DNA of 64,000 nt, taken from a virus. The position numbers and the translations under genes are program-made. The stretch lies in the IMG/VR virus record IMGVR_UViG_3300020462_000003, positions 1 to 64,000 of that record; one strand, written 5' to 3'. Below the pieces are notes generated by a model that was not told the origin of the DNA, did no database searches, and worked only from the letters and a program-made list of their open reading frames with translations. This document shows positions 1-64,000 of this stretch, piece after piece; positions within the stretch are counted from its first letter, which is position 1, and each line of letters opens with the position of its first letter.

Positions 1-39
1 CGGAACCCCCCCCCCCCCTCATCCTGAAAGGAGACCTAG

Positions 40-369
40 ATGAGCGAACAACCGTTACCCCTTTACCTGGTCAACGACCTATTCCGTAACACCTTCCTAC
101 CGATTTTCGGGCGGGTAATGCTCACGCCAGGGGCTGCAGCACATCCTATGCGTGAAGCAGCTATCTCAGCTGTGCGTGTGTTCGATCAGTTCACCGAGGA
201 CAACGACCCGTATGGGGAGCACGACTTCGGTTCGTTCGAGATCGATCACCAACGGTTCTACTGGAAGATCGACTACTACGACCAGCACTACCGCAACGGA
301 TCGGAAGATCCAACCAACCCCCTTATCACCAGACGGCTGCTGACCATCATGCTGGCCGAGGAATACTGA
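40..369 (+). CDS. DUF3768-family protein
   Basis: LVNDLFR...F..DNDPYGEHDFG...WKIDYYD...RLLTIMLAEEY signature; GGAG RBS upstream. Confidence 0.8.
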   Translation: MSEQPLPLYLVNDLFRNTFLPIFGRVMLTPGAAAHPMREAAISAVRVFDQFTEDNDPYGEHDFGSFEIDHQRFYWKIDYYDQHYRNGSEDPTNPLITRRLLTIMLAEEY

Positions 370-372
370 CCC

Positions 373-1071
373 ATGAAACTTATTGGCTTGATTGGCCGTG
401 CCCGTAGCGGCAAAGACACCGTGGCCGGTTACCTGGCCATGCAACACAAATTCACTCATGCCGCCTTTGCAGATCCTATGAAGGAGATGCTGGAAGTGGC
501 TTTCGGCAACATCAATTTCCGTGACGGTGACCGTGAACAGCCGATCGACTGGCTGGGCAAGTCACCTCGCCAACTCATGCAGACCCTTGCAACAGAGTGG
601 GGCCGTGACCTGGTTCATGAAGATCTGTGGACCATGCTCACCGAGCAGAAGGTCAAGAACGCCGTGGAGTTCAACCTTCCACTGGTGATCAGTGACGTTC
701 GTTTCCACAACGAAGCGGACATGATCCTCAAGCATGGTGGCGAGCTGTGGCATATCCAGCGTGACACTGCCGAGACGGTAAACGCTCACGTCAGTGAGCA
801 GTACTCCTGGGACACCTATCAGACCAAGACCCTCGACAACAACGGGTCTCTGGCTGAGCTGTTCCTTCAAGTCGAAGAAGCCTACCAAGGCGAGGCATTC
901 ACCCGGTTCATCGAGCAGGTGAAGGTCTTCTCTCAGGAAACCCAGCCCAAGCTCTGCCGGTGCGACCACAAGCTGCAAGGCACCGGAGCCGTGTTCTACC
1001 AATCCACCAAGCTCCTGCAGTGTTCCAACTGTCATGGCTGGCAGCAGGTGCGTAAACCCATCGAGGTGTGA
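373..1071 (+). CDS. Deoxynucleoside monophosphate kinase (T4 gp1-like) with C-terminal Cys cluster
   Basis: GLIGRARSGKDT P-loop, FADPMKE, SPRQLMQ..TEWGR, ISDVRFHNE, HVSE motifs. Confidence 0.85.
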   Translation: MKLIGLIGRARSGKDTVAGYLAMQHKFTHAAFADPMKEMLEVAFGNINFRDGDREQPIDWLGKSPRQLMQTLATEWGRDLVHEDLWTMLTEQKVKNAVEFNLPLVISDVRFHNEADMILKHGGELWHIQRDTAETVNAHVSEQYSWDTYQTKTLDNNGSLAELFLQVEEAYQGEAFTRFIEQVKVFSQETQPKLCRCDHKLQGTGAVFYQSTKLLQCSNCHGWQQVRKPIEV

Positions 1072-1072
1072 G

Positions 1073-2155
1073 ATGACTGAGATTCAAGAGATGGCTCAGG
1101 CCATCCACGAAAAGCACAAGGCACTATGGCCATTGACTTGGGCGGTTGCTGATTTCATGGCCAAGCAACTGGCAGGGGATCAAGGCTACCTTATCGTCAA
1201 TCAGCTGACCCATGAGTTGATGGGGCTGAATACCGAGCCGGTAGAGCCAGCCCCGGAGCCTCGGGATAAGCGCGTCCGCCCCAGCTACCTAGACCAAGCG
1301 GTGATTGATCGCGTTGCTGAAAGCTCTGCCCGGCATCTGGAAGAGATCGGCCGAGGATTAGCCGAGCCAGCCCCGGCGCAGGATGAGGCGTTGGCAGATC
1401 GAATGCGCGCAGCCGGGATGATGACTATCGACGAGATGCTAAGCGGCGCCCCGCTCGACCGGTTCATGCGACACGCAGGCGTCCACGACCTAGCTACTTA
1501 TGGCCAGTGGCTTGACATGAAGTGCCGCGAGTTCCTGACCATGCAGGCTAAGCGCGACCTCAACAAAGACCCCGAAGACGCTATGTACGAATGGGTAATT
1601 GCTCATGCCGCAGTCTTCCAAGAAGCGCGGATTAACTTCAATGCAGCACGCCCCGCGCAGACCGAGCGGCAGCCTTCTGTTCGCATTACGCTGGTGGAGA
1701 ATGATCCACATGGCGGCACATACATCCGGCAATGGGACAACCTAGCTGGACTTGGCGCCGGTCTTCGCCTTCTCTACGCCGCCCCCATCGCGCAGACCGC
1801 CCCGCAATTTACATCTGCCGATGAGAGCGCCGTCCGCGAGTTGTTGGCCGTCTTGAACCGAGATGGCGGACAGCACCAAGACAGCGTCGGCCTTGCTCAA
1901 GCTGCGCAAGATGCCCTTGGGGAGGTAGACAGACTCCGACAGGCTCAGACCGAGCAGCAGCCGGAGCAGAGCGGGCTGTACACCTGCATCGGCAAGGGTG
2001 GTTCGTATGAACTGATCGGGCGGGCGACTACGGCTGGCGCACTCAAGGTGACAGGCCGTTTTGCGGATGAGGTGATCGTCTATCGCGACACCGAATCAAG
2101 CGCGCTCTACTGCCGAGAGCCGGGAGATTTCCGCCTGCGGATGGCTCGTTGCTAG
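1073..2155 (+). CDS. Mosaic hypothetical protein resembling the modular Ea/Ead-like genes of temperate phages
   Basis: Long ORF with repeated linkers EPAP and AQTE(R/Q)QP; start set at ATG 1073 after GAGG. Confidence 0.6.
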   Translation: MTEIQEMAQAIHEKHKALWPLTWAVADFMAKQLAGDQGYLIVNQLTHELMGLNTEPVEPAPEPRDKRVRPSYLDQAVIDRVAESSARHLEEIGRGLAEPAPAQDEALADRMRAAGMMTIDEMLSGAPLDRFMRHAGVHDLATYGQWLDMKCREFLTMQAKRDLNKDPEDAMYEWVIAHAAVFQEARINFNAARPAQTERQPSVRITLVENDPHGGTYIRQWDNLAGLGAGLRLLYAAPIAQTAPQFTSADESAVRELLAVLNRDGGQHQDSVGLAQAAQDALGEVDRLRQAQTEQQPEQSGLYTCIGKGGSYELIGRATTAGALKVTGRFADEVIVYRDTESSALYCREPGDFRLRMARC

Positions 2156-2263
2156 CAAGCTCGGTGACACCGTTCAGATCCCCTCTGAACTGATTCAGTA
2201 ACACCCCACTCCCTTAACAACATCCTTGCATTCCCCTGGCTCGATCCAGGGGAAGGATTCGTC

Positions 2264-2614
2264 ATGTCCGTAGAAAAGCAGATCAAGGAACTACCAGAAT
2301 GGTATCCCGACAAGGTAACCGAGCAGCAGATGGCTGACATTCTGGGCACCACCAACCGCTCCCTGGAAGCCAGAAGAGCAAGGAATCAGATCCCTGAAGG
2401 GGTTTGGAACCGCATGAATGGCCGCATTTACTACAGCCGATCGAGGTTTGAATCATGGCAAGAAAGCCAATGGCACTGCCCACAGGAGTTGAACTCCACT
2501 ACGGTGCGCTCCGTATCCGATTCAGTTGGAATGGAAAACGCTGCTCCGAAACACTCGACTACCCCACGACGCAAGCGGGGATCACAGCTGCATCCCGTCT
2601 ACGCGATAAAGTAG
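2264..2614 (+). CDS. xis: Excisionase / recombination directionality factor
   Basis: Small wHTH-like N-terminus (EQQMADILGTT..SLE.RR.R...PEGVW...GRIYY) overlapping the integrase start. Confidence 0.7.
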   Translation: MSVEKQIKELPEWYPDKVTEQQMADILGTTNRSLEARRARNQIPEGVWNRMNGRIYYSRSRFESWQESQWHCPQELNSTTVRSVSDSVGMENAAPKHSTTPRRKRGSQLHPVYAIK

Positions 2615-3642
2615 TCCAGATGGCCAAGCACGGCACCCTCACCCCTGAGGCCTATGCCGAGCTGTTTCCCAACTCCACCAATGCCATGGCCGCTGTCAGC
2701 TACACCTTTGGCCAGTATGCCCAGGTCTGGCTCGACAGCCGTAACCTGGCTGCTGGCACACGGGTCAACTACCGGTCAGTGCTCAACCACTGGTGGATGA
2801 AGTACCTGGCCACAACACCCCTGCACGCTATGACCACGGCATTCATGCGTGAACTGGTGGTTCGTGTTCCCTGGACCACCGATGGCGTCAAAGCCAATGC
2901 GATGAACAAGCTGAGCACCATCCTGGAGTCAGCGGTGAGTGACAAACTGATCACTGAGAACCCTCTGGTGGATCTGGACATTCCTAGACCCAAGGAGAAG
3001 ACCATTGATCCCTTCACTCAGGTGGAGGCTGAGCTGATCATCGACAAGCTGTACGCCACTGAGCATTGGCCCAGCGAGATCTATGCAGCCTTCTTTGAGT
3101 TCACCTTCTTCACCGGTATGCGTCTAGGTGAAGTGGCTGCACTCAAGTGGGATTCAGTTGAGCTGGATAAGCGTCGTGTGCTGGTTCGCCGTACGGTTGC
3201 CCAGAAAGAAGTGGAAGACCGAACCAAGACCAAGAAGGATCGGTATGTGTTGCTCAATGACCGGGCCATTCATGCACTGGAGTTCGCCAAGGCTTATGCC
3301 GAACGGCGACTGAAAGGGACGGGCAAGCTCACCGAGTTTCCGTACTGCTTCCCACCCAGCAAGAAGTCCCAGTACATCCAACAGACCAGTGACCTGCACC
3401 ATCAGTGGCGACCTACCCTGAAGGCACTGGGTATTCGATACCGTCCTCCGTACAATGCGCGCCACACGTACGCAACCATGTGTTTGATGGCCGGGATGAC
3501 CCCTGCCTTCATCGCCAAACAGCTTGGCCACTCGTTACAAATTCTCCTCTCTCGATACGCTCGTTGGATCGAAGGGGAAGGTGATTGGAACGAAATGGGA
3601 AAATTGAAAATTGCCCCGAAATTGGCCCGAAGCGAAACCTAA
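2455..3642 (+). CDS. int: Tyrosine integrase with N-terminal arm-binding domain
   Basis: TGMRLGE (R), TKT (K), YNARHTYA (YxxR variant of HxxR), QLGHS (H), RYARW (Y); 395 aa, intact. Confidence 0.95.
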   Translation: MARKPMALPTGVELHYGALRIRFSWNGKRCSETLDYPTTQAGITAASRLRDKVVQMAKHGTLTPEAYAELFPNSTNAMAAVSYTFGQYAQVWLDSRNLAAGTRVNYRSVLNHWWMKYLATTPLHAMTTAFMRELVVRVPWTTDGVKANAMNKLSTILESAVSDKLITENPLVDLDIPRPKEKTIDPFTQVEAELIIDKLYATEHWPSEIYAAFFEFTFFTGMRLGEVAALKWDSVELDKRRVLVRRTVAQKEVEDRTKTKKDRYVLLNDRAIHALEFAKAYAERRLKGTGKLTEFPYCFPPSKKSQYIQQTSDLHHQWRPTLKALGIRYRPPYNARHTYATMCLMAGMTPAFIAKQLGHSLQILLSRYARWIEGEGDWNEMGKLKIAPKLARSET

Positions 3643-3813
3643 CCCTCTGAAACCCGCGAGATAGAGCTTCTTGATTTCTACAGCTAACATCACCATGCAG
3701 TTCTAGGTGGGTTTTTTTGAGGTCTGTTGAACGTATTTACTGGGCTGCAGGCCCCTCAACAGCCCTCAAAAACACCCAATTGGCCCGAAAAGTGGCCCGA
3801 GATTTGGCCCGGA
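3611..3813. other. attP: arm-type repeats flanking a core that resembles the 5' end of an ABC-F gene
   Basis: TTG(G/C)CCCGAA-like repeats at 3611, 3622 and at 3780, 3792, 3804; mini-ORF TTG...TTC TAG at 3671-3706 encodes LISTANITMQF. Confidence 0.8.
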
Positions 3814-3820
3814 ATACACA

Positions 3821-3851
3821 AAGAAAAGCCCCGATATCCGGGGCTTTCTTC
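3821..3851. terminator. Bidirectional intrinsic terminator between int and the lysis genes
   Basis: AAAGCCCCG-ATATC-CGGGGCTTT with A- and T-rich flanks. Confidence 0.8.
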
Positions 3852-3883
3852 TGTCAGTTTTACTCACAGGTTCCGCTCCTTGG

Positions 3884-4306
3884 TTACGCCACTCCTTTAC
3901 GCTTCTCGAAGGTTCTGGCACCGGCATAACCCAGGTAGCCAGCTGAGAAGGTCCACCACAGTTCCTCTGGCAAGGCAGCGAATCCTTTACCTACATTGGC
4001 GAAGAACAGATCCATACCCAAAGGGTTGAATACACCGATCACCGGAGCCACAACCGTCAGGCTCAGGATCACGAAGTAGAACACGTAGAGGAAGGACGGA
4101 CGTGCCCGGCTGGTCCATGGGTCAACACTGCTGGCTTCAGCGACGATGGCCGACATGCGCGTCTCCAGTTCCTTCAGCTCACCATTCTGCTGAAGCGACA
4201 AGAGATCCAGTTGAGCCTTGGCTTTCGCCTGAGGATCTGGAATCAACTTGTCGATCAGCTTGCTGCCTACCTCAAGCAGCGAAGGCACCACGGTGAGCAG
4301 GCTCAT
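3884..4306 (-). CDS. Holin (3TM / GTA-holin type)
   Basis: KLIDKLIPDP..KAKAQL..., WTSRARPSFLYV, GYLGY..RTFEK; hydrophobic segments; next to the endolysin. Confidence 0.8.
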   Translation of the reverse strand: MSLLTVVPSLLEVGSKLIDKLIPDPQAKAKAQLDLLSLQQNGELKELETRMSAIVAEASSVDPWTSRARPSFLYVFYFVILSLTVVAPVIGVFNPLGMDLFFANVGKGFAALPEELWWTFSAGYLGYAGARTFEKRKGVA

Positions 4307-4644
4307 TTGCAGCCCTCGTGTTCCAGGCTGAAGTGATTTCCGTCTGCAGAACTAAAACGTCCACCCCAGCAGCCACCCAGTGACTCCCAGTACTCACCTA
4401 GCTGGGTGTAGTCCTCGGTGGCAGTCAGGTACTTGCCATCCTTGAACAGGTTGAAGTCCACAGCAAGACGCTGCTTGTGAACACTCCGAGCAGCCCCATA
4501 AGCCTTCTTCTCCCCATGCTGGCCATGCAGACGTGGGTCTCGGTAGGCATCGCCAAAGGTCAGTTCATACCCATTCTGGTAGGCATACTCGATGAGCAAG
4601 CCAATCAGGCGTGTGAAGTGTCGTTGTTTGTTTCCTAGTGTCAT
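4303..4644 (-). CDS. Endolysin, M15 (L-Ala-D-Glu-type) peptidase
   Basis: AYR...SVH..RLAVD...WGGRF..DGNHFS zinc-peptidase motifs. Confidence 0.9.
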   Translation of the reverse strand: MTLGNKQRHFTRLIGLLIEYAYQNGYELTFGDAYRDPRLHGQHGEKKAYGAARSVHKQRLAVDFNLFKDGKYLTATEDYTQLGEYWESLGGCWGGRFSSADGNHFSLEHEGCK

Positions 4645-4889
4645 GACGTAAATCCTCTTACCAAGTGACTGCGAGTCCTTTCGCTTTCATAAGCCTGCTG
4701 ACAATGCCCTGGCTGCCAGAAGAACAATCGATTGATCCAGGTATGTGCAACCACCCAACGGCGTTTGGGTGACTGATCCAGTACCCCACAGCGGTAGGCA
4801 CGACTGGACAAGGTTTCGTCCGGTGTGCCTGCCAGCAGGGCATTGGCCAGTTGATCGATGGCGATCAGCACCGACAACCACCAGCTCAC
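4641..4889 (-). CDS. Small phage membrane-associated protein
   Basis: LIAIDQLANALL.G.PDETLSSRAYR...HC..AY..E motif; GTGA overlap with upstream gene. Confidence 0.65.
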   Translation of the reverse strand: MSWWLSVLIAIDQLANALLAGTPDETLSSRAYRCGVLDQSPKRRWVVAHTWINRLFFWQPGHCQQAYESERTRSHLVRGFTS

Positions 4890-5209
4890 GCTTGCACCCA
4901 CAACATGGCTTGTTCGGCACCTGCCAACGACAAGGCCTCACCCAGTTCGGTAGCTGTTACCTGGATCACATCGTTGTTAGCCAATACCCAGGTAACCGTC
5001 TCGCTGGTTGAGGCCTGCAGACCTAGAATGGCGCGAGCCATTCGAGCCTGACTCACCTCATCGCCGTCGAAAGTATTACCTGCAGCAGTAGTGACTTTGA
5101 TCGCACTGACTGCCTCAGTCCGGTCAGACTTCCACTGTTGGCGAGCTGCGAGTACGTCCTCAGCTGCTTTGTCTTCCGCTGTTTTCAGCTGGCTCCAGTC
5201 GATACTCAT
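4886..5209 (-). CDS. Tail-fibre-associated protein (DUF4376-like)
   Basis: IDWSQLKT...FDGDE.SQ.RM.RAI...WVLA.N. Confidence 0.7.
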   Translation of the reverse strand: MSIDWSQLKTAEDKAAEDVLAARQQWKSDRTEAVSAIKVTTAAGNTFDGDEVSQARMARAILGLQASTSETVTWVLANNDVIQVTATELGEALSLAGAEQAMLWVQA

Positions 5210-5553
5210 AAAACCTCCTCCGCTACTACGGGGTCTTCGATGACTTCGGGTTCCGGTTCCGGGTCGAACGGCAGCGGGATCGGCCCGTCAGCCGTGACGG
5301 TCAAAGGCTCAGGGAAAGCAACCGCCCGCGAGGGGTTCGGGCCATGCGGTAGGCGCAGCGTCAAATGCAGCTCGCCGTCAATGCGCGAGACGGGGCCAGT
5401 GATCCAGTCGGAGGCGATGGCCTCGGCTGGCAGCGTGGCGCCTTCCGGTAGCTGACTGAAGTCGAAAGTCTGACCGTTTAGGGTCAGCACGTCGCCGGCC
5501 AGGGAGGCTGTTAGTGTTTCGTCCAGGCGGACTGGGGATAGAGTGATGTGCAT
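5206..5553 (-). CDS. Tail fibre assembly/chaperone-like protein
   Basis: LSP.R.D...GDVLTLNG..FDFSQLPEGATLPAEAI...GPV.R.DG.L.LTL.LPHG, typical downstream of Pseudomonas prophage fibres. Confidence 0.7.
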   Translation of the reverse strand: MHITLSPVRLDETLTASLAGDVLTLNGQTFDFSQLPEGATLPAEAIASDWITGPVSRIDGELHLTLRLPHGPNPSRAVAFPEPLTVTADGPIPLPFDPEPEPEVIEDPVVAEEVL

Positions 5554-5985
5554 TTAGAACCACCTCCCCTTCGCCATGTACGAAGGTTTTGCGCTGGCCG
5601 TTGATATCCCCGCGACAATCCAGACAACGCAGCCTGTGGCTGCTATGACTCCTCCTGTGCATGCCCAGCAGATCGCGCTCTGTGCGTCATCCGCTCCAGG
5701 AACTACCTCGGGGGCTGAGAGAAAAGGCGCAGGGAAAGTCATGACTACGGACGATGGGCTTTGATAGATCCCACCCATGCCTAAAGTCGTGGACAGCCTG
5801 CTCGCGCTAGTAAAGCTGCAAAGCTGCGTCCCATCCGCATACCGCACGTACTCCCCATTGGCATTGCTGCCGCGCTCGATGATCGCGCCAGTGGGCGTGC
5901 CACCGGATTGGGAGACGGTGCCGAGGATGTTATCCCGCATATACCCATTGGCTGGAAACTTCGCCAACTCACGTCCGTTACTCAT
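5554..5985 (-). CDS. Orphan tail-fibre C-terminal (receptor-binding) domain
   Basis: NILGTVSQSGG.PTGAIIERGSNANGEYVRYADGTQ.C...A.GRWF; lacks any N-terminal anchor. Confidence 0.75.
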   Translation of the reverse strand: MSNGRELAKFPANGYMRDNILGTVSQSGGTPTGAIIERGSNANGEYVRYADGTQLCSFTSASRLSTTLGMGGIYQSPSSVVMTFPAPFLSAPEVVPGADDAQSAICWACTGGVIAATGCVVWIVAGISTASAKPSYMAKGRWF

Positions 5986-6388
5986 AGATCACCTCGAACA
6001 CCGGCAGCTCTGCCAGGATCTCTTCAATAGTGGGTTGGGCACGTTCACCACTCTCTACCAGAGCTAGTTGGGTGTATCCGTAATCCCAAACCTGAGAACG
6101 CCAAGCACGGAATGCCCGGCCTTCAATCTGGAACTTAGGGACACTAGGTTCCTCGGCATAGGTCACGGCAGACTTGATATCGTCATAGCCGTAGGCCTTG
6201 GCCGTGGTGTCCATGTGGGATTGGATATCGGCCATGAAGTCTTCGGCAGTGAGGATACGCACCGGGTTAAGGTGTGCCTGGACCTCTGCATCCGTCATGC
6301 GAACTAGGTCAGGCTTGATGTAAGCGTCCTGGCTACCATCAGCTTCATAAGCGGAGACTTCGCCGGTTTCTGATTTGTAGTATTTCAT
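5978..6388 (-). CDS. Tail fibre assembly protein
   Basis: MKYYK...V.AY..DGSQD..I...L..M...EV..HLNP; A.AYGYD.I.SA..YA; FRAWR..VW. Confidence 0.7.
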   Translation of the reverse strand: MKYYKSETGEVSAYEADGSQDAYIKPDLVRMTDAEVQAHLNPVRILTAEDFMADIQSHMDTTAKAYGYDDIKSAVTYAEEPSVPKFQIEGRAFRAWRSQVWDYGYTQLALVESGERAQPTIEEILAELPVFEVIYE

Positions 6389-7890
6389 TAGCGAAGTTCC
6401 TTCCAGCTTGCTATTGGCGAAGTCCCGACTAAACCTGCTGAATATGTAGCGCCGGGAGGGACAGTTGCAGATATAGCAGCATACATAGACGTAGGCACGT
6501 AGCCGCCATAGATAGTTTGATTTCCAATTATTAGATTGACAGCTCCGATATTACTTGAAGTAGGGCCAATCAATATATTAACTTCGATGGGCCTCCCACT
6601 TGTGTTTATGTAGGTGGTGCCCATAGCTCTGCTGGCCGTAAAATTCTGCCAAGTCTGATTCCATCCAAGCTGACCCTCTCGGTTATCAATACGACCCGCC
6701 AAATTCGCAGAGTCGCTCGCCAACTGAGCAGCATCGGCAGACCCGACATTCACGACAGAGCCGAACAACTTTATAACCCAGCAGCCGGTTACGTTGAGTG
6801 GGCGGGTTTCGGCAGCAGTGCGAGTAGTTCCATCTGCAAAGACATTGGCTGTAGCTCTGGGCGGTGTACCCTCCGGAGGACCGTCTAAGTTTATCTTAGT
6901 GTCCCCATAGTTTTGACCAGAGTTGTTTGCGTTTTGCGTTGGGTACAGGCCATGTCTGTGCTGTTGCAAAGCGTCACGTTGAATCTCACCCGCAACAGCA
7001 GCACTCAGCGCACCGTCACCACGCAAGAACACAGCACCCAATGACCCAGAGCTCTTACCGTTGTAGTCAGGCAGGCGGAACGTGGTGCTACCGTCACCAG
7101 TCGAGTAGCAACCACGCTTGGTTGGATCAGCCAGCCACACCGCATCGCTGACCACCGGCACCTTGCCTGCTGCAATGGCAGCCCAGGCATCCGGGTAAGT
7201 AGCTCGGCTCAACAGCTGACCATCAGAGGCTGCACGTCCGGCACCCAGCAAGCTGCGAGACGCAATCCAGCGAACATCCAGTACCGGCTCACCGAACTTG
7301 GCTTCGGCAGTGGCCAGGCGAGACTCCACCTGCGCCGCGCTGTAGGTATCGGCCACCTGGAAGGCACCGAAGGCCTGGATCACCAGCTCGTCACCAGCAC
7401 TGGCTGCGTGCTCCAGCTTGATCTGGGTAGAAGATGACATGCTGAAGTCAGTGACTGGTTCAAGAGCTGAGCCGTTTAGGAACGCCAGGAAGGCATTCGG
7501 CGTGACGTTCAGCACTAGACCGTTGGCATCCACTCCGGTGAATATCGTCTGCCCTGCAATGGCTACGAATTTGAAGGTCGACACCACCTTCGTCAGCTTG
7601 GTGAACTCCCCTGCCGTCAACGACTGATAGGAGTAGGAACCAGCAGGCCAGGCACGAGGAGACGTGCCTTCGAGGCCGCGAACCAGACCATTAAGTGTGT
7701 TACCGCTGCGTGAGGTGTAGCTCACGATCTCGGTGTACAGCGGACTGCCCACGCTATCGGCAATAACCAAAATACCCCCTGTTAGAGGAGGCATGCGGTA
7801 AGCACCTGTTGGGTTGGCCAGTGTCACTGACACATCGGCAGATCCTAGTGGCGCTGCCAACTGAACCTGTACAAAATTCTCATAGGTCAT
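6388..7890 (-). CDS. Tail fibre with collar domain
   Basis: GDGSTTFRLPD.NG...FLRG...Q.DALQ.H.H...ETRP.NV collar; GWNQTWQ...TY.NTSGRPI tip. Confidence 0.85.
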   Translation of the reverse strand: MTYENFVQVQLAAPLGSADVSVTLANPTGAYRMPPLTGGILVIADSVGSPLYTEIVSYTSRSGNTLNGLVRGLEGTSPRAWPAGSYSYQSLTAGEFTKLTKVVSTFKFVAIAGQTIFTGVDANGLVLNVTPNAFLAFLNGSALEPVTDFSMSSSTQIKLEHAASAGDELVIQAFGAFQVADTYSAAQVESRLATAEAKFGEPVLDVRWIASRSLLGAGRAASDGQLLSRATYPDAWAAIAAGKVPVVSDAVWLADPTKRGCYSTGDGSTTFRLPDYNGKSSGSLGAVFLRGDGALSAAVAGEIQRDALQQHRHGLYPTQNANNSGQNYGDTKINLDGPPEGTPPRATANVFADGTTRTAAETRPLNVTGCWVIKLFGSVVNVGSADAAQLASDSANLAGRIDNREGQLGWNQTWQNFTASRAMGTTYINTSGRPIEVNILIGPTSSNIGAVNLIIGNQTIYGGYVPTSMYAAISATVPPGATYSAGLVGTSPIASWKELR

Positions 7891-8204
7891 TTATTACGCA
7901 CCTTGATCTTGAACTCGACTTCTTTGGTCCGGTCTTGTTCGGTCAGAACAACACAAGTCACGATGTAGTCCATGAAGTTAGTACCGCCCCCGATCCAAAC
8001 TTTGAACCGTTTAGGATCGGCCCCCATGATCACGTACTCAGGGTGAACACCGGGACCTACAACAAGTGTGGGCTGCTCTTCAGCAACACTGGTTACCGTG
8101 ATAGTTACTGTTTCAATGTCGTCAAACGGAATGGATGAAAACCAATCCGCCATCTCTACATCATAGTCGAGAACTTCATTCGGCTGCTTAACAAATACTT
8201 CCAC
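7887..8204 (-). CDS. Tail fibre adaptor-like protein
   Basis: KQP.EVLDYDV...W...VWIGGG....Y.VT...T...R..E motif; position in tail cluster. Confidence 0.65.
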   Translation of the reverse strand: MEVFVKQPNEVLDYDVEMADWFSSIPFDDIETVTITVTSVAEEQPTLVVGPGVHPEYVIMGADPKRFKVWIGGGTNFMDYIVTCVVLTEQDRTKEVEFKIKVRNK

Positions 8205-8213
8205 GGAATCACC

Positions 8214-9458
8214 TCACACTTTAATAAGTCGTGGCTGTTCCGGCACATCGATAAGTCTGACTTCTTCCAACAGCACAACTGTGCGATCGGCAGGAGCTTT
8301 AGCTATATCGTTTACCTGAATGAAGCCGGTGGCAGTGCAAGTACCTTCAGAAGTACTCGACGCGAATTGAGTCTTGGTTGGAACTCCAGACACTACTGCT
8401 TCAGTGAGTGCCGGACTTCCTTGGATATCCAACTGCACAGTACTGACTTGCATACCCAGGTAGGCGTTAGCTGTACCAGACCTGTTGTAGCTTCCTTGTG
8501 CGTACCCACCTCCTGTTGCATAGGAGATGGAGTTGCCTTTCAGTGCCCAACGGTATTCAGCCAAGGCGTATGCAGTGGTCTTCCCTCCACCAACACCAGT
8601 CACACCTGTCTGAGTACCCAATGCAATACCACGGCCTTTGGCTGTGACATGAGCAAAACCCCGTACCCCTTTGGTATGGACAGGTTTGGCCGAGCTGGCT
8701 TGAGCCTTCGAGCTGACAGACTGGATCTGGTAAACCTGGGTATTGCTGATCCAGGCAGAAGCCATGGAGACAGCAGCCCCCATCAACTCGAATTCTCGGA
8801 TGCCTCCACGAGTGACCGCTGCGTCAACCAGGTGTGTTGCTTCAGCCAGCGCATCTGTGCCTGCACCACCGGAACGACGGCATTCACCCTCAGCATGACT
8901 GGAGGTATGCGCGTGTGCCCCGCCACCTGCAATCAGAATGCACTTGGCTTGTCCGAAGGCATTGGCTCTGCCATCGGTACGCCCTACGTGATAGGTAGTG
9001 CCGAACGCATCAGCACGCGCCCGTACAGGTTGGGTCTGGGCGTACTCGTAGACCTGCCCTTCACCTTCTGCCGAAGCGTATGCCCACATCAGTGTCTGTT
9101 TGACACGGGTACGCTTGCTGGCAAGACCGGAATAACTGAACAGGGCATCCCCCTGCCCTGCCAGGAAGAACTCAACCGAAGGCTTGGCAATGCCTTGGGC
9201 GATACCCTCTGCAGACACATAGCCTGAGAAGTCGCACTGGGCCGAACCCTGAGCCAGGCAACTAACAAGCGCTTGTGTTACAGGAATCAGTTGTTTGGTG
9301 GCTTGAACAACAGGCGTCGCATTCGCCTGCGTGTTACCTGCACCGTAGCGAGTGACTTCCGGAACGGCCACTGCGGTGGCGAGCACAGCTGCAAACCCTG
9401 TTGCCAGGATCTGCCCAGAAGTTGCACCACCAAAGAGTGACCGACCGAAGATCATCAT
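8214..9458 (-). CDS. Ala/Gly-rich virion (tail appendage) protein
   Basis: 414-aa ORF, A/G/T-rich, in the tail cluster. Confidence 0.6.
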   Translation of the reverse strand: MMIFGRSLFGGATSGQILATGFAAVLATAVAVPEVTRYGAGNTQANATPVVQATKQLIPVTQALVSCLAQGSAQCDFSGYVSAEGIAQGIAKPSVEFFLAGQGDALFSYSGLASKRTRVKQTLMWAYASAEGEGQVYEYAQTQPVRARADAFGTTYHVGRTDGRANAFGQAKCILIAGGGAHAHTSSHAEGECRRSGGAGTDALAEATHLVDAAVTRGGIREFELMGAAVSMASAWISNTQVYQIQSVSSKAQASSAKPVHTKGVRGFAHVTAKGRGIALGTQTGVTGVGGGKTTAYALAEYRWALKGNSISYATGGGYAQGSYNRSGTANAYLGMQVSTVQLDIQGSPALTEAVVSGVPTKTQFASSTSEGTCTATGFIQVNDIAKAPADRTVVLLEEVRLIDVPEQPRLIKV

Positions 9459-9464
9459 GCTGGG

Positions 9465-9869
9465 TTACGCCAGAGTGATGGTCAGGGAGCCAATCGGGAA
9501 CGACAGTACGTCAGTCGGATCGAGGGTCTTAGGGTTCAGCAGAGGTGCGTGATACAGCAGGTTGCCACTGTTCTGTGCATCGAAGATACCCCAGTGAGTG
9601 ATGACCTTCTGGGTATCAGCGATCGGTGGGAAGACCAGGTTTTTGGTGTTACTTGTCGATCCGTTGGACGGTGCTGTGAAACCATCGGACGACACGGTGG
9701 TGTGGGCACGTTGACGCAAGTAGGCACTGTCGACCAACTCAGCGCCTGTACCGGCATCCGTTGGATCAGCAGTAAAGAGAGCAACGAAAACACTGCCTCC
9801 GGTAAAAGTACCACCACGCAACGTGGCATTTACCAGAGCATTTTCGAGGTAATCAGAAAAGGCAGACAT
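9465..9869 (-). CDS. Minor tail protein
   Basis: MSAFSDYLEN...VALFTADP...THWGIFDA..SGNLL; GGAG RBS before ATG 9869. Confidence 0.7.
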   Translation of the reverse strand: MSAFSDYLENALVNATLRGGTFTGGSVFVALFTADPTDAGTGAELVDSAYLRQRAHTTVSSDGFTAPSNGSTSNTKNLVFPPIADTQKVITHWGIFDAQNSGNLLYHAPLLNPKTLDPTDVLSFPIGSLTITLA

Positions 9870-10014
9870 AGAGATCTCCAGCAACAATAAGGATGGCAAC
9901 TGTGAGCGCGGCCTAAGTGTTGCTGGAGATGAACTCTCTCAGTCTCTTAATCCACCCATACATGTTCGGGAGGAATCTATATTCCGAGGGGTACTAGGTC
10001 AAATTAGGTATCAC

Positions 10015-10833
10015 TTACATCACTTGAACCGCAAATACTTGAGGCCCGCCTGTTTGCTGCTCAAGCAAACGACCAATCTTGTCGGTTGCAATACCACCAT
10101 GTGTAGCAATACGGTCTACGTCCAACTTAACCAGCCCGCCAACCGCTGCTCGAATAGTGCCGTGTTGGGAGAATCCAAATCGAACCGATCCCCAAGCCAG
10201 GTTGAAGTTGCCTTGATAGACCTGAAACCCAGTCAAGTTGGACACCAGAAGACCGTGCTCTCCATCGAACCCGTAGTTCCAAGGAAGTGCGTACTCACGC
10301 CAGCCGTAAGAACCCCCTGTTGCTTGCCAGCCTTTAAGGTGTTCGCGTAAACGTAGAATCTTGGTGCCACTGTCGAAGGTAAGTTTGCCTTCTTCGTTGA
10401 ATACCCGGAGGCCCCACCGTTCATTGGAGGGGATCACCATATCCATACGCACCACAGCGTATTTCCATCCAATATGAGGAATGCCTTGATACTGCCCACC
10501 GTAAGGAAGATCAAACACATGTTTATACGCGATCTCGAACCCTGACCAGGCACCTGGACTACCGATAGGCTGGTAGGAATGAACAGCCCCTTGAGGGGAG
10601 TCAGGGATCATAACCACCAAGGGTGGCTCGATGGAATTGATTACCGAAGGGAAGTATGCCCGGATCAACATCCCGTAGTAGTAATCGTTGTAGACGTAGA
10701 ACCCCCTATTAGAGTTGTAGAACAGCCCCTCTGCATAGTGCATCGTGCCCCGTGCTACAACTGAAAGGGTCACATGTTGGTCATCTACAACAATCGACCC
10801 TTTGTCATTGTTGATCTGGAATCCGTAACTCAT
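10015..10833 (-). CDS. Tail tip protein
   Basis: Duplicated (Y/W)G.....G...(F)DS motif typical of genes following J-like proteins. Confidence 0.6.
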   Translation of the reverse strand: MSYGFQINNDKGSIVVDDQHVTLSVVARGTMHYAEGLFYNSNRGFYVYNDYYYGMLIRAYFPSVINSIEPPLVVMIPDSPQGAVHSYQPIGSPGAWSGFEIAYKHVFDLPYGGQYQGIPHIGWKYAVVRMDMVIPSNERWGLRVFNEEGKLTFDSGTKILRLREHLKGWQATGGSYGWREYALPWNYGFDGEHGLLVSNLTGFQVYQGNFNLAWGSVRFGFSQHGTIRAAVGGLVKLDVDRIATHGGIATDKIGRLLEQQTGGPQVFAVQVM

Positions 10834-11171
10834 GACAAGGCCACCAGGACAATATCGCAACTGCAGTCCATCAACCCTGGTCCTGTTTGCGATGAGGGAA
10901 TGGAGATAGGCTCCAGAACCAGATAGCCATCGTAAGGCGTCACAATAGGAGGGTTGTATCCACGGTGGCCTTCAGGACCTGAATGCCCGTAGCGTGTGCG
11001 CGCCTGGACAATGACAGCGTGATTGCTTCTGCATTTAGGAGCAGACACCCAAAGGGCTGAGTTCCGCATACCTGCGTACACCCTGACGATATCGATCACA
11101 CGCAGCGACAGGAACTCGGAATCGAATACCACCCCACCGTTTTCATTCCAGCATCGAATACCATAACTCAT
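10830..11171 (-). CDS. Tail tip protein
   Basis: MSYGIRCWNENGGVVFDS motif; ATGA overlaps at both ends. Confidence 0.6.
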   Translation of the reverse strand: MSYGIRCWNENGGVVFDSEFLSLRVIDIVRVYAGMRNSALWVSAPKCRSNHAVIVQARTRYGHSGPEGHRGYNPPIVTPYDGYLVLEPISIPSSQTGPGLMDCSCDIVLVALS

Positions 11172-12430
11172 GCCCATAGATCTCCGATTTGAACGCGCAG
11201 CCTGCCGCTGCCGTCATACACCTTGGTGGCATTATTGGTATCTACCTTTCGGCCACGACCTGGGGTTACACCGTTGTTCTCGAAGACCCCCGATCTATCC
11301 AACTTCCACCCTGAATAGCCTGGGGAGTAATTGCTTGACTGAATCGCCCCTGACACTTTGGCGAAGTCCAGCTCCAAATAGTCTGCTTTCAGTTTGCCGT
11401 CTTGCACCATGACGGAACCATCGTCTGCACGCAGCTTGGTAAACACCAGGCTCCGTACAACAGCCTGATCAATAAACACCTCATCGTCCTCAACGATGAA
11501 AGGTTTGACTCGATTCTTGGTACGACCTACCCAGAAGCGATCTACGTCGAAACCGGCTTCCACGGAAGTGCCGTCGTTGTACACACCGAAGCCACCAATC
11601 AGACCATTTACGTCGACTTGTGCGGTGTACAGAGCACCGATCTCCTTGACCGTACCGTTCACCGTTTCGATCTTGGTCTCAAAACGCTGCTGCACTGAGG
11701 CAATCTCATCGCCTAGCTGGCTCTGAGCTGTGGTGATCTGCTGGGCCAATGCCCCGTCTCGATTAATACGAGTAGCAGTCTCTTCCTGCACGGCTGCAGA
11801 TACGTTGTTGCTATGAGCCTGGACCGTATTGATTGCGGTAACCAGGGACTCTTCAGCCGTAGCCCTGGCCACTACCTCTTCCTGCAGCAATGCACGGGAG
11901 TGCTCAGTGAAGGCCACCACCTCGTTGTAGGCGACACCTAAGGCGTCGTCATACTCAGCCAACATCCGCAGCTCTTTATCAATCTCCAACTTATTGGTCT
12001 GGATCATCCCGATCTCAGTCTTCAAGGATTGAGCCAGGACACCTGAATCAATCTGATCCGTCAGCAGCTCTAACATCTGGGTGATGGTGGGCCTGGCTGT
12101 AGCAGAGGCCGGGCCAATCATTGGACCTATCGTGCCATTCACGGAGACGATCTGAATCCAGTAGTAATACTTGATCAGTGTTGCCGTGGTGGTCCGATCG
12201 TAGAAGTAGTTACCTGCGACGATCTTGTGACGTACAGCAGAACTCTCAGCAGGTGCTGTACTTCGATAGACAATCACATGTGCAACTGCATGGGGATTGA
12301 TTGCAGGATAGGTCCACTCAACATCAATCCCCCCGAATGCCGAAGTAGCAGTCAGGATTGAGTTATTATCCGGGTCCCCCGGCTTGGGGAAGTTCCCTCC
12401 CCCAGTTCCACATACCCATCCTTCAGACAT
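11168..12430 (-). CDS. Host-specificity J-like / DUF1983 tail protein
   Basis: FnIII-like N-terminus, coiled coil, YTAQVDVNGLIGGFG, IQSSNYSPG.SGW.LD, G.LRVQIG. Confidence 0.75.
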   Translation of the reverse strand: MSEGWVCGTGGGNFPKPGDPDNNSILTATSAFGGIDVEWTYPAINPHAVAHVIVYRSTAPAESSAVRHKIVAGNYFYDRTTTATLIKYYYWIQIVSVNGTIGPMIGPASATARPTITQMLELLTDQIDSGVLAQSLKTEIGMIQTNKLEIDKELRMLAEYDDALGVAYNEVVAFTEHSRALLQEEVVARATAEESLVTAINTVQAHSNNVSAAVQEETATRINRDGALAQQITTAQSQLGDEIASVQQRFETKIETVNGTVKEIGALYTAQVDVNGLIGGFGVYNDGTSVEAGFDVDRFWVGRTKNRVKPFIVEDDEVFIDQAVVRSLVFTKLRADDGSVMVQDGKLKADYLELDFAKVSGAIQSSNYSPGYSGWKLDRSGVFENNGVTPGRGRKVDTNNATKVYDGSGRLRVQIGDLWA

Positions 12431-12508
12431 GAGAAGTGCCCTACCAAAGATTCAGTTGGGCCTTACTATACGCAACTCCCCTCCACACTACCCAAACAGA
12501 GAAGCAAC

Positions 12509-13153
12509 ATGAAAGCCGATTACATTACCCACATGGGTGACGACCTGTTGGTTGTCAATTCCGCTCGCGTATCGTTCTCGAAAGAGTCGGACTTCGATAT
12601 CGACGGAAACCTGGATTCCCGTGATCAAAAGTTGATTACTTACCTTGCTGCTCACGGACACTGGACACCCTTTAGCCATCCACAAATCACCCTGCGTGAA
12701 ACAGTCCCGATCTTCGTGGCCCGTCAGCGTTTCAAGCACATGGTAGGATTCACTTACAACGAAGTGTCTCGTCGCTACGTGGATGACACTCCAGCCTTCT
12801 ATGTGCCTGAAGTCTGGCGTAGCCGTCCTGAAGGCAGCATGAAGCAGGGGAGCGGTGAAGCCCACAAAGATCAAGGCTTCTACACCAAAGCGTACTCGGA
12901 ACTCATGGACTCGCTACGCGAGTGCTACGAATCCATGATTAAAGATGGTATTGCGCCGGAACAAGCCCGCATGGTTTTGCCGCAATCCATGATGACCAGT
13001 TATTACGTAACTGGCTCTCTCGCAGCCTGGGCACGCGCGTATAAGCAACGCATGGATGCACACGCTCAAGTTGAAATTCAGGACCTGGCCAAACAGTGGG
13101 GAAATGTACTTGAACCCCTGTTCCCAATTTCATGGAAGGCATTGACTCAGTAA
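12509..13153 (+). CDS. thyX: Flavin-dependent thymidylate synthase
   Basis: VNSARVS, HWTPF, PIFVARQ..KH...NEVSRRY, EQARMVLP, HAQ.EI. Confidence 0.95.
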   Translation: MKADYITHMGDDLLVVNSARVSFSKESDFDIDGNLDSRDQKLITYLAAHGHWTPFSHPQITLRETVPIFVARQRFKHMVGFTYNEVSRRYVDDTPAFYVPEVWRSRPEGSMKQGSGEAHKDQGFYTKAYSELMDSLRECYESMIKDGIAPEQARMVLPQSMMTSYYVTGSLAAWARAYKQRMDAHAQVEIQDLAKQWGNVLEPLFPISWKALTQ

Positions 13154-13199
13154 CTAGCGTAAGTGTTCTAATACACTCGCTGTAACTCTCCTCACCTTT

Positions 13200-13244
13200 A
13201 AGCCAGTGCCCTGAACTTTTCCTGCAGGGCATTGGCTTCTTTTT
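13200..13244 (+). terminator. Intrinsic terminator after thyX
   Basis: AAGCCAGTGCCCTG...CAGGGCATTGGCTT followed by a T-run. Confidence 0.75.
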
Positions 13245-13266
13245 ATCCGCTCTACGAGGTTCCTAT

Positions 13267-14298
13267 ATGTCTTTGGACATTATTCCGCCTGCGTTGAGCC
13301 AAATTGAATCCCCAACCGATTCATACGTGGCTCGCTATCCGTGGGCAGCAGAGTTTGCTGTCGAACAACAATCCATCTTCTGGCCTGCTGAAGAGTTGGG
13401 TGTTGATGAAGACGAAGATGACTTCCGTACCAAACTTACCGACGGTGAGTTGCACGGTGTTCTTTTCGCCCAATCAATCCTCACTCAGTACGAGCTGATG
13501 ATCGGTGGCGAGGAACTATGGGGTGGCAAGATCGCCCGCATGTTCCCACGTCCCGAGATCCAGCGGATGTGTGCCTGTTTTGCCCACGTCGAGCTGGGTA
13601 GCCATGCACCCTTCTACGACCTGGCAAACAAGGTGCTGGGCCGTGCCACCGACGACTTCTACCGTCAGTGGAAGAGCGACCCGATCCTGGCTGAGCGCAT
13701 CGCCTTCATCAGCCAATGTGCTGGTAGTGCCAATCCGTTGGAAGTCACTGCAGCCCTCGCCTTCCTCGAAGGTGCCGTGCTGTTCAGCGTCTTTGGTTAC
13801 TTCAAGGGTTTCAATGCCCGTGGCCACAACATGATCCCGCACTTCGTGTCCGGTATCGATGGGAGTGCCAAGGACGAGAACTTCCACTCGATCGCCTCTG
13901 CTCGCCTGTTCAACCAGTGCCGTGCAGAACGCATGGAGCTGGGTAACCACACCCCTGCTCACGACGAAGCGTTGAACCAGGTCATCGACCGGATGAGCCA
14001 GACCGTCTACGAGCATGAGCTGCGGATCATCGACCGTATGTTCGAAGTGCCGGGCAACCGCGTGGTGGCTCAGGACGAGCTGGTGCATTTCCTCAAGGAC
14101 CGCATCGACGTGGTGCGTAACCGTCTGGGCCGTCCTGCCCAGTTCGACCTGAAGAAAGGCGAGATCTCCAACTGGTTCTACCAGCAGCTTTCCACCGTGA
14201 AGGTGCCTGACTTCTTCGCAGCAACCCAACTGCAGTACACCCGCAACTGGGCCAAGCACAAACTCACCTTCCGTAAGGAGCTGGCTCATGGCGTTTGA
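13267..14298 (+). CDS. nrdB: Ribonucleotide reductase class I beta subunit
   Basis: Ferritin-like ligands QYE, ELGSH...Y, FLEG, DENFH; C-terminal DFF......Y. Confidence 0.9.
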   Translation: MSLDIIPPALSQIESPTDSYVARYPWAAEFAVEQQSIFWPAEELGVDEDEDDFRTKLTDGELHGVLFAQSILTQYELMIGGEELWGGKIARMFPRPEIQRMCACFAHVELGSHAPFYDLANKVLGRATDDFYRQWKSDPILAERIAFISQCAGSANPLEVTAALAFLEGAVLFSVFGYFKGFNARGHNMIPHFVSGIDGSAKDENFHSIASARLFNQCRAERMELGNHTPAHDEALNQVIDRMSQTVYEHELRIIDRMFEVPGNRVVAQDELVHFLKDRIDVVRNRLGRPAQFDLKKGEISNWFYQQLSTVKVPDFFAATQLQYTRNWAKHKLTFRKELAHGV

Positions 14299-16015
14299 TC
14301 CCACTGGTCTGGATGAACAGACCCTGCAGAAATTCGAACAGCTGAGCGTCGAGCGTAAGCGCCTTCAGGAGATGGGCCACCTGCCGAGCTGGTACACCAC
14401 GCAAGGCTGGCAAATGTTCAAGAAGAAGTACGCCGTTCCGGAAGAACTGGCTGTACTAGGCCGCCATCGGCGTATTGCCTACACCCTGGCTCGACACATG
14501 AAAGGCCGTGAGGTGGAGTGGGAAGAGAAGTTCTTCCACGAGATGTGGGATGGCATCCTCAGCCCCTCCAGCCCTGCCCTGGCCAACACGGGAACCGATC
14601 GAGGCATGATGGTCGCCTGCTCTGGGCAAGTGGTCAGCGACAGCGTAAACGGCTTCTACACCGCCTTGCGTGAGACTGCGCTGCTGTCCAAGTGGGGCTT
14701 TGGCACCAGTGCCGACTTCAGCGGTATCCGGGGTCGGGGCATGCCGATCAGCAAAGGCGGTGAAGCCAGTGGTGCCGTGGAGGTCATCAATGACTTCTTC
14801 ACGGCAGCGGGCAAGATCAGCCAGGGGGGTGCTCGCCGGGGTTCCATTGGGGCCTACCTGGATATCGAGCACAGCGATTGGGATGAGGCCTGCGATTCGC
14901 TGGCTGCTGAACCCAACGGGAAGAATTATGGCTGGATCATCCGTGATTCGTTCGTGGACAAGCTCGACGCAGGCGACAAGGATGCCAACCGTCGCTGGAC
15001 CAAGGCGCTCTACACCAAGCTGATCACCGGCAAGGGGTACATCTTCTGCCCTGATAAGGCCAACCGCCACCGTCCGCAGATGTACAAGGACCGGGGCTTG
15101 GATATCAAAGCCACCAACCTGTGCTCGGAGATCATGCTGCACAGCTCCGACGACCTGACCTATAGCTGCATCCTGGCTTCATTGAACCTGGTGCATTGGG
15201 ACCGCATCAAGAACAGTGAGTCGGTGTTCATCGCAACGGTGTTCCTGGATTGCCTGTGTCAGGAATTCATCGAGAAGAGTGCCGGTATTCCAGGTCTGGA
15301 GAAGGTCCGTGCGTTCACGATCAAGGGCCGAGCCATCGGTCTGGGTATCATGGGCTTCCACACCTACCTGCAGTCGCAGAACATTCCGTACGTGGGTCTT
15401 GAAGCACAGTTCCTCTCCACCGAGATCGCCAAGCACCTGCATGACGAATCCCTTCGGGCAAGCCAGTGGCTGGCACAGGAGTACGGCGAGCCTGAATGGT
15501 GCAAGGGTTACGGTGTCCGCAACACACATCGCACAGCCTACGCACCGACCAAGACCACCAGCCTGCTGATGGGGGGCGTCAGTGAATCCTGGTTCCCAGA
15601 CCCTGGCATGGTGTTTGATGCGGGTTCATCTGTGGGCGAGCTTCGCCGGATTCCCCCGGTGTTCTACGAGCTGATGAAAGCCCGAGGCGTCTACAGCGAA
15701 GAGACCGTACAGGACATCATCGATCACCTCGGTTCTGTTCAGCATGTTGACTGGCTGGGTGACCCTGAAAAGCTGGTGTATCTCAATGCCTTCGAGATGG
15801 ACCAGCACATCCTGCTGCGTCACTGCTCTCAACGTCAGAAGTGGACTTGCCAAGGTCAGAGCCTGAACTTCTACGTACCGGAAGACGGCAGCGAGGATCT
15901 GATTGCTGAGCTGATGACCCTGGTGCTGCTCGACGAGAACATCCTGTCTCAGTACTACATCTACTCGCGCAGCGGTGTGGTCGTGAAGGATGAATGCGTG
16001 GCCTGCTCAGCGTGA
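14288..16015 (+). CDS. nrdA: Ribonucleotide reductase class I alpha subunit (short, no ATP cone)
   Basis: QGGARRG, NLCSEI, APT.T, YY and C-terminal CVAC. Confidence 0.95.
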   Translation: MAFDPTGLDEQTLQKFEQLSVERKRLQEMGHLPSWYTTQGWQMFKKKYAVPEELAVLGRHRRIAYTLARHMKGREVEWEEKFFHEMWDGILSPSSPALANTGTDRGMMVACSGQVVSDSVNGFYTALRETALLSKWGFGTSADFSGIRGRGMPISKGGEASGAVEVINDFFTAAGKISQGGARRGSIGAYLDIEHSDWDEACDSLAAEPNGKNYGWIIRDSFVDKLDAGDKDANRRWTKALYTKLITGKGYIFCPDKANRHRPQMYKDRGLDIKATNLCSEIMLHSSDDLTYSCILASLNLVHWDRIKNSESVFIATVFLDCLCQEFIEKSAGIPGLEKVRAFTIKGRAIGLGIMGFHTYLQSQNIPYVGLEAQFLSTEIAKHLHDESLRASQWLAQEYGEPEWCKGYGVRNTHRTAYAPTKTTSLLMGGVSESWFPDPGMVFDAGSSVGELRRIPPVFYELMKARGVYSEETVQDIIDHLGSVQHVDWLGDPEKLVYLNAFEMDQHILLRHCSQRQKWTCQGQSLNFYVPEDGSEDLIAELMTLVLLDENILSQYYIYSRSGVVVKDECVACSA

Positions 16016-16084
16016 CAGACGCCCTCACGGGCGTTCGGTGACGAACCAGTAGAAGAGGTTCAGTTATGACTTCAAGGAAGAACA

Positions 16085-16366
16085 GGTCACTGCATCGGAG
16101 CGCAGCACAAGGCGAGCCTGCGAGCCGACAGTGCGGAGGCGACGTTGCAGTGACCATTCATCGGTAGTGGCAGTAAGCCACCCTACAGTTGATCCAGATC
16201 AAGCAGATTCAGTGACCCCGTTCACTAGAATGCGCGCCCTCTGCTGTACGGGACTTTGAATAAGTCCTTTCGCTTGTACAACTTTCCAATCCTCGACTCG
16301 AACCTCCGCACTGGCGGCGCACTCGCTGCGCTCGACGCCTTGTGCTGCGTTCGCGCCTCGGATTGG
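16085..16366. repeat. Pair of inverted ssi/PAS-like hairpin elements (candidate origin)
   Basis: CGCAGCACAAGGCG...CAGTGCGGAGG at 16101-16139 (+) and 16303-16349 (-), each closed by its own stem. Confidence 0.6.
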
Positions 16367-16434
16367 TGAGGGTTTTTGTGGGGGATCGAGCCTGTGTCTG
16401 GCCTGCCGAAGGCACAGGGGAGATCCCCTTTATA

Positions 16435-16449
16435 TATGCGTCGTTTTCG
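16435..16449 (+). promoter_or_regulatory. 15-mer TATGCGTCGTTTTCG, copy 1
   Basis: Identical copy at 52801-52815; both intergenic and just after a hairpin plus T/A-run. Confidence 0.55.
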
Positions 16450-16459
16450 AGAGGTCATC

Positions 16460-16912
16460 TTGGACGCCTACACCAGCACGTACCCGATCGATGAAATGCC
16501 CTTGCTCATGGCTCGCTTAGGCAAGGCAAGAACCGATCGGATTCGCTACAGCTCCAGCTACACACACCCCCGTCCACCCTCCCCCCGTAACACGGCCAAC
16601 CCGTTGCTGAGCTTCATGCAACGCTACAAGGCCTACGACGGCAGTCAGGTGGACGACATTATCTTGGGCATCGCCAGGCTGGATCACCACAGCAAGGCGG
16701 GGAAGCACTCCATACCCCTGAGTGTGACCCGGCTCTACAACATCCTGCAGTGCATGGATGTGATCAATACCCAGGAGATCCGCTACATGCTTGGCGTGGA
16801 TACTCGGCAGGCACAGAAGTACCTGAAGGCTATCAAGTTGTGCCTGTTTCATATTCAAAAGCACATCGACAAACAACAATACCAGACCTCGCCAGACGAG
16901 CCACTGGAATAA
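16460..16912 (+). CDS. Putative DNA-binding protein with C-terminal HTH
   Basis: INTQEIRYMLGVDTRQAQKYLKAI is HTH-like; GAGAGG RBS before TTG 16460. Confidence 0.6.
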   Translation: MDAYTSTYPIDEMPLLMARLGKARTDRIRYSSSYTHPRPPSPRNTANPLLSFMQRYKAYDGSQVDDIILGIARLDHHSKAGKHSIPLSVTRLYNILQCMDVINTQEIRYMLGVDTRQAQKYLKAIKLCLFHIQKHIDKQQYQTSPDEPLE

Positions 16913-16962
16913 ACCAACACTTGAAATAAACTGCATGGACGCAATAACCCCAGGAAGTAACC

Positions 16963-17289
16963 ATGCACGACCTGCAGCACTGCAAGAGTATCGGCTGTTC
17001 CATGAGTTGGCGCAGCGAAGAACTCAACGACTACTGTCCAAGTTGCCGAGATAAGAACGCTGTTCCGAACTTCGGTCACTTGCACAGTATCGACAACCAT
17101 CGTGTGAACCACCTCTTCAAGATCAACCATCCCTGTTTGCAGGAAGCAGTCAGCTACCTACTGGAATCAGGTAAGGCTACGGATGAGTGGCAAGAAGAGT
17201 TGGTGGACAATGCCTTGAAGGCGTTGAACCGCTGGCAGGAAATGATTCAAGAAGACAAACAAGGAGCTGCCATCCTGGCAGTCGAATGA
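16963..17289 (+). CDS. Hypothetical protein with Cys cluster
   Basis: ORF with AGGA RBS; CxxxxC...CxxC. Confidence 0.6.
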   Translation: MHDLQHCKSIGCSMSWRSEELNDYCPSCRDKNAVPNFGHLHSIDNHRVNHLFKINHPCLQEAVSYLLESGKATDEWQEELVDNALKALNRWQEMIQEDKQGAAILAVE

Positions 17290-17504
17290 CCATGCTCAAC
17301 TTACTGCTTTTGCTGGTTCCTCGGTTTACGACTCGGTATTACATCCACCGTATTTCTCGTGGGAGTAGTAAGCCTAGTAAGTTGACCTTGCTGTATTGCA
17401 ACTCTCCGAAGTTTATTCAACCCGGTGACCTGGTTCACAAGGTGAGTTACTTCAACCTCTTTGGTTTCCCGAAGTTCATCAACGTTACGGTGACCCGCCA
17501 CTGA
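17286..17504 (+). CDS. Hypothetical protein
   Basis: ATGA overlap with previous ORF. Confidence 0.45.
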   Translation: MTMLNLLLLLVPRFTTRYYIHRISRGSSKPSKLTLLYCNSPKFIQPGDLVHKVSYFNLFGFPKFINVTVTRH

Positions 17505-17541
17505 GTCTGGTGTGTGGGTCGCCTTCATTGAAGGTAGTCCC

Positions 17542-18516
17542 ATGCGTAAGTACCTCAACAACTCCAACGTCCCGTTGTCTCTCGCGGTCTTTTTAGCGAC
17601 AGACAATTATGATCACGACTCCGCCACCATCAGTGCTACCACACTGATCAAACCCCTTCGCCAGATCATCCTGGCCTCCCGTGTGCCTCAGGAGCAGGGA
17701 CTGGTCGATATCTCCGGCATGGTCAGCTCCCGTATGGGCAGTGCGATCCATGACAGCATCGAGCAGGCCTGGAAACAGCGTCACGTCGAAGCTATGACTG
17801 CACTGGGCTATCCGGACAAGGTGATCGCCAAGGTGCGTATCAACCCTGCACCTGAAGAACTGGGTCCGGGCGTTATCCCGGTCTACCTGGAGCAACGCGC
17901 CTATCGAGAAATCGAAGGCCGTACCGTGTCGGGCAAGTTCGACTTTGTGGGCGATGGCCGCGTGGAGGATTTCAAGTCCACATCGGTGTACACCTACATC
18001 AACAACACCAACGATGAGAAGTACAAACTTCAGGGCGGTATCTATCGCTGGTTGAATCCGAAGATCATCACGCAAGACACGATGGCTATTCAGTTCATCT
18101 TCACTGACTGGAGTCAGGCCCAGGCCAAGAGTTCTGCGAACTACCCTGCCAGCCGAACACTGGAACATGTGTTGCGTCTGCCCTCTCCGCAATTCATCGA
18201 AGAATTTATCCGAAACAAGATTCGTAATCTGGATAAGTTCTGGAATGCACCGGAAAATGAGATCCCGCTTTGTACTGAAGAAGATCTCTGGCGATCTGCC
18301 CCACAGTTCAAGTACTACAAGAACCCTGCAAAGACCCAACGCTCAACCAAGAACTTCGACAACAAGCAAGATGCTTACTTGCAACTGGCCAATGATGGCA
18401 ATGTCGGCAAAGTGGTTGAAGTGCAAGGTCAGGTTAAGGCATGCCGGTATTGCCCAGGGTTCTACGCCTGCACCCAGAAAGATAAATACATCGAATCGGG
18501 TGAACTTCAGCTTTAA
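17542..18516 (+). CDS. PD-(D/E)XK nuclease (N4 gp42-like)
   Basis: MGSAIH, E.R, SGKFD...EDFKST, C-terminal CRYC...C; upstream of the primase. Confidence 0.8.
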   Translation: MRKYLNNSNVPLSLAVFLATDNYDHDSATISATTLIKPLRQIILASRVPQEQGLVDISGMVSSRMGSAIHDSIEQAWKQRHVEAMTALGYPDKVIAKVRINPAPEELGPGVIPVYLEQRAYREIEGRTVSGKFDFVGDGRVEDFKSTSVYTYINNTNDEKYKLQGGIYRWLNPKIITQDTMAIQFIFTDWSQAQAKSSANYPASRTLEHVLRLPSPQFIEEFIRNKIRNLDKFWNAPENEIPLCTEEDLWRSAPQFKYYKNPAKTQRSTKNFDNKQDAYLQLANDGNVGKVVEVQGQVKACRYCPGFYACTQKDKYIESGELQL

Positions 18517-18534
18517 CCACAACAGGAGTGCTCC

Positions 18535-20676
18535 ATGCTTCCCGTCAATCAGATGCCGTACCACCCCACGGCAGAACAACTCGTGCAGATCCTTTGCAAC
18601 CGTACCCAGAACACGGAGCCGTTATTCTTCCGCGTCCTGGTCGGTTACTACTTCGCCGTAGTGGCCTCGCAGATGCGCTGCATCATCGGCACACCTGACC
18701 GTGGGGATATTCCAGTCAACGTCTATGCGTTGAACCTGTCCCCTTCCGGCACCGGCAAGGGCCACTCCACCAGCATCATCGAGGACGAGGTGATACATCA
18801 GTTCCGCGACCGCTTCCTGGAAGAGACCTTTCCCCTGCTGGCTGATCGTAACCTGCCGGTACTGGCTAACAAGCGTGCCGTGCGCAAGAACAGCGATCCG
18901 GATGAGGAGCTGATCCGTGTGCAGAAGGAATTCGAGCAGCTGGGTTCCCTGCTGTTCAGCTTCGACTCTGGTACCAGCCCTGCAGTCAAGCAAATGCGCC
19001 ACAAGCTGCTGATGGCGGATGCCGGTGCAGTGAACCTGGAGATCGACGAGATCGGTTTGAACCTGGTGGGCAACACCGAGGTGCTGACTGTGTTCCTTGA
19101 GCTATACGACAAGGGCAAGGTCAAGACCAAGCTGGTCAAGTCGACTTCCGACAACTCACGCTTCGAGGAGATCAAGGGCACCACGCCGACCAACATGATG
19201 CTCTTCGGTACACCGTCCAAGCTGTTCGACGGTGCGGCCACTGAGCAGGCTCTGTACTCGATGCTGGATACCGGCTACGCACGTCGCTGCCTGTTTGGCT
19301 ATCTCAAAGGTGCCAGCAAGAATCTGGATCTGACTCCGGAGGAGGTCTACGACCTGCAAACCAGCCAGCAGACCAACCAGTTCCTCGAAGAGCTGGCCGA
19401 TAAGCTGGAACGCCTGGCCGATATCATCAACGCCAACAAGCGTCTGGTGATGAGCCGGGACACCAGCCTGGAGCTGATCCAGTACAAGCTGCTGTGTGAG
19501 AAGCAGGCCGACGCCATGCCTGAGCACGACGAGATCCGCAAGGCCGAGCTGTCACACCGTTACTTCAAGGCGCTCAAGCTGGCTGGTGCTTATGCCTTTG
19601 TGGACGACTCACCTGAGCTGACCCTGAGCCATCTGCACAACGCTATCCGACTGGTGGAGGACAGTGGCTTTGCCTTTGGGCAGATGCTCTCGCGTGATCG
19701 TCCATACGTGAAGCTAGCCAAGTACCTGGCTTCCATCGGCAAGGAAGTGACTCAGGCTGATCTGGTTGAAGACCTGCCCTACTACAAGGGGTCTGCTAGC
19801 CAGAAGCAGGAGATGCTGACGCTCGCCACGGCCTACGGCTACAAGAACAACATCATCATCAAGAAGGCGTTCAACGACGGCATCGAGTTCCTGCGTGGCG
19901 AAAGCCTCAAGGAAACCGACCTGGACAAGATGGTGGTGAGCTATTCCAGCGATATGACCACCGGCTACAACAACGAGACGGCACCGTTCGACAAGCTGCA
20001 CCTGCTGACTCAGGCCCCAGGCATGCACTGGATCAACCATCACCTCAAGGGTGGTTACCGCAACGAGGACAACGCTGAACCCGGCTTCAACCTGCTGGTT
20101 ATCGACGTGGACGGCACCTGCAACCTGAACACAGCCAAGCTGCTGCTCAAGGATTACAAGGCGCTGTACTACACCACCAAGAGCCACACCGACCAGAACC
20201 ACCGGTATCGCATCATCCTGCCGACCAACTTCGAGTTGAAGATGGATGCCAAGGACTACAAGGAGTTCTACAACAACGTCCTGCAGTGGCTGCCATTCGA
20301 TGCTGATCCCTCTGCTGCCCATCGGTGCAAGAAGTGGCTGACCAAACCCGGTCACTACGAATACACCGAAGGCGATGTGTTCGATGTTCTGCCCTTCATT
20401 CCGAAGACCAGCAAGAACGAAGAGCGCAAGCAACGATTCGACTCGCAACAGTCGCTAGACAACTTGGAACGCTGGGTCATCAACAATACCGGCGATGGTA
20501 ACCGCAACAACATGTTGCTGCGTTACGCCATGATTCTCATGGACGCCAACTTCGACTTCGACGGTATCCGCTCTCGCGTGGTGTCGTTGAATGACAAGTT
20601 GCCAGACAAGTTGGACGAAGTGGAGATCATGAGTTCCATCATGGTCACGGTCGGCAAAGCACTCTCCAAGCGGTGA
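18535..20676 (+). CDS. DNA primase (N4 gp43-like, PriCT-type C-terminus)
   Basis: SGTGKG P-loop, IDVDG, YYTTKSH...RYRIILP, GNRNNML. Confidence 0.85.
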   Translation: MLPVNQMPYHPTAEQLVQILCNRTQNTEPLFFRVLVGYYFAVVASQMRCIIGTPDRGDIPVNVYALNLSPSGTGKGHSTSIIEDEVIHQFRDRFLEETFPLLADRNLPVLANKRAVRKNSDPDEELIRVQKEFEQLGSLLFSFDSGTSPAVKQMRHKLLMADAGAVNLEIDEIGLNLVGNTEVLTVFLELYDKGKVKTKLVKSTSDNSRFEEIKGTTPTNMMLFGTPSKLFDGAATEQALYSMLDTGYARRCLFGYLKGASKNLDLTPEEVYDLQTSQQTNQFLEELADKLERLADIINANKRLVMSRDTSLELIQYKLLCEKQADAMPEHDEIRKAELSHRYFKALKLAGAYAFVDDSPELTLSHLHNAIRLVEDSGFAFGQMLSRDRPYVKLAKYLASIGKEVTQADLVEDLPYYKGSASQKQEMLTLATAYGYKNNIIIKKAFNDGIEFLRGESLKETDLDKMVVSYSSDMTTGYNNETAPFDKLHLLTQAPGMHWINHHLKGGYRNEDNAEPGFNLLVIDVDGTCNLNTAKLLLKDYKALYYTTKSHTDQNHRYRIILPTNFELKMDAKDYKEFYNNVLQWLPFDADPSAAHRCKKWLTKPGHYEYTEGDVFDVLPFIPKTSKNEERKQRFDSQQSLDNLERWVINNTGDGNRNNMLLRYAMILMDANFDFDGIRSRVVSLNDKLPDKLDEVEIMSSIMVTVGKALSKR

Positions 20677-20789
20677 GTGTGTCCACCTACCCCAAGTTCT
20701 CTTGGGGTTCCTTTTCTTATTCAGAAGCCCGGCTAAGTCATGACGACTACATGGACTCACTCGGCTTCTGTTTATCGGAGATAGCAAAC

Positions 20790-21281
20790 ATGGGTTGCGA
20801 TATTCATTGGCACTCGGAAACCAAGAAAGATGGCGTCTGGGTGTGTGACCAAGCTGCAAGTTTCAAGATCAATCCACCTGAGTACGACGGTCAAGGGGAA
20901 TATCCTGAAATGGATAAATTGCCGGGCCGTACTCGTGACTACTGGTTCTTCGGCCTGCTGAACAACGGTGTCCGCACCAACTGGCCGTGGTCGTTCCCGT
21001 ACACCTGTGACATTCCGTACGACACGTCCAGTGAAGTGAGGGCCATCGTTCAACACTGGGACGAGGACGGCCACTCCCAAGGAGTCCGCACCCAGGCCGA
21101 ACTGATCGCCAAGCTCGAAGAACTGAATCTCGCCCGTGCCCAGCTGCTGATCGCCCCCAGCGAAGATGCCTCGATCCACAACGTCGACCACCTGATCGCG
21201 CGACTGGAAGAAACCCTGGCCACCCTCGGTGCCACGGACACTCCGGACGATCGCCGCATCGTGTTCTGGTTCGGCAACTGA
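20790..21281 (+). CDS. Hypothetical phage protein
   Basis: MGCDIH...RDY..FGLL..VR...D.HS...RIVFWF family pattern; GGAG RBS. Confidence 0.7.
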   Translation: MGCDIHWHSETKKDGVWVCDQAASFKINPPEYDGQGEYPEMDKLPGRTRDYWFFGLLNNGVRTNWPWSFPYTCDIPYDTSSEVRAIVQHWDEDGHSQGVRTQAELIAKLEELNLARAQLLIAPSEDASIHNVDHLIARLEETLATLGATDTPDDRRIVFWFGN

Positions 21282-21331
21282 CCTTCAGGTGCCCTCCGGG
21301 CACTTGGCGAATTCCCACCAAGGAGTCTGAA

Positions 21332-22057
21332 ATGACCCAAGTAAACGACCACCTGATCCTGTTGTGTGGCAAATCGGCGACCGGCAAATCCGCTTCGCTG
21401 ATGGGCCTGCGAGATCCGGAAGGCGTGATGTACCTGAACTGTGAAGCCGGCAAGAAACTACCGTTCCGCGCCAAGTTCCGTCAGTACACCATCACCGATC
21501 CGCATCAGATCTTCGAAGCCTTCCAAGTGGCCGAGAACGATCCGACCAACCACACCATCGTGGTGGACTCGCTGACCTATCTGCTGGATATGTACGAGTC
21601 GCTGTTCGTGCTGAACTCAGCCAACTCCATGAAGGCCTGGGGCGACTTTGCCCAGTACTTCAAGCAGCTCATGCAACAGCATGTAGCCAAGTCCACCAAA
21701 AACGTGATCTTCATTGCTCACACCCGCGACACTGTGAACGAATCAGAGATGATTCTGGAAACATGTGTGCCGGTGAAGGGTGCATTGAAGAACAACGGTA
21801 TCGAAAGCTACTTCACAGTAGTAATCGCATCGAAGAAAGTTCCACTCAAGAACTTGAAGGACTATTCTTCGCCGCTGTTGAACATCACTCCGGAAGAAGA
21901 GGCACTTGGTTTCAAGTACGTCTTCCAGTGCAAGCTGACCAAAGACACTGTAGGCGAACGCCTGCGTGGTCCACTTGGTTTGTTCGACACGTCCGAGACG
22001 TTCACCGACAACAACCTGCAGGGGATCATCGATCGCCTGCGCAGTTACTACGACTGA
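21332..22057 (+). CDS. Sak4-like ssDNA-annealing AAA ATPase (N4 gp44-like)
   Basis: GKSATGKS, LNCEAGK.LPF, VVDSLT, FIAH. Confidence 0.85.
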   Translation: MTQVNDHLILLCGKSATGKSASLMGLRDPEGVMYLNCEAGKKLPFRAKFRQYTITDPHQIFEAFQVAENDPTNHTIVVDSLTYLLDMYESLFVLNSANSMKAWGDFAQYFKQLMQQHVAKSTKNVIFIAHTRDTVNESEMILETCVPVKGALKNNGIESYFTVVIASKKVPLKNLKDYSSPLLNITPEEEALGFKYVFQCKLTKDTVGERLRGPLGLFDTSETFTDNNLQGIIDRLRSYYD

Positions 22058-22119
22058 TTCAACTCTCCCCAGGCGAATGATCGCCAAGCTCCCACTTAAT
22101 TCAACAAAGGGTAATTACT

Positions 22120-22866
22120 ATGTCTCTTCTCGCTGCTCTGACTACTACTGATGAAATCGCCACTGCCAAAGACTCCGTTGGCGGTTCCCGTGTCCGCGAC
22201 TCTGGCCTGTATCCACTGAAAGTGGCTCTGGCCTATGTCACCAAATCCAGTGGTGGTGCCATGGCACTGAATGTCACCTTCAAGGATGACGACGGTGAAG
22301 TGCGCCAGCAGTTCTGGATGACTTCCGGCACTGCCAAAGGCGGTCACAACTACTACATCGACAAGCAGAACCAGAAGCAATACCTGCCTGGTTTCATCCA
22401 TGCCAATGCCCTGACCCTGCTGACCCTCGGCAAGGAGATCGGCTCGCTGGATACCGAGAAGAAGGTGATCAACCTGTACTCGGCTGAATCCAAGGCTGAA
22501 GTACCAACTCAGGTCGACATGCTGATGGACCTGGTGGGTCAGGAAGTCCTGGTTGGCCTGATCAAGCAGACCGTCGACAAGAACGTCAAGGATGCTGCAG
22601 GCAACTACATTCCGTCCGGTGAAACCCGTGAGGAGAACGAGGTCGACAAGATCTTCCGCCTCAAGGACAAGATGACCGAAGCGGAAATCCGTGCGCAGGC
22701 TGAACAAGCCAACTTCTTCGCCGTCTGGGAGCAGAAGTGGGCTGGCAAGGTCAAGGACAAGACCACCAAGGGTGCCAACACCGGTACTGCTGGTGCTCCA
22801 CGTCCAGCAGCTGCAGCCGGTGGCAACAGCCGTCCGACCACCAGCCTGTTCGGCGCTCAGGCGTAA
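22120..22866 (+). CDS. Single-stranded DNA-binding protein (N4 gp45-like)
   Basis: Synteny; YLPGF..AN, ETREENE.DK.F, C-terminal SLF. Confidence 0.85.
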   Translation: MSLLAALTTTDEIATAKDSVGGSRVRDSGLYPLKVALAYVTKSSGGAMALNVTFKDDDGEVRQQFWMTSGTAKGGHNYYIDKQNQKQYLPGFIHANALTLLTLGKEIGSLDTEKKVINLYSAESKAEVPTQVDMLMDLVGQEVLVGLIKQTVDKNVKDAAGNYIPSGETREENEVDKIFRLKDKMTEAEIRAQAEQANFFAVWEQKWAGKVKDKTTKGANTGTAGAPRPAAAAGGNSRPTTSLFGAQA

Positions 22867-22887
22867 CACCCTCCCCGCAACACCCAC

Positions 22888-22912
22888 AAGGGCCGGGCAA
22901 CTGGCCCTTTTT
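22888..22912 (+). terminator. Intrinsic terminator after ssb
   Basis: AAGGGCCGG-GCAA-CTGGCCCTTTTT. Confidence 0.8.
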
Positions 22913-22934
22913 CATTTCTGCTCACGAGGTGTAC

Positions 22935-23210
22935 ATGAGCGAAACCATCGAGATCAAAACAGCTGACCAGTTCGCTACCCTGATCAGTCACTGGCATGCC
23001 AACCGCATGGCTCAACTGGGCCAGATGCAACAGGTGCCGGATGAGGTAGAGATCTGTCAGCCAGGCGAGAACGGCGAAGACGTGCCTATGACTGCCGAAC
23101 AGCGTGAAGGCTTCAAGGCTGGACTGATCGTGGCCAAGGCCCTGTTCGCTGAGCTGCCCTTCATGGGCATTTCGGATGAAGAGGAAGCCCCGCTGAGCGC
23201 AGCTGGATGA
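22935..23210 (+). CDS. Hypothetical protein
   Basis: GAGG RBS before ATG 22935. Confidence 0.65.
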   Translation: MSETIEIKTADQFATLISHWHANRMAQLGQMQQVPDEVEICQPGENGEDVPMTAEQREGFKAGLIVAKALFAELPFMGISDEEEAPLSAAG

Positions 23211-23782
23211 GTCTGCTCCAGGTTGTAGGTATGGACCCTTCGTTACGCAACTGGGGCATCGCCAAAGGCACGTTGACTGTGGGGCTGCATTCCAGCCTCA
23301 CGATCAGCCACCTGGACGTGATCCAGCCGGTACTTTCCACCGGCAAGCAGGTACGCCAGAACAGCCTGGATCTGGAGTCTGCCCGTCAGCTCGCAGCACA
23401 GGCTCTGGCTGCCGCTCAGGGCGCTCACGCGATCTTCGTCGAGGTGCCGGTCGGTAGCCAGTCCGCACGCGCAATGGCCTCTTACGGCATCTGCGTGGGC
23501 GTGCTGGGTGCCCTTCGAGCCAGTGGGATTCCCTTCTTCGAGGTCACCCCGAACGAAGTGAAGATGATCTCCGTGGGCAAGAAGACGGCCACCAAGAGCG
23601 AGATGATCCAGTGGGCGTATGCCCGTCACCCCGAGGCCAAATGGCCCACCTACAAGCAGCACGGACAGGACGTGATCAGCGAAGCCAAAGCTGAGCACAT
23701 GGCCGATGCCGTGGCTGCCATTCACGCTGGCCTGGCCAGCAACCCATTTCAACAAACGCTGCCGTTCCTACGTGCGGCATGA
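23207..23782 (+). CDS. RuvC-like Holliday junction resolvase
   Basis: VGMDPSLRNWG, FVEVP, P.EVK, A.K.EM, ADAVA. Confidence 0.85.
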   Translation: MSLLQVVGMDPSLRNWGIAKGTLTVGLHSSLTISHLDVIQPVLSTGKQVRQNSLDLESARQLAAQALAAAQGAHAIFVEVPVGSQSARAMASYGICVGVLGALRASGIPFFEVTPNEVKMISVGKKTATKSEMIQWAYARHPEAKWPTYKQHGQDVISEAKAEHMADAVAAIHAGLASNPFQQTLPFLRAA

Positions 23783-23793
23783 GAGGACTCAAC

Positions 23794-24162
23794 ATGCTGA
23801 TCAAACTGAAACAATCCGAGATCGAAGAAGCCCTACGCGACTTCATCGTCAAGCAAGGCTTCAACCTCGATCGCAAGACCGTGGACATTTCCTTCACTGC
23901 CGGTCGTGGTGATAGCGGCATGACTGCTGACCTGGACATTCATGACGCTGCTGCCGTGAGCGGTGGTGTATCGGGTGGTGCCCCGTGCAGCCCGGTCTAC
24001 GAAACCCCGGCTGACACCAGTCCGGTCAACGAGATCGTCGAGCAATCGACTGCTCAGCTGCGTGTGGTGGACGCCTCGCCAGCTCCGGAAGACGTGCTGC
24101 CTGATCCTCAGGAAGAAGAAGAGCCGGTGGTCAGCACCAAGCAAAGCCTGTTCGGCGGCTGA
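23794..24162 (+). CDS. Conserved N4-like hypothetical protein
   Basis: I.L.QSEIEEA...FTAGRG; acidic tail ending SLFGG. Confidence 0.65.
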   Translation: MLIKLKQSEIEEALRDFIVKQGFNLDRKTVDISFTAGRGDSGMTADLDIHDAAAVSGGVSGGAPCSPVYETPADTSPVNEIVEQSTAQLRVVDASPAPEDVLPDPQEEEEPVVSTKQSLFGG

Positions 24163-24164
24163 CC

Positions 24165-24365
24165 ATGAATGCCCTCAAGGGGATGATCTTCGTGCCACTC
24201 GCAATCGTCTTCATGGGGGCGTGTTATGTGAGTAGCATGATCATTGGTTGGCTCTTTGCCATCCTGACCACAGTGGGGATCGTCATAGTAATCGTTGCAG
24301 TTATCCTGCATGGTCTCTATACGTACATCACCCAATCAGGTAAAAAGCCTCCTCGAAAGCAGTGA
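24165..24365 (+). CDS. Small membrane protein
   Basis: Long hydrophobic stretch with basic C-terminus. Confidence 0.6.
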   Translation: MNALKGMIFVPLAIVFMGACYVSSMIIGWLFAILTTVGIVIVIVAVILHGLYTYITQSGKKPPRKQ

Positions 24366-24377
24366 TGCTTTCAAAGA

Positions 24378-24590
24378 GTGGTGGGGCGTTCGACGCAAGT
24401 CGTCACACCTGACAGCCGGGAATAGACCGGCACCCTTCTCTATCGGGGAGTGTTCTGTCCTGCAGTTGCCACAGCAGGTCGAGGATGAAACCTACGAACC
24501 AAGCAGCCCCTGGCGGTGAGCTTTTGCAGCGTTGGAAGAATGAACGGTGGGCTGTTGAAGAGACCACACCTCCGGACAGAACATTCCCCC
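24378..24590 (+). ncRNA. Candidate structured RNA(s)
   Basis: 16-bp closing stem 24445-24460/24574-24589 with a G-U pair; GCAA-tetraloop and GCCGG/CCGGC hairpins upstream. Confidence 0.45.
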
Positions 24591-24599
24591 ATACAGAAT

Positions 24600-24623
24600 A
24601 AAGCCCTCCGAAGAGGGCTTTTT
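24600..24623. terminator. Bidirectional terminator at the convergence with the vRNAP gene
   Basis: AAAGCCCTC-CGAA-GAGGGCTTTTT. Confidence 0.85.
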
Positions 24624-24625
24624 CA

Positions 24626-27600
24626 TCACTTGATCAGTGAGCTGATCGCCTGGATAGGCAGGGTTTCATCCCACGCATCCAGCATCTTGAAGGCCCCTAT
24701 ATCCAGTGGGTTGCCAAACTGGTTGACTGCAGCCGAGTCAATCAGTGTCTGAGCACCGTCCAGGTAGCCATCAAAGGCCAGCAACATCAGTGCCCGAGCA
24801 GGGTTCTCTTTCATGAGATCCATGATCACATGCTGGATACGCAGGTAGTACTTGGTGAAGTACACCAGACCCATCCTGTTCGCATAGTCGAGCAGTTGGT
24901 GTGACGGCTTGTCGTAGTTCACGAATGCACGCGACACCTTCAACACTGCATCTTCGTGGCTCAGTGGATTCTTCTTCCGTGAAATCAGCTGCTGGTACAG
25001 GGTGTACCTCGCCACGAAGTCCGACACCTGAGTGCCCTGGCTCAATACGCGGTACAACGCTGTGTCATGCGTAACAAAGGCCACCTTCGCAACAGACTTG
25101 AGCGCATCCGGCACACGGTCGGCGTGTTGTTCCAAGCTCTTCACCCAACGTGACTTGTACGAGTAGTCAGAATCGGCAGTGTCCACGTCCTCAACAATGC
25201 TCGACAGCAGTCCTGCTTCGATCAGGGAACGTACCGGGCTTTTAGCCAGTGTGTTCTCCAGTCGAAGAATCTTCTGCTGCATCTCGCGCACATCCCCTAC
25301 GACAGCACCCGAAGCCAGTTGCGCCTGCAAGGCTGACAGTTCGCTCTCGTCCTTCCGATAGTCCAATACCCCCTGCAATGCCACCCAACTGTTCTTGGCA
25401 ATGTCCACAACAGGCACGCCACTGAGCCACAACTGCGTGTAGTTACTGACCACGTTCCATAGCAGCGTCATGCCCGTCTTGACCACCAGAATGTCCTTGA
25501 CCACCCGGATGACCTCCATCCAGCGATCTTCCCCCCGGCGAATCATCAGTGCTGCACGCTTGGCACGATCTTCCAGATCCACACCGGTATGCCCTTCACG
25601 CTTGAGCTGCCAGCGAACCATCAGGTCCGTCATCTTGAAGAACATGTCTTCAGAGAAGTTACGCTGAGCCTCGTCCAGCTCCATGATCTTCGACAGACTG
25701 TAGGCCGAGTAACCAAACGTCTGGTCGTAAATGTCGTTACGGACCATCAGGTTGTCCGACCCCCAAACATCTCTGAGTGCTTGCTTGGAAGCAGGGGGCA
25801 ATATCCGCCAGGTTTCACGGATCGATGCGTCCTTACTGTCAGGGCCAAAAGTGATATACGCATCCGGGTTTTTTGTGTACTCCTGATCGTACTGATCCTT
25901 CAAGGCTTCAAAGGCTTTGCGGTTCTGCTGAGTCACATTGCTCTTGTCGAAGATGTTCGACTCCAACGCACCTAACAGCAGATCAAAGCTGTTGTTGCGC
26001 TCCAGCAGTTGATCCTTCATCTGCTCGCTCATCAGGTAGCGATACCCTGCAGCCTCACCCACGGCATTGATCACCGGAGCCATGTAGACCTTGCTGTCCT
26101 TGCGTGGATCATAATTCGGGTCGATGGGCTGAGCCTGTACAGCACGGGTGATTGCCCGATTGATTCGCGCCGCATGCTTGTCAACGTACCCGTTACGCGA
26201 ATACAAAGGCGCATGCACTTCCGTGCCTTTGTGGTGCTGACCGGTATAGGTCACCACACCCGTCTGGCGATTAGGCAGTCCTCGATCAGTGAGGCGCAGC
26301 AGCACCAGATCCTTGAGTACAACGTCGGTATCGTCCTGTTCCAACGGACCTACCACCTCATACCCCTGAGCCACCATACGCGCTACTTCAGAAGCCGGAG
26401 CGGTGATAATCTCGGTGTGTGGGTTGTACACCTCCGGCAAATACCCTTTCATCATCAGCAACTCACTGTCTTTGAACAGCTTCTCTGCCGATTCCTTTTG
26501 CATGTGACGGTGCAGTTTGAGAATGACCTCGATACCGTTGCCCTTGTCATCCCGTTCAAGCTCTTTACGCATCACCTGGGCGGCCTGCATACGTTGGTTG
26601 GCATCGGTGTATTCAAGCGCGTAGAGCGAAACCAGTGGATCGAGCACCTTGGCAATCTCACGGCCTTCTTCCAGGGAGACCTTGGTGCTGTCCGGCGTAT
26701 TCAGCCGCAAGGCGATACCCAACGCATTCTGCTGAGTGTTGTAGCCCTTGACCTTTACCGCCATCCGGTAGGCCAGTTGCTTGACGCCCTGGATATATGC
26801 GTCCTTGAACGGGCCACTGAGTTGAGCTTCGTACTGAGCTATAGCCTTGTCACGCGCTGCCTTGTCAGTCATCAGATCCAGCAGACCGGCACTGTCAAAG
26901 GGACCTAGCAGCGATTGCATGTCGGTACGCAAAGCCACCTTGGTGACGGCATCCTTCATTCTCTGAGTGAGGTATTCACCGTTCTCGGCAAAGCTGTCCA
27001 GACTCATTTTGGCGAAGTCGGTCTTGATCTTCATCCGCACCGTTTCCAGGAACTTGGTGCTGAGCAGTAACAGATCCGCCACCTTGTTGCCTTCACGCAT
27101 CTCGTTGATCACACCGGCCATAAGACCCAGCTTGCCCTGGTACAGACGATCCCGCAGCACTTTGCCTGCATCTACCAGCTGCCCTACCTGATCATCGACC
27201 GAGGCGGCAGCTATGCTGCTGGCAGCACGCACAAAAGCATTCTTGTGCTGATCCAGCATAGGCGACTCCAGTACCCTGAGTACCTGTTGCTTGGCCTTGG
27301 TACTCACACCGTCCAGGGCGTCTTCCAGTTGCTCACGGGCCGCACCCACAGGACCTGTACGACGGTTCTGTTTGCGGTACTCCAGGTCCACCAAACGTCG
27401 AGCCAGGACACTCAACTTCTCATCGGCCTGTTGACCGCTGTAGACCTTGAACAGGCGATGCTGCAGTGCATCCAGCAGTTGTTCCCACAGCCACTGGATG
27501 CGTTCCCCCAGCTTCATCTGCGACACCTTGCGTGTGTCTTTATCGGTCTCAAAACTCATCTGGTCATGCAACGGCTCCCAGACCATAGCCAGTGCAGCGA

Positions 27601-30600
27601 ACCGAGCCAGGTACTCAGAACCCTGCCCCTTCGAATTAAAGACGTGATCCCACTGCTGGGTATTCAGGGCAGTACGGATGTTCGGGTTACGACGAGCCTC
27701 CTCGTACAGGCGAACCAGCTGCTTGCGTGTGCCTTGAGCTTCGGCACTGTCCAGCGTCTCCTGGAAGGTCAACTGAGCCAGCTCCAAGGCAAAGGTCTCT
27801 TGCTCATTCAGGCCAATGCCTGCTGTAGCGGTATCAGCAGAGAATGGCAGGATGCCGAGCACCTTGGCTTGCATGATCTGCGCGATTGGGTCAGTGGCCT
27901 GAGTGCTTTGCATCTGCGCCTTCAGCACGCCAAAAGGACCCTGCAACCGTGACATGACCCCACTCACCAGGGCTTGCAGACGTGCAGTCTGATCCTGGCT
28001 CATCGGCTTGTTGGCCTGAGCCAATGAATCGAACACCTGCAAGGTATCCATCGCAGCCTGCGACGTGGCTCGTTGACGCAGGGTCAGTCCTGCCTGCTGG
28101 TTGCGGGTCACCCCGGCTTCGTAGAACAAACCAGAGGTATTGGTGATCAGTGCCGTCAGTGCCGAGGCTGCCTGTTCTTTCTCGGTCTTGCTCGATCCAT
28201 TGAAGAGAATGCCCACCACCGAATCGATGAACTTACGCATCGCCTTGATCAATCCGTTCGGGCCTTTACGCTGGCTCTCGAAGGTCATCTTGTTCAGCAC
28301 ATCACGCTGAAAGCCCTGGTTGGTCATGCCCCAGGAAATCAACTCATGGACGTTCTCGATGGCCGGTGCGTAGTTCTGCTGCAGCTGGGCATCCTTGGCA
28401 ATAAACGCTTCGGCCTGCACACGCAGCAGTTCCAGATCATCAATCAGATCCAGGGCTTCACTCTCATGCTCTGGATTGGCTGTGCGTGCAGCCAGTTCTG
28501 CTTCGATGGTCTGAGCCAAGGCACCGTGTACCAGCTCATGCAGCACCAGTTCAGGCGTCAGGTTGCCTACCTGAGAATCGGTGCTACGCAGGTAAATGGT
28601 CGGCGTGCCTCCCTCAGTGGTGAACCAGCCCAGCGAGTTGTCTACATCTTCGCCCTTCAGCTCACTCTTCGGCGTGTTCGGGGTGACGTAGCGGATCTCC
28701 AGTCCAGCATCAACCGTGTTGGCCAACATCTTCAACAGCTTGCGGTTGAGGTTCTGTACCCGTCCTGCAGGCGTGGCCAGCAGTGCCTGTTCAACCAGAC
28801 CAAAGACTTCCTTGGCTGGCATCACCGGCTTGGCTTTCAGGGCTGCTTCCAGGGGAGACAGCTCTTGTGTGTCGTCTTCTTCGACGACCTCTTCCTGAGC
28901 CTCTGCGGCCTTGCCGGGTTGCATCCCTTTCGCCTTTTCAGCCAGCAGCTCAGCAGCGGCCTGTACCTCGGCAGACAACACCGGCTGCAGGGTTTTGAGT
29001 TTGGCCTCGATGGCTTCACGATCCTTATCGGTTACCCGGTACACCCCTTTCTCCAGGGTGTACTGATCCAGGGTATCCACTTCCATCAACAGGTTGAGTT
29101 TGGCCTGGTCAGCGGCGTAGGCACCATACTTGGCTGCATCCAGTACATGCGGAATCAGCCTATCGAAAGGCACACCTTCCACATCCTTATCGAACGCCTT
29201 CTCTATCTGAACGTGGATCTGTCGCAACGCATCCATGTCGAAGGCATCACCTTCGGTCTCGATACGTTCAGCCAACGCCAGTACGGTACGTTCCAGAGCC
29301 TGGTAGGTCTGTTCGGGAATGGAGTAGTTCAGCAACGCCTCGAAGGTGTGTTTGTTCAGGCTGTTGGCACCCTTGACCATATCTTTGAGTGCCAGCCCCA
29401 GAGCGTCATGCACGTTCAAGGCTTCGACCTGTGCGTAGCTGCTCATGGCAATGAAGCTATCCGTACTCTGTACGCTTTTAGCCATACCACTGACGCCAGG
29501 GTCCTTCATCATTTCGGTCATGGCACGCACCTGCATGCGCGGACGACCATTGAAGGCAATCTGCGAGGAGTAGCGTGGATCACTGTTCAAGTGTCGCTCG
29601 GACTGGGTAGCGAAGACTGCGCCTTCTGTACTGCCTGTCTGAGAGCTGGCCGTATGCAGGCGAGGCTCGAAGGCTTTCACCCGCTCACGTAACACCTTGG
29701 TCTGCTCTGCCGTCAGGTCATGCAGCGGAACACGCACTTCATCCTTATTGCGCTTGAAGGCCATCAGCCCTGCATCCATCAGCTCCTCTTCGTAGCGGCC
29801 ACGTTCCAGTGCGTACATCTGGTCGTAGATGGCATACGCCGCCTGCAACGTGTTGTTGATCTGGGTACGTGCCGCCATGAAGTCGCCAAGGTTCTCTTGC
29901 AGAGATACACGGGTGGCCTTGCCCAGCGAAACCTGGAAAGCACCCTTGAACAGGCTGGCTTGCTTGTCGGAGAACTCCCACTCCATCCCCTGCTCCAGGG
30001 TCATGGTTTCAGGGAGCAGCTGTGATTCCAGGAAGTACTTCTGCTTGCTGCTCATCTTCTTGCCCTTGGACATGCCCAGGGTCAGCAGCGCATTGATATC
30101 CCGAACAATCTGCTCCATCGAGTCAGGGGTCTTGTTCTTCTTGGCAGCCAAGGACTCCATTCGCGCATAGACCCGATCCAGGGTCTCTTCCGCCATGGCA
30201 TCCAGTGCGGTGAACACCGATGAGCCGTACATCAGCCCCGTCAAAGGGGTCTTGACCAGGTTACGCGCATCCTTGCTCACCGAGCCGTCTTCTGCCCGCA
30301 GTACGCCAGTAAACCGGTACAGGGCATCGATACCCCCTAGGCCTATGCTGTAGTCGCGATCAGACCATTCTTTAGTGATCTCCTGCATGGAGAACGTCAT
30401 GTCACTGGCCAGAGTCTGGTACAGGTCAAGATTGCCCAAGGCCTTCCAGGCACCAAAGCCCTTCTCGTCCATCGACTTCAGCATGAAGCCCCCTTTGGGA
30501 GCCAGGTTCTGCGTCATGGCACCGAGCAACCACAGGCTCAGCATCGGGCCGTTGGTCTTGCCGTCCACCTCACCCATCATGTGGGAAGTGAATACCTGCT

Positions 30601-33600
30601 TACCGGACTCCTTGGCTTGCAGGTAATCGGCCAGACCCAGCAAGGCATCGAAGCTGTGCATCTTCTCCTTGCCCTTGAGTACACCTGCCAGGATGGCTTC
30701 CTGACTTTCAGGCGTTACCGTCTCATTCCAGATTAGGTCACGGATGGCCTGAGCAGCCGCCCGATAAGTAGGATCGTTCTCGATCGATTCCCACTTGGCC
30801 AGGGTGGCTTCGTCACTTTGCTCGTCGGACTTGATGCCCAGGCCTTCCATTACCCGCAGCTGGAAGTTGATCAGCGATGTGTCGCCTGCACCCTTGCCCA
30901 TGGATACGTTGGATACCCAACCACCCATGCGGGTGACGAAGCGATGCACCTTACTGGTCTGAGGGTTGATGCCGTTTTCCTTGAGCATCACACGCTGGTT
31001 ATTGGACGTGGTAGGCGTCAGATGAAACGGTACATCCAGGGACGCATCGAGCTTGGAGATCTGCTGGAAGAACTCCATCAGGTGAGCAATCTCACGACGC
31101 AGGCCATCGTTCTTCGCTTCCTGGCTCTTGCGGTGAGCCTTGTGAACCTTCGTCTCGTCTACCAACACCACACCTGCGACCTGCTCGAAGACCTCCGGAT
31201 TGAGTAGGGTCACCACCTGCATGGAATCCGCACGCAGGTAACTGGTTCGCTTGGCGACCTTTTTCAGGATCTTCCATTGCAGGTCAGGAGTTTTCTGCAG
31301 TCCTTTTACATGCGTCTCCGGACGCATCTTCGGTGCGGTGAGTGCGGGAAATTGCACAGCCGACTCCACCCCGAAGACCTTGTTGAAGGCGCCTTCTGTC
31401 TGACGGGCCGACTCAACAATCGACTGAGCTTGCTGGTTCAACTCACCATTTTTCGTAACCAGTCGAATGAAGACGTGGTTGCCTGCGTTGTACTCTCGCT
31501 TGTCACGGGAAGCATCAACGACAGCTTTATCGGAGACAGTGGATGCTTCAACAATACCCTGCTCTTCCAGCATGGCCAGCGTGTGAGCACCCAAGGCGAT
31601 GCGCAGCCGATCATGGCTGTCACTAGGCGCATCTTTCTTCAGACGCAGCCCAAGCGCCTGTATAGCCATGTCACCCAGTCGATTAACCACCAGGTTACGG
31701 GTGGTGCCTACATCCGAGAGCAGGCGCATCAATGCAGGTGGGACAGCCAGATCCTGTTTACGCCCGATCTTGGCATTGACGGCTTCTTCGTTATCCAGAC
31801 GGGGCTTGCCGGAGGCTTCCAGAATCCAGCCATAGGCCGATACCGACAGGGCCGTGGCAATGTTCTCTTCCAGGTTCAGGTCATCGTCGTGCAGGAACTG
31901 CATGAAGTCGTAGGCGAAGGATTCGGTAAGGATCTTTCCTTCCTTGTTCTTCATGCGCTTGAGCTGGCCCTGAAGAGTGTCCTGCCAGGCTTCGGCTGCA
32001 ACCACGAAGCGGTTCAGCAAACCATGCTGCTCATCGGTCAGGTCACTGTCGATGAACGACTGGAACTTCGCCTTCCCAGACTTGATCTTGCTCATGAAGT
32101 CGGTGACCGAAGTCAGTGGCTTCTTGGCATGACGCACCTGCTCGAAGTCTTCGGCAACACGGTTCTGTGTGAGGTAGTTGGCTGCTTCAAAGGGTTTGCC
32201 CGAGGCTTCGGCAAACAGCTTCAGACGCCCATCCACCACCGCCTCTTCAAATAGATCCGGCTGAACATCGTCCTGCTTGTCTGCCAACCCTTCCATCCAC
32301 TGCAGGATGCCTGCTGCTTCTTCAGCAGCCAGATCCTGATCGGCGGCCAGCTCATCGATCTTGGCGTCCATGCGTTGCACGAACTCAGGGGAAGCCAGTC
32401 GAGCAATACGCGCACGCACAGGGGCAAAGGCTTCACGGATACTGTTCTCGTTGAACATGTCCGTGTAGAGGTTTTCAGCCGCAGTCTCGCCGTCGTCATC
32501 CAGCTCCTGCGGATTGGCATCCAGTAGCTTCTGGCCTTCAAGCAGACGCTCACGCGCATCCAAGTCGCTGACACGAGCAGCCTGCTCTACGAAATTGGCA
32601 GGCACATTTGCTTCAACTTCCTCGGCTACAGATGCAGGGTCCTGAACAGGTTCACTGGTTGGTTGGGGAATCTCTTGAGGGGCTTCCGCCACCGTAGCTT
32701 GAGCAGGTTCGGCAACCGGCTTGGCGATCTCCTGCCGGGGAGTTTCTGCCACAGTTACAGGCTCAGTCGGTGCAACAACAGCGGGAGCCTGCTTTACTGA
32801 CGAGGTACGCAGCTTGTACAGCGACTTCATCTCATTCAGCAGCGACTTCAGTGCAGCCGCTTCCTTACGGACTTCGTTGATACGGCCTGCCGATGCACGG
32901 GTGACTGTGAATCCACCGGCCTCTTTCATAGCCTTCATGCTCAAGGGTTGCGTGACGGGTCCCCAGTTACCTTCGGCATCCGGCACCACCTGCACACTGC
33001 CACCCTTCTTCTGGATGGCATCCAAGGCACTCTTCAGTGCGGTCACCTTCTTGATGTGACTCGCCGCAAAGTTCTGCAGATCCTTGATCTCTCGACGGGC
33101 CGTCACTTCATCCGGTGTAGTGGCGTTCAGGGCAGAAGTGATCCAGGAACGGTACTGCTTCATTCCCTTGTTCTTGTCCGAACCCAGACGGATCTCGTCG
33201 CTCACGGCACCGAAGTCCTTGAGCTGGTTTTCCGCTACACGACTGGCTGACAGGAATCGCAGATGCTTACGCTGTGCGTCATCCAGTTTGATGGACGGCG
33301 AATTAATCAGGTAATCCAGGGTGCTATCGGTCAGCGCCTCAGGGTTACGCATGGACAAGGTGAACGACTCGGCAACCGCTTTCTCCAGCACAGTCGGTTC
33401 AACAGTATCGGGTGTTTCGATGGCTTGTTTGATAGTGGCCTGAGCGGTCTCAGCTACCTTGCCGGTTACACGCTGCTCGAACTTACGGGCCGTCTCCAAC
33501 TGGGTTTCCAGCGTCTCGACCGCAGTCTTGGCACGCTTACGAGAATCTGCATCCGAACGCACGGCAACACGCTTCTCCAGAGCGGTGATGTACTGGGTGT

Positions 33601-35374
33601 ACTCAGCCACCGTTTCCGTGTCAGCAGGGTCTACGGCCGCCAGTTCGGTCTTGCGCTGATCCAGCTCTGCCTGCATCTCCTGCACCCGTTCAGGGGCGTA
33701 CTCAGCCAGCGTCGCCTTCTTCTTGTCCAGGGATGCCTGCATATCCCCGACCAGGGATACCAGTTCCTGACTCTTGGCTTCCTTTTGTTCTGGAGCCAGA
33801 TCAGCCTTCTCGATGTGACGCATCAGTGCCCGAGCACCCAGCACGGGGTTGTAGGTAGCCGACTCAGGGTTGACCAGCGCCTCTACGTCACCTGTTTCAG
33901 CCGCCTTGTCTGCTGCTTTCTGGGCGTCGTCGTAGCGGGCCAAGGCTTCTTTCTGCTCACGGCTGGCACCGCCCATGACCGAACCCATGGCAGTACCGGT
34001 GACCAGACCCATGGCAGCCGCATTACCTACACCTTCATCGTAGGGACGGTCCAACGCCAGGTTCTGCAGCACCTGCTCGCCTGAGGATTGGACAGCTTCC
34101 TCACCCCCCTCCAGACCTGCAGCGCCTACTGTGCGGGGCACTACCGGTTTGGTGGATGTGCCCAGTGCGCCTTTAACCAGAGCTTCATCCACGTCACCCA
34201 AGCCTGCCTTGTTGGCCAGGCCACCACTGAGACGATTGACCAGCGAACCCATGACGCCTGTACCACCGGCAGCAGCAGTCTGCTTGAGTGACAGCAAGCC
34301 ATCAGCGGTCTGCTGACGGATACCCTCAGCTGCACTGCCTGCCATGACCAGGCCTTCGCCTGCTGCAGCTGCTACCTTGCTGCCTGCACCTAAGGCCTGC
34401 AAACCACGGCCAAACAAACCACCTGCCAGCATGGAGGGGATGGATTCACCCACAGCATGAGGAACAACACTGGGGTTGGCTGCGATCTCTTCCATCGTGT
34501 CCCAGAAGCCTTCGGCCTGACCGACGTTTTCGTCGGCATACCGCTGTTCCCAAGTCTTCAGGGTGTCGAGGAATTCACGAGCCTCCTCAGGACGGAAACC
34601 GGCTTCTTCGAGCGTCTTGCCTGCATGGCCACCCGACACAATGTCAGCCAGACCCACGGCCATCTCGGGAACGCTCACAGCACCCTTGACCGCAGTGACA
34701 GTACCGTCCTGCGTGGCACGGCGCATCAGACTATTGGTTCGCTCTTCCGTCTCCCCCATACCGGCCAGCGAATCCCAGTTGGATAGCTGATCGATCTTCT
34801 CGGAGAAGCCCCGAGCCTTCAGGGCACGTTCCAGTCGATCCAGGTTAGCGGCACCTTCCCTCGCTGGCATCTGGGCAGACCCGAACGTCATCTCACGCTG
34901 GGACAGCAGATCCATATCGGCATCGGTAGCCTGGTTGGTGCGGTAACGGCCATAGGCTTCTTTGGCAGCAGCATCCACCGAGGCTTCCTCGGCAAAGGCG
35001 TACGCATCCAACGGAGCCTGCAGGACATTACCCCCCAGAGCAGCGGCATCCTTGGCGAAGGACGCCAACTGGTTGATCACCATGCCTGGATATCCCTCAT
35101 GATCCAGACCCAACTTACTCACAACACTGTTGGCGTTGGCTTCATCAATGCGACCTTGCCGTTCACGAAACCGACGATTACCGTCGATGATCGATGCCGT
35201 ACGGGTAGCCTCACGCGCTGCCAATGAATTAGGTATCGGCTCCTGGTCCTTCAGCGCACCCAGTACTTGACGCTTTAATTCAGTTGCTTGCGCCAGCTTT
35301 TCCTTTTTAAGTTCGGTCAAGGAGATAGAGCGTAGTTCTTCTGGGAGTTCTGGAAGTTCTGGGAGCTGAGCCAT
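24626..35374 (-). CDS. Virion-encapsidated RNA polymerase (N4 gp50-like)
   Basis: 3582 aa; motifs EVDGKTNGP (A), RNLVKTPLTGLMYGS (B), VHDA (C); no Cys seen on reading. Confidence 0.95.
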   Translation of the reverse strand: MAQLPELPELPEELRSISLTELKKEKLAQATELKRQVLGALKDQEPIPNSLAAREATRTASIIDGNRRFRERQGRIDEANANSVVSKLGLDHEGYPGMVINQLASFAKDAAALGGNVLQAPLDAYAFAEEASVDAAAKEAYGRYRTNQATDADMDLLSQREMTFGSAQMPAREGAANLDRLERALKARGFSEKIDQLSNWDSLAGMGETEERTNSLMRRATQDGTVTAVKGAVSVPEMAVGLADIVSGGHAGKTLEEAGFRPEEAREFLDTLKTWEQRYADENVGQAEGFWDTMEEIAANPSVVPHAVGESIPSMLAGGLFGRGLQALGAGSKVAAAAGEGLVMAGSAAEGIRQQTADGLLSLKQTAAAGGTGVMGSLVNRLSGGLANKAGLGDVDEALVKGALGTSTKPVVPRTVGAAGLEGGEEAVQSSGEQVLQNLALDRPYDEGVGNAAAMGLVTGTAMGSVMGGASREQKEALARYDDAQKAADKAAETGDVEALVNPESATYNPVLGARALMRHIEKADLAPEQKEAKSQELVSLVGDMQASLDKKKATLAEYAPERVQEMQAELDQRKTELAAVDPADTETVAEYTQYITALEKRVAVRSDADSRKRAKTAVETLETQLETARKFEQRVTGKVAETAQATIKQAIETPDTVEPTVLEKAVAESFTLSMRNPEALTDSTLDYLINSPSIKLDDAQRKHLRFLSASRVAENQLKDFGAVSDEIRLGSDKNKGMKQYRSWITSALNATTPDEVTARREIKDLQNFAASHIKKVTALKSALDAIQKKGGSVQVVPDAEGNWGPVTQPLSMKAMKEAGGFTVTRASAGRINEVRKEAAALKSLLNEMKSLYKLRTSSVKQAPAVVAPTEPVTVAETPRQEIAKPVAEPAQATVAEAPQEIPQPTSEPVQDPASVAEEVEANVPANFVEQAARVSDLDARERLLEGQKLLDANPQELDDDGETAAENLYTDMFNENSIREAFAPVRARIARLASPEFVQRMDAKIDELAADQDLAAEEAAGILQWMEGLADKQDDVQPDLFEEAVVDGRLKLFAEASGKPFEAANYLTQNRVAEDFEQVRHAKKPLTSVTDFMSKIKSGKAKFQSFIDSDLTDEQHGLLNRFVVAAEAWQDTLQGQLKRMKNKEGKILTESFAYDFMQFLHDDDLNLEENIATALSVSAYGWILEASGKPRLDNEEAVNAKIGRKQDLAVPPALMRLLSDVGTTRNLVVNRLGDMAIQALGLRLKKDAPSDSHDRLRIALGAHTLAMLEEQGIVEASTVSDKAVVDASRDKREYNAGNHVFIRLVTKNGELNQQAQSIVESARQTEGAFNKVFGVESAVQFPALTAPKMRPETHVKGLQKTPDLQWKILKKVAKRTSYLRADSMQVVTLLNPEVFEQVAGVVLVDETKVHKAHRKSQEAKNDGLRREIAHLMEFFQQISKLDASLDVPFHLTPTTSNNQRVMLKENGINPQTSKVHRFVTRMGGWVSNVSMGKGAGDTSLINFQLRVMEGLGIKSDEQSDEATLAKWESIENDPTYRAAAQAIRDLIWNETVTPESQEAILAGVLKGKEKMHSFDALLGLADYLQAKESGKQVFTSHMMGEVDGKTNGPMLSLWLLGAMTQNLAPKGGFMLKSMDEKGFGAWKALGNLDLYQTLASDMTFSMQEITKEWSDRDYSIGLGGIDALYRFTGVLRAEDGSVSKDARNLVKTPLTGLMYGSSVFTALDAMAEETLDRVYARMESLAAKKNKTPDSMEQIVRDINALLTLGMSKGKKMSSKQKYFLESQLLPETMTLEQGMEWEFSDKQASLFKGAFQVSLGKATRVSLQENLGDFMAARTQINNTLQAAYAIYDQMYALERGRYEEELMDAGLMAFKRNKDEVRVPLHDLTAEQTKVLRERVKAFEPRLHTASSQTGSTEGAVFATQSERHLNSDPRYSSQIAFNGRPRMQVRAMTEMMKDPGVSGMAKSVQSTDSFIAMSSYAQVEALNVHDALGLALKDMVKGANSLNKHTFEALLNYSIPEQTYQALERTVLALAERIETEGDAFDMDALRQIHVQIEKAFDKDVEGVPFDRLIPHVLDAAKYGAYAADQAKLNLLMEVDTLDQYTLEKGVYRVTDKDREAIEAKLKTLQPVLSAEVQAAAELLAEKAKGMQPGKAAEAQEEVVEEDDTQELSPLEAALKAKPVMPAKEVFGLVEQALLATPAGRVQNLNRKLLKMLANTVDAGLEIRYVTPNTPKSELKGEDVDNSLGWFTTEGGTPTIYLRSTDSQVGNLTPELVLHELVHGALAQTIEAELAARTANPEHESEALDLIDDLELLRVQAEAFIAKDAQLQQNYAPAIENVHELISWGMTNQGFQRDVLNKMTFESQRKGPNGLIKAMRKFIDSVVGILFNGSSKTEKEQAASALTALITNTSGLFYEAGVTRNQQAGLTLRQRATSQAAMDTLQVFDSLAQANKPMSQDQTARLQALVSGVMSRLQGPFGVLKAQMQSTQATDPIAQIMQAKVLGILPFSADTATAGIGLNEQETFALELAQLTFQETLDSAEAQGTRKQLVRLYEEARRNPNIRTALNTQQWDHVFNSKGQGSEYLARFAALAMVWEPLHDQMSFETDKDTRKVSQMKLGERIQWLWEQLLDALQHRLFKVYSGQQADEKLSVLARRLVDLEYRKQNRRTGPVGAAREQLEDALDGVSTKAKQQVLRVLESPMLDQHKNAFVRAASSIAAASVDDQVGQLVDAGKVLRDRLYQGKLGLMAGVINEMREGNKVADLLLLSTKFLETVRMKIKTDFAKMSLDSFAENGEYLTQRMKDAVTKVALRTDMQSLLGPFDSAGLLDLMTDKAARDKAIAQYEAQLSGPFKDAYIQGVKQLAYRMAVKVKGYNTQQNALGIALRLNTPDSTKVSLEEGREIAKVLDPLVSLYALEYTDANQRMQAAQVMRKELERDDKGNGIEVILKLHRHMQKESAEKLFKDSELLMMKGYLPEVYNPHTEIITAPASEVARMVAQGYEVVGPLEQDDTDVVLKDLVLLRLTDRGLPNRQTGVVTYTGQHHKGTEVHAPLYSRNGYVDKHAARINRAITRAVQAQPIDPNYDPRKDSKVYMAPVINAVGEAAGYRYLMSEQMKDQLLERNNSFDLLLGALESNIFDKSNVTQQNRKAFEALKDQYDQEYTKNPDAYITFGPDSKDASIRETWRILPPASKQALRDVWGSDNLMVRNDIYDQTFGYSAYSLSKIMELDEAQRNFSEDMFFKMTDLMVRWQLKREGHTGVDLEDRAKRAALMIRRGEDRWMEVIRVVKDILVVKTGMTLLWNVVSNYTQLWLSGVPVVDIAKNSWVALQGVLDYRKDESELSALQAQLASGAVVGDVREMQQKILRLENTLAKSPVRSLIEAGLLSSIVEDVDTADSDYSYKSRWVKSLEQHADRVPDALKSVAKVAFVTHDTALYRVLSQGTQVSDFVARYTLYQQLISRKKNPLSHEDAVLKVSRAFVNYDKPSHQLLDYANRMGLVYFTKYYLRIQHVIMDLMKENPARALMLLAFDGYLDGAQTLIDSAAVNQFGNPLDIGAFKMLDAWDETLPIQAISSLIK

Positions 35375-35385
35375 TACTTATCCTG

Positions 35386-36735
35386 TTACTTAGAGGAAGG
35401 CTTTAATGCGTTGCGTATCTTATACCGATCCATGAGTTCCTGGTTCGCAGTATCACGCGCTTTTTGCGCTTTACTCAGTTGATCTTGATAACTCATGTAC
35501 TGCACGTACTCGTTATAGACTTTTGGCAAGACTCGTTTGACGTCAGCATCATCAAAGCTGTCATCCCCTATCCACGCCTCATCAATACCCGCCATCTTTG
35601 CGGCAGCCAGAATGACAGGCCCCAAGTTGGCGTCTTTTGGAATATTCAGATCCTTGTTACTACGCAGTTCCTTCACCAAGTCTTGGAATTGCTTAGACGT
35701 GTTGTCCTCTTCCTTAGGCGTCAGTTTAGAGACTTGAGCAATTGCCTCGCTTTCCGACACGTTATCGTTGACGGCCTGAGAGAACACTGGCTGACTGTCC
35801 ACATACTTCTGTGCAACAGCAACTTCCGATTCATAAGGGGTCAGTGCCTTAACACGCTCCTCATCCTGTTCCGGTGTCAGGCCAGTCAACTGACCGTAGC
35901 TGCTGGATACCTTCGAGAGCACATTGTTCAGCAAGCCAACAGGGGCGTTACCCAAGTTCTGTGAAACAGCACTGCGAACATCAGCCAGCGAACCTCCGTT
36001 CTGCATCACCTGATTGGCCGCTATCTCAGCGTTACGCTCATCAAGTGCCCATTGGTGCTGATCTCCGGTGATGGTCCGACGTTGAGCAGAGTTAGCCTCC
36101 ATATCCGCCACACGACGCCCTTCAAATCCAAGGCGTGTTCGGGCATTACCGATCTGTTCTACCGTCTGATGATCGCCCAGTAGTGACCTGCGAATATCTA
36201 CTAGCCCTTGAGCTGCAGTCGCTTGACCGCGAGTACTCAAGCCTGACTGCCCTAGTTTTTTCTCCAACAGATTGAGTTGTGCTTCAACCTGCTTAGGGTC
36301 CCCAATATCAATCTGCCTGGCTTCAGCCAGTAGACCATTCAAGATCGGGGCGTCGGAGTTATCCTGGGCCTGGTTGTTGTAAGCCATCTGATTGGTAGCC
36401 TGCTGACGCAGGAAATCCCCTCGGGTATCCAAGGCATTCCGCACAGCCGAACGATCGATCTGAGCACCGTACTGGGCACGATCCTGGTCCAGCTGACCGG
36501 ATGCCTGCAGAGCGGCCATCTCTTCAGGCGTACGGACCTGGCTCAGCCGATCGAGAAAGGCTTGAGTGTTCTGCTCCTTACCGGAATCCCAGTTGGCTTT
36601 CTCCTGGGTCTGGTACTGGGCGAGCACATCCTTCAAACCATCGAACCCGCTGTTCAGTGACCGGCCTGCCTGATTAAACAGACTGACTGCGCCCCCAGCA
36701 TTGGGAGCGTCCACATTGCGCCAAGTGATCGCCAT
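35386..36735 (-). CDS. Internal virion/ejection protein (gp51-like)
   Basis: MAITWRNV start, Cys-free, directly upstream of vRNAP. Confidence 0.7.
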   Translation of the reverse strand: MAITWRNVDAPNAGGAVSLFNQAGRSLNSGFDGLKDVLAQYQTQEKANWDSGKEQNTQAFLDRLSQVRTPEEMAALQASGQLDQDRAQYGAQIDRSAVRNALDTRGDFLRQQATNQMAYNNQAQDNSDAPILNGLLAEARQIDIGDPKQVEAQLNLLEKKLGQSGLSTRGQATAAQGLVDIRRSLLGDHQTVEQIGNARTRLGFEGRRVADMEANSAQRRTITGDQHQWALDERNAEIAANQVMQNGGSLADVRSAVSQNLGNAPVGLLNNVLSKVSSSYGQLTGLTPEQDEERVKALTPYESEVAVAQKYVDSQPVFSQAVNDNVSESEAIAQVSKLTPKEEDNTSKQFQDLVKELRSNKDLNIPKDANLGPVILAAAKMAGIDEAWIGDDSFDDADVKRVLPKVYNEYVQYMSYQDQLSKAQKARDTANQELMDRYKIRNALKPSSK

Positions 36736-36738
36736 TGT

Positions 36739-37224
36739 TTAGATCCCATTCTTGTTCATGTAATCACCTACCGATTGGTAAGCACCGGAGTTCGCAGCCA
36801 CACGCGCACGTTGACGATCTTCCAACTGAGCGTTGGTAAGTTTGCGTTGCGCCTCGTAGTTGGTATTGAACTGTCGCTTGTTTTCTTTAAGCGCGTCTTT
36901 AGCCAGACCGTACTGCTTCATACCCATCCAGGCATTACCCAGTCCTTGAGCCGCACCCAGTGCCAAGCCGCCCCAGCCTTGTTGCTGAGCGCCTGTAGCC
37001 TGATTGGTGTAACCCAACATGGATTGCATGAGAGTTGGGTTCATTACTGCAGTGGTAGGTTGGGCAGTCGCAGTCGCTGCACTTCCTCCAGCCAATGCTG
37101 CATCTAATCCAGCGAGAGGATTAGTGTTATTGGCGACAGGTGAATACCCTCCTACCTGCCCATAGTTTTGTTGGGGCTGACCTATACCTTGAAAGGCACC
37201 GGTAATGTTATCGAAGATGCCCAT
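36739..37224 (-). CDS. Internal virion/ejection protein (gp52-like)
   Basis: Gly-rich hydrophobic segment; L.DRQ.AR; synteny. Confidence 0.7.
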   Translation of the reverse strand: MGIFDNITGAFQGIGQPQQNYGQVGGYSPVANNTNPLAGLDAALAGGSAATATAQPTTAVMNPTLMQSMLGYTNQATGAQQQGWGGLALGAAQGLGNAWMGMKQYGLAKDALKENKRQFNTNYEAQRKLTNAQLEDRQRARVAANSGAYQSVGDYMNKNGI

Positions 37225-37285
37225 GTCTTAACTCCAGTAGGGACGGAAACACTTGGTAGTGTAGAGACAATCATTAAATACGGCC

Positions 37286-37311
37286 AAAAAGAAAGGCTCC
37301 CGAAGGAGCCT
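37286..37311 (-). terminator. Terminator after the lipoprotein gene
   Basis: AGGCTCC-TTCG-GGAGCCT plus T-run on the minus strand. Confidence 0.8.
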
Positions 37312-37335
37312 GTCTGTATGACGAAGGGCGTCTTG

Positions 37336-37776
37336 TTAGTTGCACATGGTCACTCCGCCCACAGTGTTGCAGTAGATGGGCCGAGAGTTATTTATGCCAT
37401 TCAGTGTGTTCTGGAGTGCTTGTTCACTTCTTTGCACCCCTAGATTGTGTTGATCGATCCTTCCTTTTTCACCCATTATTTGCGAAGCCACTTGGTTACA
37501 TACAGCCTTGGGTACATCTGGTGTTATTGCTGCTACCTGACTGACTTCTTTGTTCAATTGGTCAGGAAAGTAGGAGTACTTACCCAACTCTGCCTGCAGG
37601 TACTGCTTACCTAAGGCCCCTGTTGCGGGGTCCATTGCTCCGGATTCGATACACCGGTTGATGCCTACCCAGCCTTTGGCAAAAGCCGTATACCGTTGTG
37701 AGTCCATTGAAGGGGTTGCTTGTGAGGCGCACCCTGCCAACAGCACTGCCCCTACTATCACCGTAATCAATTGCAT
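37336..37776 (-). CDS. Lipoprotein (moron-like)
   Basis: Signal peptide with lipobox LAGC; C-terminal CN.VG....C. Confidence 0.8.
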   Translation of the reverse strand: MQLITVIVGAVLLAGCASQATPSMDSQRYTAFAKGWVGINRCIESGAMDPATGALGKQYLQAELGKYSYFPDQLNKEVSQVAAITPDVPKAVCNQVASQIMGEKGRIDQHNLGVQRSEQALQNTLNGINNSRPIYCNTVGGVTMCN

Positions 37777-37841
37777 GCCGTTGCTCTCCCTGGCTATTCA
37801 GACACTAGCGTACCTGAATGCCAGCAGATGGCCACCCCCTG

Positions 37842-40064
37842 TTAGGCGACCCCCTCACCCCCTTCCCAGTCGGATACGGTGTGTTGGAAGGTAGGCAGAG
37901 CCAGCGAGTTAGACACGTAGGAGCCAGGTACATCGAGTGTCATCACGCCGATATTTCCGGAGTGGACGGTGCGTGAGTACATGTCCTGCGGCAATTCGCC
38001 CCATACGATCAAGGGCGTTTCAGCTACAAGTTCAAAAGGATCGATCAGGCTCTGGGTATCCAGCAGCTTGCGCATCTCCTCCAATTCAGCGACCTGAGTC
38101 TCCTTGAACAGCTCGAACTGCTGCAGCTCGTTGTTGTAGTCCTGGATCTGCCCTTGCTGGTGAACACTCATGGCAGCCTTGCCCAAGCTGGTTCCCAACT
38201 TCACGAACACATTGGCCGTGGCTGATTTCACCGCCTCCACCGAGAGAGCACCTGCTTTGCCGATCGCCTGGTAACCCCCGTAGGCAATTGCAATGACAGC
38301 GATGACCATGGCCCATTCCGCACCGACTGCTTCAGCAAAGAGCTGAATGGCAGCAGAGATTGCAAACTGAATGATGATGGTGGCAATGACCGCCATCGCC
38401 AGGTACACCGTACCTGCAGCTGCAATAGCCGCCCACATGGCAGCACCACCTGGCGGATAGATCACAGTCAGCACGATGGACACAATGATCATCACCCACT
38501 TGAACCAACCACTTTGATACCACTTGGTCTTGGTGGTGACTCGGGTGTTGAAGATGTTGTGCAACGATCTTGTGTACAGGATCTCTTTATCAGGAAGGGA
38601 AAAGTGACTGGCCACTGACCGGTCCAGAGGCACCAACAACTTGTCGGAGGAGCCACTGGCAGAGGTCGAATAGTCTTTCCAGATAGCGTAGGTAGTCTTG
38701 AGGCCGTACACCTTAATCTCATCATAGAAGCCGCGTGCCACCTGCTTCTGATAGACGTGGCATCCGTCTCCCGATCCACCGGCATAGCCACCAACCTTGG
38801 CCACCGTTCCGGCTATGCGCTTTCGCGTCATTCCCTGGAAACGCAGAACCATGTGGAACTCCTTGTCCCGGAGGCTGATGGTTCGGCCTGTGGCTGGGTC
38901 ATAACCAAGCGAGGATGCCAGGGCATTCAACGCGGACTGCGAGGCACCACTGCTTTGGTGATACATCAGGCCGAAGTATTCGTAGAGATACTTACGATCC
39001 ACCTCGTCTTCGCTGTTGGCTGCTACTGCCATGATGGTCATGGCCTGCTCTACATCATCGATCCCTGGGTTCTCGTGGATAGCAGTACCAAATTCCACGA
39101 AGTCGATCCCGAGGTACTTACACAGTTTGATCGAGGATACGTAAGCAGGATCACCTACTACGTTTTCGCTGACCCGACTTTGTTGATCGTGCCGGTAATA
39201 GATCCAAGGGAAGTATGTGCCCATCTCTGTGAAGGAGGTCTTGTAGATCGTGTCCACAGCCGGGTATAGGCCGGACCCTTGCAGGTAACGCCAGTACTTG
39301 ACCGCACCGCCCACTCGGTAACGAACATGGTGATAATCGCCGTCTTCGTCGGGATGGGTGTCAATAACCGGAATGTCGAATGACCCCTGCTGCAGCACTT
39401 CATCTTTCAGGTAGACATAGAGAACTCGGACGTAATCCTGAGTCGCTTCCGTATCAACCTGATAAGGAGATGGCTTCACCAGGGTGTGAAGGGTCTCCGA
39501 ACCCATAGCGACTCGTTCAGGGGTGTACCCTGCCGATGGAGCGTTGCCCCACACATCGAGCGTTCCTGGCTCGGCAGCATCGAGGGTGGCCTGCGTGTAG
39601 ACCGCAATCATGTCCTGCAGGTACACCTTGGCTTCCAGCAGAGCACTGAGTGAGGTGATCTCATTACTCGATACATCATACCCATGATCTGCAATCAAGG
39701 TCTGCCAGCCCACATGGATGTTGTTCAACGGACCAAAGTGGTAGTAATCCAGGGCGATGGGTTGCCCTTCGATATCTTCCAGTGTCTGGGTCACCACAAC
39801 TTTCCCCTGAGTGGGGGAAATGCCGGTTGCCTGAGGAAGCCCGTAGAAGTAATCCCCTCGCTTGGCGAAGGCGTACATCCGTTCTGCCCGGACAGCCACA
39901 CTCTCCACCATCTTGTTCAACAGGTGGTTGGAGATCCGATCGCCATCCTTGAGGATGTACTCGATCACAGCCGACTTGGCTGATGCAGGTAGCTGGTTGT
40001 CCTCCACCATGCGCTGCACTTCGGTGTGTACCGTGGTCTTCTTCTTACTGCTGAACAGCCCCAT
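37842..40064 (-). CDS. Virion structural protein (gp53-like)
   Basis: MGLFS start after GGAGG; C-terminal hydrophobic helices; synteny. Confidence 0.75.
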   Translation of the reverse strand: MGLFSSKKKTTVHTEVQRMVEDNQLPASAKSAVIEYILKDGDRISNHLLNKMVESVAVRAERMYAFAKRGDYFYGLPQATGISPTQGKVVVTQTLEDIEGQPIALDYYHFGPLNNIHVGWQTLIADHGYDVSSNEITSLSALLEAKVYLQDMIAVYTQATLDAAEPGTLDVWGNAPSAGYTPERVAMGSETLHTLVKPSPYQVDTEATQDYVRVLYVYLKDEVLQQGSFDIPVIDTHPDEDGDYHHVRYRVGGAVKYWRYLQGSGLYPAVDTIYKTSFTEMGTYFPWIYYRHDQQSRVSENVVGDPAYVSSIKLCKYLGIDFVEFGTAIHENPGIDDVEQAMTIMAVAANSEDEVDRKYLYEYFGLMYHQSSGASQSALNALASSLGYDPATGRTISLRDKEFHMVLRFQGMTRKRIAGTVAKVGGYAGGSGDGCHVYQKQVARGFYDEIKVYGLKTTYAIWKDYSTSASGSSDKLLVPLDRSVASHFSLPDKEILYTRSLHNIFNTRVTTKTKWYQSGWFKWVMIIVSIVLTVIYPPGGAAMWAAIAAAGTVYLAMAVIATIIIQFAISAAIQLFAEAVGAEWAMVIAVIAIAYGGYQAIGKAGALSVEAVKSATANVFVKLGTSLGKAAMSVHQQGQIQDYNNELQQFELFKETQVAELEEMRKLLDTQSLIDPFELVAETPLIVWGELPQDMYSRTVHSGNIGVMTLDVPGSYVSNSLALPTFQHTVSDWEGGEGVA

Positions 40065-40074
40065 ACCAGCCTCC

Positions 40075-40102
40075 AAAAAGAAAGGGAGCCATAAGGCTCC
40101 CT
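40075..40102 (-). terminator. Intrinsic terminator
   Basis: AGGGAGCC/GGCTCCCT stem plus T-run on the minus strand. Confidence 0.75.
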
Positions 40103-40123
40103 GTTCTCACTACGCCTGTCGAA

Positions 40124-40753
40124 TCAGGCCTTGATACCTGCCAGTAACTTGCTTACTGCACGTCCAATCGTGGCGTCGTTGAGCATGTTGGTCGAGTCAG
40201 CCACCGTGCCTTCATCCGTGGTTCGACGTACGTTCCAGGTGTCGATCAGGGTCTTGGCGGTCTTCTGCTCAGCATCCCGCTGGAAGCCATCAGTCTGAGC
40301 CTTGTACAGCAGCTTCTGACGGCCCACCACGCTGTCTTCGTCCACACCAGCACCCACGGTCTGGGCTTTCTCGGTGATCTTCTTCTGAGCCAGCAAGCCC
40401 GTCTCTTCAGTGGTCTTCAGGCGCTGTTCCAGCAACAGGTCGTACTCAGCCTTGAGCTTGCACACCTGTGCTTCGAGCACCCGATTCTCCACCTCGGCAT
40501 TAAGGATCTGCTGGTTGATCAGACGAACCTCGGCATCCGCCTTGTCCTTCTGCAACAGGAACTGAACGGATGTTTCCAGCACTTGGGTCAGCGAACCCAG
40601 GTAGACCTGGGCGTACTCCGCACCCTTGATGCGGTTGCGGGAGAACTCCTCATCCAGGTGTGCCCGGCTGGCTTTCATCAGCACATCGAATACACCAGAA
40701 CCCGTCAGACGGGCATCGGTCAGGGCAGACAACGGAATCAGTGATGTACTCAT
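40124..40753 (-). CDS. Structural protein (gp54-like)
   Basis: GSGVFDVLM, RI.GAEYA.VY, Q.DGF.RDAE.K; synteny. Confidence 0.75.
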   Translation of the reverse strand: MSTSLIPLSALTDARLTGSGVFDVLMKASRAHLDEEFSRNRIKGAEYAQVYLGSLTQVLETSVQFLLQKDKADAEVRLINQQILNAEVENRVLEAQVCKLKAEYDLLLEQRLKTTEETGLLAQKKITEKAQTVGAGVDEDSVVGRQKLLYKAQTDGFQRDAEQKTAKTLIDTWNVRRTTDEGTVADSTNMLNDATIGRAVSKLLAGIKA

Positions 40754-40774
40754 TGCACGCTCCAGGTACTTGGG

Positions 40775-41338
40775 TTACAGACCGCCAGCCATGGCCTGAC
40801 GCTGAGCCAGATCCTTCAGTTCATCCTTGGTCAGTGCAGGCAGCACTTCCACCGCGAACTCACGGATCAGCTTGCCCTTGCGGGTCTTGTTACCGCCCGG
40901 CAGGGTGATGGTCTGGAACACCTGGCACTGACGCTGGACGATCTGGTTGTAGATGATGCGTGGCACATGCCAGCCGTCATCAGCATTGAACGGAACGTAC
41001 TTCTTGAAGGTGCCGACCGTGCTGTTGCCTACGGTGAAGATTTCGCCTTCCCATTCCTTCTTGGCGGGGTTCATACAGGTCACGCGAATACGCACAAGCT
41101 CACTGGCTTGCTTCTTCAGGCGCACGCGTTTCTGACCTTCGGTTTCTTTCTCGGCAGACGCTTCGCTCGAAGAGTCCGCAGCTGGCGCGTCGCCTTCGGC
41201 TAGCTTGGCTGCTACCTTCTCGCGCAGCCTGTCCGCTCCAATGGAGGGGTGATAGGAAATGCCCAGCAGATCAGCACGGGCTTTGAGGGTGGCGAGTTCG
41301 TCTTGGACGAGTACTTCTTCTTGATCCAACTCTTGCAT
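40775..41338 (-). CDS. Conserved protein (gp55-like)
   Basis: LKARADLLGI, R.RVTCMNP.K..W.GEI, LA.RQA. Confidence 0.75.
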   Translation of the reverse strand: MQELDQEEVLVQDELATLKARADLLGISYHPSIGADRLREKVAAKLAEGDAPAADSSSEASAEKETEGQKRVRLKKQASELVRIRVTCMNPAKKEWEGEIFTVGNSTVGTFKKYVPFNADDGWHVPRIIYNQIVQRQCQVFQTITLPGGNKTRKGKLIREFAVEVLPALTKDELKDLAQRQAMAGGL

Positions 41339-41360
41339 TGCAGATGCTCCGATTGATGAG

Positions 41361-41383
41361 AAAAGGGGCAGTTGCCTGCCCCT
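41361..41383 (-). terminator. Terminator after the major capsid gene
   Basis: AGGGGCAG-GCAA-CTGCCCCTTTT on the minus strand. Confidence 0.75.
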
Positions 41384-41398
41384 AGTTACCGCAGTGGA

Positions 41399-42568
41399 TT
41401 ACAGCTTGGCGGCGGTCTTGATCAGACCGATACGCTCCGGACGCAGGACCATGAAGCCGTAGTACCACTTGATCGACATGAAGCCGGTCTCGCCGTACGG
41501 GTCGTTGCGGTCAGCGGTCTGCTCACCTGGCTTCTTGTGGTAGATCTTGAACTTCACGGTTTTGCCATCAGTCTGGAAACCGATGGTGGTGAAGGACTCG
41601 CTACCGATAACCAGCATCGGGAACACGTCGAACTTGTCGCCCGTGGTGTAGTGAGCAGCATCACCCGCAGCAGCTGCACCCGCACCCGCCCACTTCAGCA
41701 TTTCCGGAACCACGACGATGCGGAACTGATCGATGGTGCCAATCTCGCCAGTCAGGGTCTGGCCACCAGCGGCGTACTTCTCGATGGAGATGAAGGCCGG
41801 AGCGTTGTGCAGATCCTTCATGCCTTTCAGCGTCGGGATCAGTTCGGAACCGCAGTACAGAACACGGGCACCTTGGATGGTCGCGGTATCAACCATACGA
41901 GTACCGGTGATCATCTTGGTGTGCTTCGGCGTACGGTTGTTGTCCAGGTCAATGGACAGACGCATCAGGTCGCCGTAAGAGACCAGATCAGCCGCATCGA
42001 CTTCCACGTCCTGAGTGGCGTTACCGGCGTAGCGAATCACACCCGCCGAGTTCAGGAGGTCGATCTGGAGAGCGTCCTCGTTGATCTCGTTGGCACCGTT
42101 GATCATCTCGCGGTTGATGTGCTGCATCAGCTCAGCATCGGTGTCGAAGTCCAGGGATTCCTGGGTGTACTCGTCGAAGAAGCCGAACTTCTCGAACGTG
42201 CCTTCGAGTTCCTTACGCTTGAAGCCAACACGGTTCACGCGACCACCGGTCTCGGAGAGAGCGGGTAGTTTCGCGGTGATGGTGCCCACGTCCTTGCTGG
42301 AGCCATACAGGTTACCGTTGGCGATGACCACACCAGCAGCATCGATGCCCTGGTCGTTGATGTTCGCGTCATCGAGCAGCGGCAGGTAGTGATAACGCTT
42401 GATCTTCTTACCCATGTTCTTGGGCATCGAAGTGGTATCAGCCAGCTGACTGAAGTACTGCTCTTTACGAGCTTCGATCAGCGCCTGCTTGATGTAGTGG
42501 AACGTGTTGAACTGGTTGCCCATCGTCGATGGAGTACCGCCAGCTGGATCGTTGTATTGCATACCCAT
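41399..42568 (-). CDS. Major capsid protein (N4 gp56 family)
   Basis: MPKNMGK.IK..HY.PLLDD.N.NDQGIDA, GNLYGSSKD, DPYGE.GF.SIKWYYG. Confidence 0.95.
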   Translation of the reverse strand: MGMQYNDPAGGTPSTMGNQFNTFHYIKQALIEARKEQYFSQLADTTSMPKNMGKKIKRYHYLPLLDDANINDQGIDAAGVVIANGNLYGSSKDVGTITAKLPALSETGGRVNRVGFKRKELEGTFEKFGFFDEYTQESLDFDTDAELMQHINREMINGANEINEDALQIDLLNSAGVIRYAGNATQDVEVDAADLVSYGDLMRLSIDLDNNRTPKHTKMITGTRMVDTATIQGARVLYCGSELIPTLKGMKDLHNAPAFISIEKYAAGGQTLTGEIGTIDQFRIVVVPEMLKWAGAGAAAAGDAAHYTTGDKFDVFPMLVIGSESFTTIGFQTDGKTVKFKIYHKKPGEQTADRNDPYGETGFMSIKWYYGFMVLRPERIGLIKTAAKL

Positions 42569-42583
42569 GAGAACACCTCGTCG

Positions 42584-43747
42584 TTACATGTATTTGGGAT
42601 TACCCAACTTGCTGAACTCTTCATCGCTCAGAGCCAGAGGATTGAACTCAGGCTGCTTGGCGACTGGAGCCGCAGGTTTTGGTGGGCTGGCAGCTCGCTT
42701 CTTGTCACGTAGGTCGGGTTCGGGAGCAACCACCGGTACAGGGACGGGTTCCTTAACGGGTACGGGTTCAGCCGGTACTTGTTGTTTGAACAAGTTGGCG
42801 AATCCATTACGCGCCTGGATAGCGTCACCGACTTGGCGATAAGCCTCGATATCCGACACACCATTCAAGCGTCCAAACATGCGTTCACGTTCGATCTCGC
42901 TACTGATCAGGTCATATACGCCACTGGCCATGTGGTCGTTAATCACTTTCAGAAGTTGGGGATTGTTCGCAACCACTTGTTTACTGGCAGCATCCCACTT
43001 GTTGCTAACGACGCTGACGGTCTTGGAGTACACCGGTGTGTCCTGGATTTCTTCCAGCACCGCGTCCAAATCCATCTCACGTTCATCGACAGTGTAAGTA
43101 TTGGGTGCGTACTCATTCGCTTTTTCTACGTCTACATCCAGTGGATCAATACCACTGTCCTTGAGCAACTTCCCGATTGCGGCTGGGTTCTTTTTATCCA
43201 GATCAATCAGGAAGCCAAGTTTCTCTTCACTCAGGAGGTTATTGTTCTCCAGAAGTTTAAGCAATTTCAAATTCGGTTTCAGAGCAGCCATTTTCTTATT
43301 GTAATTGGCGCCCATCTGCATAAGAGCAACTGCATCGTCGACATTATCGACAACCATCTCTTTTCCGTTCGCCTTGAATGGCGCGAATAGTTTATCGACG
43401 ATTGCTTTGTGATCGACCGGTTGTACCGGTTCATCTGCTGCCGGTTTGTCCTTGGACTCTTCTGTAGGTGCAGCTGGGACTTCTGGTTCCTTGCCGCTGA
43501 CCGGCTCTTCTTCGTCGGTCGTGGTGTCCGGTTCTGGCTTGGGGTCTTGTTCAGTGCCCTGGTCATCTTCGTCTTCCTCGGTAACAGGTGCAGCTGCCGG
43601 ATCAACTACCGGGGCCTGAGGCTCAACAACAGCATTCAGATCCAGCTTGGCAAACTCCTCGTCACTCATATCGAGCACGTCGGAGTTCAGCTCTTCTTCC
43701 TGTTCCTGGTCGAGATCCAGGTCTTCTACATTGTCAGCAAGGCTCAT
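42584..43747 (-). CDS. gp57-like protein (probable scaffold)
   Basis: Acidic N-terminus, PFKANG, LMQMGANY.KKM; between portal and capsid. Confidence 0.75.
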   Translation of the reverse strand: MSLADNVEDLDLDQEQEEELNSDVLDMSDEEFAKLDLNAVVEPQAPVVDPAAAPVTEEDEDDQGTEQDPKPEPDTTTDEEEPVSGKEPEVPAAPTEESKDKPAADEPVQPVDHKAIVDKLFAPFKANGKEMVVDNVDDAVALMQMGANYNKKMAALKPNLKLLKLLENNNLLSEEKLGFLIDLDKKNPAAIGKLLKDSGIDPLDVDVEKANEYAPNTYTVDEREMDLDAVLEEIQDTPVYSKTVSVVSNKWDAASKQVVANNPQLLKVINDHMASGVYDLISSEIERERMFGRLNGVSDIEAYRQVGDAIQARNGFANLFKQQVPAEPVPVKEPVPVPVVAPEPDLRDKKRAASPPKPAAPVAKQPEFNPLALSDEEFSKLGNPKYM

Positions 43748-44088
43748 TATTCAAGCTCCTCTTGAGCAAGTTCAGCGCGGAACTCTTCATCCGCTGCGAG
43801 TTGTTTGGTGGCTTGTTCGCAGAGGTGTTCCTGCACACGCAAGTAATCACTCAATCCGGAGATGGCATCCATCTGTTTGATGATGGAGGCTTGGCTCTCG
43901 GCAGACTGCATGTTCGGGTCTGCCCGTAGATGGACAAGACGGACAGCTTCGCGCTCGAAGTAGCCTTTAAGGATTACTTCCTTGAAGTCCTTGTTAACCA
44001 ACAGTCGAGCCAGTGCTTTACCCTGCTCAATTGTTTTACGGTTTGAACTGATGGCTGCGTCGAGTTGTTCAATGTGACCTTGGGACAT
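43747..44088 (-). CDS. gp58-like protein
   Basis: L..N.DFK.VI..GYF..EA.RLV; synteny. Confidence 0.7.
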   Translation of the reverse strand: MSQGHIEQLDAAISSNRKTIEQGKALARLLVNKDFKEVILKGYFEREAVRLVHLRADPNMQSAESQASIIKQMDAISGLSDYLRVQEHLCEQATKQLAADEEFRAELAQEELE

Positions 44089-44187
44089 ATCTCTACCAGT
44101 GCTGTAGTAGTTAATAGGGATTAAACGATGCGGAACATAATACAAATCAACTAGAAAGGCACCACAGGTGTGGTGCCCTATTAACTA

Positions 44188-46332
44188 CTAGTTAGTTGTC
44201 GGCTTCTTCTGCTGAGCTTTCATGTGGTTATCCACCACTTTCAACTGCATCTGTGCCCTGGCTTGTGCGCCCTGTTTCTGCAAGTCACGTTCCTGTTTCA
44301 CCCCAGACTCTTGTTCAACGAAGTCCAGGTTCTTCAGGTCAGCATCACTTTGAAGATGGGTGGCTTTAGCCCCTTCAGTTCCAACTTTGGCACCGGAGAG
44401 TTCTGCGTCAGCCTGCAACTTCATAGCCTTCGCCTGAAGTTCCATGACTTCCGCTTCCAACTTAGCCAGTTCCAGTTCCTGCATACGCTGAGCAATTGGA
44501 TCAGGCTCAGGCTGGTACTCCTCGATCTGCTTGGCCAGATCAGGCATCTTCCGCAGGCGAGCAATGTCGGCCAGGATCATGCGACTCATCGCAGGGTCCA
44601 TGTTGTTGCCCATGGTCTGCAGCATGAAGGCCAGTTCCTGTGCCTTGGCGTTGTCGTCTTCAGCCGTGGTGATGTTCAGACGCAGGTCGAAGTTACCGGC
44701 CAGGTCATCACGGCGAATCTCCACGAAGTCTTCTTCGGTGATCCGCACCACTTCCTGCTCCGAGAGCCATACCGCATTCATTGAGATGAACTTGCGGGCC
44801 ACCTTGACCATGCCTGCAGCCAGGCGACGAAGGATGGCCAGCTCACGCTTGGATGCAGCGTCCAATGCACCCCGGATACCAGCAGCCACTTCACCCAGAG
44901 AAGATCCAGAGATCCCTTGGTTGAATGCCTTCACACCGGTCAGTGATTCAGCCTCGAAGTTCTGCAGCTGCAGCATGAACTGAGCACTGGCGGGGATCTC
45001 CGGGAAGGTGTGCATGAACACGCCCTGGCGAGGATCGACGTTGGCATTGAACTCGTAGTCCTGGCCCTTCTCGTACTTGCGGCGGTTGGTTACATCGAGC
45101 ATGTCTTTGCGCATGCCGGTCTGACCATTAGCACCCTTACCGAGAATGTCGATCATGCCGCGAGTCACAGCACCGATGATCTTCTGGTTGTCTTCCAGCA
45201 GTGAACCATCTGGCTCACCGTAGATGCTCTTGCGCACCGGCAAGTAAGGGACCACAACGAAGGGAAGTTTCTGATCCGGGAAGGGGTTCTCTTCCATGCG
45301 GATAAGGGTGTCGCCTACCCAAGCCACCACAATAGGCCGCACAATCCCAGTACCATCAATATCCCAAAATCCCCAATATTCATAAACAACAAACTTCTTA
45401 CGGGGTTCGTCACTGAAGTTGAAATTCTTTGAATACTCGTTGGCCGTTGCATGGTCAGGTTCCCCCAAGATGGAATTTGAGGTGATATTGATCTGGTCCA
45501 GGTTCTTGTACCGATCCCCCTCCTTCTTCAACTGAGCCAGTGAAGATTCAAAGGAGTAGATAACAAAGCTGGCCTTGTCGATATCGCCCTGACACGTAGG
45601 GTCGATCATGACATTGCGGTAGTCGCAGACTTCCACAGTCGGATGGTTCTTGATCACCCGAGTCTTCTTGACTGGCTTGTGCCCCTTGACCACGGCTTCA
45701 ACAGGTCGGCCATGTTGTTGGTACAACTGATGCGCCTGCTTAATCTCCGGTTCAACTTCCTGCTCGTATTGTTCAGGACTTTGCTGAACCATCTGATCCA
45801 GGTGCTGCATCATCGGAGCAGCTTCATCGCTGAAGACGTACTCCACATCAGGAACGATGGCGGTGTACTCCTCTTCTTCAAAGCTCCAGCCGGTACGGAG
45901 TATAACGGTGCCTTCGTCCACTGCTGTTCGCACGAACTCGTCAATGAACGTCACCTTATCGATGCGCGTATTGAACTGGTTGTTCAGAATCAACTGGTTC
46001 TGTTGAGCCGCTTTCTTATCTTCCCAACTGACCGGACGCACACTGAATACATCGTCGGTACTGAGGAAAGGTTCGCTGAGTGCGGGATACCGCCACTCGG
46101 CTTGTTTACGAATGAGCTTGGGTACGATCTTGGAAGAACCTTCCGGCGTCTTGACCTGAGCCTTGCCGGTAACGTTCAAGTTATCCAGCCATTCACTGAT
46201 CTGAGAAGTCTTGCTGTCGTGGTAGCTCTTGGCTTCCTGATAGTCCTGCTTCAAATCAAGGATAGAAGGTTCTTTGGCCCACTTTGTGAGCTTCTTAACT
46301 GCGGCAGTTGCTGCCACCAAATTGTCGGCCAT
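44188..46332 (-). CDS. Portal protein (gp59-like)
   Basis: PKLIRKQAEWRY.ALSEPFL, IRMEENPFPD, EAESLTGVKAF. Confidence 0.9.
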   Translation of the reverse strand: MADNLVAATAAVKKLTKWAKEPSILDLKQDYQEAKSYHDSKTSQISEWLDNLNVTGKAQVKTPEGSSKIVPKLIRKQAEWRYPALSEPFLSTDDVFSVRPVSWEDKKAAQQNQLILNNQFNTRIDKVTFIDEFVRTAVDEGTVILRTGWSFEEEEYTAIVPDVEYVFSDEAAPMMQHLDQMVQQSPEQYEQEVEPEIKQAHQLYQQHGRPVEAVVKGHKPVKKTRVIKNHPTVEVCDYRNVMIDPTCQGDIDKASFVIYSFESSLAQLKKEGDRYKNLDQINITSNSILGEPDHATANEYSKNFNFSDEPRKKFVVYEYWGFWDIDGTGIVRPIVVAWVGDTLIRMEENPFPDQKLPFVVVPYLPVRKSIYGEPDGSLLEDNQKIIGAVTRGMIDILGKGANGQTGMRKDMLDVTNRRKYEKGQDYEFNANVDPRQGVFMHTFPEIPASAQFMLQLQNFEAESLTGVKAFNQGISGSSLGEVAAGIRGALDAASKRELAILRRLAAGMVKVARKFISMNAVWLSEQEVVRITEEDFVEIRRDDLAGNFDLRLNITTAEDDNAKAQELAFMLQTMGNNMDPAMSRMILADIARLRKMPDLAKQIEEYQPEPDPIAQRMQELELAKLEAEVMELQAKAMKLQADAELSGAKVGTEGAKATHLQSDADLKNLDFVEQESGVKQERDLQKQGAQARAQMQLKVVDNHMKAQQKKPTTN

Positions 46333-46397
46333 ATCAAATCCCGAGGGTGGTAGATACAATGGCCGCATCTTAACAACAAACTACTGGAGTACCTGAA

Positions 46398-46823
46398 ATG
46401 AATATCCAACCCCTGCACCCCAAATTCAAAGTTCCAACCAAAGGAACTGAACAGGCGGGTGCTTATGATCTCTATATGCCTGAACCTGGTCACTGCGAGG
46501 GCGACAACTATGAAGTAAAGGTCAACCTGGGTTTCGCTGCCGAACTTCCAGCGGGGCATGTAGCCCTGCTACTTCCCCGTTCGGGTGTGGGCAGTAAGGT
46601 GGGACTGGAACTGAACAATACCTGTGGCGTAATCGATGCTGATTACCGAGGCCCTTGGTTTGCAACGCTGCGAACCAAAGACGGTAATTTTTATTCATGG
46701 AATGCAGGCGATCGTCTGCTGCAGATGCTGATCGTTCCGGTTGCACAAGTTGAATTCAATGTTGTGGACGATCTGTCCGAAACTTCCCGTGGCACTGGTG
46801 GCCTTGGCTCAACTGGTAAGTGA
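46398..46823 (+). CDS. dut: Trimeric dUTPase
   Basis: AGAYDL, PRSG, GVIDADYRG, GDR..Q, RGTGGLGSTG. Confidence 0.95.
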   Translation: MNIQPLHPKFKVPTKGTEQAGAYDLYMPEPGHCEGDNYEVKVNLGFAAELPAGHVALLLPRSGVGSKVGLELNNTCGVIDADYRGPWFATLRTKDGNFYSWNAGDRLLQMLIVPVAQVEFNVVDDLSETSRGTGGLGSTGK

Positions 46824-47164
46824 GGTGTGCCATGACGTGTGAACTCTTCCGTGTGGACTTCAAACGCAAGTTCCTCAAAGAGCGGACTACCCTTGGCAAG
46901 GATGCCCAGCCCTATGACCCACGGAAGTGTCCCGTCGTCAGCAACATCGTTGACCATGCGATGGTCATGTTGAGTGAGGCTCATGAGCAATACGCTGACC
47001 CACGGCGTGCTGTGTTCCTGGTGGCCGATCCGCTGCATAACTTCAGTGCTGCCATGTTCGACACGGAGTTCTTGAGCACCACTGACGCCATCGAAAGTTT
47101 GGAAGCCACCCTCAACAAACTGTACGCCCTGCGTGAACACGAAGAGCAAGGAGAACCCGCATGA
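46820..47164 (+). CDS. Hypothetical protein
   Basis: ORF coupled to both neighbours. Confidence 0.6.
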   Translation: MRCAMTCELFRVDFKRKFLKERTTLGKDAQPYDPRKCPVVSNIVDHAMVMLSEAHEQYADPRRAVFLVADPLHNFSAAMFDTEFLSTTDAIESLEATLNKLYALREHEEQGEPA

Positions 47165-47523
47165 AGTTCCGCAAAAAGCCTGTGGCAATTGAAGCGTCCC
47201 AGTGGTTCAAGAACGGCGACCACCCTCTTGACTACAGCCGCACACATGACGGACTGGAGAATGGGGAGCTTCGTCAGTTCCTTCCAGAAGAACGCAAGGC
47301 CAACGAGTGGGAAGGCGACATCGTTCGCTATTTCCGCTCACCGGAACTGCCTGGCAAACACGCATGCCAGCACTGCGGAAAGACAATGCACGAGCATGGT
47401 TGGATTGACACGCTTGAAGGGGGGCACATCGTCTGCCCAGGTGACTGGATCATCACTGGTGTGCAGGGGGAACTCTATCCCTGCAAGCCTGGTATCTTCG
47501 CAGCTACCTACGAAGCAGTGTGA
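47161..47523 (+). CDS. Conserved phage protein (KKPV...PCKP family)
   Basis: KFRKKPV.IEA.QW...IDTLEG....PGDWII.G..GE.YPCKP.IF..TYE. Confidence 0.75.
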   Translation: MKFRKKPVAIEASQWFKNGDHPLDYSRTHDGLENGELRQFLPEERKANEWEGDIVRYFRSPELPGKHACQHCGKTMHEHGWIDTLEGGHIVCPGDWIITGVQGELYPCKPGIFAATYEAV

Positions 47524-47529
47524 CAGAAC

Positions 47530-47558
47530 AAGGCCCCAATCAAGGGGCCTTTTCTTTT
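47530..47558. terminator. Bidirectional terminator
   Basis: AAGGCCCC-AATCAA-GGGGCCTTTTCTTTT between convergent genes. Confidence 0.75.
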
Positions 47559-48282
47559 ACACCCAGCCGTTACGGTTGAACCGTGTGTTCCCTTCTCCCA
47601 CATCCAGGCGATGACCCTGGTTGTCCAGCAGCTGACAGGCTGCCTCGAATTTCGCCGCGTAGTTGTTCCCCTCATGGAAATTACCACCGGCACCGATCGG
47701 GTTCATCACCCGGCTGGCCACGTAGAACAGCAACGCCTCCAGGTGGCTGTATGGCAGATCCACCTCGATCTCTGCCGGGTCGAACGAGTTGTCCTCCCGG
47801 ATAAGCTGAGGGTGATTGGCCCGATACACCACATCCACCGTGTCACCTTTCAACAGCTCCGGCAGCACCAACGTGTTCATGCTGACGGTGCGCACGTTGA
47901 GCGGGTGGCCATACCCCAGGTCACCAGCATTGAGCGCCAGCTCCTGGCCCGTGGCATCGAAGACGCGCTCGATCTTGAGCAGGTCATCCTCGAACGGCTG
48001 CAGCATGGAGTCATGGATGTACTTCTCCACGCCCCACGATTCCATGTTGCTCACAGCATGCTTTCTGCTGACGGTGTACGTCCGCAGTCCTGGCACCAGG
48101 TGCAGGGTGACTCGCCCTTCCTTGAGCAGGAAGCGCTTGTGCAGTTCGGTCAGCCCAAGGTTCACATGGGTCAGGATCTCGTTCTGGTTGTCCTTGGTGA
48201 TGCCCTGCTCCTCAGCACCGCCGATATGGAGCTGGCGTAGCTCGCCGTAGGTCAGGGCCTGGAATACTTCAGTTAATTTCAT
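47557..48282 (-). CDS. Head-tail adaptor (gp67-like)
   Basis: L.YGEL, N.GL..LH.RF.L, Y.A.H, EAL..YVASR; downstream of terL. Confidence 0.75.
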   Translation of the reverse strand: MKLTEVFQALTYGELRQLHIGGAEEQGITKDNQNEILTHVNLGLTELHKRFLLKEGRVTLHLVPGLRTYTVSRKHAVSNMESWGVEKYIHDSMLQPFEDDLLKIERVFDATGQELALNAGDLGYGHPLNVRTVSMNTLVLPELLKGDTVDVVYRANHPQLIREDNSFDPAEIEVDLPYSHLEALLFYVASRVMNPIGAGGNFHEGNNYAAKFEAACQLLDNQGHRLDVGEGNTRFNRNGWV

Positions 48283-48291
48283 AGGGGTTCC

Positions 48292-49962
48292 TCAGACAAT
48301 GTAGGACGACATGCGGTCGCAGGTTTCATCTTCTTCGTCGCCTTCCCACATACCGGTGCCCTCGTTCTGGTGCAGCCCGGCCTCCTCCGAAGGCTTCCAG
48401 GCATGCAGCGAAGCCAGCATGGAGATGGTGTCAATGAAGTCGTCGTGCTTGCTCTTGAAGCCGCCAGGGGTCGCCAGCTCCAGTTCGTTAATGGCTTCCA
48501 CCATCTCGGCACTGCGCTTCTTCTCGATGGGGAAGAAGATCTTCCGCGCCTTGAACAACGGCACCACGGTGTTGAAGCGAACCAGCTTGTTGGTATTCGG
48601 ACGGATACCTGGCTTGGAGTCGTTGCCCTCTGAAGCCAGCGAGAAGTAGATGTTGCGGTTCAACATCTCGCCCTGAATCCAGGAGACGAAGCCCTGCTGC
48701 TGACCCGAGACCTCGATACCTACCTGCTGTGGTCGGTACTGCTGTGCCAGCCGGAACAGGTCATCCACGTTCTTGGACATATCCTGCCGCTTGCAGATGC
48801 CGTCTACCCACAGCCAGTCACCGGCATTGTTGTAGGCCCAGACACTGATCACGCTGTAGTCGGACTTCTGCTTCTCACTGGTGGCAAAGTCGGTGGTGAT
48901 ATAGAAGTTGAACCGGCCCCGGTTACGCAGGACAGCATCGACCTTGTACCAACCAATGTCATGGTCCTGGATCAGCCGGTCTTCGTCCGACATGATCCGC
49001 AGCATCAGTTCCTGGTTGAAGGTGTCGACCTTGCCCAGCTTGACCGCATCATCGTACTGCTTCTTCACATAGTCGTAGGTGAAGCGATCGGGCCAGCTGC
49101 CCCGGAACTCCTCCCGGCTGCAGGGGAACTGCTCGCACACCGGGAACACGTTGACCGCCCACGCTCCCGACTCCACGGCCTTGTACAGAGGGTCCTTCGC
49201 GTTGAAGGGTGTACCTGACCAGACAATGATGTTCTTGGTTGGATGCAGGGCGTAGTTGACCGCCTTGTATACCGTGTCCTCTACCGCAGAGATCACGGTG
49301 GCCGAGCGGGCGTCTTCGTCCGAGATCAAGTCATCGAGCACCGCCAGCTGTGGCCGCTTGCCCATCTCCTTGGCACCACGGACGCCGGTCTTGGCACCGT
49401 AGCCTTTGACGATGAAGATCTTGCCGTCAGCGTTGCGGAACTCCCAGCGGATATCGGTGAAGCGGATCTCAGGTACGTACTGCTTCAGGAACTCGGAGTT
49501 ATCCCAACGGAACTCCAGGTTCTTACGCATGTTCTTCACGCCGTTCTCAATTGAGTCCGACACATACAAGGCCAGGTCCACCCGCCCGAAGTTGGGCAGC
49601 TCACCGTAGGTGGCGATGTACAGGAACAGGTACTCGCCCATCACAGTGGTCTTGGCGATACCCCGGTGACACAGGTTGATCACCCGACGCCCACCCTCGG
49701 TGAGGGTATCGAGCATCTTGTAATGCACCAGGGGCGTTTTGTTCTCCTCGCCCTGCGCCCCGTTCACCAGCTTGATGAAGGTGACGAACTCCAGAGCAAA
49801 GTCACTCGGCACATAGCTCGGGTCGACCGTGTAGTCAGTGGCAGCCAGGTACTGCTCCACCTTCCACGGTGCCAACGCCTCGGCAACAGGGTCAGCAGCC
49901 AACGCACCCGTCACGCCCATGGCCATCCCGGCTATCGCCGAAGCCAGCTTGGTCATGGTCAT
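48292..49962 (-). CDS. terL: Terminase large subunit
   Basis: HRGIAKTT, VLDD, SGTP, TTDFA, HDDFID. Confidence 0.93.
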   Translation of the reverse strand: MTMTKLASAIAGMAMGVTGALAADPVAEALAPWKVEQYLAATDYTVDPSYVPSDFALEFVTFIKLVNGAQGEENKTPLVHYKMLDTLTEGGRRVINLCHRGIAKTTVMGEYLFLYIATYGELPNFGRVDLALYVSDSIENGVKNMRKNLEFRWDNSEFLKQYVPEIRFTDIRWEFRNADGKIFIVKGYGAKTGVRGAKEMGKRPQLAVLDDLISDEDARSATVISAVEDTVYKAVNYALHPTKNIIVWSGTPFNAKDPLYKAVESGAWAVNVFPVCEQFPCSREEFRGSWPDRFTYDYVKKQYDDAVKLGKVDTFNQELMLRIMSDEDRLIQDHDIGWYKVDAVLRNRGRFNFYITTDFATSEKQKSDYSVISVWAYNNAGDWLWVDGICKRQDMSKNVDDLFRLAQQYRPQQVGIEVSGQQQGFVSWIQGEMLNRNIYFSLASEGNDSKPGIRPNTNKLVRFNTVVPLFKARKIFFPIEKKRSAEMVEAINELELATPGGFKSKHDDFIDTISMLASLHAWKPSEEAGLHQNEGTGMWEGDEEDETCDRMSSYIV

Positions 49963-50045
49963 AGGCCGATCTCCGATTCAAGCCTGCCTACCACCCATGC
50001 CAGGGCAAATGCGCCAATAACAACCAGAGAAAACCAGGCACTCAT
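49959..50045 (-). CDS. 28-aa transmembrane microprotein
   Basis: MSAWFSLVVIGAFALAWVVGRLESEIGL; ATGA overlaps with terS stop and terL start. Confidence 0.55.
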   Translation of the reverse strand: MSAWFSLVVIGAFALAWVVGRLESEIGL

Positions 50046-50734
50046 TGCAGGCGCTCCCCTTCAACGTCGATCACCAGCTTGCTGTGCGCCACCTCCTGGG
50101 CATTCATGGCCCCAGCCTCCAGCATCAGCCGCTGCTGGCGAGCGAGAGCCAGGGTGGTCTCACGCAGAGCCTGGATGGAGCTGTCCTCCTTCACGTTCAC
50201 GTCCAGCTCGACCTTCTGGGTCTCCGGCATCTTCAGGTGCGTGAGCAGGGAGTTGGCCGCATCACAACGCACCTTCTCGCTATTGGCACTCACCATCAGC
50301 TCGGCCTGCACATTCAACGCCTTCTGGTACAGGTCCTGGTTCAACACGTAATGCGGAACCAGGGTTTGCTCGAAGATCAGGTTGACCAACTTGGACTTGT
50401 TGTACGCCGAGACATAACTGGCTATGTCCTTGGCAGTCACACCCTGATTGATAAAGCCCTGGTACTTGGACGGGAAGGTCTTCATGTACGCATCGATGTT
50501 GGAACAACCCAACAGCTTGTGACTGACGTACTTCACTGCATCGATGTAGTTGGAGATCTTGAACCGACCGTCCGCCATCACCTTGGTGTAACTCAGCAAG
50601 TTATCCCGGTACTGCTCGTACATCTCAGGATCAGCCAGTGTCTTGTTGACGGCATCAATCAAGTCCTGGCTTACCGACTTCTTCACCTTGTCAGGCAAAG
50701 CTCGCTGGAATTGTTCAAGAGTAAGTGCGGACAT
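50042..50734 (-). CDS. Probable terminase small subunit (gp69-like)
   Basis: Y..AVKYVS.KL, AY.K.KLV..I.EQ, SEKVR.DAA.SLL..LK; upstream of terL. Confidence 0.75.
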   Translation of the reverse strand: MSALTLEQFQRALPDKVKKSVSQDLIDAVNKTLADPEMYEQYRDNLLSYTKVMADGRFKISNYIDAVKYVSHKLLGCSNIDAYMKTFPSKYQGFINQGVTAKDIASYVSAYNKSKLVNLIFEQTLVPHYVLNQDLYQKALNVQAELMVSANSEKVRCDAANSLLTHLKMPETQKVELDVNVKEDSSIQALRETTLALARQQRLMLEAGAMNAQEVAHSKLVIDVEGERLQ

Positions 50735-50974
50735 GAAGGAACCCCTATTCACCATATAGGGTGAACATAGTATGGAGTTGGGACTTAAAGACAAAATCGG
50801 AGTGAGTGGAAGTGTACGGAAGGAAAGGTATTTAGCGAAATTGGGTCCTCGGGTTTTGGGAATTTTTATAATTTGGGTACTGACCTAGTACTTACAGTTT
50901 CTTACCTCAAAAACTAAACCACCCCCCCCCATTACTCCGTACACGTATTCACCACCTACCTACCCACTACCACC

Positions 50975-50994
50975 AGGCTTCGCCTAAGTATGGA
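50975..50994 (+). promoter_or_regulatory. vRNAP hairpin promoter Pe1
   Basis: AGGC-TTC-GCCT...TGGA; template strand has C-GAA-G triloop. Confidence 0.8.
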
Positions 50995-51029
50995 TCAATC
51001 TCGATCCTTCCCTGATCAGGAGCTACACC

Positions 51030-51257
51030 ATGTGGGACGCCATCTTCGCCGCTATCACCGCTGCCTTCCAATCCGTAGGCACCGTATGTCACGCAGCCAA
51101 CACTGCAGCTGACTCCATCCATGACCTTGCCAAAGTAGGCAAAGTCCACAGCCAAAAGCTCCTGCTTGAGGCTGAACTCGAATCCGAGGAATCCATCTTC
51201 ACCATGCGTACATCACTGGACGCCAAGAAGAAACTCCTCATCACGCAACAGCCGTAA
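51030..51257 (+). CDS. First early protein
   Basis: AGGAG RBS, downstream of Pe1, followed by a terminator. Confidence 0.7.
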   Translation: MWDAIFAAITAAFQSVGTVCHAANTAADSIHDLAKVGKVHSQKLLLEAELESEESIFTMRTSLDAKKKLLITQQP

Positions 51258-51261
51258 CACC

Positions 51262-51290
51262 AGGGACCCTTCGGGGTCCCTACCCTTTTT
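51262..51290 (+). terminator. Intrinsic terminator
   Basis: AGGGACCC-TTCG-GGGTCCCT. Confidence 0.7.
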
Positions 51291-51330
51291 AAAGCACACA
51301 CCTTTAAAGCACACAAAGAGCACACACCTT
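51287..51330. repeat. Short tandem repeat, (A/G)AGCACACA x3
   Basis: tttaaagcacacacc tttaaagcacaca aagagcacacacc. Confidence 0.65.
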
Positions 51331-51361
51331 AGACAGTGTTATCAGAGATACAGTAGATCAC

Positions 51362-51382
51362 CGGGCTTCGCCCGAGAGTGGA
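51362..51382 (+). promoter_or_regulatory. vRNAP hairpin promoter Pe2
   Basis: CGGGC-TTC-GCCCG...TGGA, same spacing as Pe1. Confidence 0.8.
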
Positions 51383-51421
51383 ATGAGAGCAGTCAGCTCT
51401 CTCAACTCTTTGAGGTGATGT

Positions 51422-51646
51422 ATGTTTCATACTCAGGTCCCTGTCTCTACTGAACTTGATGCCATCGAGTTCTTCAACACACTCGAAGAGTGTGAGGAAT
51501 ACTGCGAAGGAGTACTCATGTACTCCCTTCCAGAAGAGGATGGATTCTTCATCTGGAAAGGTACGGAACTGGCATGCACAGTTGCCCGTAATCCTTGGAA
51601 CAATGAAGTATTCGCTTACCGCGAAAGTAACTTCGATTCCTTCTAA
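51422..51646 (+). CDS. Early hypothetical protein
   Basis: GAGGTG RBS; acidic 74 aa. Confidence 0.65.
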   Translation: MFHTQVPVSTELDAIEFFNTLEECEEYCEGVLMYSLPEEDGFFIWKGTELACTVARNPWNNEVFAYRESNFDSF

Positions 51647-51711
51647 TCCCAAACCGATACACACCCGATAAGTTGCTTGTCGGGTGCATCCTCATGTCTG
51701 GAGACAGTGTT

Positions 51712-51888
51712 ATGGACAACTACCATGTTGTTGCCTACTTCGAGTACCACTCCAAGAAGTGTGGTCTGCATACCTTCGGTGGTATGAGCATGTATCACCT
51801 TGCTACTCGTGAACTCTTCGATGCGCGTACTCATTCCATGTACGGGTATCTCGTTTCGCCTGCTTGCGATACAGACATTCCTTTCTAA
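51712..51888 (+). CDS. Early hypothetical protein
   Basis: GGAG RBS; MDNYHVV...DIPF. Confidence 0.55.
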   Translation: MDNYHVVAYFEYHSKKCGLHTFGGMSMYHLATRELFDARTHSMYGYLVSPACDTDIPF

Positions 51889-51901
51889 TTCCGAGGTTCC
51901 T

Positions 51902-52048
51902 ATGCAACCCACTGTCTCTCTGCTCATCACCACTGTCCTTGTATTCCAGCTTGTTGTTGTTGGTCTGATCTTCAACCACAACATGCCCAACTGGTGTGCT
52001 ACTCCAGAAGTAGGACACAACTACCTGCTTCAACCTTTCTGCAAGTAA
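51902..52048 (+). CDS. Early small membrane protein
   Basis: GAGG RBS; MQPTVSLLITTVLVFQLVVVGLIF. Confidence 0.55.
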   Translation: MQPTVSLLITTVLVFQLVVVGLIFNHNMPNWCATPEVGHNYLLQPFCK

Positions 52049-52072
52049 TCACACATCTCTTCAGTTAATCAG

Positions 52073-52094
52073 GCGAACTCCGTTCGCTTGAGGA
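52073..52094 (+). promoter_or_regulatory. vRNAP hairpin promoter Pe3 (GGA-loop variant)
   Basis: GCGAAC-TCC-GTTCGC...AGGA; GG at the same distance from the loop centre. Confidence 0.65.
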
Positions 52095-52121
52095 AGTGAG
52101 TTCATCTAAAGGACTTCAGTT

Positions 52122-52205
52122 ATGGACATTCACGACAAACTCACACTGGTATTCAGTGGAGTCAGTATTGCCCTTATCTTCGGAAAACTGGGAGGTCTGA
52201 TATGA
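52122..52205 (+). CDS. 27-aa hydrophobic peptide
   Basis: AAGGA RBS; MDIHDKLTLVFSGVSIALIFGKLGGLI; ATGA overlap with next ORF. Confidence 0.5.
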   Translation: MDIHDKLTLVFSGVSIALIFGKLGGLI

Positions 52206-52372
52206 CCTTCCCTCTTCCCCTGATCGAGGTTGACGAGCATTCCGTCGCCTCGTTGTACATCTGCGATGAAGATCAGCTCGTGTCAGTCGATAGCGTGGAA
52301 GCCACTCTGGCCCATGCCATCGAGGACTACTACGCAAGCCGTGGCTACTACGTGGCCATCGAGCTGGCTTGA
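52202..52372 (+). CDS. Early acidic 56-aa protein
   Basis: GGAGG RBS; MTFPLPLIEVDEH...AIELA. Confidence 0.6.
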   Translation: MTFPLPLIEVDEHSVASLYICDEDQLVSVDSVEATLAHAIEDYYASRGYYVAIELA

Positions 52373-52408
52373 GTCAGCTTCACCTCTTTAAGCGTTCCCA
52401 TCGTCCAC

Positions 52409-52429
52409 CCGGCTTCGCCGGAGAATGGA
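52409..52429 (+). promoter_or_regulatory. vRNAP hairpin promoter Pe4
   Basis: CCGGC-TTC-GCCGG...TGGA. Confidence 0.8.
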
Positions 52430-52471
52430 TAGAGCAGCCTGCTCAACACTACCCATGCAAGGAGATTCACC

Positions 52472-52744
52472 ATGGCTTTTAATTCCAATGCCCGTAACAA
52501 CCAGCCTGCTGTTGCCAACGACAACTGGAAGGCTCAAGGATTCATCAACATCTACCTGCCGACACCGGATGGTGGTCGTCGTAAGATCGGTTCGATCGCT
52601 CTGAAGGAATCGAAAGCCTACGAGGCTGCGCTGCTCAAGCGTCTGTCGACTGATCCTCTGGCCATCCAGAAGATGGCTGAAGCGATCCAGCTGGACTTCC
52701 AGCTCGCTGACAAAGAGGTGAAGGAAAACGAACTCGGTTTCTGA
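52472..52744 (+). CDS. Drc-like ssDNA-binding RNAP II cofactor (functional analogue of N4 gp2)
   Basis: ARN.Q...A..FIN...PT.DG.....SI.L pattern recalled from LUZ7 Drc; own early promoter and terminator. Confidence 0.6.
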   Translation: MAFNSNARNNQPAVANDNWKAQGFINIYLPTPDGGRRKIGSIALKESKAYEAALLKRLSTDPLAIQKMAEAIQLDFQLADKEVKENELGF

Positions 52745-52763
52745 TCCACCTCTGTGGCATCCA

Positions 52764-52798
52764 AGGCCTGCTTCCCTCAAGGGGGAGTGGGCCTTTTT
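52764..52798 (+). terminator. Intrinsic terminator
   Basis: AGGCCTGCTTCCCT...GGGGGAGTGGGCCT plus T-run. Confidence 0.7.
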
Positions 52799-52800
52799 AT

Positions 52801-52840
52801 TATGCGTCGTTTTCGTCAGACAGCTTCGCTGGAGGATGGA
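52801..52840 (+). promoter_or_regulatory. 15-mer copy 2 plus vRNAP hairpin promoter Pe5
   Basis: TATGCGTCGTTTTCG (52801-52815) then CAGC-TTC-GCTG...TGGA (52821-52840). Confidence 0.75.
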
Positions 52841-52941
52841 ATCACCTACCTGTGTCGCTGACAGTGGACTCCCTTCGGGGAAGCACAGGCGATTATCCAG
52901 AGCCGTGTTGCACGGGCTTTTTACCCATCAAGGAGTGAACC

Positions 52942-53253
52942 ATGACCACCCTCGAAAAGCTGCAAATGCACCTGATCAGCCCTGCCATTCACCAGCACTT
53001 GCCGGGACACTTCCATAAGGAAGTTGCTGCGTCTGTGCGTTGTGCTGACGGCACCACAATGTCGGTGCAAGCCAGTGAGCACGCTTACTGCTCACCGCGT
53101 ACCAACTTCGGTCCTTATACCCAAGTGGAGGTCTGGCGCTGTGGTGAGGTGCCTGCATGGGCTGAATACGGCGATGGTGAAGAACCGTATGCCTACCTTC
53201 CCATTGAATTGGTAGTGGAAGAAATAGACCGTCGAGGCGGTTTCGCAAATTGA
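52942..53253 (+). CDS. Conserved early phage protein
   Basis: CADG...SVQAS..AYCSPR....PY..VEV...Y.Y.P.E.V...I..RGG. Confidence 0.75.
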   Translation: MTTLEKLQMHLISPAIHQHLPGHFHKEVAASVRCADGTTMSVQASEHAYCSPRTNFGPYTQVEVWRCGEVPAWAEYGDGEEPYAYLPIELVVEEIDRRGGFAN

Positions 53254-53296
53254 CCAGAAGCCCCGATTCAAGGGCTTCGTTGTATCTGGAGTAACC

Positions 53297-53563
53297 ATGA
53301 GCCACACCGTTGTAGCCGTCGACAAAACCACCGACACCATCGTCCACATTCAGGTGGAAGATTTGTCGGACTTCAATGCCCTTGACGCAGCTCACCTGCT
53401 GTACGAGCGGCCCAAGCTGGTGCTGTTCATACCCCAGATCCACAAAGACATAGTGCATTCGCACATGCGCTATCACCGCAGCCGTGGCTGTGTGAAGCAC
53501 CGTCTCTGCCATATCACCGATATCCCTGCACGAGTCCGTGCTGCGTTTCTACTTGCCCACTGA
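53297..53563 (+). CDS. Early protein with C-terminal DIPARVRAAFLL motif
   Basis: GGAG RBS. Confidence 0.65.
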   Translation: MSHTVVAVDKTTDTIVHIQVEDLSDFNALDAAHLLYERPKLVLFIPQIHKDIVHSHMRYHRSRGCVKHRLCHITDIPARVRAAFLLAH

Positions 53564-53575
53564 AAGGAATCCTCA

Positions 53576-53794
53576 ATGTCCGTATCTGCTCTGCGTTACC
53601 TGCACACCCCAACCAACAAAGAACACGCTGTGCGTGTGGCCTCTCTGCATGACGCTCGGGAGATCGTATCTGCCCTTGATCAGCAGAAGGTTAAGGGCAT
53701 CCGCATCAGCTACTTCAGTGATTACCACCACTGTGAGGTGATCACTCACCAGTTCACTGATGGCGAGTTCATCACCACCCGGAAGCGGGTGTGA
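53576..53794 (+). CDS. Early hypothetical protein
   Basis: AAGGA RBS. Confidence 0.6.
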   Translation: MSVSALRYLHTPTNKEHAVRVASLHDAREIVSALDQQKVKGIRISYFSDYHHCEVITHQFTDGEFITTRKRV

Positions 53795-54057
53795 GCGTCC
53801 AGTACCTGTGCCTGAAGCGTGGCGTGCTTCAGCACCACATTGAGCCAGATGAGGATTGGCTGGAATTCCCTTCTCGTTACCTCAAGGCCAACCCTCATGC
53901 CGCTGTATATCGCAAGCGGCATACAGGTGGACAGTACCTGCGATATGCCTATGACAAGGCCAAACGTCACCCACGCCAAATGCGTTCGACCGTGATGGAA
54001 CGTCACGAGCTACCGCCTGAAGTACAGGCAGCCATGCTGCTGCTTGATATCAAATAA
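53791..54057 (+). CDS. Early protein with C-terminal ELPPEVQAAMLL motif
   Basis: GTGA overlap with previous ORF. Confidence 0.6.
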   Translation: MSVQYLCLKRGVLQHHIEPDEDWLEFPSRYLKANPHAAVYRKRHTGGQYLRYAYDKAKRHPRQMRSTVMERHELPPEVQAAMLLLDIK

Positions 54058-54071
54058 CCAAGGAGAGATCC

Positions 54072-55052
54072 ATGTCCCATCCCACTCTGATGCTGCCGTA
54101 CGACCTGCAGTTGGCCAACGAACACCGGTTCTCCAAGCATCACATCGACCGCTATATCCGCAAGGAGATAGCAGCCAATGAGTGGATGCAGGCCAAGGTG
54201 CAAGAAGGCGTTCAGCTGCTTAATGACTGGCTGTCTGGCCAGTACTACGAATCCAAGATGGCACGACTGGAACAGGTCCGTGCCCTTGATCTGGAGGAGT
54301 TGGTACTGACCATCTTCACCCAGATCGCCTACTGCCAGCGTGACGAGCTGTTCACTTCGGTGACGGCTCAGCTGGCAGGCAGACTGCACTTCAGCGAGAA
54401 GCGTGAAGGCATCCAGACCATCGCTGAGATGGTGGCTGTGCTGTGTGCGACAGACGTGTTCGATATCAACAAGTACAGCAACGCTGCCAGCTTGATGATC
54501 CAGAGCCGTATCCCACTCAGTGAGGAGCTGCTGCAGTACATCTACGAATCACGGTTCCTGCCACCCATGGTCTGCACACCCAATGTGGTCACGCACAATC
54601 ATGAGTCAGGCCACCTGACCCACAACGATTCGTTGGTACTGGGCAAAGGCAATCACCATGACGGTGACCTCTGTCTGGACGTGATCAACCTGCAGAACCA
54701 GATCCCGCTCAAACTGGACTTGGACTTTCTGTGTGCCTTGGAAGAGGAACCCAACAAACCCTTCACACTGGAGAACGTGAAGGACAAGGCCCTTGAGGAA
54801 GGGGACGTGCTTACCGATGCCCAAGCCAAGGAGATCCTGCAACAGCAGATCGACAACTGGGACACCTTCAAGGCCGAGTCCAACGACATGTATATCCTGA
54901 TGTTGAACCAAGGCAATCGCTTCCACCTGACCAACAAGGTGGACAAGCGAGGGCGTCTGTATGCCATCGGTTATCACATCACCACTCAAGGCAGTGCCTT
55001 CAAGAAGGCTGTCATTGAGCTGGCTGACGAAGAGATCGTGGAGGGTGTGTGA
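54072..55052 (+). CDS. RNA polymerase II subunit 1 (N4 gp15-like)
   Basis: LPPMV..P, DKRGRLY..GYHI..QG..F.KA. Confidence 0.9.
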   Translation: MSHPTLMLPYDLQLANEHRFSKHHIDRYIRKEIAANEWMQAKVQEGVQLLNDWLSGQYYESKMARLEQVRALDLEELVLTIFTQIAYCQRDELFTSVTAQLAGRLHFSEKREGIQTIAEMVAVLCATDVFDINKYSNAASLMIQSRIPLSEELLQYIYESRFLPPMVCTPNVVTHNHESGHLTHNDSLVLGKGNHHDGDLCLDVINLQNQIPLKLDLDFLCALEEEPNKPFTLENVKDKALEEGDVLTDAQAKEILQQQIDNWDTFKAESNDMYILMLNQGNRFHLTNKVDKRGRLYAIGYHITTQGSAFKKAVIELADEEIVEGV

Positions 55053-55252
55053 AGACGTACGTTGTGTTCTACGGAACACAGGTGTACGGCGAGTACACCC
55101 CAGTCACATGGCCTGATGATCTACCAGATGGTGCTTACGCCATCACGCCGTTCGGTAACTGGATTCGTATTAATCACGGAATTCACCTGCCTTGTGATCC
55201 GGACGATGTACCTGCCGTAGTGAAGACACTAGCCCTAATCTTGGGGCGTTAA
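55049..55252 (+). CDS. Small protein between the RNAP subunits, C-terminal DVPAVVKTLAL motif
   Basis: GTGA overlap; GGAGG RBS. Confidence 0.6.
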   Translation: MKTYVVFYGTQVYGEYTPVTWPDDLPDGAYAITPFGNWIRINHGIHLPCDPDDVPAVVKTLALILGR

Positions 55253-55327
55253 ACCCCAACCTAATCAATCGCTTACCGGTGTGAACAACACCGGGACGGC
55301 ATCCTATTGCCCAAAGGAATTGAAACC

Positions 55328-56563
55328 ATGATGAAATTCACAGGCTTTGAATACTTGCTGATCGACGCTGCCAACAACTTTGGTCTCGACAAGCTCCGCT
55401 TCGAAGATCGCATCCAATGGGCACGGGACAACCTTGACCATCTGGAGGACCTACTCGATCAGGCTGAAACCAAGCCGCTGTACCTCAAGGCTGTGATGGC
55501 CATCCGCAAGGCGCAGAACCGTGAACCCACTGGCCACCTCGTGGCTATGGATGCCACCTGCTCCGGTGTGCAGATCATGTCTGTACTCACTGGCTGCATG
55601 GCAGGTGCCAAGGCCACTGGTCTGGTTGATCCTGACCGTCGTGCCGATGCCTACAGTGACCTGAACGAGTGCATGAATGGTTTGCTGGGTGGCGGATTCT
55701 CCGTACCACGCAAGGACACCAAGCAGGCACTGATGACCAGCTGCTATGGCTCCAAGAAGGTGCCAAAGGTGCTGTTCGGTGAAGGTACTGAAGAACTCAA
55801 CGCCTTCTATGAGGCGGTCGAGATCGTGGCACCCGGTGCATGGGAACTGCTGCAGGACCTGTTGGCCAGCTGGCAGGCCTACTCACTGTGCCATGCGTGG
55901 AAGCTGCCTGACGGCTTCGATGCCAAGGTCAAAGTGATGGTTAAGCAGGAGGCTCGTATCGAGGTGGATGAGCTGGATCACGCCACCTTCACCTACGAGT
56001 ACTACGTCAACGAGGGTGAGAAGACTGGCCGTGCCAACGTGGCCAATGTCATCCACTCCATCGACGCCTTCATCCTGCGTGAGTTGCTGCGTCGCTGTAA
56101 CTACGACTTCAACGTAGTGAGCTATGCCAACGATCTGATCGAGACTGAGCTACTGGAGCGTAATCTGAATGGCTGGAACCACCCACAAACGGACTCGGAT
56201 ATCGAGTACTTCAGTGCGCAGTTCATGCGCAGTGGCCAAGCCAGTGTGGTGATCCTGCCTTACCTCAACGAACACAACGTATCCAGTCTGGGAACGTGGC
56301 ACCTGCAAGTGCTTAAAGGCATCACCAACCAGATGTTGCAATACAACCCCTTCCCGGTGATTACCATCCATGACTCGTTCGCGGCTCATGCCAACAACGT
56401 CAATTGGGTGCGTCACTGGTACAAGGAGATCCTTGCAGAACTGGCTGACTCGGAAGTCCTCAGCGACATTCTGAGCCAGATCCATGGTGTAGCGGGCAAC
56501 GTGCCCAAGCGCATGCAGAACCTTAGTGCCCTGATTCGCCAGTCCAACTATGCACTCTCCTGA
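55328..56563 (+). CDS. RNA polymerase II subunit 2 (N4 gp16-like)
   Basis: DATCSG.Q, RK..K...MT..YG, ANVIHSID, IHDSF. Confidence 0.92.
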   Translation: MMKFTGFEYLLIDAANNFGLDKLRFEDRIQWARDNLDHLEDLLDQAETKPLYLKAVMAIRKAQNREPTGHLVAMDATCSGVQIMSVLTGCMAGAKATGLVDPDRRADAYSDLNECMNGLLGGGFSVPRKDTKQALMTSCYGSKKVPKVLFGEGTEELNAFYEAVEIVAPGAWELLQDLLASWQAYSLCHAWKLPDGFDAKVKVMVKQEARIEVDELDHATFTYEYYVNEGEKTGRANVANVIHSIDAFILRELLRRCNYDFNVVSYANDLIETELLERNLNGWNHPQTDSDIEYFSAQFMRSGQASVVILPYLNEHNVSSLGTWHLQVLKGITNQMLQYNPFPVITIHDSFAAHANNVNWVRHWYKEILAELADSEVLSDILSQIHGVAGNVPKRMQNLSALIRQSNYALS

Positions 56564-56606
56564 GTTGAACAGGTGCGCTCCGCGCACTCGATGAAGCAAC
56601 TCCTCT

Positions 56607-56636
56607 TGCAGCCCTTCGGGGTTGCATCTTTTTTTT
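56607..56636 (+). terminator. Terminator after RNAP II genes
   Basis: TGCAGCCC-TTCG-GGGTTGCA plus T-run. Confidence 0.85.
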
Positions 56637-56783
56637 CCAGCACCCGCACAGCTGAACGAAGACAGTCATAGAAGTATTGGAGAACTTCTCCAAACTACTA
56701 AACCGATATTCTAACTTTCGGAAAGACAGTCATTTCTACCATGTGCTGCCGATAGACAGACTCCCTCTTTAGGACCCCCTTTA

Positions 56784-57173
56784 ATGACTGTTTGGATTCT
56801 CTCTGACAAAGAGCAGGACGAGATTGCTCGTATCTATTCTTTGAAGTTCCACACCATGTATGACCTGGCCAATAAGTACCAAGTCTCGATTGGAACCATA
56901 AGCAAAGTGCTGCGTGAAAAAGGCATCACTGGCAAGGCTCCAGCCATTACTGTTGAGCAAGCCAACTTGTTGCAAGTTGCAGATAAGTACTTGATCAACG
57001 CCCCCAAGCTGGAAGAGCTTGTTCACATGCCTTCTCTCACTTACCCCAATGTCCAGCGTTACCTGGAAGGACTGGAACAGGACAGATTGATAACTCTGTT
57101 CTCCCGTACTTCCATTGGTAACTGGCTACTCTCCCTACAACCCAAGGAAGAACAACATGTTGAAAGCAATTGA
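56784..57173 (+). CDS. HTH DNA-binding protein
   Basis: TMYDLANKYQVSIGTISKVLREKG. Confidence 0.7.
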   Translation: MTVWILSDKEQDEIARIYSLKFHTMYDLANKYQVSIGTISKVLREKGITGKAPAITVEQANLLQVADKYLINAPKLEELVHMPSLTYPNVQRYLEGLEQDRLITLFSRTSIGNWLLSLQPKEEQHVESN

Positions 57174-57351
57174 AGGACGCAAGACCACCCCAGAACACAT
57201 GAGTCTGTATCCCACTATGGACTCCGTGACTGATGCAATTACCTACATCGAGTCACAAGTTCCAGTTACCGATCGCAACAAGATGTTCAGTCTGCTGATG
57301 ATGTACAACAACACATTGTTGGCAGAACTCAATCGCAGTAAAGCAGCGTAA
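57157..57351 (+). CDS. Hypothetical protein
   Basis: AAGGA RBS; LLMMYNNTLL. Confidence 0.6.
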   Translation: MLKAIEGRKTTPEHMSLYPTMDSVTDAITYIESQVPVTDRNKMFSLLMMYNNTLLAELNRSKAA

Positions 57352-57362
57352 CAGGGAAGGTT

Positions 57363-57854
57363 ATGGAAACTAATCCAATCGATTCAATGCTTCCCATCAT
57401 TGTTGAAGCAGTTCAATCCTGGCGTGGCAAGAACATGGCCAGCTCTTTGACCCAGCAAGTCCATTCCACACTGGATAAAGAAGCCAAGCAGATTGTTCTA
57501 AAACTGTTGGGCTTCGACACGAACTACTCCAGCTACATGTTGGACCACTGTAATGGCCGTTCGGGTAACTCCACTGCTGGTGATTACATTGCCGGGGTAC
57601 AAAAAGAAGCTGTTCGTAACTGGTTGGCCTCTGTACCCATGCCTGAACTAACCGATGAGGAACGAACAACCCTCAGTGCGTCCATGCGCCAGGAATACAT
57701 TTCCAAGTTCCGTCGTGAAGTTCTGCAACAAGCCAATAACAAAGCAATCGCTGATGCAAAAGAACTGGTCAACAAAATCAGCGAATCACTCACCATCGAC
57801 AGCTACGTCAAGCTGCGCGATCTCATTTCAAGCAAGGAAGAATCCAATGAGTAA
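57363..57854 (+). CDS. Hypothetical protein
   Basis: 163-aa ORF with RBS. Confidence 0.7.
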   Translation: METNPIDSMLPIIVEAVQSWRGKNMASSLTQQVHSTLDKEAKQIVLKLLGFDTNYSSYMLDHCNGRSGNSTAGDYIAGVQKEAVRNWLASVPMPELTDEERTTLSASMRQEYISKFRREVLQQANNKAIADAKELVNKISESLTIDSYVKLRDLISSKEESNE

Positions 57855-57992
57855 TCAACACGCACTTAAAGCCATCAGCCGCATCCTCGATATCTTCCTC
57901 AGCTCCGAAGCGCAGATCCGTCCGCACTTCCCACTGATCCAGTAAGGAATCCCCATGAAATCTCTACCAGGCCGGTATAACAGAGGGTCGTC

Positions 57993-58214
57993 ATGAGTGA
58001 ATACCTCATCACACTCATCCTCGCAGGCTGCTTGATCGCCGCTGCAGTGATCTTCTCAGACCAGACAGTAAATCCTGCCCACATTGCCTGGGCGGAGAAT
58101 TCCTGCAGCTTGAACAGCGGGATACATGAACTCTCGGCAGACAGGGAACAACTCAGCGTTCGTTGCATGAATGGTGCTGTGTTCATTGCTGCAAAAAGTG
58201 GGGTCAAGCCATGA
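57993..58214 (+). CDS. Small membrane/exported protein
   Basis: N-terminal hydrophobic helix, paired Cys. Confidence 0.55.
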   Translation: MSEYLITLILAGCLIAAAVIFSDQTVNPAHIAWAENSCSLNSGIHELSADREQLSVRCMNGAVFIAAKSGVKP

Positions 58215-58438
58215 GTATCACCGTCTTGGTGGTTTACCTCTGCACATCTGCTGCCATGGACAACTGTTCCGTCTGGCAAGAAGGCAGCTGGACCGGTGCA
58301 GCAGCACCCATCTACTGCACCGTCGAGCGTGATCTGGCTGAAGCCAGCGTCCTGCCCAATCAATTCATTCGTTACGAATGTGAAACCGTCGAGACCGAAC
58401 AGGTCGCGCGCACCCAACACAAAGGAATAAACCAATGA
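58211..58438 (+). CDS. Small Cys-containing protein
   Basis: ATGA overlaps at both ends. Confidence 0.55.
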   Translation: MSITVLVVYLCTSAAMDNCSVWQEGSWTGAAAPIYCTVERDLAEASVLPNQFIRYECETVETEQVARTQHKGINQ

Positions 58439-58767
58439 AGGTAAAACTCAGCCAAGCACACGACATGATCGTGCAGTGCATCAAGGTCGGCCTGGTCCCG
58501 ATCGTCAAGGGCAGCCCTGCCGTGGGCAAGTCCTCCATCGTTCACCAGATCGCCAAGGAATACGGTCTCAAGGTCATCGACCTGCGCCTTGCTCAGTGCG
58601 ACCCAACCGATCTGCTGGGCTTCCCCAACACTGCCAATGGCCGGGGCCGCTATGTACCCATGGAAACCTTCCCCATCGAAGGAGATGAGCTTCCGAAGGG
58701 CTACGAAGGCTGGCTGTTGTTCATGGATGAGTTCACCAGTGCTCCGCGTGGCGTGCAGGCTGCTGCT
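58435..58767 (+). CDS. MoxR-like AAA+ ATPase (N4 gp24-like), exon 1
   Basis: GSPAVGKS Walker A, LFMDE Walker B; joins exon 2 as VQAAA|YKLVLDR. Confidence 0.9.
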
Positions 58768-59650
58768 TAATTTATAGGCATTCACAGAAGAGACTCTGTG
58801 TCTAAAGCTACTTAAAACGGGAAACTCTGACTAGCTTATATCTGCTTGCACTTAGTTGTGCTTGTTTGTAAGCTAAAGACAATCCGTTGCTAAGTAGGAA
58901 TTGAAATGACTGAAATCTGGAAAGACATTCTTGGATATGAAGAGACTTACGAAGTTTCCAACTTCGGAGGAATCCGTTCCAAGAGCCGAGTAGTCCCTTG
59001 TAAAGGGGGAACTCGTACCGTCAAAGGCCAAATCAGAAAAACCTTTCTGAACAGAAAGGGATATCCAATTACCACGTTGTGTCAAAACAACAAACTGATG
59101 ACATTTACTGTTCACCAGTTGGTAGCTCAAGCCTTTATTCCCGGCTTCATCAAAGGAACGGAAATTAACCATAAGGATGGAAATCCTGGTAACCCTTCCG
59201 TAACTAATTTGGAAGTATCCAACCCATCTCATAATCAGCTACATGCTGTGAGGATGGGTCTGGTCCCTAAACAAGGGATATCCAAATACCGGAACGTGAC
59301 TTATGTGAGTAACCCTCGGGCGAAATATAAGTGGGCGGGATCGGTACGACATGCAGGCAAATCCGTCTTTGGATGGAAAACCTTCATGACTGAGGAAGAA
59401 GCAGCGCGCCATGTTGACTGGTTGCTTGATTCCATTGGAGACACTGACCGGATTCGGAACTTCCCTTCAATTCCTTAAATGCCCAACGACTAGTCCGCTA
59501 TAGGACGTAGGCCCAAGTGGGTCGAAATGGTAGCCCCCCAAACAGGTCAAGCTGTGGGGGTTGATATAGTCTGCTCTGCATAGAAATATGCAGCAGTGAT
59601 GCCTCAGGAACATCACGGGTAAGGCGTAACGCCCCTTACTGAACACAAGG
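58768..59650 (+). mobile_element. Group I intron (IA2-like), 883 nt
   Basis: P1 with U-G at the splice site, 9-bp P10, P3, P4, P6a, P7, P7.1/7.2, P8 and terminal G all traceable. Confidence 0.92.
58906..59478 (+). CDS. Intron-encoded NUMOD4-HNH homing endonuclease with AP2-like C-terminus
   Basis: EIWKDI.GYE..YEVSN.G.IRS; VHQLVA.AF...INHKDGN..N....NLE; SKY.NV...F.TEEEAAR. Confidence 0.9.
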   Translation: MTEIWKDILGYEETYEVSNFGGIRSKSRVVPCKGGTRTVKGQIRKTFLNRKGYPITTLCQNNKLMTFTVHQLVAQAFIPGFIKGTEINHKDGNPGNPSVTNLEVSNPSHNQLHAVRMGLVPKQGISKYRNVTYVSNPRAKYKWAGSVRHAGKSVFGWKTFMTEEEAARHVDWLLDSIGDTDRIRNFPSIP

Positions 59651-60331
59651 TATAAATTAGTCCTGGATCGCATGGTCGGTACTCACACCCTGCACAAGAA
59701 AGTCGCCATCGTCTGTGCAGGCAACCTGGAGACAGACGGAGCCATCGTCGAAGAGATGAGCACGGCTCTGGAATCTCGCTTGGTTCACATGGAAGTCACG
59801 GTGGACCACAAGGACTGGTGTGAAGGATGGGCCATGCAGAACGGCATCGACCACCGCATCACCAGCTTCATCAAATTCAAACCAGGGATGCTGTACACCT
59901 TCAGCCCTGATCACACCGACTGCACCTACGCCAGCCCCCGAACCTGGGAGTTCGCCAACCGCCTGGTCAAGGGCAAAGAGATCGGTATCGACGACATTCC
60001 TCTGTTGGCTGGAACCATCTCCGAAGGCGTGGCACGCGAGTTTCGAACCTTCACCCAGATCTACAGCAACCTGCCCACCCTGACCCAGATGATGGAACAG
60101 GCCACCACGCTGCCGGTGCCTCAGGAACCCAGCATCCTGTTTGCACTGACCGGTTCGATTGCGCACAACGCCAACGATGAGAACGCAGGTCCGCTGATGG
60201 ACTTCGTGTCCCGTCTGCCGATCGAGTTTCAGGTGGTCACCCTGCGTGAAATGGTACGTCGTAGCCCTGCCCTGATGAACCACAAGTCCGTCCAGGCGTG
60301 GATCACCAAGAACGCGAAGGAGCTGTTCTGA
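59651..60331 (+). CDS. MoxR-like AAA+ ATPase, exon 2
   Basis: YKLVLDRMVG...CAGN...MSTALESR...SPRTWE; in frame with exon 1. Confidence 0.9.
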   Translation, partial: YKLVLDRMVGTHTLHKKVAIVCAGNLETDGAIVEEMSTALESRLVHMEVTVDHKDWCEGWAMQNGIDHRITSFIKFKPGMLYTFSPDHTDCTYASPRTWEFANRLVKGKEIGIDDIPLLAGTISEGVAREFRTFTQIYSNLPTLTQMMEQATTLPVPQEPSILFALTGSIAHNANDENAGPLMDFVSRLPIEFQVVTLREMVRRSPALMNHKSVQAWITKNAKELF

Positions 60332-60332
60332 C

Positions 60333-60827
60333 ATGGGCGACCGCACCTACGTGTACCTCTATGTGCCTGCCGAGTTGTTCGAGCAGGCCAAAGAGATCGC
60401 CATCAAGTACGACGGTCAACCTGAAGAGGAAAACACTGACGATGATCAGCTTCACTACCTTGGCTTCGAGGAAGTGAATTACGGGGAGCTGAATTGCATC
60501 CGGGAGCTGCAATTAGCAGGCATACCCTATGACATGGACTGGGCTGATGGAGCCAACTACGAAGAGGGGGTACAGCACTGCCGCTTCACCGAAACAGGGG
60601 AACTCTCTCTCAAGGTCGTAATGGGGAGCGATCACAGCATCGATCCCTCCGTACTGGAAGAGGTCATCAAAAAGCATAACACCCTCGATGCCGTGAAGGA
60701 TTTTCTGAAGAAACATAACGAAGTTGTCAATCCACTCCCTTGGGACAACCAAGTCGAGTATGGAAAGATATACCGCACCAAACAACTAATTGCGGGCAAT
60801 ACAGAACAGTTGACCCTCAACACATAA
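60333..60827 (+). CDS. Acidic hypothetical protein
   Basis: 164-aa ORF with GGAG RBS. Confidence 0.65.
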   Translation: MGDRTYVYLYVPAELFEQAKEIAIKYDGQPEEENTDDDQLHYLGFEEVNYGELNCIRELQLAGIPYDMDWADGANYEEGVQHCRFTETGELSLKVVMGSDHSIDPSVLEEVIKKHNTLDAVKDFLKKHNEVVNPLPWDNQVEYGKIYRTKQLIAGNTEQLTLNT

Positions 60828-60914
60828 CGACTATTCCGCTAAATACTTAGACGGAACAGCGCTGCCAAAGTGCAACACACTTAACTCAATCCAAGTAGTA
60901 GACAGGTAGTATAA

Positions 60915-61091
60915 ATGCTCGTATTAACCCGCAAGGCAGGTCAGGCAATTCACATCGGCGACAACATTGTTGTTCGTATTCTGGGTTATCAGAACGGTCA
61001 CTTCCGCGTGGGCATTGAAGCCCCCAAGGACATTGATATTCAACGGGACGATATGAAGAATCCAAAAAAGCCGGAAGTTGTCAGTGAATAG
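60915..61091 (+). CDS. csrA: CsrA/RsmA-family RNA-binding protein
   Basis: MLVLTRKAGQAIHIGDNIVVRILG......RVGIEAPKDIDIQR; 58 aa, below the ORF track cutoff. Confidence 0.9.
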   Translation: MLVLTRKAGQAIHIGDNIVVRILGYQNGHFRVGIEAPKDIDIQRDDMKNPKKPEVVSE

Positions 61092-61242
61092 TTCAGGTAC
61101 ACGGAAACCCAGAATACTTCGCAAGAAGTCTTTTGAAGTAACCCTGAACAGCACCTGCGATATCTGTGGTCAGCACCGTGGCGGGAGTTCTCCTGTCAGT
61201 CACATCAAGTGTTCCAAGATTCGTCAGAATCGTCCGAAGTAA
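61084..61242 (+). CDS. Small zinc-finger-like protein
   Basis: CDICGQHR......H.KCSKIRQ. Confidence 0.5.
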   Translation: MNSSGTRKPRILRKKSFEVTLNSTCDICGQHRGGSSPVSHIKCSKIRQNRPK

Positions 61243-61343
61243 CTAATACACAGTTCAATAGTTCAACTTGCGGGATAGTTATATCTGCAAGTTGAACTTC
61301 TGTTGTCCAGTTAGTTGTAACTCTCTATCAAAGGAAGTTCGTC

Positions 61344-62450
61344 ATGTCATTGCAAGATGCCAACAAGGCTCTCGATAAAGCCAAGATCGGTCTTATGAGT
61401 AAGCCTGATAGTGCTTTCTTTACCACCCTCTGTCTTTCGTTTCGTCATCTGTTTGACGAGACCATTCCAACTGCGTGTGTGTCCGATACCGAGATCCGGA
61501 TCAACCCGCAGTTCTTCCTTTCGCTCTCCGATCAAGAGCGGATATTCGTCCTGGTGCATGAGTGCATGCACCCTGCCCTGATGCACACCGTGCGTCGAGG
61601 GGATCGTGATCCCGTGAAGTGGAACATCGCTGGCGATCACGTCATCAACCTGATGCTGCTGGATCGTGGCTTCAAGATGCCTGATTGGGTACTCAAGGAC
61701 CGTCAGTACCAGGGGATGAGTACCCTGCAGGTATACGACCTGTTGCCGGATGATCCCCAAGCACCCCGCATGCAGGACTTGTCGCCCAGCTCTCAGTCTC
61801 CCGAGGAGCAACAACAAACCGAGCAAAACATCACCGATATCGTCATGCGTGCTGCTACGCAGTCGGCGATGAGTGGAGATACACCAGGCACCATTCCAGG
61901 TGATATCCAGATCTTCCTGGATGAATACCTCAACCCCATACTTCCATGGGACAAGTTACTACGGAAGTTCTTCAATCAGTTCGCCAAGACGGACTACACC
62001 TGGAAGCGTCCTAATCGCCGTTTCATGCCTGAGCATATTCTCCCAACACTTTACGGCATCACCCTCGGTGAAATAGCCGTTGCCGTTGATACGTCTGGTT
62101 CCGTCAGTGACGCAGACTTCCATCGCTTCATCAGTGAAGTAAATGGAATCATGAAGAAGTTGAAACCCTCACAAATAACCCTGTTGCAGTTTGATACCCG
62201 CATCCATAAAAAGGATGTACTCAAAAGTGTATCTGACTTAAATCAGGTCACGTTCCACGGACGTGGGGGTACGAATGTTTCAGAAGTAATCCAGTGGGCC
62301 AGAGACAACAAGCCAGTTGCACTCTTGTTATTCAGCGACGGTGAATTCAGGCATGTAACGCCTGCACCGAAGTGTCCGGTATTGTGGGTTATCCACAACA
62401 ACAAAAAGTTTACTGCCCCCTACGGGAAAGTTATCCACTACAACATCTGA
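61344..62450 (+). CDS. DUF2201-type metallopeptidase with vWA domain (N4 gp25-like)
   Basis: VHECMH, WNIA.D..IN, AVDTSGS MIDAS, GRGGT, FSDG. Confidence 0.88.
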   Translation: MSLQDANKALDKAKIGLMSKPDSAFFTTLCLSFRHLFDETIPTACVSDTEIRINPQFFLSLSDQERIFVLVHECMHPALMHTVRRGDRDPVKWNIAGDHVINLMLLDRGFKMPDWVLKDRQYQGMSTLQVYDLLPDDPQAPRMQDLSPSSQSPEEQQQTEQNITDIVMRAATQSAMSGDTPGTIPGDIQIFLDEYLNPILPWDKLLRKFFNQFAKTDYTWKRPNRRFMPEHILPTLYGITLGEIAVAVDTSGSVSDADFHRFISEVNGIMKKLKPSQITLLQFDTRIHKKDVLKSVSDLNQVTFHGRGGTNVSEVIQWARDNKPVALLLFSDGEFRHVTPAPKCPVLWVIHNNKKFTAPYGKVIHYNI

Positions 62451-62458
62451 GGTGAATC

Positions 62459-62785
62459 ATGGAAGTTGCTGAAGCACTTAAACAAGTTAAAGCAGCAGGT
62501 AAGCGCAACAGCAACTACCTGGTTATCAACCTAAGTTATAACCACCAAATCCTGCTGCCCTACAACGAAGGGATGTTATTCGTATCTAGCCTAGAAAAGG
62601 CAGAGACTCTTGAAGTCCCTTATTCAAGACCGCCAGTAGTTAAAGGTTTTGAAATGTCATCCATAGAGTTCCGAGTTATATCGGAGCACGAGTACCACCG
62701 ACACAAAGTTGCTCAACTGATGGGGGTTTCTCTCGACAGTGTTAATTCACTGGAACCCATACAATCACCCAAGGAAGAAGCATGA
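62459..62785 (+). CDS. Hypothetical protein
   Basis: GAGGTG RBS. Confidence 0.6.
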   Translation: MEVAEALKQVKAAGKRNSNYLVINLSYNHQILLPYNEGMLFVSSLEKAETLEVPYSRPPVVKGFEMSSIEFRVISEHEYHRHKVAQLMGVSLDSVNSLEPIQSPKEEA

Positions 62786-64000
62786 ACGCACTTACCCTGT
62801 CACCCGATCAACAAGCAGGCTATGAGGCCTTCTCCAGTTTTCTGTTGGACCTACATAAGTCTGTGTTCGTCCTGGCAGGGCATAGTGGCACGGGTAAGAG
62901 CACCCTGGTTCGCACCCTGCTGGAGCAGATTGACAACCTCTTCAAGATGGCCCGTCTGATCAACCCCAACTACCCCGTCTTCGACGTGAAACTCACGGCC
63001 ACTACCAACAAGGCCTGTGAGGCGCTTCGCCACATCACGGCACGGGAAGTCACCACGATCCAGTCAGCCTTAGGACTGCGTGTACAGACGGACTACAGCA
63101 CCAATACCACTCGACTGGTGGTTCGCCAGGGTGCTGATATCGTTCAGAACACCGTGCTGTTTATCGATGAAGCCAGCTTCATTGATCGGGATCTGTTACT
63201 CACCATTTTCAAGCGTACCGAACGCTGCAAGATCATCTTCATTGGTGACCCTGCTCAGCTGACACCTGTGAAGAGCGATATCACACCTGTGTTCGAAGCG
63301 GGATACGAAGGGGTGCATCTGTCCAAGGTGGTTCGCCAGGCCGAAGGCAACCCGATCATCGAGTTGTCTACCAAGTTCCGCGAGACGGTCACCTCAGGGG
63401 AGTTCTTCAGCTTCCAGCCGGACGGTCACTTCATCCAGCACATGGATCGGGCAGCGTTCGATCAGGCGATCCTGGCTGAGTTCGGACGCCCTGACTGGCA
63501 CTACCACGACTCCAAGGTTCTGGGTTGGACTAACAAGTGCGTGGTGGCTTACAACCGGGGCATCCGGGACTTCATTCAAGGAGATCCGGACTTCCAGATC
63601 GGTGACTACGCCGTGTGTAACCACTTCGTTGGGACCAAGGGTTACAGCATCAAAACCGATCAGTTGGTGCAAATCACCAGTATCAGTGAACCCTCGTTCG
63701 AGCTGGGCTTACCAGGCAAGTACTTCCAGGTGGACGGCAACGTCACCAAGTTCATGCCCGACTCACTCACTGACAAGAAGGCTCTGGTACGTCAGGCCCA
63801 GAACGAAGGCAACGCCATGGCGCTGTACGAGATGGATACCAACTGGATCGATCTGCGTGCAGCCTTCGCATGCACCATCAATAAAGCCCAAGGCAGCACC
63901 TTCCGCAAAGTCTTCATCGACCTCGACGACATTAGAAAATGCACCCTGGGTAGCCAGATTGCACGCCTGATGTACGTGGGTGTAAGCCGTGCCAGCGAGC
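62782..64000 (+). CDS. Dda/RecD-like SF1 DNA helicase (truncated by window end)
   Basis: GHSGTGKST, TTNKA, IDEAS, IGDPAQL, VRQA, TINKAQGSTF, MYVGVSRA; open to the window edge. Confidence 0.9.
   Translation, partial: MNALTLSPDQQAGYEAFSSFLLDLHKSVFVLAGHSGTGKSTLVRTLLEQIDNLFKMARLINPNYPVFDVKLTATTNKACEALRHITAREVTTIQSALGLRVQTDYSTNTTRLVVRQGADIVQNTVLFIDEASFIDRDLLLTIFKRTERCKIIFIGDPAQLTPVKSDITPVFEAGYEGVHLSKVVRQAEGNPIIELSTKFRETVTSGEFFSFQPDGHFIQHMDRAAFDQAILAEFGRPDWHYHDSKVLGWTNKCVVAYNRGIRDFIQGDPDFQIGDYAVCNHFVGTKGYSIKTDQLVQITSISEPSFELGLPGKYFQVDGNVTKFMPDSLTDKKALVRQAQNEGNAMALYEMDTNWIDLRAAFACTINKAQGSTFRKVFIDLDDIRKCTLGSQIARLMYVGVSRASE

Follow-up and report, generated by a model that had tools for sequence, protein, structure and literature searches.

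Evidence for a temperate N4-like phage lineage that integrates at the 5' end of an ABC-F ATPase gene in Stutzerimonas

The stretch of DNA analysed here (the window, 64,000 nucleotides) is part of a complete N4-like phage genome of 74,266 bp and very probably contains a functional module with which a temperate phage integrates and excises itself. The original prediction that the phage is temperate finds strong support in the sequences of close relatives, namely junction contigs, a provirus record, relics in isolate genomes, and an integrase together with an N4-type capsid gene in Stutzerimonas stutzeri. Free (attP) and integrated (attL/attR) configurations both occur among these close relatives, in Stutzerimonas. 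The intact integrase (Int), overlapping excisionase gene (xis) and attP that had been placed within 2264-3851 are all found there, in a genome that encodes, as also predicted, a virion RNA polymerase (vRNAP) and a split RNAP II.

The vRNAP, a hallmark of N4-like phages, corresponds to a 3582-aa open reading frame (ORF) on the minus strand (24626-35374). Its tblastn alignments to virion RNA polymerases annotated in N4-like phages of Pseudomonas cover 78% of the query at 29-30% identity (E ~1e-125), and it qualifies as a giant virion RNAP, for which packaging in the virion is predicted. Two adjacent plus-strand genes (54072-55052 and 55307-56563) match phrog_2166 'N4-like RNA polymerase' (5.3e-103) and phrog_2051 (5.8e-149), and encode the two subunits of the heterodimeric RNAP II of Schitoviridae-type phages. 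An N4 gp56-type major capsid protein (phrog_1357), a portal (phrog_1216) and TerL (phrog_38) are present; capsid homologues at 92% identity bear the NCBI name 'N4-gp56 family major capsid protein'. A repeat search found four short plus-strand hairpin motifs of the GGC-TTC-GCC type with a 3-nt loop in the region 50971-52845 (copies at 50971, 51359, 52406 and 52817). All lie upstream of early genes and, judging by the early promoters known in N4, are candidate vRNAP promoters. The giant vRNAP, split RNAP II, gp56-type capsid, portal and TerL, along with rIIA/rIIB, DNA polymerase, primase and SSB, are common to N4 and lytic N4-like isolates, the nearest of which are Litunavirus-type phages of Pseudomonas aeruginosa such as Pa2, YH30 and PAP02. 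N4-like isolates are described as strictly lytic. In contrast to these isolates, from which its vRNAP is so distant, the present clade possesses xis-int-attP, and its replication genes are split by this cassette and a minus-strand block of lysis and tail-fibre genes. A megablast search of positions 1-8000 of the window against 50,697 phage records returned a single match, to 237 bp of the endolysin gene.

The xis gene (2264-2614, plus strand) encodes a 116-aa protein that matches phrog_9668 'excisionase' (E=1.1e-35) over positions 13-114 of the 114-position profile, which places a recombination directionality factor next to int; its match to Pfam HTH_17 is marginal (E=3.5e-4). The ORF is unbroken, at 116 aa, in six of six N4-like relatives. 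Its last 160 nt overlap, in a different frame, the int gene (2455-3642, plus strand), whose 395-aa product is a lambda-type tyrosine integrase with an N-terminal Arm-DNA-bind_2 domain (PF12167, E=6.7e-12) and a C-terminal catalytic Phage_integrase domain (PF00589, E=1.8e-18). The catalytic residues R, K, (Y)xxR, H and Y line up with those of XerD and XerA. The first His of the HxxR motif is replaced by Tyr, which is probably tolerated, because integrated relatives have the same residue. All seven of seven int copies are intact, with a dN/dS of 0.05-0.13 against six relatives and dS reaching 0.5 across the clade. At the level of sequence comparison, both Int and Xis are thus intact and under purifying selection.

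The attP site spans 3608-3811, in close agreement with the predicted 3611-3813, and has arm repeats at 11-bp spacing on either side of a 33-bp core (3671-3703). Within the 3' end of int, the repeat search located the P arm (3608-3641, plus strand) as two direct repeats, TTGCCCCGAAA and TTGGCCCGAAG, spaced by 11 bp; relatives retain them, and in the 74-76% group they differ in step with the Int variant. The P' arm (3778-3811, plus strand) contains three direct repeats, TTGGCCCGAAA, GTGGCCCGAGA and TTGGCCCGGAA, also from the repeat search, and recurs in an attP-form relative (L016) and in an attL contig (L081). An arm-binding domain in Int and arm-type repeats flanking the core suggest a site of the lambda type. 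Between core and P' arm, the same search revealed an inverted repeat (3708-3778) of 23 nt with 91% complementarity and a 25-nt spacer, which may be a bending-factor site or an insulator hairpin. A bidirectional intrinsic terminator (3824-3850), with an 11-bp stem and six G-C pairs, separates int/attP from the convergent lysis genes.

Unusually, the phage does not attach at a tRNA gene; its site is the start of a conserved gene for an ABC-F ATPase, whose 5' end the phage rebuilds. A tRNA-type attP was rejected, as ARAGORN detected no tRNA and no tmRNA in the window and the core is protein-coding instead. Read on the plus strand (3671-3706), it consists of a TTG start and ten codons of the host ABC-F gene (M-ISTANITMQF), followed by a phage TAG stop, and duplicates the first 11 codons of the chromosomal target (NCBIfam NF011646). 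The attP block exactly identical to attB is 3686-3703. That the core is shared with chromosomal attB and that attL/attR hybrids exist is established via relatives, not for the exact phage.

In the mechanism that we propose, the genome would circularise after infection, and Int, expressed from the far end of the rightward operon of replication genes, would link the arm sites to the core and exchange strands with attB. Exchange would fall inside ACCGCCAACATCACCATGCAGTTC in the prophage represented by contigs L004 and L081, and within the exact-match block in the present window. In the integrated prophage, int would adjoin the host gene, and because the phage supplies the start and 11 codons, integration would not alter the ABC-F protein at attR. 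At attL, the native 5' end, now displaced, would meet the phage TAG stop, the long inverted repeat and the strong terminator, which may together shield the prophage from host transcription. Xis, acting with Int, would reverse integration.

Junctions of the predicted attL and attR kinds were found, all of them in relatives, at 80-99% identity in the module. Four attR contigs (L002, L003, L004 and L006) match attP up to 3703 and then run into a 529-aa ABC-F gene (NF011646, 1023 bits), the first 600 nt of which occur at 100% identity in a Stutzerimonas genome; the Int of L002 is 99% identical to that of the window. In the attL contig L081, nucleotides 1-233 match, at 99.6% identity, the part of the Stutzerimonas chromosome that precedes the ABC-F gene; the core, P' arm, terminator, holin and tail genes follow, the host thus joining phage sequence from 3704 onwards. 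L081 and L004 share one source metagenome. Prophages containing a vRNAP, which the original prediction had expected between halves of attP, are represented by two IMG/VR contigs. One (G002) is a 74,640-bp record classed as 'provirus' and 100% complete, with an open 3419-aa vRNAP; it is colinear with the present genome, except that it is opened precisely at attP, between the stop codons of int and of the holin gene. The other (G001, 65.7 kb) has a vRNAP and terminates in int plus 107 nt of the ABC-F gene.

Isolate genomes point the same way. An S. stutzeri NCBI assembly encodes an Int (WP_279641525.1) and an N4-gp56 capsid protein (WP_279641451.1), both 92% identical to ours, and, like G002, appears to carry a full prophage; co-location of the two genes is judged from their origin in contigs of equal length (284,342 bp each) and from accessions 54 numbers apart (MDH1236485.1 and MDH1236539.1). 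Int and N4 capsid are paired likewise on a 335,095-bp contig of a Pseudomonas sp. MAG. S. kunmingensis 28M-8 has a truncated Int and a 330-bp relic of an N4-like gene adjoining ABC-F. Among 26 readable Stutzerimonas species genomes, an integrase 3' end is found at the ABC-F site in eight, and attB is empty in 11. In the integrated relative that comes nearest, Int is 99% identical to ours and the flanking genes have ~92% nucleotide identity; an integrated copy of exactly this phage was not seen. For the empty-attB contig of the source sample, the 30 nt upstream have no match in 401 Pseudomonadaceae genomes, and only the conserved coding part found matches (363 of the 401).

Could the arrangement be an artefact of assembly, with the integrase region mis-joined to an N4-like genome or the junctions chimeric at the shared 33-bp sequence? 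The source contig is metagenomic and has no terminal repeats, and Logan contigs in two libraries break exactly at the core, which marks it as a graph branch point. However, six independent IMG/VR contigs, drawn from different samples, all have the order rIIB, dNMP kinase, cargo, xis, int, attP, holin, positions 1-8000 of the window lie unbroken on one 58-kb Logan contig, and the libraries of a second study (2019 versus 2014) contain 100% of the sampled words. The chimeric assembly of 1073-3850 against which the original prediction had cautioned is excluded on these grounds. In the 2019 libraries, phage Logan contigs end at the core beside host attB-side contigs, a break pattern equally compatible with attP plus attB and with attL plus attR; depth differences between the two phage contigs of these RNA libraries are not interpretable at contig level. 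Metagenomic junction contigs alone are not proof, because the 33-bp identity of attP and attB could mislead short-k assemblers. That weight is carried by the isolate genomes described above, in which Int adjoins ABC-F with an N4-like relic or derives, like the N4 capsid, from a contig of 284,342 bp. With this evidence, we consider an assembly artefact extremely improbable.

The genes on either side of the module are, as had been predicted, of phage origin. Upstream are rIIA, rIIB and dNMP kinase genes, followed by a variable cargo ORF of 373 aa (1034-2155, plus strand), located between the dNMP kinase gene and xis, which has no Pfam match and whose sole match, at its C-terminus, is to phrog_12584. 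The content of this slot is different in each relative: blastn homology is lost at ~1077-2131, where other ORFs are found, and restarts at 2131-2195. Reading the sequence against the ORFs of relatives identified a remnant ORF 3' end, KLGDTVQIPSELIQ with its stop codon (2157-2201, plus strand). An ORF with this ending precedes xis in six of six relatives, and it is with the remnant that the conserved cassette begins on its left side. To the right of attP, the first phage DNA, and hence the attL-proximal end of the prophage, consists of minus-strand genes for a holin (3884-4306; Pfam GTA_holin_3TM, 1.5e-24) and an M15 endolysin (4303-4644; Peptidase_M15_4, 1.1e-8).

The xis-int-attP cassette (~2283-3813) is ~74% identical in nucleotide sequence (blastn) to PS-1-like lambdoid temperate phages, IMG/VR contigs of which contain the whole stretch with the same core. 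Since the entire cassette is held in common, it was probably acquired horizontally by this N4-like clade, the direction of transfer being our inference. A tyrosine integrase is absent from two complete but distant N4-like genomes (G067 and G068), which we count as evidence that the integrase would be a clade-specific gain. Int has the same architecture as, and is 52% identical to, the integrases of the group of Pseudomonas phage JBD44, with 43% identity to PS-1 and 33% to Bordetella phage BPP-1; PS-1 and BPP-1 have an annotated overlapping excisionase, as in the present phage. JBD44-, PS-1- and BPP-1-type phages are temperate, 40-57 kb in size and devoid of a phage RNA polymerase, and PS-1 relatives carry Bet/Exo-type recombination genes, whereas the present module resides in a 74-kb vRNAP-dependent genome of the podovirus type.

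The foreign origin of the cassette raises the possibility that it integrates without making the phage truly temperate. A recently captured lambdoid module might be a dead end or a source of rare accidents, leaving defective prophages that are neither kept silent nor re-induced, since no immunity system would have come with it. The cassette is clearly PS-1-like, a repressor or Cro-like gene was not found, and several chromosomal copies are decayed relics. The N4-type capsid gene has no match in 67 Stutzerimonas species-representative genomes, so intact lysogens are rare among species representatives; a scan of species-representative genomes with Int recovered only relics and one non-N4 prophage, and no intact N4-like prophage. 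Yet the strong purifying selection on Int, across a clade with such synonymous divergence, argues for sustained use, and near-complete genomes coexist in free and integrated form. The provirus G002 retains an open vRNAP and full colinearity, and Xis, which matters only if excision happens, is conserved too. We therefore regard the dead-end explanation as improbable and favour a functional module in a temperate phage.

How lysogeny would be controlled is less apparent. The absence of an obvious cI/cro pair, which had been predicted, held after PHROG and Pfam scans: no cI-, Cro- or XRE-type protein is present among ~60 proteins encoded by early, middle and small ORFs, a set from which a 178-aa minus-strand ORF (52976-53512) that overlaps plus-strand ORFs, two with counterparts in relatives, was left out. 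The window has no SOS box (CTGT-N8-ACAG), and the region 900-4400 has no consensus sigma-70 site that could serve as a promoter of xis-int. The only regulator lead from the repressor search is a generic helix-turn-helix (HTH) protein (56784-57173), which matches only generic HTH clusters in Atlas, with scores of at most 0.86, and whose gene has a control region to itself, bounded by terminators and containing repeated 11-mers. A phage CsrA homologue is encoded at 60915-61091.

In N4, early genes need vRNAP and middle genes need RNAP II, and the vRNAP gene is itself a late gene, transcribed by the host polymerase. A prophage of this type may be largely silent by default, as its polymerase cascade would lack vRNAP, and restart would need vRNAP, or another component of the cascade, to be expressed by the host polymerase. 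By analogy, de novo vRNAP synthesis would be the obvious route and would involve no paradox, because the prophage keeps the vRNAP gene, which in N4 is read by the host polymerase. We tentatively suggest, as an idea that we consider rather unlikely, that N4-like prophages need no classical repressor: the cascade would lock itself once injected vRNAP has decayed, and clade-specific regulators would set both the choice between lysis and lysogeny and the restart by gating access of the host polymerase to vRNAP or another cascade gene. The HTH protein and the CsrA homologue are candidates for this role.

LUZ100, a T7-like Pseudomonas phage with temperate features, is described as another case of an integrase in a supposedly strictly lytic family that depends on its own RNA polymerase (PMC10134795). 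It belongs to a different family, the Autographiviridae, and makes its polymerase after infection instead of injecting it. Integrated N4-like phages as a general phenomenon are already published: mining of metagenomes by Zheng et al. (2023, mSystems 8:e00197-23; PMC10654107) yielded 54 N4-like genomes with lysogeny genes and 40 integrated proviral regions, and led these authors to argue for a lysogenic strategy in N4-like phages, with hosts named mostly as Moraxella. The novelty claimed in the original prediction was to this extent overstated. Like the present phage, the genomes of that survey are N4-like (Schitoviridae-type), come from IMG/VR and possess lysogeny hallmark genes; the terms attP, attB, excisionase, repressor and stutzeri do not occur in its main text. 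Beyond the survey, our analysis contributes the att sites at the ABC-F 5' end, Stutzerimonas as a host, sequences of free, attL and attR forms, relics, carrier isolates and the link of the cassette to PS-1-like phages.

In textbooks, N4 stands for infection that begins with the injection of a phage RNA polymerase; phages related to it serve as therapy candidates on the understanding that they are 'safe, strictly lytic'. The lineage described here indicates that membership of the family is no ground for assuming the absence of lysogeny. As it alternates between free and integrated forms in Stutzerimonas, a culturable genus, the silencing and restart of a vRNAP cascade become directly testable. 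A self-locking cascade, if true, would constitute a lysogeny switch of a kind undescribed for any phage.

The gene content assigns the window genome to the N4-like phages. A 3582-aa ORF (24626-35374, minus strand) is 29-30% identical, over 78% of the query, to the virion RNA polymerases (vRNAPs) of Pseudomonas N4-like phages, and two neighbouring genes match the two RNAP II subunits, in agreement with the original prediction of a vRNAP and a split RNAP II. Capsid, portal, TerL, rIIA/rIIB, DNA polymerase, primase and SSB are also of N4 type; capsid homologues at 92% identity carry the NCBI name "N4-gp56 family", and a small hairpin motif (3-nt loop) occurs four times upstream of the early genes. 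The vRNAP is ~34% identical to that of relatives whose remaining genes are 80-97% identical. In most relatives the genes adjoining it (35386-40076) likewise diverge more than the rest, and the divergence of the vRNAP region points to modular replacement within the clade.

The predicted intact tyrosine integrase, overlapping xis and attP, with phage genes on both sides, are all present at 2264-3851. The xis gene (2264-2614, plus strand, 116 aa) matches the whole profile of the PHROG excisionase family phrog_9668 (E=1.1e-35) and overlaps int (2455-3642, plus strand, 395 aa) by 160 nt in different frames; both products are intact in six relatives. Int contains an arm-binding domain and a tyrosine-recombinase catalytic domain, in which alignment to XerD/XerA places the catalytic residues R, K, R and H and the Tyr nucleophile. 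The HxxR box has Tyr instead of the first His, a substitution also found in integrated relatives, and dN/dS against six relatives is 0.05-0.13 (dS up to 0.5). A repeat search located two arm-type repeats at 3608-3641 and three arm repeats at 3778-3811; a 23-nt inverted repeat occupies 3708-3778 and a bidirectional terminator 3824-3850. The module is flanked on the left by rIIA, rIIB, a dNMP kinase gene and a variable cargo ORF, and on the right by holin and endolysin.

The attP core (3671-3703) reads TTG-ATT-TCT-ACA-GCT-AAC-ATC-ACC-ATG-CAG-TTC and is followed by a TAG stop; no tRNA was found in the window. Four related IMG/VR contigs (L002, L003, L004 and L006) are colinear with the window across xis and int up to 3703, beyond which they run into a complete ABC-F ATPase gene (1023 bits on NCBIfam NF011646) starting MISTANITMQFGAKPLFENVS. 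One Stutzerimonas genome matches the first 600 nt of this gene at 100% identity, and 61 of 61 Stutzerimonas genomes contain it. By sequence comparison, these contigs are identified as attR junctions and attP is confirmed to carry a replacement 5' end for an ABC-F gene. A further contig, L081, is assigned as the attL matching L004, from the same metagenome: its nucleotides 1-233 match the Stutzerimonas sequence upstream of ABC-F at 99.6% identity and terminate in a host-type core; TAG and the P' arm come immediately next, ahead of the terminator, holin and tail genes. Host codons ATC TCC are retained in the attL core and the synonymous phage codons ATT TCT in attR, which places the exchange in the L004/L081 prophage to the right of the variant codons, within ACCGCCAACATCACCATGCAGTTC. 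The attL/attR junctions that the original prediction called for were thus found, in relatives.

Relatives likewise provide the anticipated vRNAP-containing prophages bounded by the attP halves. G002 (IMG/VR, 74,640 bp), classed as a "provirus" and 100% complete with an open 3419-aa vRNAP, aligns colinearly with the window genome, most blocks at 72-93% nucleotide identity, and is opened exactly at attP, with the int stop codon at one end and the holin stop codon at the other. G001 (65.7 kb, with a vRNAP) terminates in int and 107 nt of the ABC-F gene; G003 (74.5 kb) is in the attP form, like the window. Among cultured hosts, NCBI lists an S. stutzeri Int (WP_279641525.1) and an N4-gp56 capsid protein (WP_279641451.1), each 92% identical, both from a contig of 284,342 bp; a spacing of 54 between their GenBank protein numbers roughly fits the 40-odd genes counted from capsid to int along the prophage. 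In a Pseudomonas sp. MAG, Int and capsid are paired in this way on a 335,095-bp contig. In S. kunmingensis 28M-8 a truncated Int (82% identity) adjoins the ABC-F gene, preceded in colinear order by a 330-bp piece 74% identical to a vRNAP-neighbour gene; S. stutzeri 28a22 retains a relic of the Int C-terminus. The N4-type capsid gene was found in none of 67 species-representative Stutzerimonas genomes.

The ABC-F 5' end is an integration hot spot. Among 26 Stutzerimonas species genomes with readable sequence upstream of the ABC-F start, 11 have an empty attB, eight carry the 3' end of an integrase of the window Int family, and seven show a second upstream type without integrase. Six of these seven loci (L051, L060-L064) have the phage-type codons TTG ATT TCT at the gene start, which could reflect natural variation or be left over from earlier integration and excision; the seventh (L078) has ATC TCC. 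Of 401 Pseudomonadaceae genomes sampled, 363 conserve the 5' end of the ABC-F gene.

A chimeric assembly across 1073-3850, the alternative raised against the original prediction, is ruled out by an unbroken 58-kb Logan contig covering the region in the probable source run and by libraries of a second study; this check rests on contigs and bears on chimerism, not on integration of the exact window phage. In the same probable source run, an empty attB lies on a separate host contig of 8.6 kb. Libraries X2-X5, four in number and from the second study five years later, contain 97-100% of sampled words; in X2 and X5 the core is the exact break point of the phage contigs, with host attB-side contigs alongside. 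A freshwater run contains the int-core-ABC-F junction of a relative. X2-X5 are metatranscriptome libraries of a marine study (2019), and unequal contig depths left and right of the core in these libraries (59 vs 127; 59 vs 89) hint at RNA-derived coverage, although contigs alone are uninterpretable on this point. The window covers bases 1-64000 of an IMG/VR virus record of 74,266 bp, which is classed linear and CheckV-complete and has no terminal repeats. The record's ends are assembly ends, not biology, because position 74252 is joined to 369 in related contigs and a 58-kb Logan contig crosses window position 1. A DUF3768 gene (40-369, plus strand; Pfam E=4.9e-31) sits at this junction; it is missing from most relatives, in which 74252 is joined directly to 369, and the L006 copy is 71% identical.

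Two more distant, complete N4-like genomes, G067 (which has terminal repeats) and G068, lack a tyrosine integrase and keep their replication genes together, whereas in the window clade DNA polymerase, rIIA/B and the int cassette are parted from exonuclease, primase and SSB by 3884-12430 (minus strand) and 12509-24365 (plus strand), comprising a minus-strand lysis/tail-fibre block and thyX-nrdBA. The cassette is therefore a clade-specific gain. An Int at 74-76% identity is encoded by another set of IMG/VR contigs (31-54 kb), relatives of the temperate Pseudomonas phage PS-1, which match window 2283-3813 at ~74% nucleotide identity, with the same core and a different arm-repeat sequence. Between the dNMP kinase gene and xis lies a mosaic slot whose cargo differs in each relative; window 2157-2201 holds the last 14 codons of an ORF that precedes xis elsewhere, the rest being gone. 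Elsewhere in the genome, plus-strand ORFs at 58435-58770 and 59672-60331 match, respectively, the N-terminal (profile positions 7-119) and C-terminal (127-353) portions of a single PHROG ATPase family, phrog_1297, and the ~900-nt gap fits an intron with a homing endonuclease.

As predicted, no cI/cro pair is evident: PHROG and Pfam scans of ~60 proteins revealed no cI/Cro/XRE-type regulator. The window contains no SOS box, and a promoter scan around xis-int found no sigma-70 consensus. For a lysogeny switch, the only regulator-like lead is a 129-aa HTH protein (56784-57173, plus strand), present in the window clade and absent from integrase-free relatives. Over 56564-57173 (plus strand), the RNAP II genes are followed by a terminator, a 220-bp control region and the HTH gene. 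The control region contains AAGACAGTCAT twice, as exact copies at 56659 and 56723, together with a GGAGAACTTCTCC palindrome, and is largely kept in G001-G003, G003 being without the second repeat copy. A 58-aa CsrA/RsmA homologue (60915-61091, plus strand; Pfam CsrA E=6.9e-19), found in three temperate relatives and not in two integrase-free N4-like genomes, could act post-transcriptionally on genes of the host or the phage. Both proteins are switch candidates, as leads only. In N4, early genes need vRNAP and middle genes RNAP II; late genes, vRNAP included, use the host polymerase and phage SSB. Given this order, with vRNAP a late gene, an N4-type prophage could be silent by default and restart via de novo vRNAP synthesis.

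Integrated N4-like proviruses were already known from a 2023 mSystems survey of IMG/VR, which described 54 N4-like genomes carrying lysogeny genes together with 40 integrated proviruses, the hosts being mostly Moraxella; its text has no att-site, excisionase, repressor or stutzeri content (PMC10654107). Our literature search found no paper on N4-like prophages of Stutzerimonas. The window lineage adds to the known proviruses a host that can be cultured, a mapped attachment site and probable carriers among isolates.

Follow-up and report, generated by a model that had tools for sequence, protein, structure and literature searches.

Directly behind its integrase gene, a marine virus genome carries a reading frame of 11 codons, and the question raised by this locus is why that frame spells the first residues of a bacterial protein. 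The genome is a 74,266-bp IMG/VR virus record (CheckV rating, 100% complete), of which bases 1 to 64000, the whole stretch of DNA hereinafter called the window, were analyzed. Positions 3671 to 3706 read TTG ATT TCT ACA GCT AAC ATC ACC ATG CAG TTC TAG (TTG-ISTANITMQF-stop) and begin 28 nt past the stop codon of the integrase gene int (2455 to 3642). A sequence-only reading of this DNA had reported such a frame, flanked by arm-repeat clusters and preceded by the purine-rich tract GAGATAGAG, and the sequence bears this out at 3671 to 3706; the start that it gave, 3660, takes in the purine-rich tract before the mini-ORF. It had further proposed that the codons replace the 5′ end of a host gene for a YbiT-type ABC-F ATPase upon integration. 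At roughly 90% probability, we read positions 3608 to 3815 as the attP of a temperate, N4-like Pseudomonas phage that rebuilds the 5′ end of a YbiT-type ABC-F gene.

The phage attachment region and the start of the host ABC-F gene

The features of the locus are listed below.

2264 to 2614, + strand: excisionase (recombination directionality factor) gene (phrog_9668, E 1e-35), whose 3′ end overlaps the annotated int start
2455 to 3642, + strand: heterobivalent tyrosine integrase, 395 aa (Pfam Arm-DNA-bind_2 and Phage_integrase; phrog_1, E 5e-54)
3428 to 3456, + strand: promoter-like TGGGTA-N17-TACAAT in the integrase box II codons (..PYNARHT..), hypothetical and of low confidence
3608 to 3641, + strand: P arm, two arm-type Int repeats (ATTGCCCCGA and ATTGGCCCGA) within the final int codons, predicted binding sites
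3643 to 3670, + strand: putative phage version of the leader and ribosome-binding region of ABC-F (CTCTGAAACCCGCGAGATAGAGC), with 96% conservation in 10 integrase fossils
3671 to 3703, + strand: attP identity block, TTG plus codons 2 to 11 (ISTANITMQF) of the host gene for the YbiT-type ABC-F protein, matched exactly by 30 species genomes
3703 to 3783, no strand assigned: long hairpin where the P′ arm begins (+ strand, -36.1 kcal/mol and z -3.6; - strand, similar)
3704 to 3706, + strand: TAG stop of the 11-codon mini-ORF in attP, and in attL once integrated
3778 to 3815, + strand: P′ arm, three arm-type repeats (ATTGGCCCGA, AGTGGCCCGA, and TTTGGCCCGG), predicted Int sites
3824 to 3848, - strand: intrinsic terminator that ends the converging lysis operon, right edge of the att region
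3884 to 4306 (holin) and 4303 to 4644 (M15 peptidase), opposite strand to int: lysis operon, downstream of att

The window phage is an uncultured marine N4-like phage, temperate and represented by a free phage genome. A 3582-aa ORF (24626 to 35374) matches the N4-type virion RNA polymerase (phrog_2206, E 9e-174), and phage genes flank positions 3671 to 3706 on either side, which identifies the site as the attP region of a free phage rather than a prophage end. Megablast of window positions 2400 to 4400 against 50,697 phage records, a set in which those close to the window may be lacking, returned zero matches. The integrase combines an arm-binding domain (PF12167 Arm-DNA-bind_2, residues 9 to 74, E 7e-12) with a catalytic domain (PF00589 Phage_integrase, residues 209 to 369, E 2e-18), and the product of the adjacent excisionase gene has a weak Pfam HTH_17 match, under the cut-off. 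Two copies of the arm-type repeat consensus ATTGGCCCGA lie at 3610 to 3630 and three at 3779 to 3812, every copy on the + strand. Over the 64-kb window, this motif is not enriched (61 matches versus 54 expected), so that the signal is the cluster of five within about 200 nt. The relatives G004/L011 have an arm-repeat type of their own, TGCCCCAA, present on both arms. Of the elements of a lambda-type attP, the window holds an integrase with arm-binding and catalytic domains, arm repeats on two sides, a core identical to attB, and an adjacent excisionase gene.

The 33-mer at 3671 to 3703 occurs exactly in 30 species genomes, from Pseudomonas, Methylobacter, other Methylococcales, and one Marinobacter, against about 1e-8 matches expected by chance in 596 Gb according to our own estimate; the match to ABC-F is thus not a chance one. 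In all genomes with the exact 33-mer, the next bases encode G-A-K-P-L-F-E-N. In Pseudomonas putida PSE9 (locus L054), the 33-mer forms the beginning of a TTG-initiated ORF of 528 aa, which scores 1015.8 bits (cut-off, 762) against the NCBIfam profile NF011646/PRK15064, "ABC-F family ATPase," a family that we take to be that of E. coli YbiT. Residues 1 to 526 of this ORF align to profile positions 1 to 529, residue 1 falling on position 1, so that the peptide is the N terminus of a YbiT-type ABC-F protein, as had been claimed from the letters alone. The phage itself carries the 11 codons only, not an ABC-F gene. The YbiT-like ABC-F protein of P. aeruginosa PAO1 is PA1964 (2026 review, PMC13159725).

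Across the genus of P. putida PSE9, the degenerate pattern (start)-ISTANITMQFG was found in 293 of 301 genomes (291 of 299 without the unpublished genomes G172 and G223), and the reversed control gave 0. The start codon of the ABC-F gene is mostly TTG in this genus, and wobble variation is ordinary. The latter speaks against an ultraconservation at the nucleotide level, which we had considered on account of the same 33-mer in Methylobacter and Marinobacter. At loci L042 to L071, the gene has a TTG start and A/T-ending codons (ATT TCT ACA GCT), even in high-GC Pseudomonas. Conservation of its 5′ end may be the reason why it makes a good attB. By hand count, codon 8 is ACG instead of ACC (ATCACGATGCAG) in about one-third of 150 listed species of the PSE9 genus; this change alters the core ATCACCATGC of JBD44-type phages (see below) and may limit the species open to lysogeny at the site. 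In P. putida PSE9 and P. uvaldensis the site is empty; the upstream neighbor is a divergent Asp/Arg-hydroxylase gene, and there is no integrase.

Junctions in integrated relatives and the integrase family at the site

Integrated relatives of the phage bound the exchange. G001, a 16.8-kb metagenome contig found via locus L005, carries 67 nt of host ABC-F DNA, to which its host part is limited, then the core, and beyond it runs back through int (integrase 99% identical to that of the window) and the left-hand genes at 86 to 98% identity to the window. It then passes from window position 369 to 74252 of the record, which it follows as far as 60893 at 92 to 95%. Because G001 spans the joined record ends, the prophage is circularly permuted relative to the virion record, with its opening at the proposed core. 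At this joint, window positions 1 to 368 (DUF3768 gene, 40 to 369) are absent, and 18 nt (G001 positions 3603 to 3620) stand in their place; the record ends (window 1 to 368 and record 74253 to 74266) may be true virion termini, or the DUF3768 gene may be an indel. The host flank of G001 is that of Pseudomonas sp. NPDC047963, identical over the 50 nt compared, in agreement with the host genus predicted earlier (Pseudomonas in NCBI naming).

Both junctions were recovered from a freshwater DNA run (X6). One contig holds positions 2414 to 3703 followed by host GGCGCCAAGCCGCT (attR), and the other has a foreign flank up to 3670, followed by 3671 to 4398 (attL). In G001 and X6, attR consists of int, the 33-mer, and then GGC GCC AAG..., with which the ABC-F gene continues. 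The junctions therefore lie at 3670/3671 in attL and at 3703/3704 in attR; the duplicated segment is the 33 bases 3671 to 3703, which places strand exchange within ABC-F codons. Two further predictions of the sequence-only reading thereby hold, namely, that crossover occurs within the codons of the mini-ORF, now bounded by the junctions, and that host identity ends at CAGTTC, as phage sequence reaches 3703 in G001 and in the X6 contig and gives way to GGCGCCAAGCCGCT. Neither a lysogen of this very phage nor, among isolates, any lysogen of the N4-like phage was found; its integrated relatives come from metagenomes, are about 92 to 98% identical to it, and show that the N4-like lineage truly lysogenizes. 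The virion RNA polymerase was not found in G029, G040, G061, G051, and G055, species genomes with window-like integrase ends at the site. Two marine RNA libraries (X2 and X3) contain the phage at 100% identity in Logan contigs (k=31) that break at 3673 to 3702, along with short contigs of host ABC-F continuations of the G013 and G044 type; this fits phage and host in one sample and has no bearing on transcription, integration, or the attP junction.

The same target is used by a wider integrase family. The 21-mer GCTAACATCACCATGCAGTTC occurs in 40 IMG/VR contigs, and the ABC-F gene continues in 37 of them, every one with an integrase homologue (50 to 99% identity to that of the window) that ends 47 to 103 nt upstream of the core. 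Among the other three, L013 and L041 are attL ends with a window-like P′ arm, and the third is the partner end of a provirus. Read from the phage-borne TTG, the rebuilt ABC-F ORF is intact (528 to 529 aa) in 31 of 31 complete cases and open in seven cases that run off the record. The proposal that integration rebuilds the gene directly downstream of int thus proved correct in this set. The integrases of G002, G003, and G004 (L011, L013, L041, L083, and L084) are about 70% identical to that of the window, have the same target, and come with their own arm-repeat type (TGCCCCAA); in G004, a provirus complete at 54 kb, attL lies at about 2.1 kb and attR at about 52.7 kb. An N4-type virion RNA polymerase was looked for and not found in G002 to G004 (proviruses of 54 to 60 kb). 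Since class-A int-attP units reside in proviruses without this polymerase, they represent a mobile module common to unrelated phage types, and the xis-int-attP module appears to move between them.

Proviruses of the JBD44 group in P. aeruginosa account for 33 of the contigs and are 94 to 98% identical to JBD44, DO4, JBD88b, PSA04, and YMC/01/01/P52. In the JBD44 genome, the int stop is followed by a 36-nt spacer, TTG ATA TCT ACA GCT AAC ATC ACC ATG C, and then unrelated sequence. Three proviruses of this type with both ends read TTG ATC TCC ACC GCG AAT ATC ACC ATG C|P′ arm at attL and TTG ATA TCT ACA GCT AAC ATC ACC ATG C|AG TTC GGC at attR. In this class, whose integrase is 52% identical to that of the window, host codons are replaced by synonymous phage codons, and exact identity between attL and attR is limited to ATCACCATGC, the upper bound on the exchange region. 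Phage and host differ at five positions in codons 2 to 6, all synonymous, which indicates that in lysogens the gene opens with phage DNA, from the start codon through codon six, selected for the same peptide. The attP of the window phage and the attB of its likeliest hosts agree fully over 60 to 70 nt, so that the crossover point is not readable from their sequences and is taken from the JBD44 class; by analogy with these 52% identical integrases, crossover probably occurs at ATCACCATGC, positions 3689 to 3698.

In the mechanism that we propose around the observed att anatomy, attB identity, junctions in an integrated relative, and intact rebuilt ORF, the lambda-type Int would bridge the 2+3 arm repeats and the core, and strand exchange would take place between 3671 to 3703 and the start of the host gene. 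Positions 3643 to 3670 would be a copy of the host ABC-F leader, and 3671 to 3703 a copy of the start codon and codons 2 to 11 (PA1964 in PAO1). The predicted integrated order runs, on the left, host promoter, 11-codon stub, TAG, P′ arm, and a prophage of about 74 kb and, on the right, xis, int, and the phage leader with TTG and first codons, followed by the rest of the host gene. The ABC-F gene thus remains unbroken, with first codons, ribosome-binding region, and all upstream sequence made of phage DNA, and the native promoter at attL can drive nothing but the 11-codon stub closed by the TAG at 3704 to 3706. The attL of L013 has the same TAG, and the stop comes four or five codons further on in the G004 attL and JBD44 attP.

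Two other origins of the attP segment were weighed. As the record is metagenomic and Logan k=31 contigs break at the 33-nt repeat, an assembler might have fused attL and attR through this repeat, in which case the record would be a prophage and its attP a chimera. The record ends, however, fall within a stretch of phage DNA uninterrupted in G001, the site is surrounded by phage genes, the whole fits a virion genome with fixed ends, and the record of an isolated phage, JBD44, shows the same arrangement of int followed by mini-ORF; we regard a chimera as extremely improbable. The ABC-F fragment might also be an accidental scar from imprecise excision, a passive piece of DNA that provides homology for recombination and nothing else. 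Aberrant excision can yield extended att homology, and the similarity between phage spacer and host leader decays with distance from the TTG, as a scar would have it. Yet the TTG, the frame, and the same six residues are common to three integrase classes that are only 50 to 58% identical and differ in the wobble bases, and all 31 of 31 lysogens have an unbroken frame, whereas a passive scar would gather nonsynonymous and frameshift changes. A scar is accordingly very unlikely, and the account of attP as a functional replacement of the gene start is retained below.

Expression of the rebuilt gene and integrase fossils upstream of it

Since the rebuilt end is the 5′ one, the phage must also bring the translation start and transcription signals. 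The 28-nt spacer at 3643 to 3670 (CTCTGAAACCCGCGAGATAGAGCTTC) resembles the empty-site leader CTCTGAATGCTTCGCAGGAAAAACCT at the same distance from the TTG, and the leader-like motif CTCTGAATGCTTCGCAGGAAAAACC stands at equal distance from the TTG in empty Pseudomonas sites. The element TGGGTA-N17-TACAAT (TACAAT at 3451 to 3456) obtained the top score in our own weight-matrix scan and recurs in seven class-A integrases and fossils, 234 to 243 nt ahead of the TTG, as well as in L108 at -237 in variant form (as TAGGGA) and in L100 at -180. A stricter scan of 3200 to 3950 passed zero sigma-70 promoters. In living integrases, synonymous change in 3415 to 3474 amounts to 4/20 versus about 45% gene-wide, a modest deficit (p roughly 0.02 before correction for 20 bins) and weak evidence for the promoter. 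A sigma-E/AlgU-like reading of the leader TCTGA was discarded, as no fitting -35 element was recognized by eye. With the native promoter left at attL, it is plausible that ABC-F comes under phage transcription, and the rebuilt gene would be transcribed from the phage side, with either int read-through or the TACAAT element as the source.

The P′ arm hairpin begins at the TAG of the mini-ORF. A similar structure of different sequence occurs in the P′ arms of L013 and G004, where 6 of 24 pairs are changed on both sides. It is not called a terminator because no T-run follows it on either strand; it could insulate the prophage from host read-through or serve a sib-like control of int.

The region upstream of ABC-F has a history of its own. 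In the genus of Pseudomonas sp. NPDC047963, which comprises 67 species, 60 genomes show at least a partial match to window positions 3580 to 3703, and 11 species match 3633 to 3703 at 91 to 99%. A full JBD44-type integrase is present at one of the 28 best loci and a 250-aa fragment at another; 19 have C-terminal fragments only (18 to 129 aa, ending 30 to 173 nt before the TTG), and at seven no integrase similarity is detectable. Decayed integrase 3′ ends, from box II to the stop, stand directly before ABC-F in 20 of these 28 loci (L086 and L092 to L119). Integrase similarity was also looked for upstream of the empty sites of P. putida and P. uvaldensis, and none was detected. The host-side attL flanks in G004, L013, and L083 are integrase fossils too, which means that the site has been used repeatedly and that decay leaves the int 3′ end before an intact gene. 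This suggests serial integrations, with remnants left in front of the ABC-F gene.

When 10 fossils were compared with the window, identity peaked at 3420 to 3479 (0.70 to 0.88) and 3648 to 3659 (0.96), with 0.44 to 0.67 in between, and in the lineage of L100, L101, and L104 the middle is deleted and both conserved blocks are retained. This two-block conservation fits a promoter plus a leader, but box II, which is also conserved best in living integrases, is a confounder. It is possible, though tentative, that the int 3′ end combines box II, arm sites, a promoter (3428 to 3456), and a leader (3646 to 3660) that drive the rebuilt ABC-F gene. If so, about 250 nt of the int 3′ end would be kept after prophage decay as a permanent regulatory region of a core translation factor. 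The "native" ABC-F upstream region of the 67-species Pseudomonas-like genus would then be a stack of integrase fossils from serial integrations, possibly in P. aeruginosa too.

Lysogeny might instead act as a regulatory switch, in which ABC-F is silenced or controlled by the phage, translation-rescue capacity is altered, and the replacement 5′ end serves the interest of the phage beyond simple restoration. The native upstream region indeed remains at attL, about 74 kb off, a consensus promoter between int and ABC-F was not found, and in 3200 to 3950 the + strand has no terminator-like site, so that int transcripts would enter the gene. Purifying selection on the phage codons, with synonymous changes only, and the leader motif fit, however, a gene that must stay expressed, and in many species a short fossil precedes an intact gene, from which it follows that expression from fossil DNA suffices in the long term. 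On balance, a switch seems rather unlikely.

Several candidates for host sequence at the site turned out otherwise. TTGATAGGTAA (L003, L016, L024, and L026) was rejected as a native host leader, a full integrase lying directly upstream in four of four cases; it is the P arm of another phage class and recurs as an attL flank, where it is probably a fossil. The matches of 63 to 70 nt in 11 species were likewise given up as native attB, since alignment and tblastn revealed decayed integrase 3′ ends upstream in six of them (L086, L093 to L096, and L099), and the leader-core segment of 63 to 70 nt may itself be phage derived. A common left edge of the fossils near window position 3420 did not hold, as several extend further upstream with fading similarity. 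L118 and X6 record 10 show another leader class, ..CGTCATACAGCACGCAGGACAGACC before the TTG, with no integrase similarity upstream; it resembles the JBD44-type spacer CCGCAGGACAATGCC and could be a host leader copied by JBD44-type phages.

Relation to known systems and occurrence of the phage

JBD44 and its relatives (DO4, JBD88b, YMC/01/01/P52, PSA04, and phi1) resemble the window phage in integration: the integrase is 52% identical, the target gene is the same, the order is int, a spacer of about 36 nt, and TTG plus 8 codons, and in the lysogen int stands directly before ABC-F. They differ from the window phage in size (about 49 kb) and build, being annotated as Caudoviricetes only, in arm repeats of the TGGTAC type, and in host identity that ends after ATGC instead of CAGTTC. 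The JBD44 mini-ORF lacks annotation in NC_030929, and we found no description of the JBD44 att site in the literature.

In lambda-type attP and in phages that regenerate a tRNA gene or icd at its 3′ end, the identity block runs from the crossover to the gene end. The window phage shares with these systems the heterobivalent Int, two-sided arm sites, an adjacent Xis, and regeneration of the target gene. It differs in that the 5′ end is regenerated; 3′-end systems need no start or transcription signals.

The closest precedent for a replaced 5′ end is that of dusA-associated integrases; their prophages and islands enter dusA at its 5′ end, for which element sequence is characteristically substituted (Farrugia et al. 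2015, PMC4482086). Putative promoters were described before and after insertion of these elements (PMC4482086). Both systems involve a tyrosine integrase, the 5′ end of a conserved protein-coding gene, an element-supplied replacement, and an int gene adjacent to and co-oriented with the target at an insertion in the first codons (37 of 37 contigs here); the likeness concerns insertion behavior and makes no claim to membership in the DAI clade. In contrast to dusA, a tRNA-modification gene that receives a structurally suitable substitute, the target here encodes an ABC-F translation factor, and the replaced peptide is identical to that of the host. New is thus the target gene, with defined attP, attB, attL, and attR; 5′-end replacement itself is known from dusA. 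In the literature outside subscription journals, we found no description of ABC-F/ybiT 5′-end replacement by prophage integration. A 58.4-kb prophage between PA1965 and PA1964 of P. aeruginosa JNQH-PA57 was described as intergenic, without a mechanism (PMC8088628). Integrase-bearing N4-like genomes (14 marine) and proviruses are among those mined from IMG/VR by Zheng et al. (2023, PMC10654107); in the parts of that paper available to us, lysogeny is inferred from marker genes and proviral regions, and neither an att site nor a target gene is named.

The locus gives an uncultured marine N4-like phage an exact attB and an NCBI-named Pseudomonas host clade, and it defines an integrase family, inclusive of the well-used JBD44, that targets the first codons of PA1964-type ABC-F genes. 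This family is useful when prophage borders are annotated and when integration vectors are to have a target that is conserved. As the phage must supply the expression signals, lysogeny could change the regulation of a ribosome-associated ATPase, and the fossils suggest that phage DNA has been recruited as the ABC-F regulatory region in many species. The att region was also found at 100% identity in marine libraries X2 to X5 (2019), from a study separate from that of X1 (2014), the likely source sample, collected five years before; in X2 and X3 it lies on contigs of 18 kb and 47 kb. From X1 to X5, the phage lineage is either persistent or widespread in the marine habitat.

Follow-up and report, generated by a model that had tools for sequence, protein, structure and literature searches.

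A predicted mobile group I intron, with a putative HNH endonuclease gene inside it, in the gp24-like ATPase gene of an N4-like phage

Three successive ORFs at positions 58435-60331 of the DNA analysed here raise the question of whether they are separate genes or the parts of a single gene interrupted by an intron. The window is a stretch of 64,000 nt taken from a 74,266-bp IMG/VR virus record, and the host virus is, as judged from its sequence, an N4-like phage. A minus-strand ORF of 3582 codons (24626-35374) is consistent with the giant virion RNA polymerase of such phages, and the capsid protein is closest to those of Pseudomonas LUZ7-like phages (71% identity). As stated in the initial annotation, gene callers report three ORFs at the locus. 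The first encodes 111 aa with the Walker A and B motifs, the second a NUMOD4/HNH protein of 190 aa, and the third can be read from 59651. The two outer pieces have a G+C content of ~57-60%, compared to 40-46% for the 5' two-thirds of the insert (~58700-59400); in the 3' ribozyme core the G+C content is again ~50%. A DUF2201_N/DUF2201 VWA-like gene lies near the ATPase, at 61344-62450. We consider it very probable that 58768-59650 is a mobile phage group I intron of the IA type, situated between the codons for Ala111 and Tyr112, and we infer that it is self-splicing. The parts of the locus under this reading are listed below; here and throughout, a slash within a motif marks a splice junction or insertion site.

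58435..58767, + strand: exon 1 of the gp24-like AAA+ ATPase gene; 111 codons, with Walker A and Walker B, ending ...VQAAA
58768..59650, + strand: predicted group I intron of 883 nt, IA (T4 td/nrdB-like); opens with an in-frame TAA and closes with a terminal G
58906..59478, + strand: putative homing-endonuclease gene, 190 aa, 573 nt, in the P6a loop; NUMOD4 and HNH_3, I-HmuI-like
59476-59478, + strand: stop codon of the endonuclease ORF, between the 3' strand of P6a and the 3' strand of P6
59651..60331, + strand: exon 2 of the ATPase gene; 226 codons and stop, starting YKLVLDR; 59651-59659 is the P10 partner

The exon junction and the host ATPase

Exon 1 terminates in GCTGCTGCT (last base 58767) and exon 2 begins with TATAAATTA (first base 59651). 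Deletion of 58768-59650 produces a 337-codon ORF reading ...VQAAA/YKLVLDR..., the same in-frame fusion that had been described in the initial annotation, with all of its coordinates found in the sequence. When compared to the PHROG 1297 ATPase profile, exon 1 covered positions 7-119 (E 5e-39) and exon 2 positions 120-353 (E 3e-78). In tblastn searches, the match of exon 1 to the ATPases of N4-like phages extended exactly to residue 111, and the match of exon 2 to intron-less phages began at its residue 1, abutting exon 1; in vB_SalP_TR2, KpCHEMY26 and Vibrio 1.026.O, all intron-less, the two matches abut to the base. The insertion site falls in the conserved VQAAA/YKL motif just past Walker B. 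This motif is contiguous in intron-less phages, and the ATPases of TR2 and Vibrio 1.026.O are free of gaps across VQAAAYKL.

Three close relatives in IMG/VR (L018, L019 and L020) each possess one uninterrupted 337-codon gene that aligns with the predicted spliced product over residues 1-337, with no gaps and 93-96% amino acid identity. We regard this uninterrupted gene as the strongest point in favor of the predicted junction. The predicted product also aligns end to end, again with no gaps, with the uninterrupted genes of distant N4-like phages. Thus, the collinearity at AAA/YKL on which the initial annotation depended is borne out both by the abutting tblastn coordinates and by the uninterrupted gene of the close relatives. 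The host gene, a MoxR-like AAA ATPase gene with gp24 homologues in that annotation, is a probable member of the MoxR type. Exon 1 alone scored 18.3 bits against Pfam AAA (cut-off 21.2), and the intron-less homologue of TR2 scored 24.3 bits against AAA_5 (cut-off 22). With respect to annotation, the three-ORF call would be replaced by a 337-aa product joined at GCTGCT-TATAAA.

Anatomy and covariation of the predicted ribozyme

The sequence between the exons contains the following elements of a group I ribozyme, in 5' to 3' order. Compensatory pairs are those in which both sides changed among six introns at the same site, described further below.

58764..58780, + strand: P1 hairpin, UGCU/UA (58764-58769) with the guide UAGGCA (58775-58780); recovered by the unconstrained MFE fold
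58783-58788 with 58795-58800, + strand: P2 hairpin; 5 of 6 pairs compensatory, canonical in 36 of 36 cells
58807-58812 with 59529-59534, + strand: P3; canonical in 36 of 36 cells, 3 compensatory pairs
58816-58820 with 58884-58888, + strand: P4; one compensatory pair, recovered by the MFE fold
58826-58828 with 58877-58879, + strand: P5; one compensatory pair, recovered by the MFE fold
58832-58838 with 58869-58875, + strand: P5a, with a variable distal hairpin; the length of the distal part differs among homologues
within the P4-P5 domain (58816..58888), + strand: J4/5 GAAAC and J5/4 CAAU
58889-58890 with 59481-59482, + strand: P6; one compensatory pair
58896-58905 (AGGAATTGAA) with 59466-59475, + strand: P6a, a perfect 10 bp closing the ORF loop; six compensatory pairs
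within the catalytic core (59483..59571), + strand: J6/7 CCAAC, directly 5' of P7
59488-59492 with 59567-59571, + strand: P7, GACUA with UAGUC (GACCA with UGGUC in IMG/VR contig L013)
59493-59496 with 59503-59506, + strand: P7.1; 3 compensatory pairs
59510-59514 with 59519-59523, + strand: P7.2; 3 compensatory pairs
59535-59540 with 59555-59560, + strand: P8; inner pairs 59543-59545 with 59552-59554
59561-59566, + strand: J8/7 UUGAUA
59576-59582 with 59587-59593, + strand: P9 with a GAAA loop; 4 compensatory pairs
59596-59601 with 59611-59616, + strand: P9.1; 4 compensatory pairs
59619-59624 with 59634-59639, + strand: P9.2; 5 compensatory pairs
to 59650, + strand: 3' tail and terminal G (omega G); homologues end ...AAGG or ...AGGG

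All modelled pairs of the window intron are canonical. The MFE fold of the 5' half recovered P1, P2 and P4-P5a (z -3.6), and that of the 3' half recovered P7 enclosing P7.1, P7.2 and P8, along with P9 (z -2.8). P1 comprises 6 bp with a wobble (U58767·G58777) at the 5' splice site that is conserved in the six same-site introns, as are the TAGGCA guide and the exon sequence TGCT/TA; the P1 of the initial annotation, including the wobble pair at the splice site, is present in the sequence and in agreement with the MFE fold. The same holds for P10, where 58768-58776 is the exact reverse complement of 59651-59659, and for the terminal G at 59650. A 9-bp P10 at a fixed position would be expected by chance with a probability of ~4e-6. 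So long a P10 is peculiar to the window, as the homologous introns retain only 3-5 bp. P7.1 and P7.2 between P7 and P3' mark subgroup IA, to which the intron presumably belongs, the assignment having been made from anatomy rather than with a subgroup-specific model.

Covariation was assessed on ORF-deleted cores (n=6) of the same-site introns, aligned using MAFFT (global-pair), with pairs counted in Python. RNAalifold on these cores incorrectly paired the guide sequence with P7', and a manual structure was used instead. In this alignment and structure, both of our own construction and thus somewhat favorable to the model, the 71 modelled pairs were canonical in 378 of 415 cells (91%) and compensatory changes were found in 41 of them; JA-1 did not fit the P4/P6 part. 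When, as a control, the 3' partners were shifted 1-3 columns out of register, these values fell to 35-40% canonical and 4-10 compensatory pairs. Each helix from P2 to P9.2 had at least one compensatory pair, including P3, P4, P7 and P8, the four core helices proposed in the initial annotation.

No Rfam model matched the whole window at gathering score. A permissive scan returned a specific match to RF00028 at 59414-59593 (20.9 bits, E 0.0084; E 1.3e-4 on the genome), well short of the 50-bit cut-off and restricted to the 3' half, where P7, P3', P8, J8/7 and P9 were aligned. The model is broken by the 573-nt ORF in P6 and by the long extension of P5. For Escherichia phage Pollock, the same-site intron likewise produced two half matches to RF00028 (33.5 and 28.9 bits). 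The genome-wide RF00028 scan identified no intron other than 58768-59650, and a scan for a second intron using the J8/7-P7' motif GATATRGTC gave a single further match, at 29375 on the minus strand within the virion RNA polymerase ORF, which is at chance level. The J8/7-P7'-P9 segment has 92-97% identity over 36 nt to the introns of T4-like nrdB (RB3), T7-like DNA polymerase and others. The group I reading of the initial annotation is upheld by intron-less collinearity, core-helix covariation, the sub-threshold RF00028 match and the homology of the ORF to I-HmuI. Readings of the insert as an intein, a group II intron or a free-standing homing-endonuclease gene were rejected, since it opens with a stop codon and contains a group I fold.

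The endonuclease gene and the proposed course of splicing

The ORF within the P6a loop had been read initially as an HNH gene, and it matches Pfam NUMOD4 (54.6 bits, E 1.3e-14, cut-off 23.4) and HNH_3 (26.3 bits, E 5.8e-6, cut-off 24.8), as well as PHROG 59 (HNH endonuclease) and the I-HmuI structure, PDB 1U3E (E 5e-12). Given this homology to I-HmuI, the product is predicted to be an HNH enzyme that nicks one specific strand. The gene has its Shine-Dalgarno sequence, AGGA, within the P6a stem, where the pairing is kept in relatives with compensatory changes. Sequestration of the ribosome-binding sites of intron ORFs is a known feature of T4 introns.

The td and nrdB introns of phage T4 and the nrdB intron of RB3 (IA2) resemble that of the window in being phage-borne group I introns with P7.1 and P7.2 and an ORF looped out from P6; within the 36-nt segment given above, the RB3 intron is 92% identical. 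In contrast to the T4 introns, the host gene in the window encodes an AAA+ ATPase rather than a protein of nucleotide metabolism, and the endonuclease is of the HNH type (I-HmuI-like) rather than GIY-YIG (I-TevI). The DNA-polymerase intron of Bacillus phage SPO1 encodes I-HmuI itself, the sequence homologue of the window ORF; it lies in a different host gene and in a phage of another family, and its target site is not that of the window intron, for whose endonuclease nicking is a prediction.

Two other explanations for the locus were weighed against a self-splicing intron. A free-standing HNH gene could have been inserted without any splicing, with 58435-58770 and 59672-60331 translated separately as a split ATPase, an arrangement reportedly described for nrdA of Aeromonas phage Aeh1. 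This would agree with the three ORFs of the gene callers and with the records of Pollock and JA-1, which annotate the pieces as separate genes; yet the group I fold in the ~310 nt of non-coding flank is complete and has compensatory changes in 41 pairs, which counts against it because such a fold would be purposeless without splicing. An ATG is available at 59672, seven codons into exon 2, although a start there would remove the conserved YKLVLDR. Furthermore, a TAA stands exactly at the junction and the insert has the ends U/...G/. We therefore feel that a split ATPase is highly improbable.

A decaying or cofactor-dependent intron, which would self-splice inefficiently or need a protein helper and leave the ATPase poorly made or dispensable, was judged very unlikely. 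The low Rfam score and the fact that close relatives manage without the intron are in its favor, and to our knowledge gp24 of N4-like phages has no assigned function, which was counted on the same side. However, the core helices and J4/5, J6/7 and J8/7 are all intact, the endonuclease ORF is not truncated and retains the HNH motif, and the exons are 92% identical at the nucleotide level to those of intron-less relatives, with no disabling changes. The synonymous changes flanking the insertion site (discussed below) suggest recent gain over old decay.

For the self-splicing group I intron, which we prefer, catalysis and splicing can be predicted from the sequence as follows. The pre-mRNA would fold into P1-P9.2, and an external guanosine would attack after U58767, at the U·G wobble of P1. 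The 9-bp P10 would then align the freed exon 1 with exon 2, ligation would take place after G59650, and the ligated mRNA would encode the 337-aa ATPase. In unspliced RNA, translation would stop at the TAA with which the intron opens, and the ribosome-binding site of the endonuclease would be buried in the P6a stem. During co-infection, the endonuclease presumably attacks the intron-less alleles of related phages by nicking or cutting them; repair would then copy the intron into such an allele along with a little of the exon sequence next to it.

Same-site introns, other insertion sites and mobility

A megablast search of GenBank phages with this region gave no matches, and relatives were found only through sensitive blastn or tblastn. 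Introns at the same nucleotide site (GC[T/C]GCT/TA ... [A/G]GG/TA) were identified in Pylas, Pollock, JA-1, pVco-5 and IMG/VR contig L013. In Klebsiella phage Pylas (MH899585, Pylas_035/036; Schitoviridae) the site is identical (GCTGCT/TA...AAGG/TATAA), the intron has ~68% nucleotide identity over 93% of its length with the same helices, and a homologous HNH ORF (63% amino acid identity) occupies the same loop. Apart from the different host phage, the window intron has a longer P5 extension and a longer P10 (9 bp), and the ORF of Pylas, unlike that of the window, extends into P7. The GenBank entry for Pylas carries the note 'HNH Intron splits the protein; ATPase split by intron'; the announcement of the Pylas genome says nothing about it. 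The same insertion site and ribozyme are present in Escherichia phage Pollock, Vibrio phages JA-1/VCO139, pVco-5 and IMG/VR contig 3300045135_001981 (L013), in whose records the intron is unannotated. The HNH protein of JA-1 is shorter and divergent.

Splits in this gene have also been published. HNH genes were found to split the gp24, DNAP and gp43 homologues of JA-1, for which introns were suggested (Fouts et al. 2013; PMC3670811), and a homing endonuclease splits the ATPase of ZC03 and ZC08 (Amgarten et al. 2017; PMC5418858). The initial annotation had called an AAA ATPase unusual as a host gene, a view that does not hold given the annotated intron of Pylas and these reports. Because a same-site intron was already annotated in related phages, the intron of the window is an ordinary mobile element, known in kind, and it adds nothing new in kind. 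Across phages, insertions occur at four or five sites in the ATPase gene, with evidence of an intron for four of these:

Walker A, GSPxx/GKS: Pollock (ORF-less intron, RF00028 101 bits) and JA-1 (52 bits), in both cases in addition to the intron at codon 111/112
Codon 59/60: ZC03, phi 1 and L017
About codon 98: NAN33P5, seen only as a break in the tblastn protein alignment
Codon 111/112: the window, Pylas, Pollock, JA-1, pVco-5 and L013
About codon 208-215: pYD6-A, whose record joins the ATPase across this different intron, and NAN33P5 (35.6 bits)

Around the insertion site, the window reads GCT/TATAAATTAGTC and the close intron-less relatives read GCC/TACAAGCTCGTG, the intron-less sequence of the L018 type being GCTGCTGCC/TACAAGCTC around the site. 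The window and its intron-less relatives differ at 6 of 13 nt around the site, all of them synonymous, as compared to ~92% identity elsewhere in the gene. The version in the window agrees with the flanks of other intron-bearing phages, and it provides the P10 partner as well as the U that is required at -1. These six synonymous differences point to acquisition by homing, and would fit co-conversion during homing, followed or accompanied by selection for splicing. The HNH proteins of the same-site introns are 60-68% identical to that of the window, whereas exon 2 of the ATPase is only 32-41% identical across the phages, as would be expected for horizontal spread. Homing itself, and the activity and specificity of the endonuclease, are predicted from such comparisons.

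The introns appear to have moved between phage lineages infecting Pseudomonas, Escherichia, Klebsiella and Vibrio. The HNH enzymes may act as weapons of marker exclusion between co-infecting N4-like phages; a competition-weapon role in co-infection was reportedly found in a recent study of a jumbo-phage intron. We put forward as a tentative and rather doubtful proposal that in Schitoviridae the gp24-like ATPase gene is a hotspot where introns insert at several sites, that these introns move between lineages, and that the HNH enzymes are not purely selfish but serve as weapons in co-infection. The near-identical relatives, which may lack an intron, carry that of the window or carry one at a different site, offer a convenient natural system for the study of homing and co-conversion. 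Among them, one close relative (L017, 97%) is without the window's intron and carries another at codon 59/60.

The P6a region and the endonuclease gene

The intron at 58768-59650 carries its HNH homing-endonuclease gene (58906-59478) in the P6a loop, and two elements at the ends of this gene are described here:

58896-58905 / 59466-59475, + strand: P6a stem, a perfect 10 bp
58889-58895 / 59476-59482, + strand: internal loop between P6 and P6a, GCUAAGU opposite UAAAUGC

The 5' strand of P6a ends on the base preceding the ATG of the HNH gene, the Shine-Dalgarno sequence of which lies within the stem, while the 3' strand runs to the stop codon. Pairing of P6a is maintained in related introns with compensatory changes. 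The stem would probably restrain translation of the endonuclease from the full-length pre-mRNA. The internal loop is kept across the introns found at the same site (codon 111/112) in homologues, and by eye it resembles the 11-nt tetraloop-receptor motif; the putative partner of this candidate receptor could be the GAAA loop of P9 (59583-59586).

Introns at other sites of the ATPase gene

Further introns lie in the same gene of related phages:

779-1131: ORF-less group I intron of Escherichia phage Pollock (KM236242; RF00028, 101 bits)
about 1441-2338: intron at codon 59/60 of IMGVR_UViG_3300011802_000007

The Pollock intron interrupts the Walker A codons (GSPGI|GKS), where the KM236242 annotation gives a 28-aa "hypothetical protein" and ATPase fragments as separate genes. 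JA-1 also has an intron at this Walker A site (52 bits). IMGVR_UViG_3300011802_000007, a 97%-identical relative of the phage studied here, is without an intron at codon 111/112 and carries one at codon 59/60, the ZC03/phi 1 site. The P8-P9 region of its intron shares 94.7% identity over 75 nt with the intron at 58768-59650, a likeness in sequence which hints that intron modules were exchanged between different insertion sites.

Genes downstream of the ATPase

60915-61091, + strand: CsrA-like ORF, 58 aa
61344-62450, + strand: gp25-like partner gene, DUF2201_N (putative metallopeptidase) and DUF2201/VWA-like domains

The 58-aa ORF, which follows the ATPase and precedes the VWA/DUF2201 gene, matched Pfam CsrA (PF02599; E = 6.9e-19, 68 bits, cut-off 27), and its predicted product looks like a phage-encoded CsrA/RsmA-like regulator. 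The gp25-like family is labelled "HNH endonuclease" in PHROG (phrog_1314), a label repeated in several RefSeq records that is probably a propagated misannotation.
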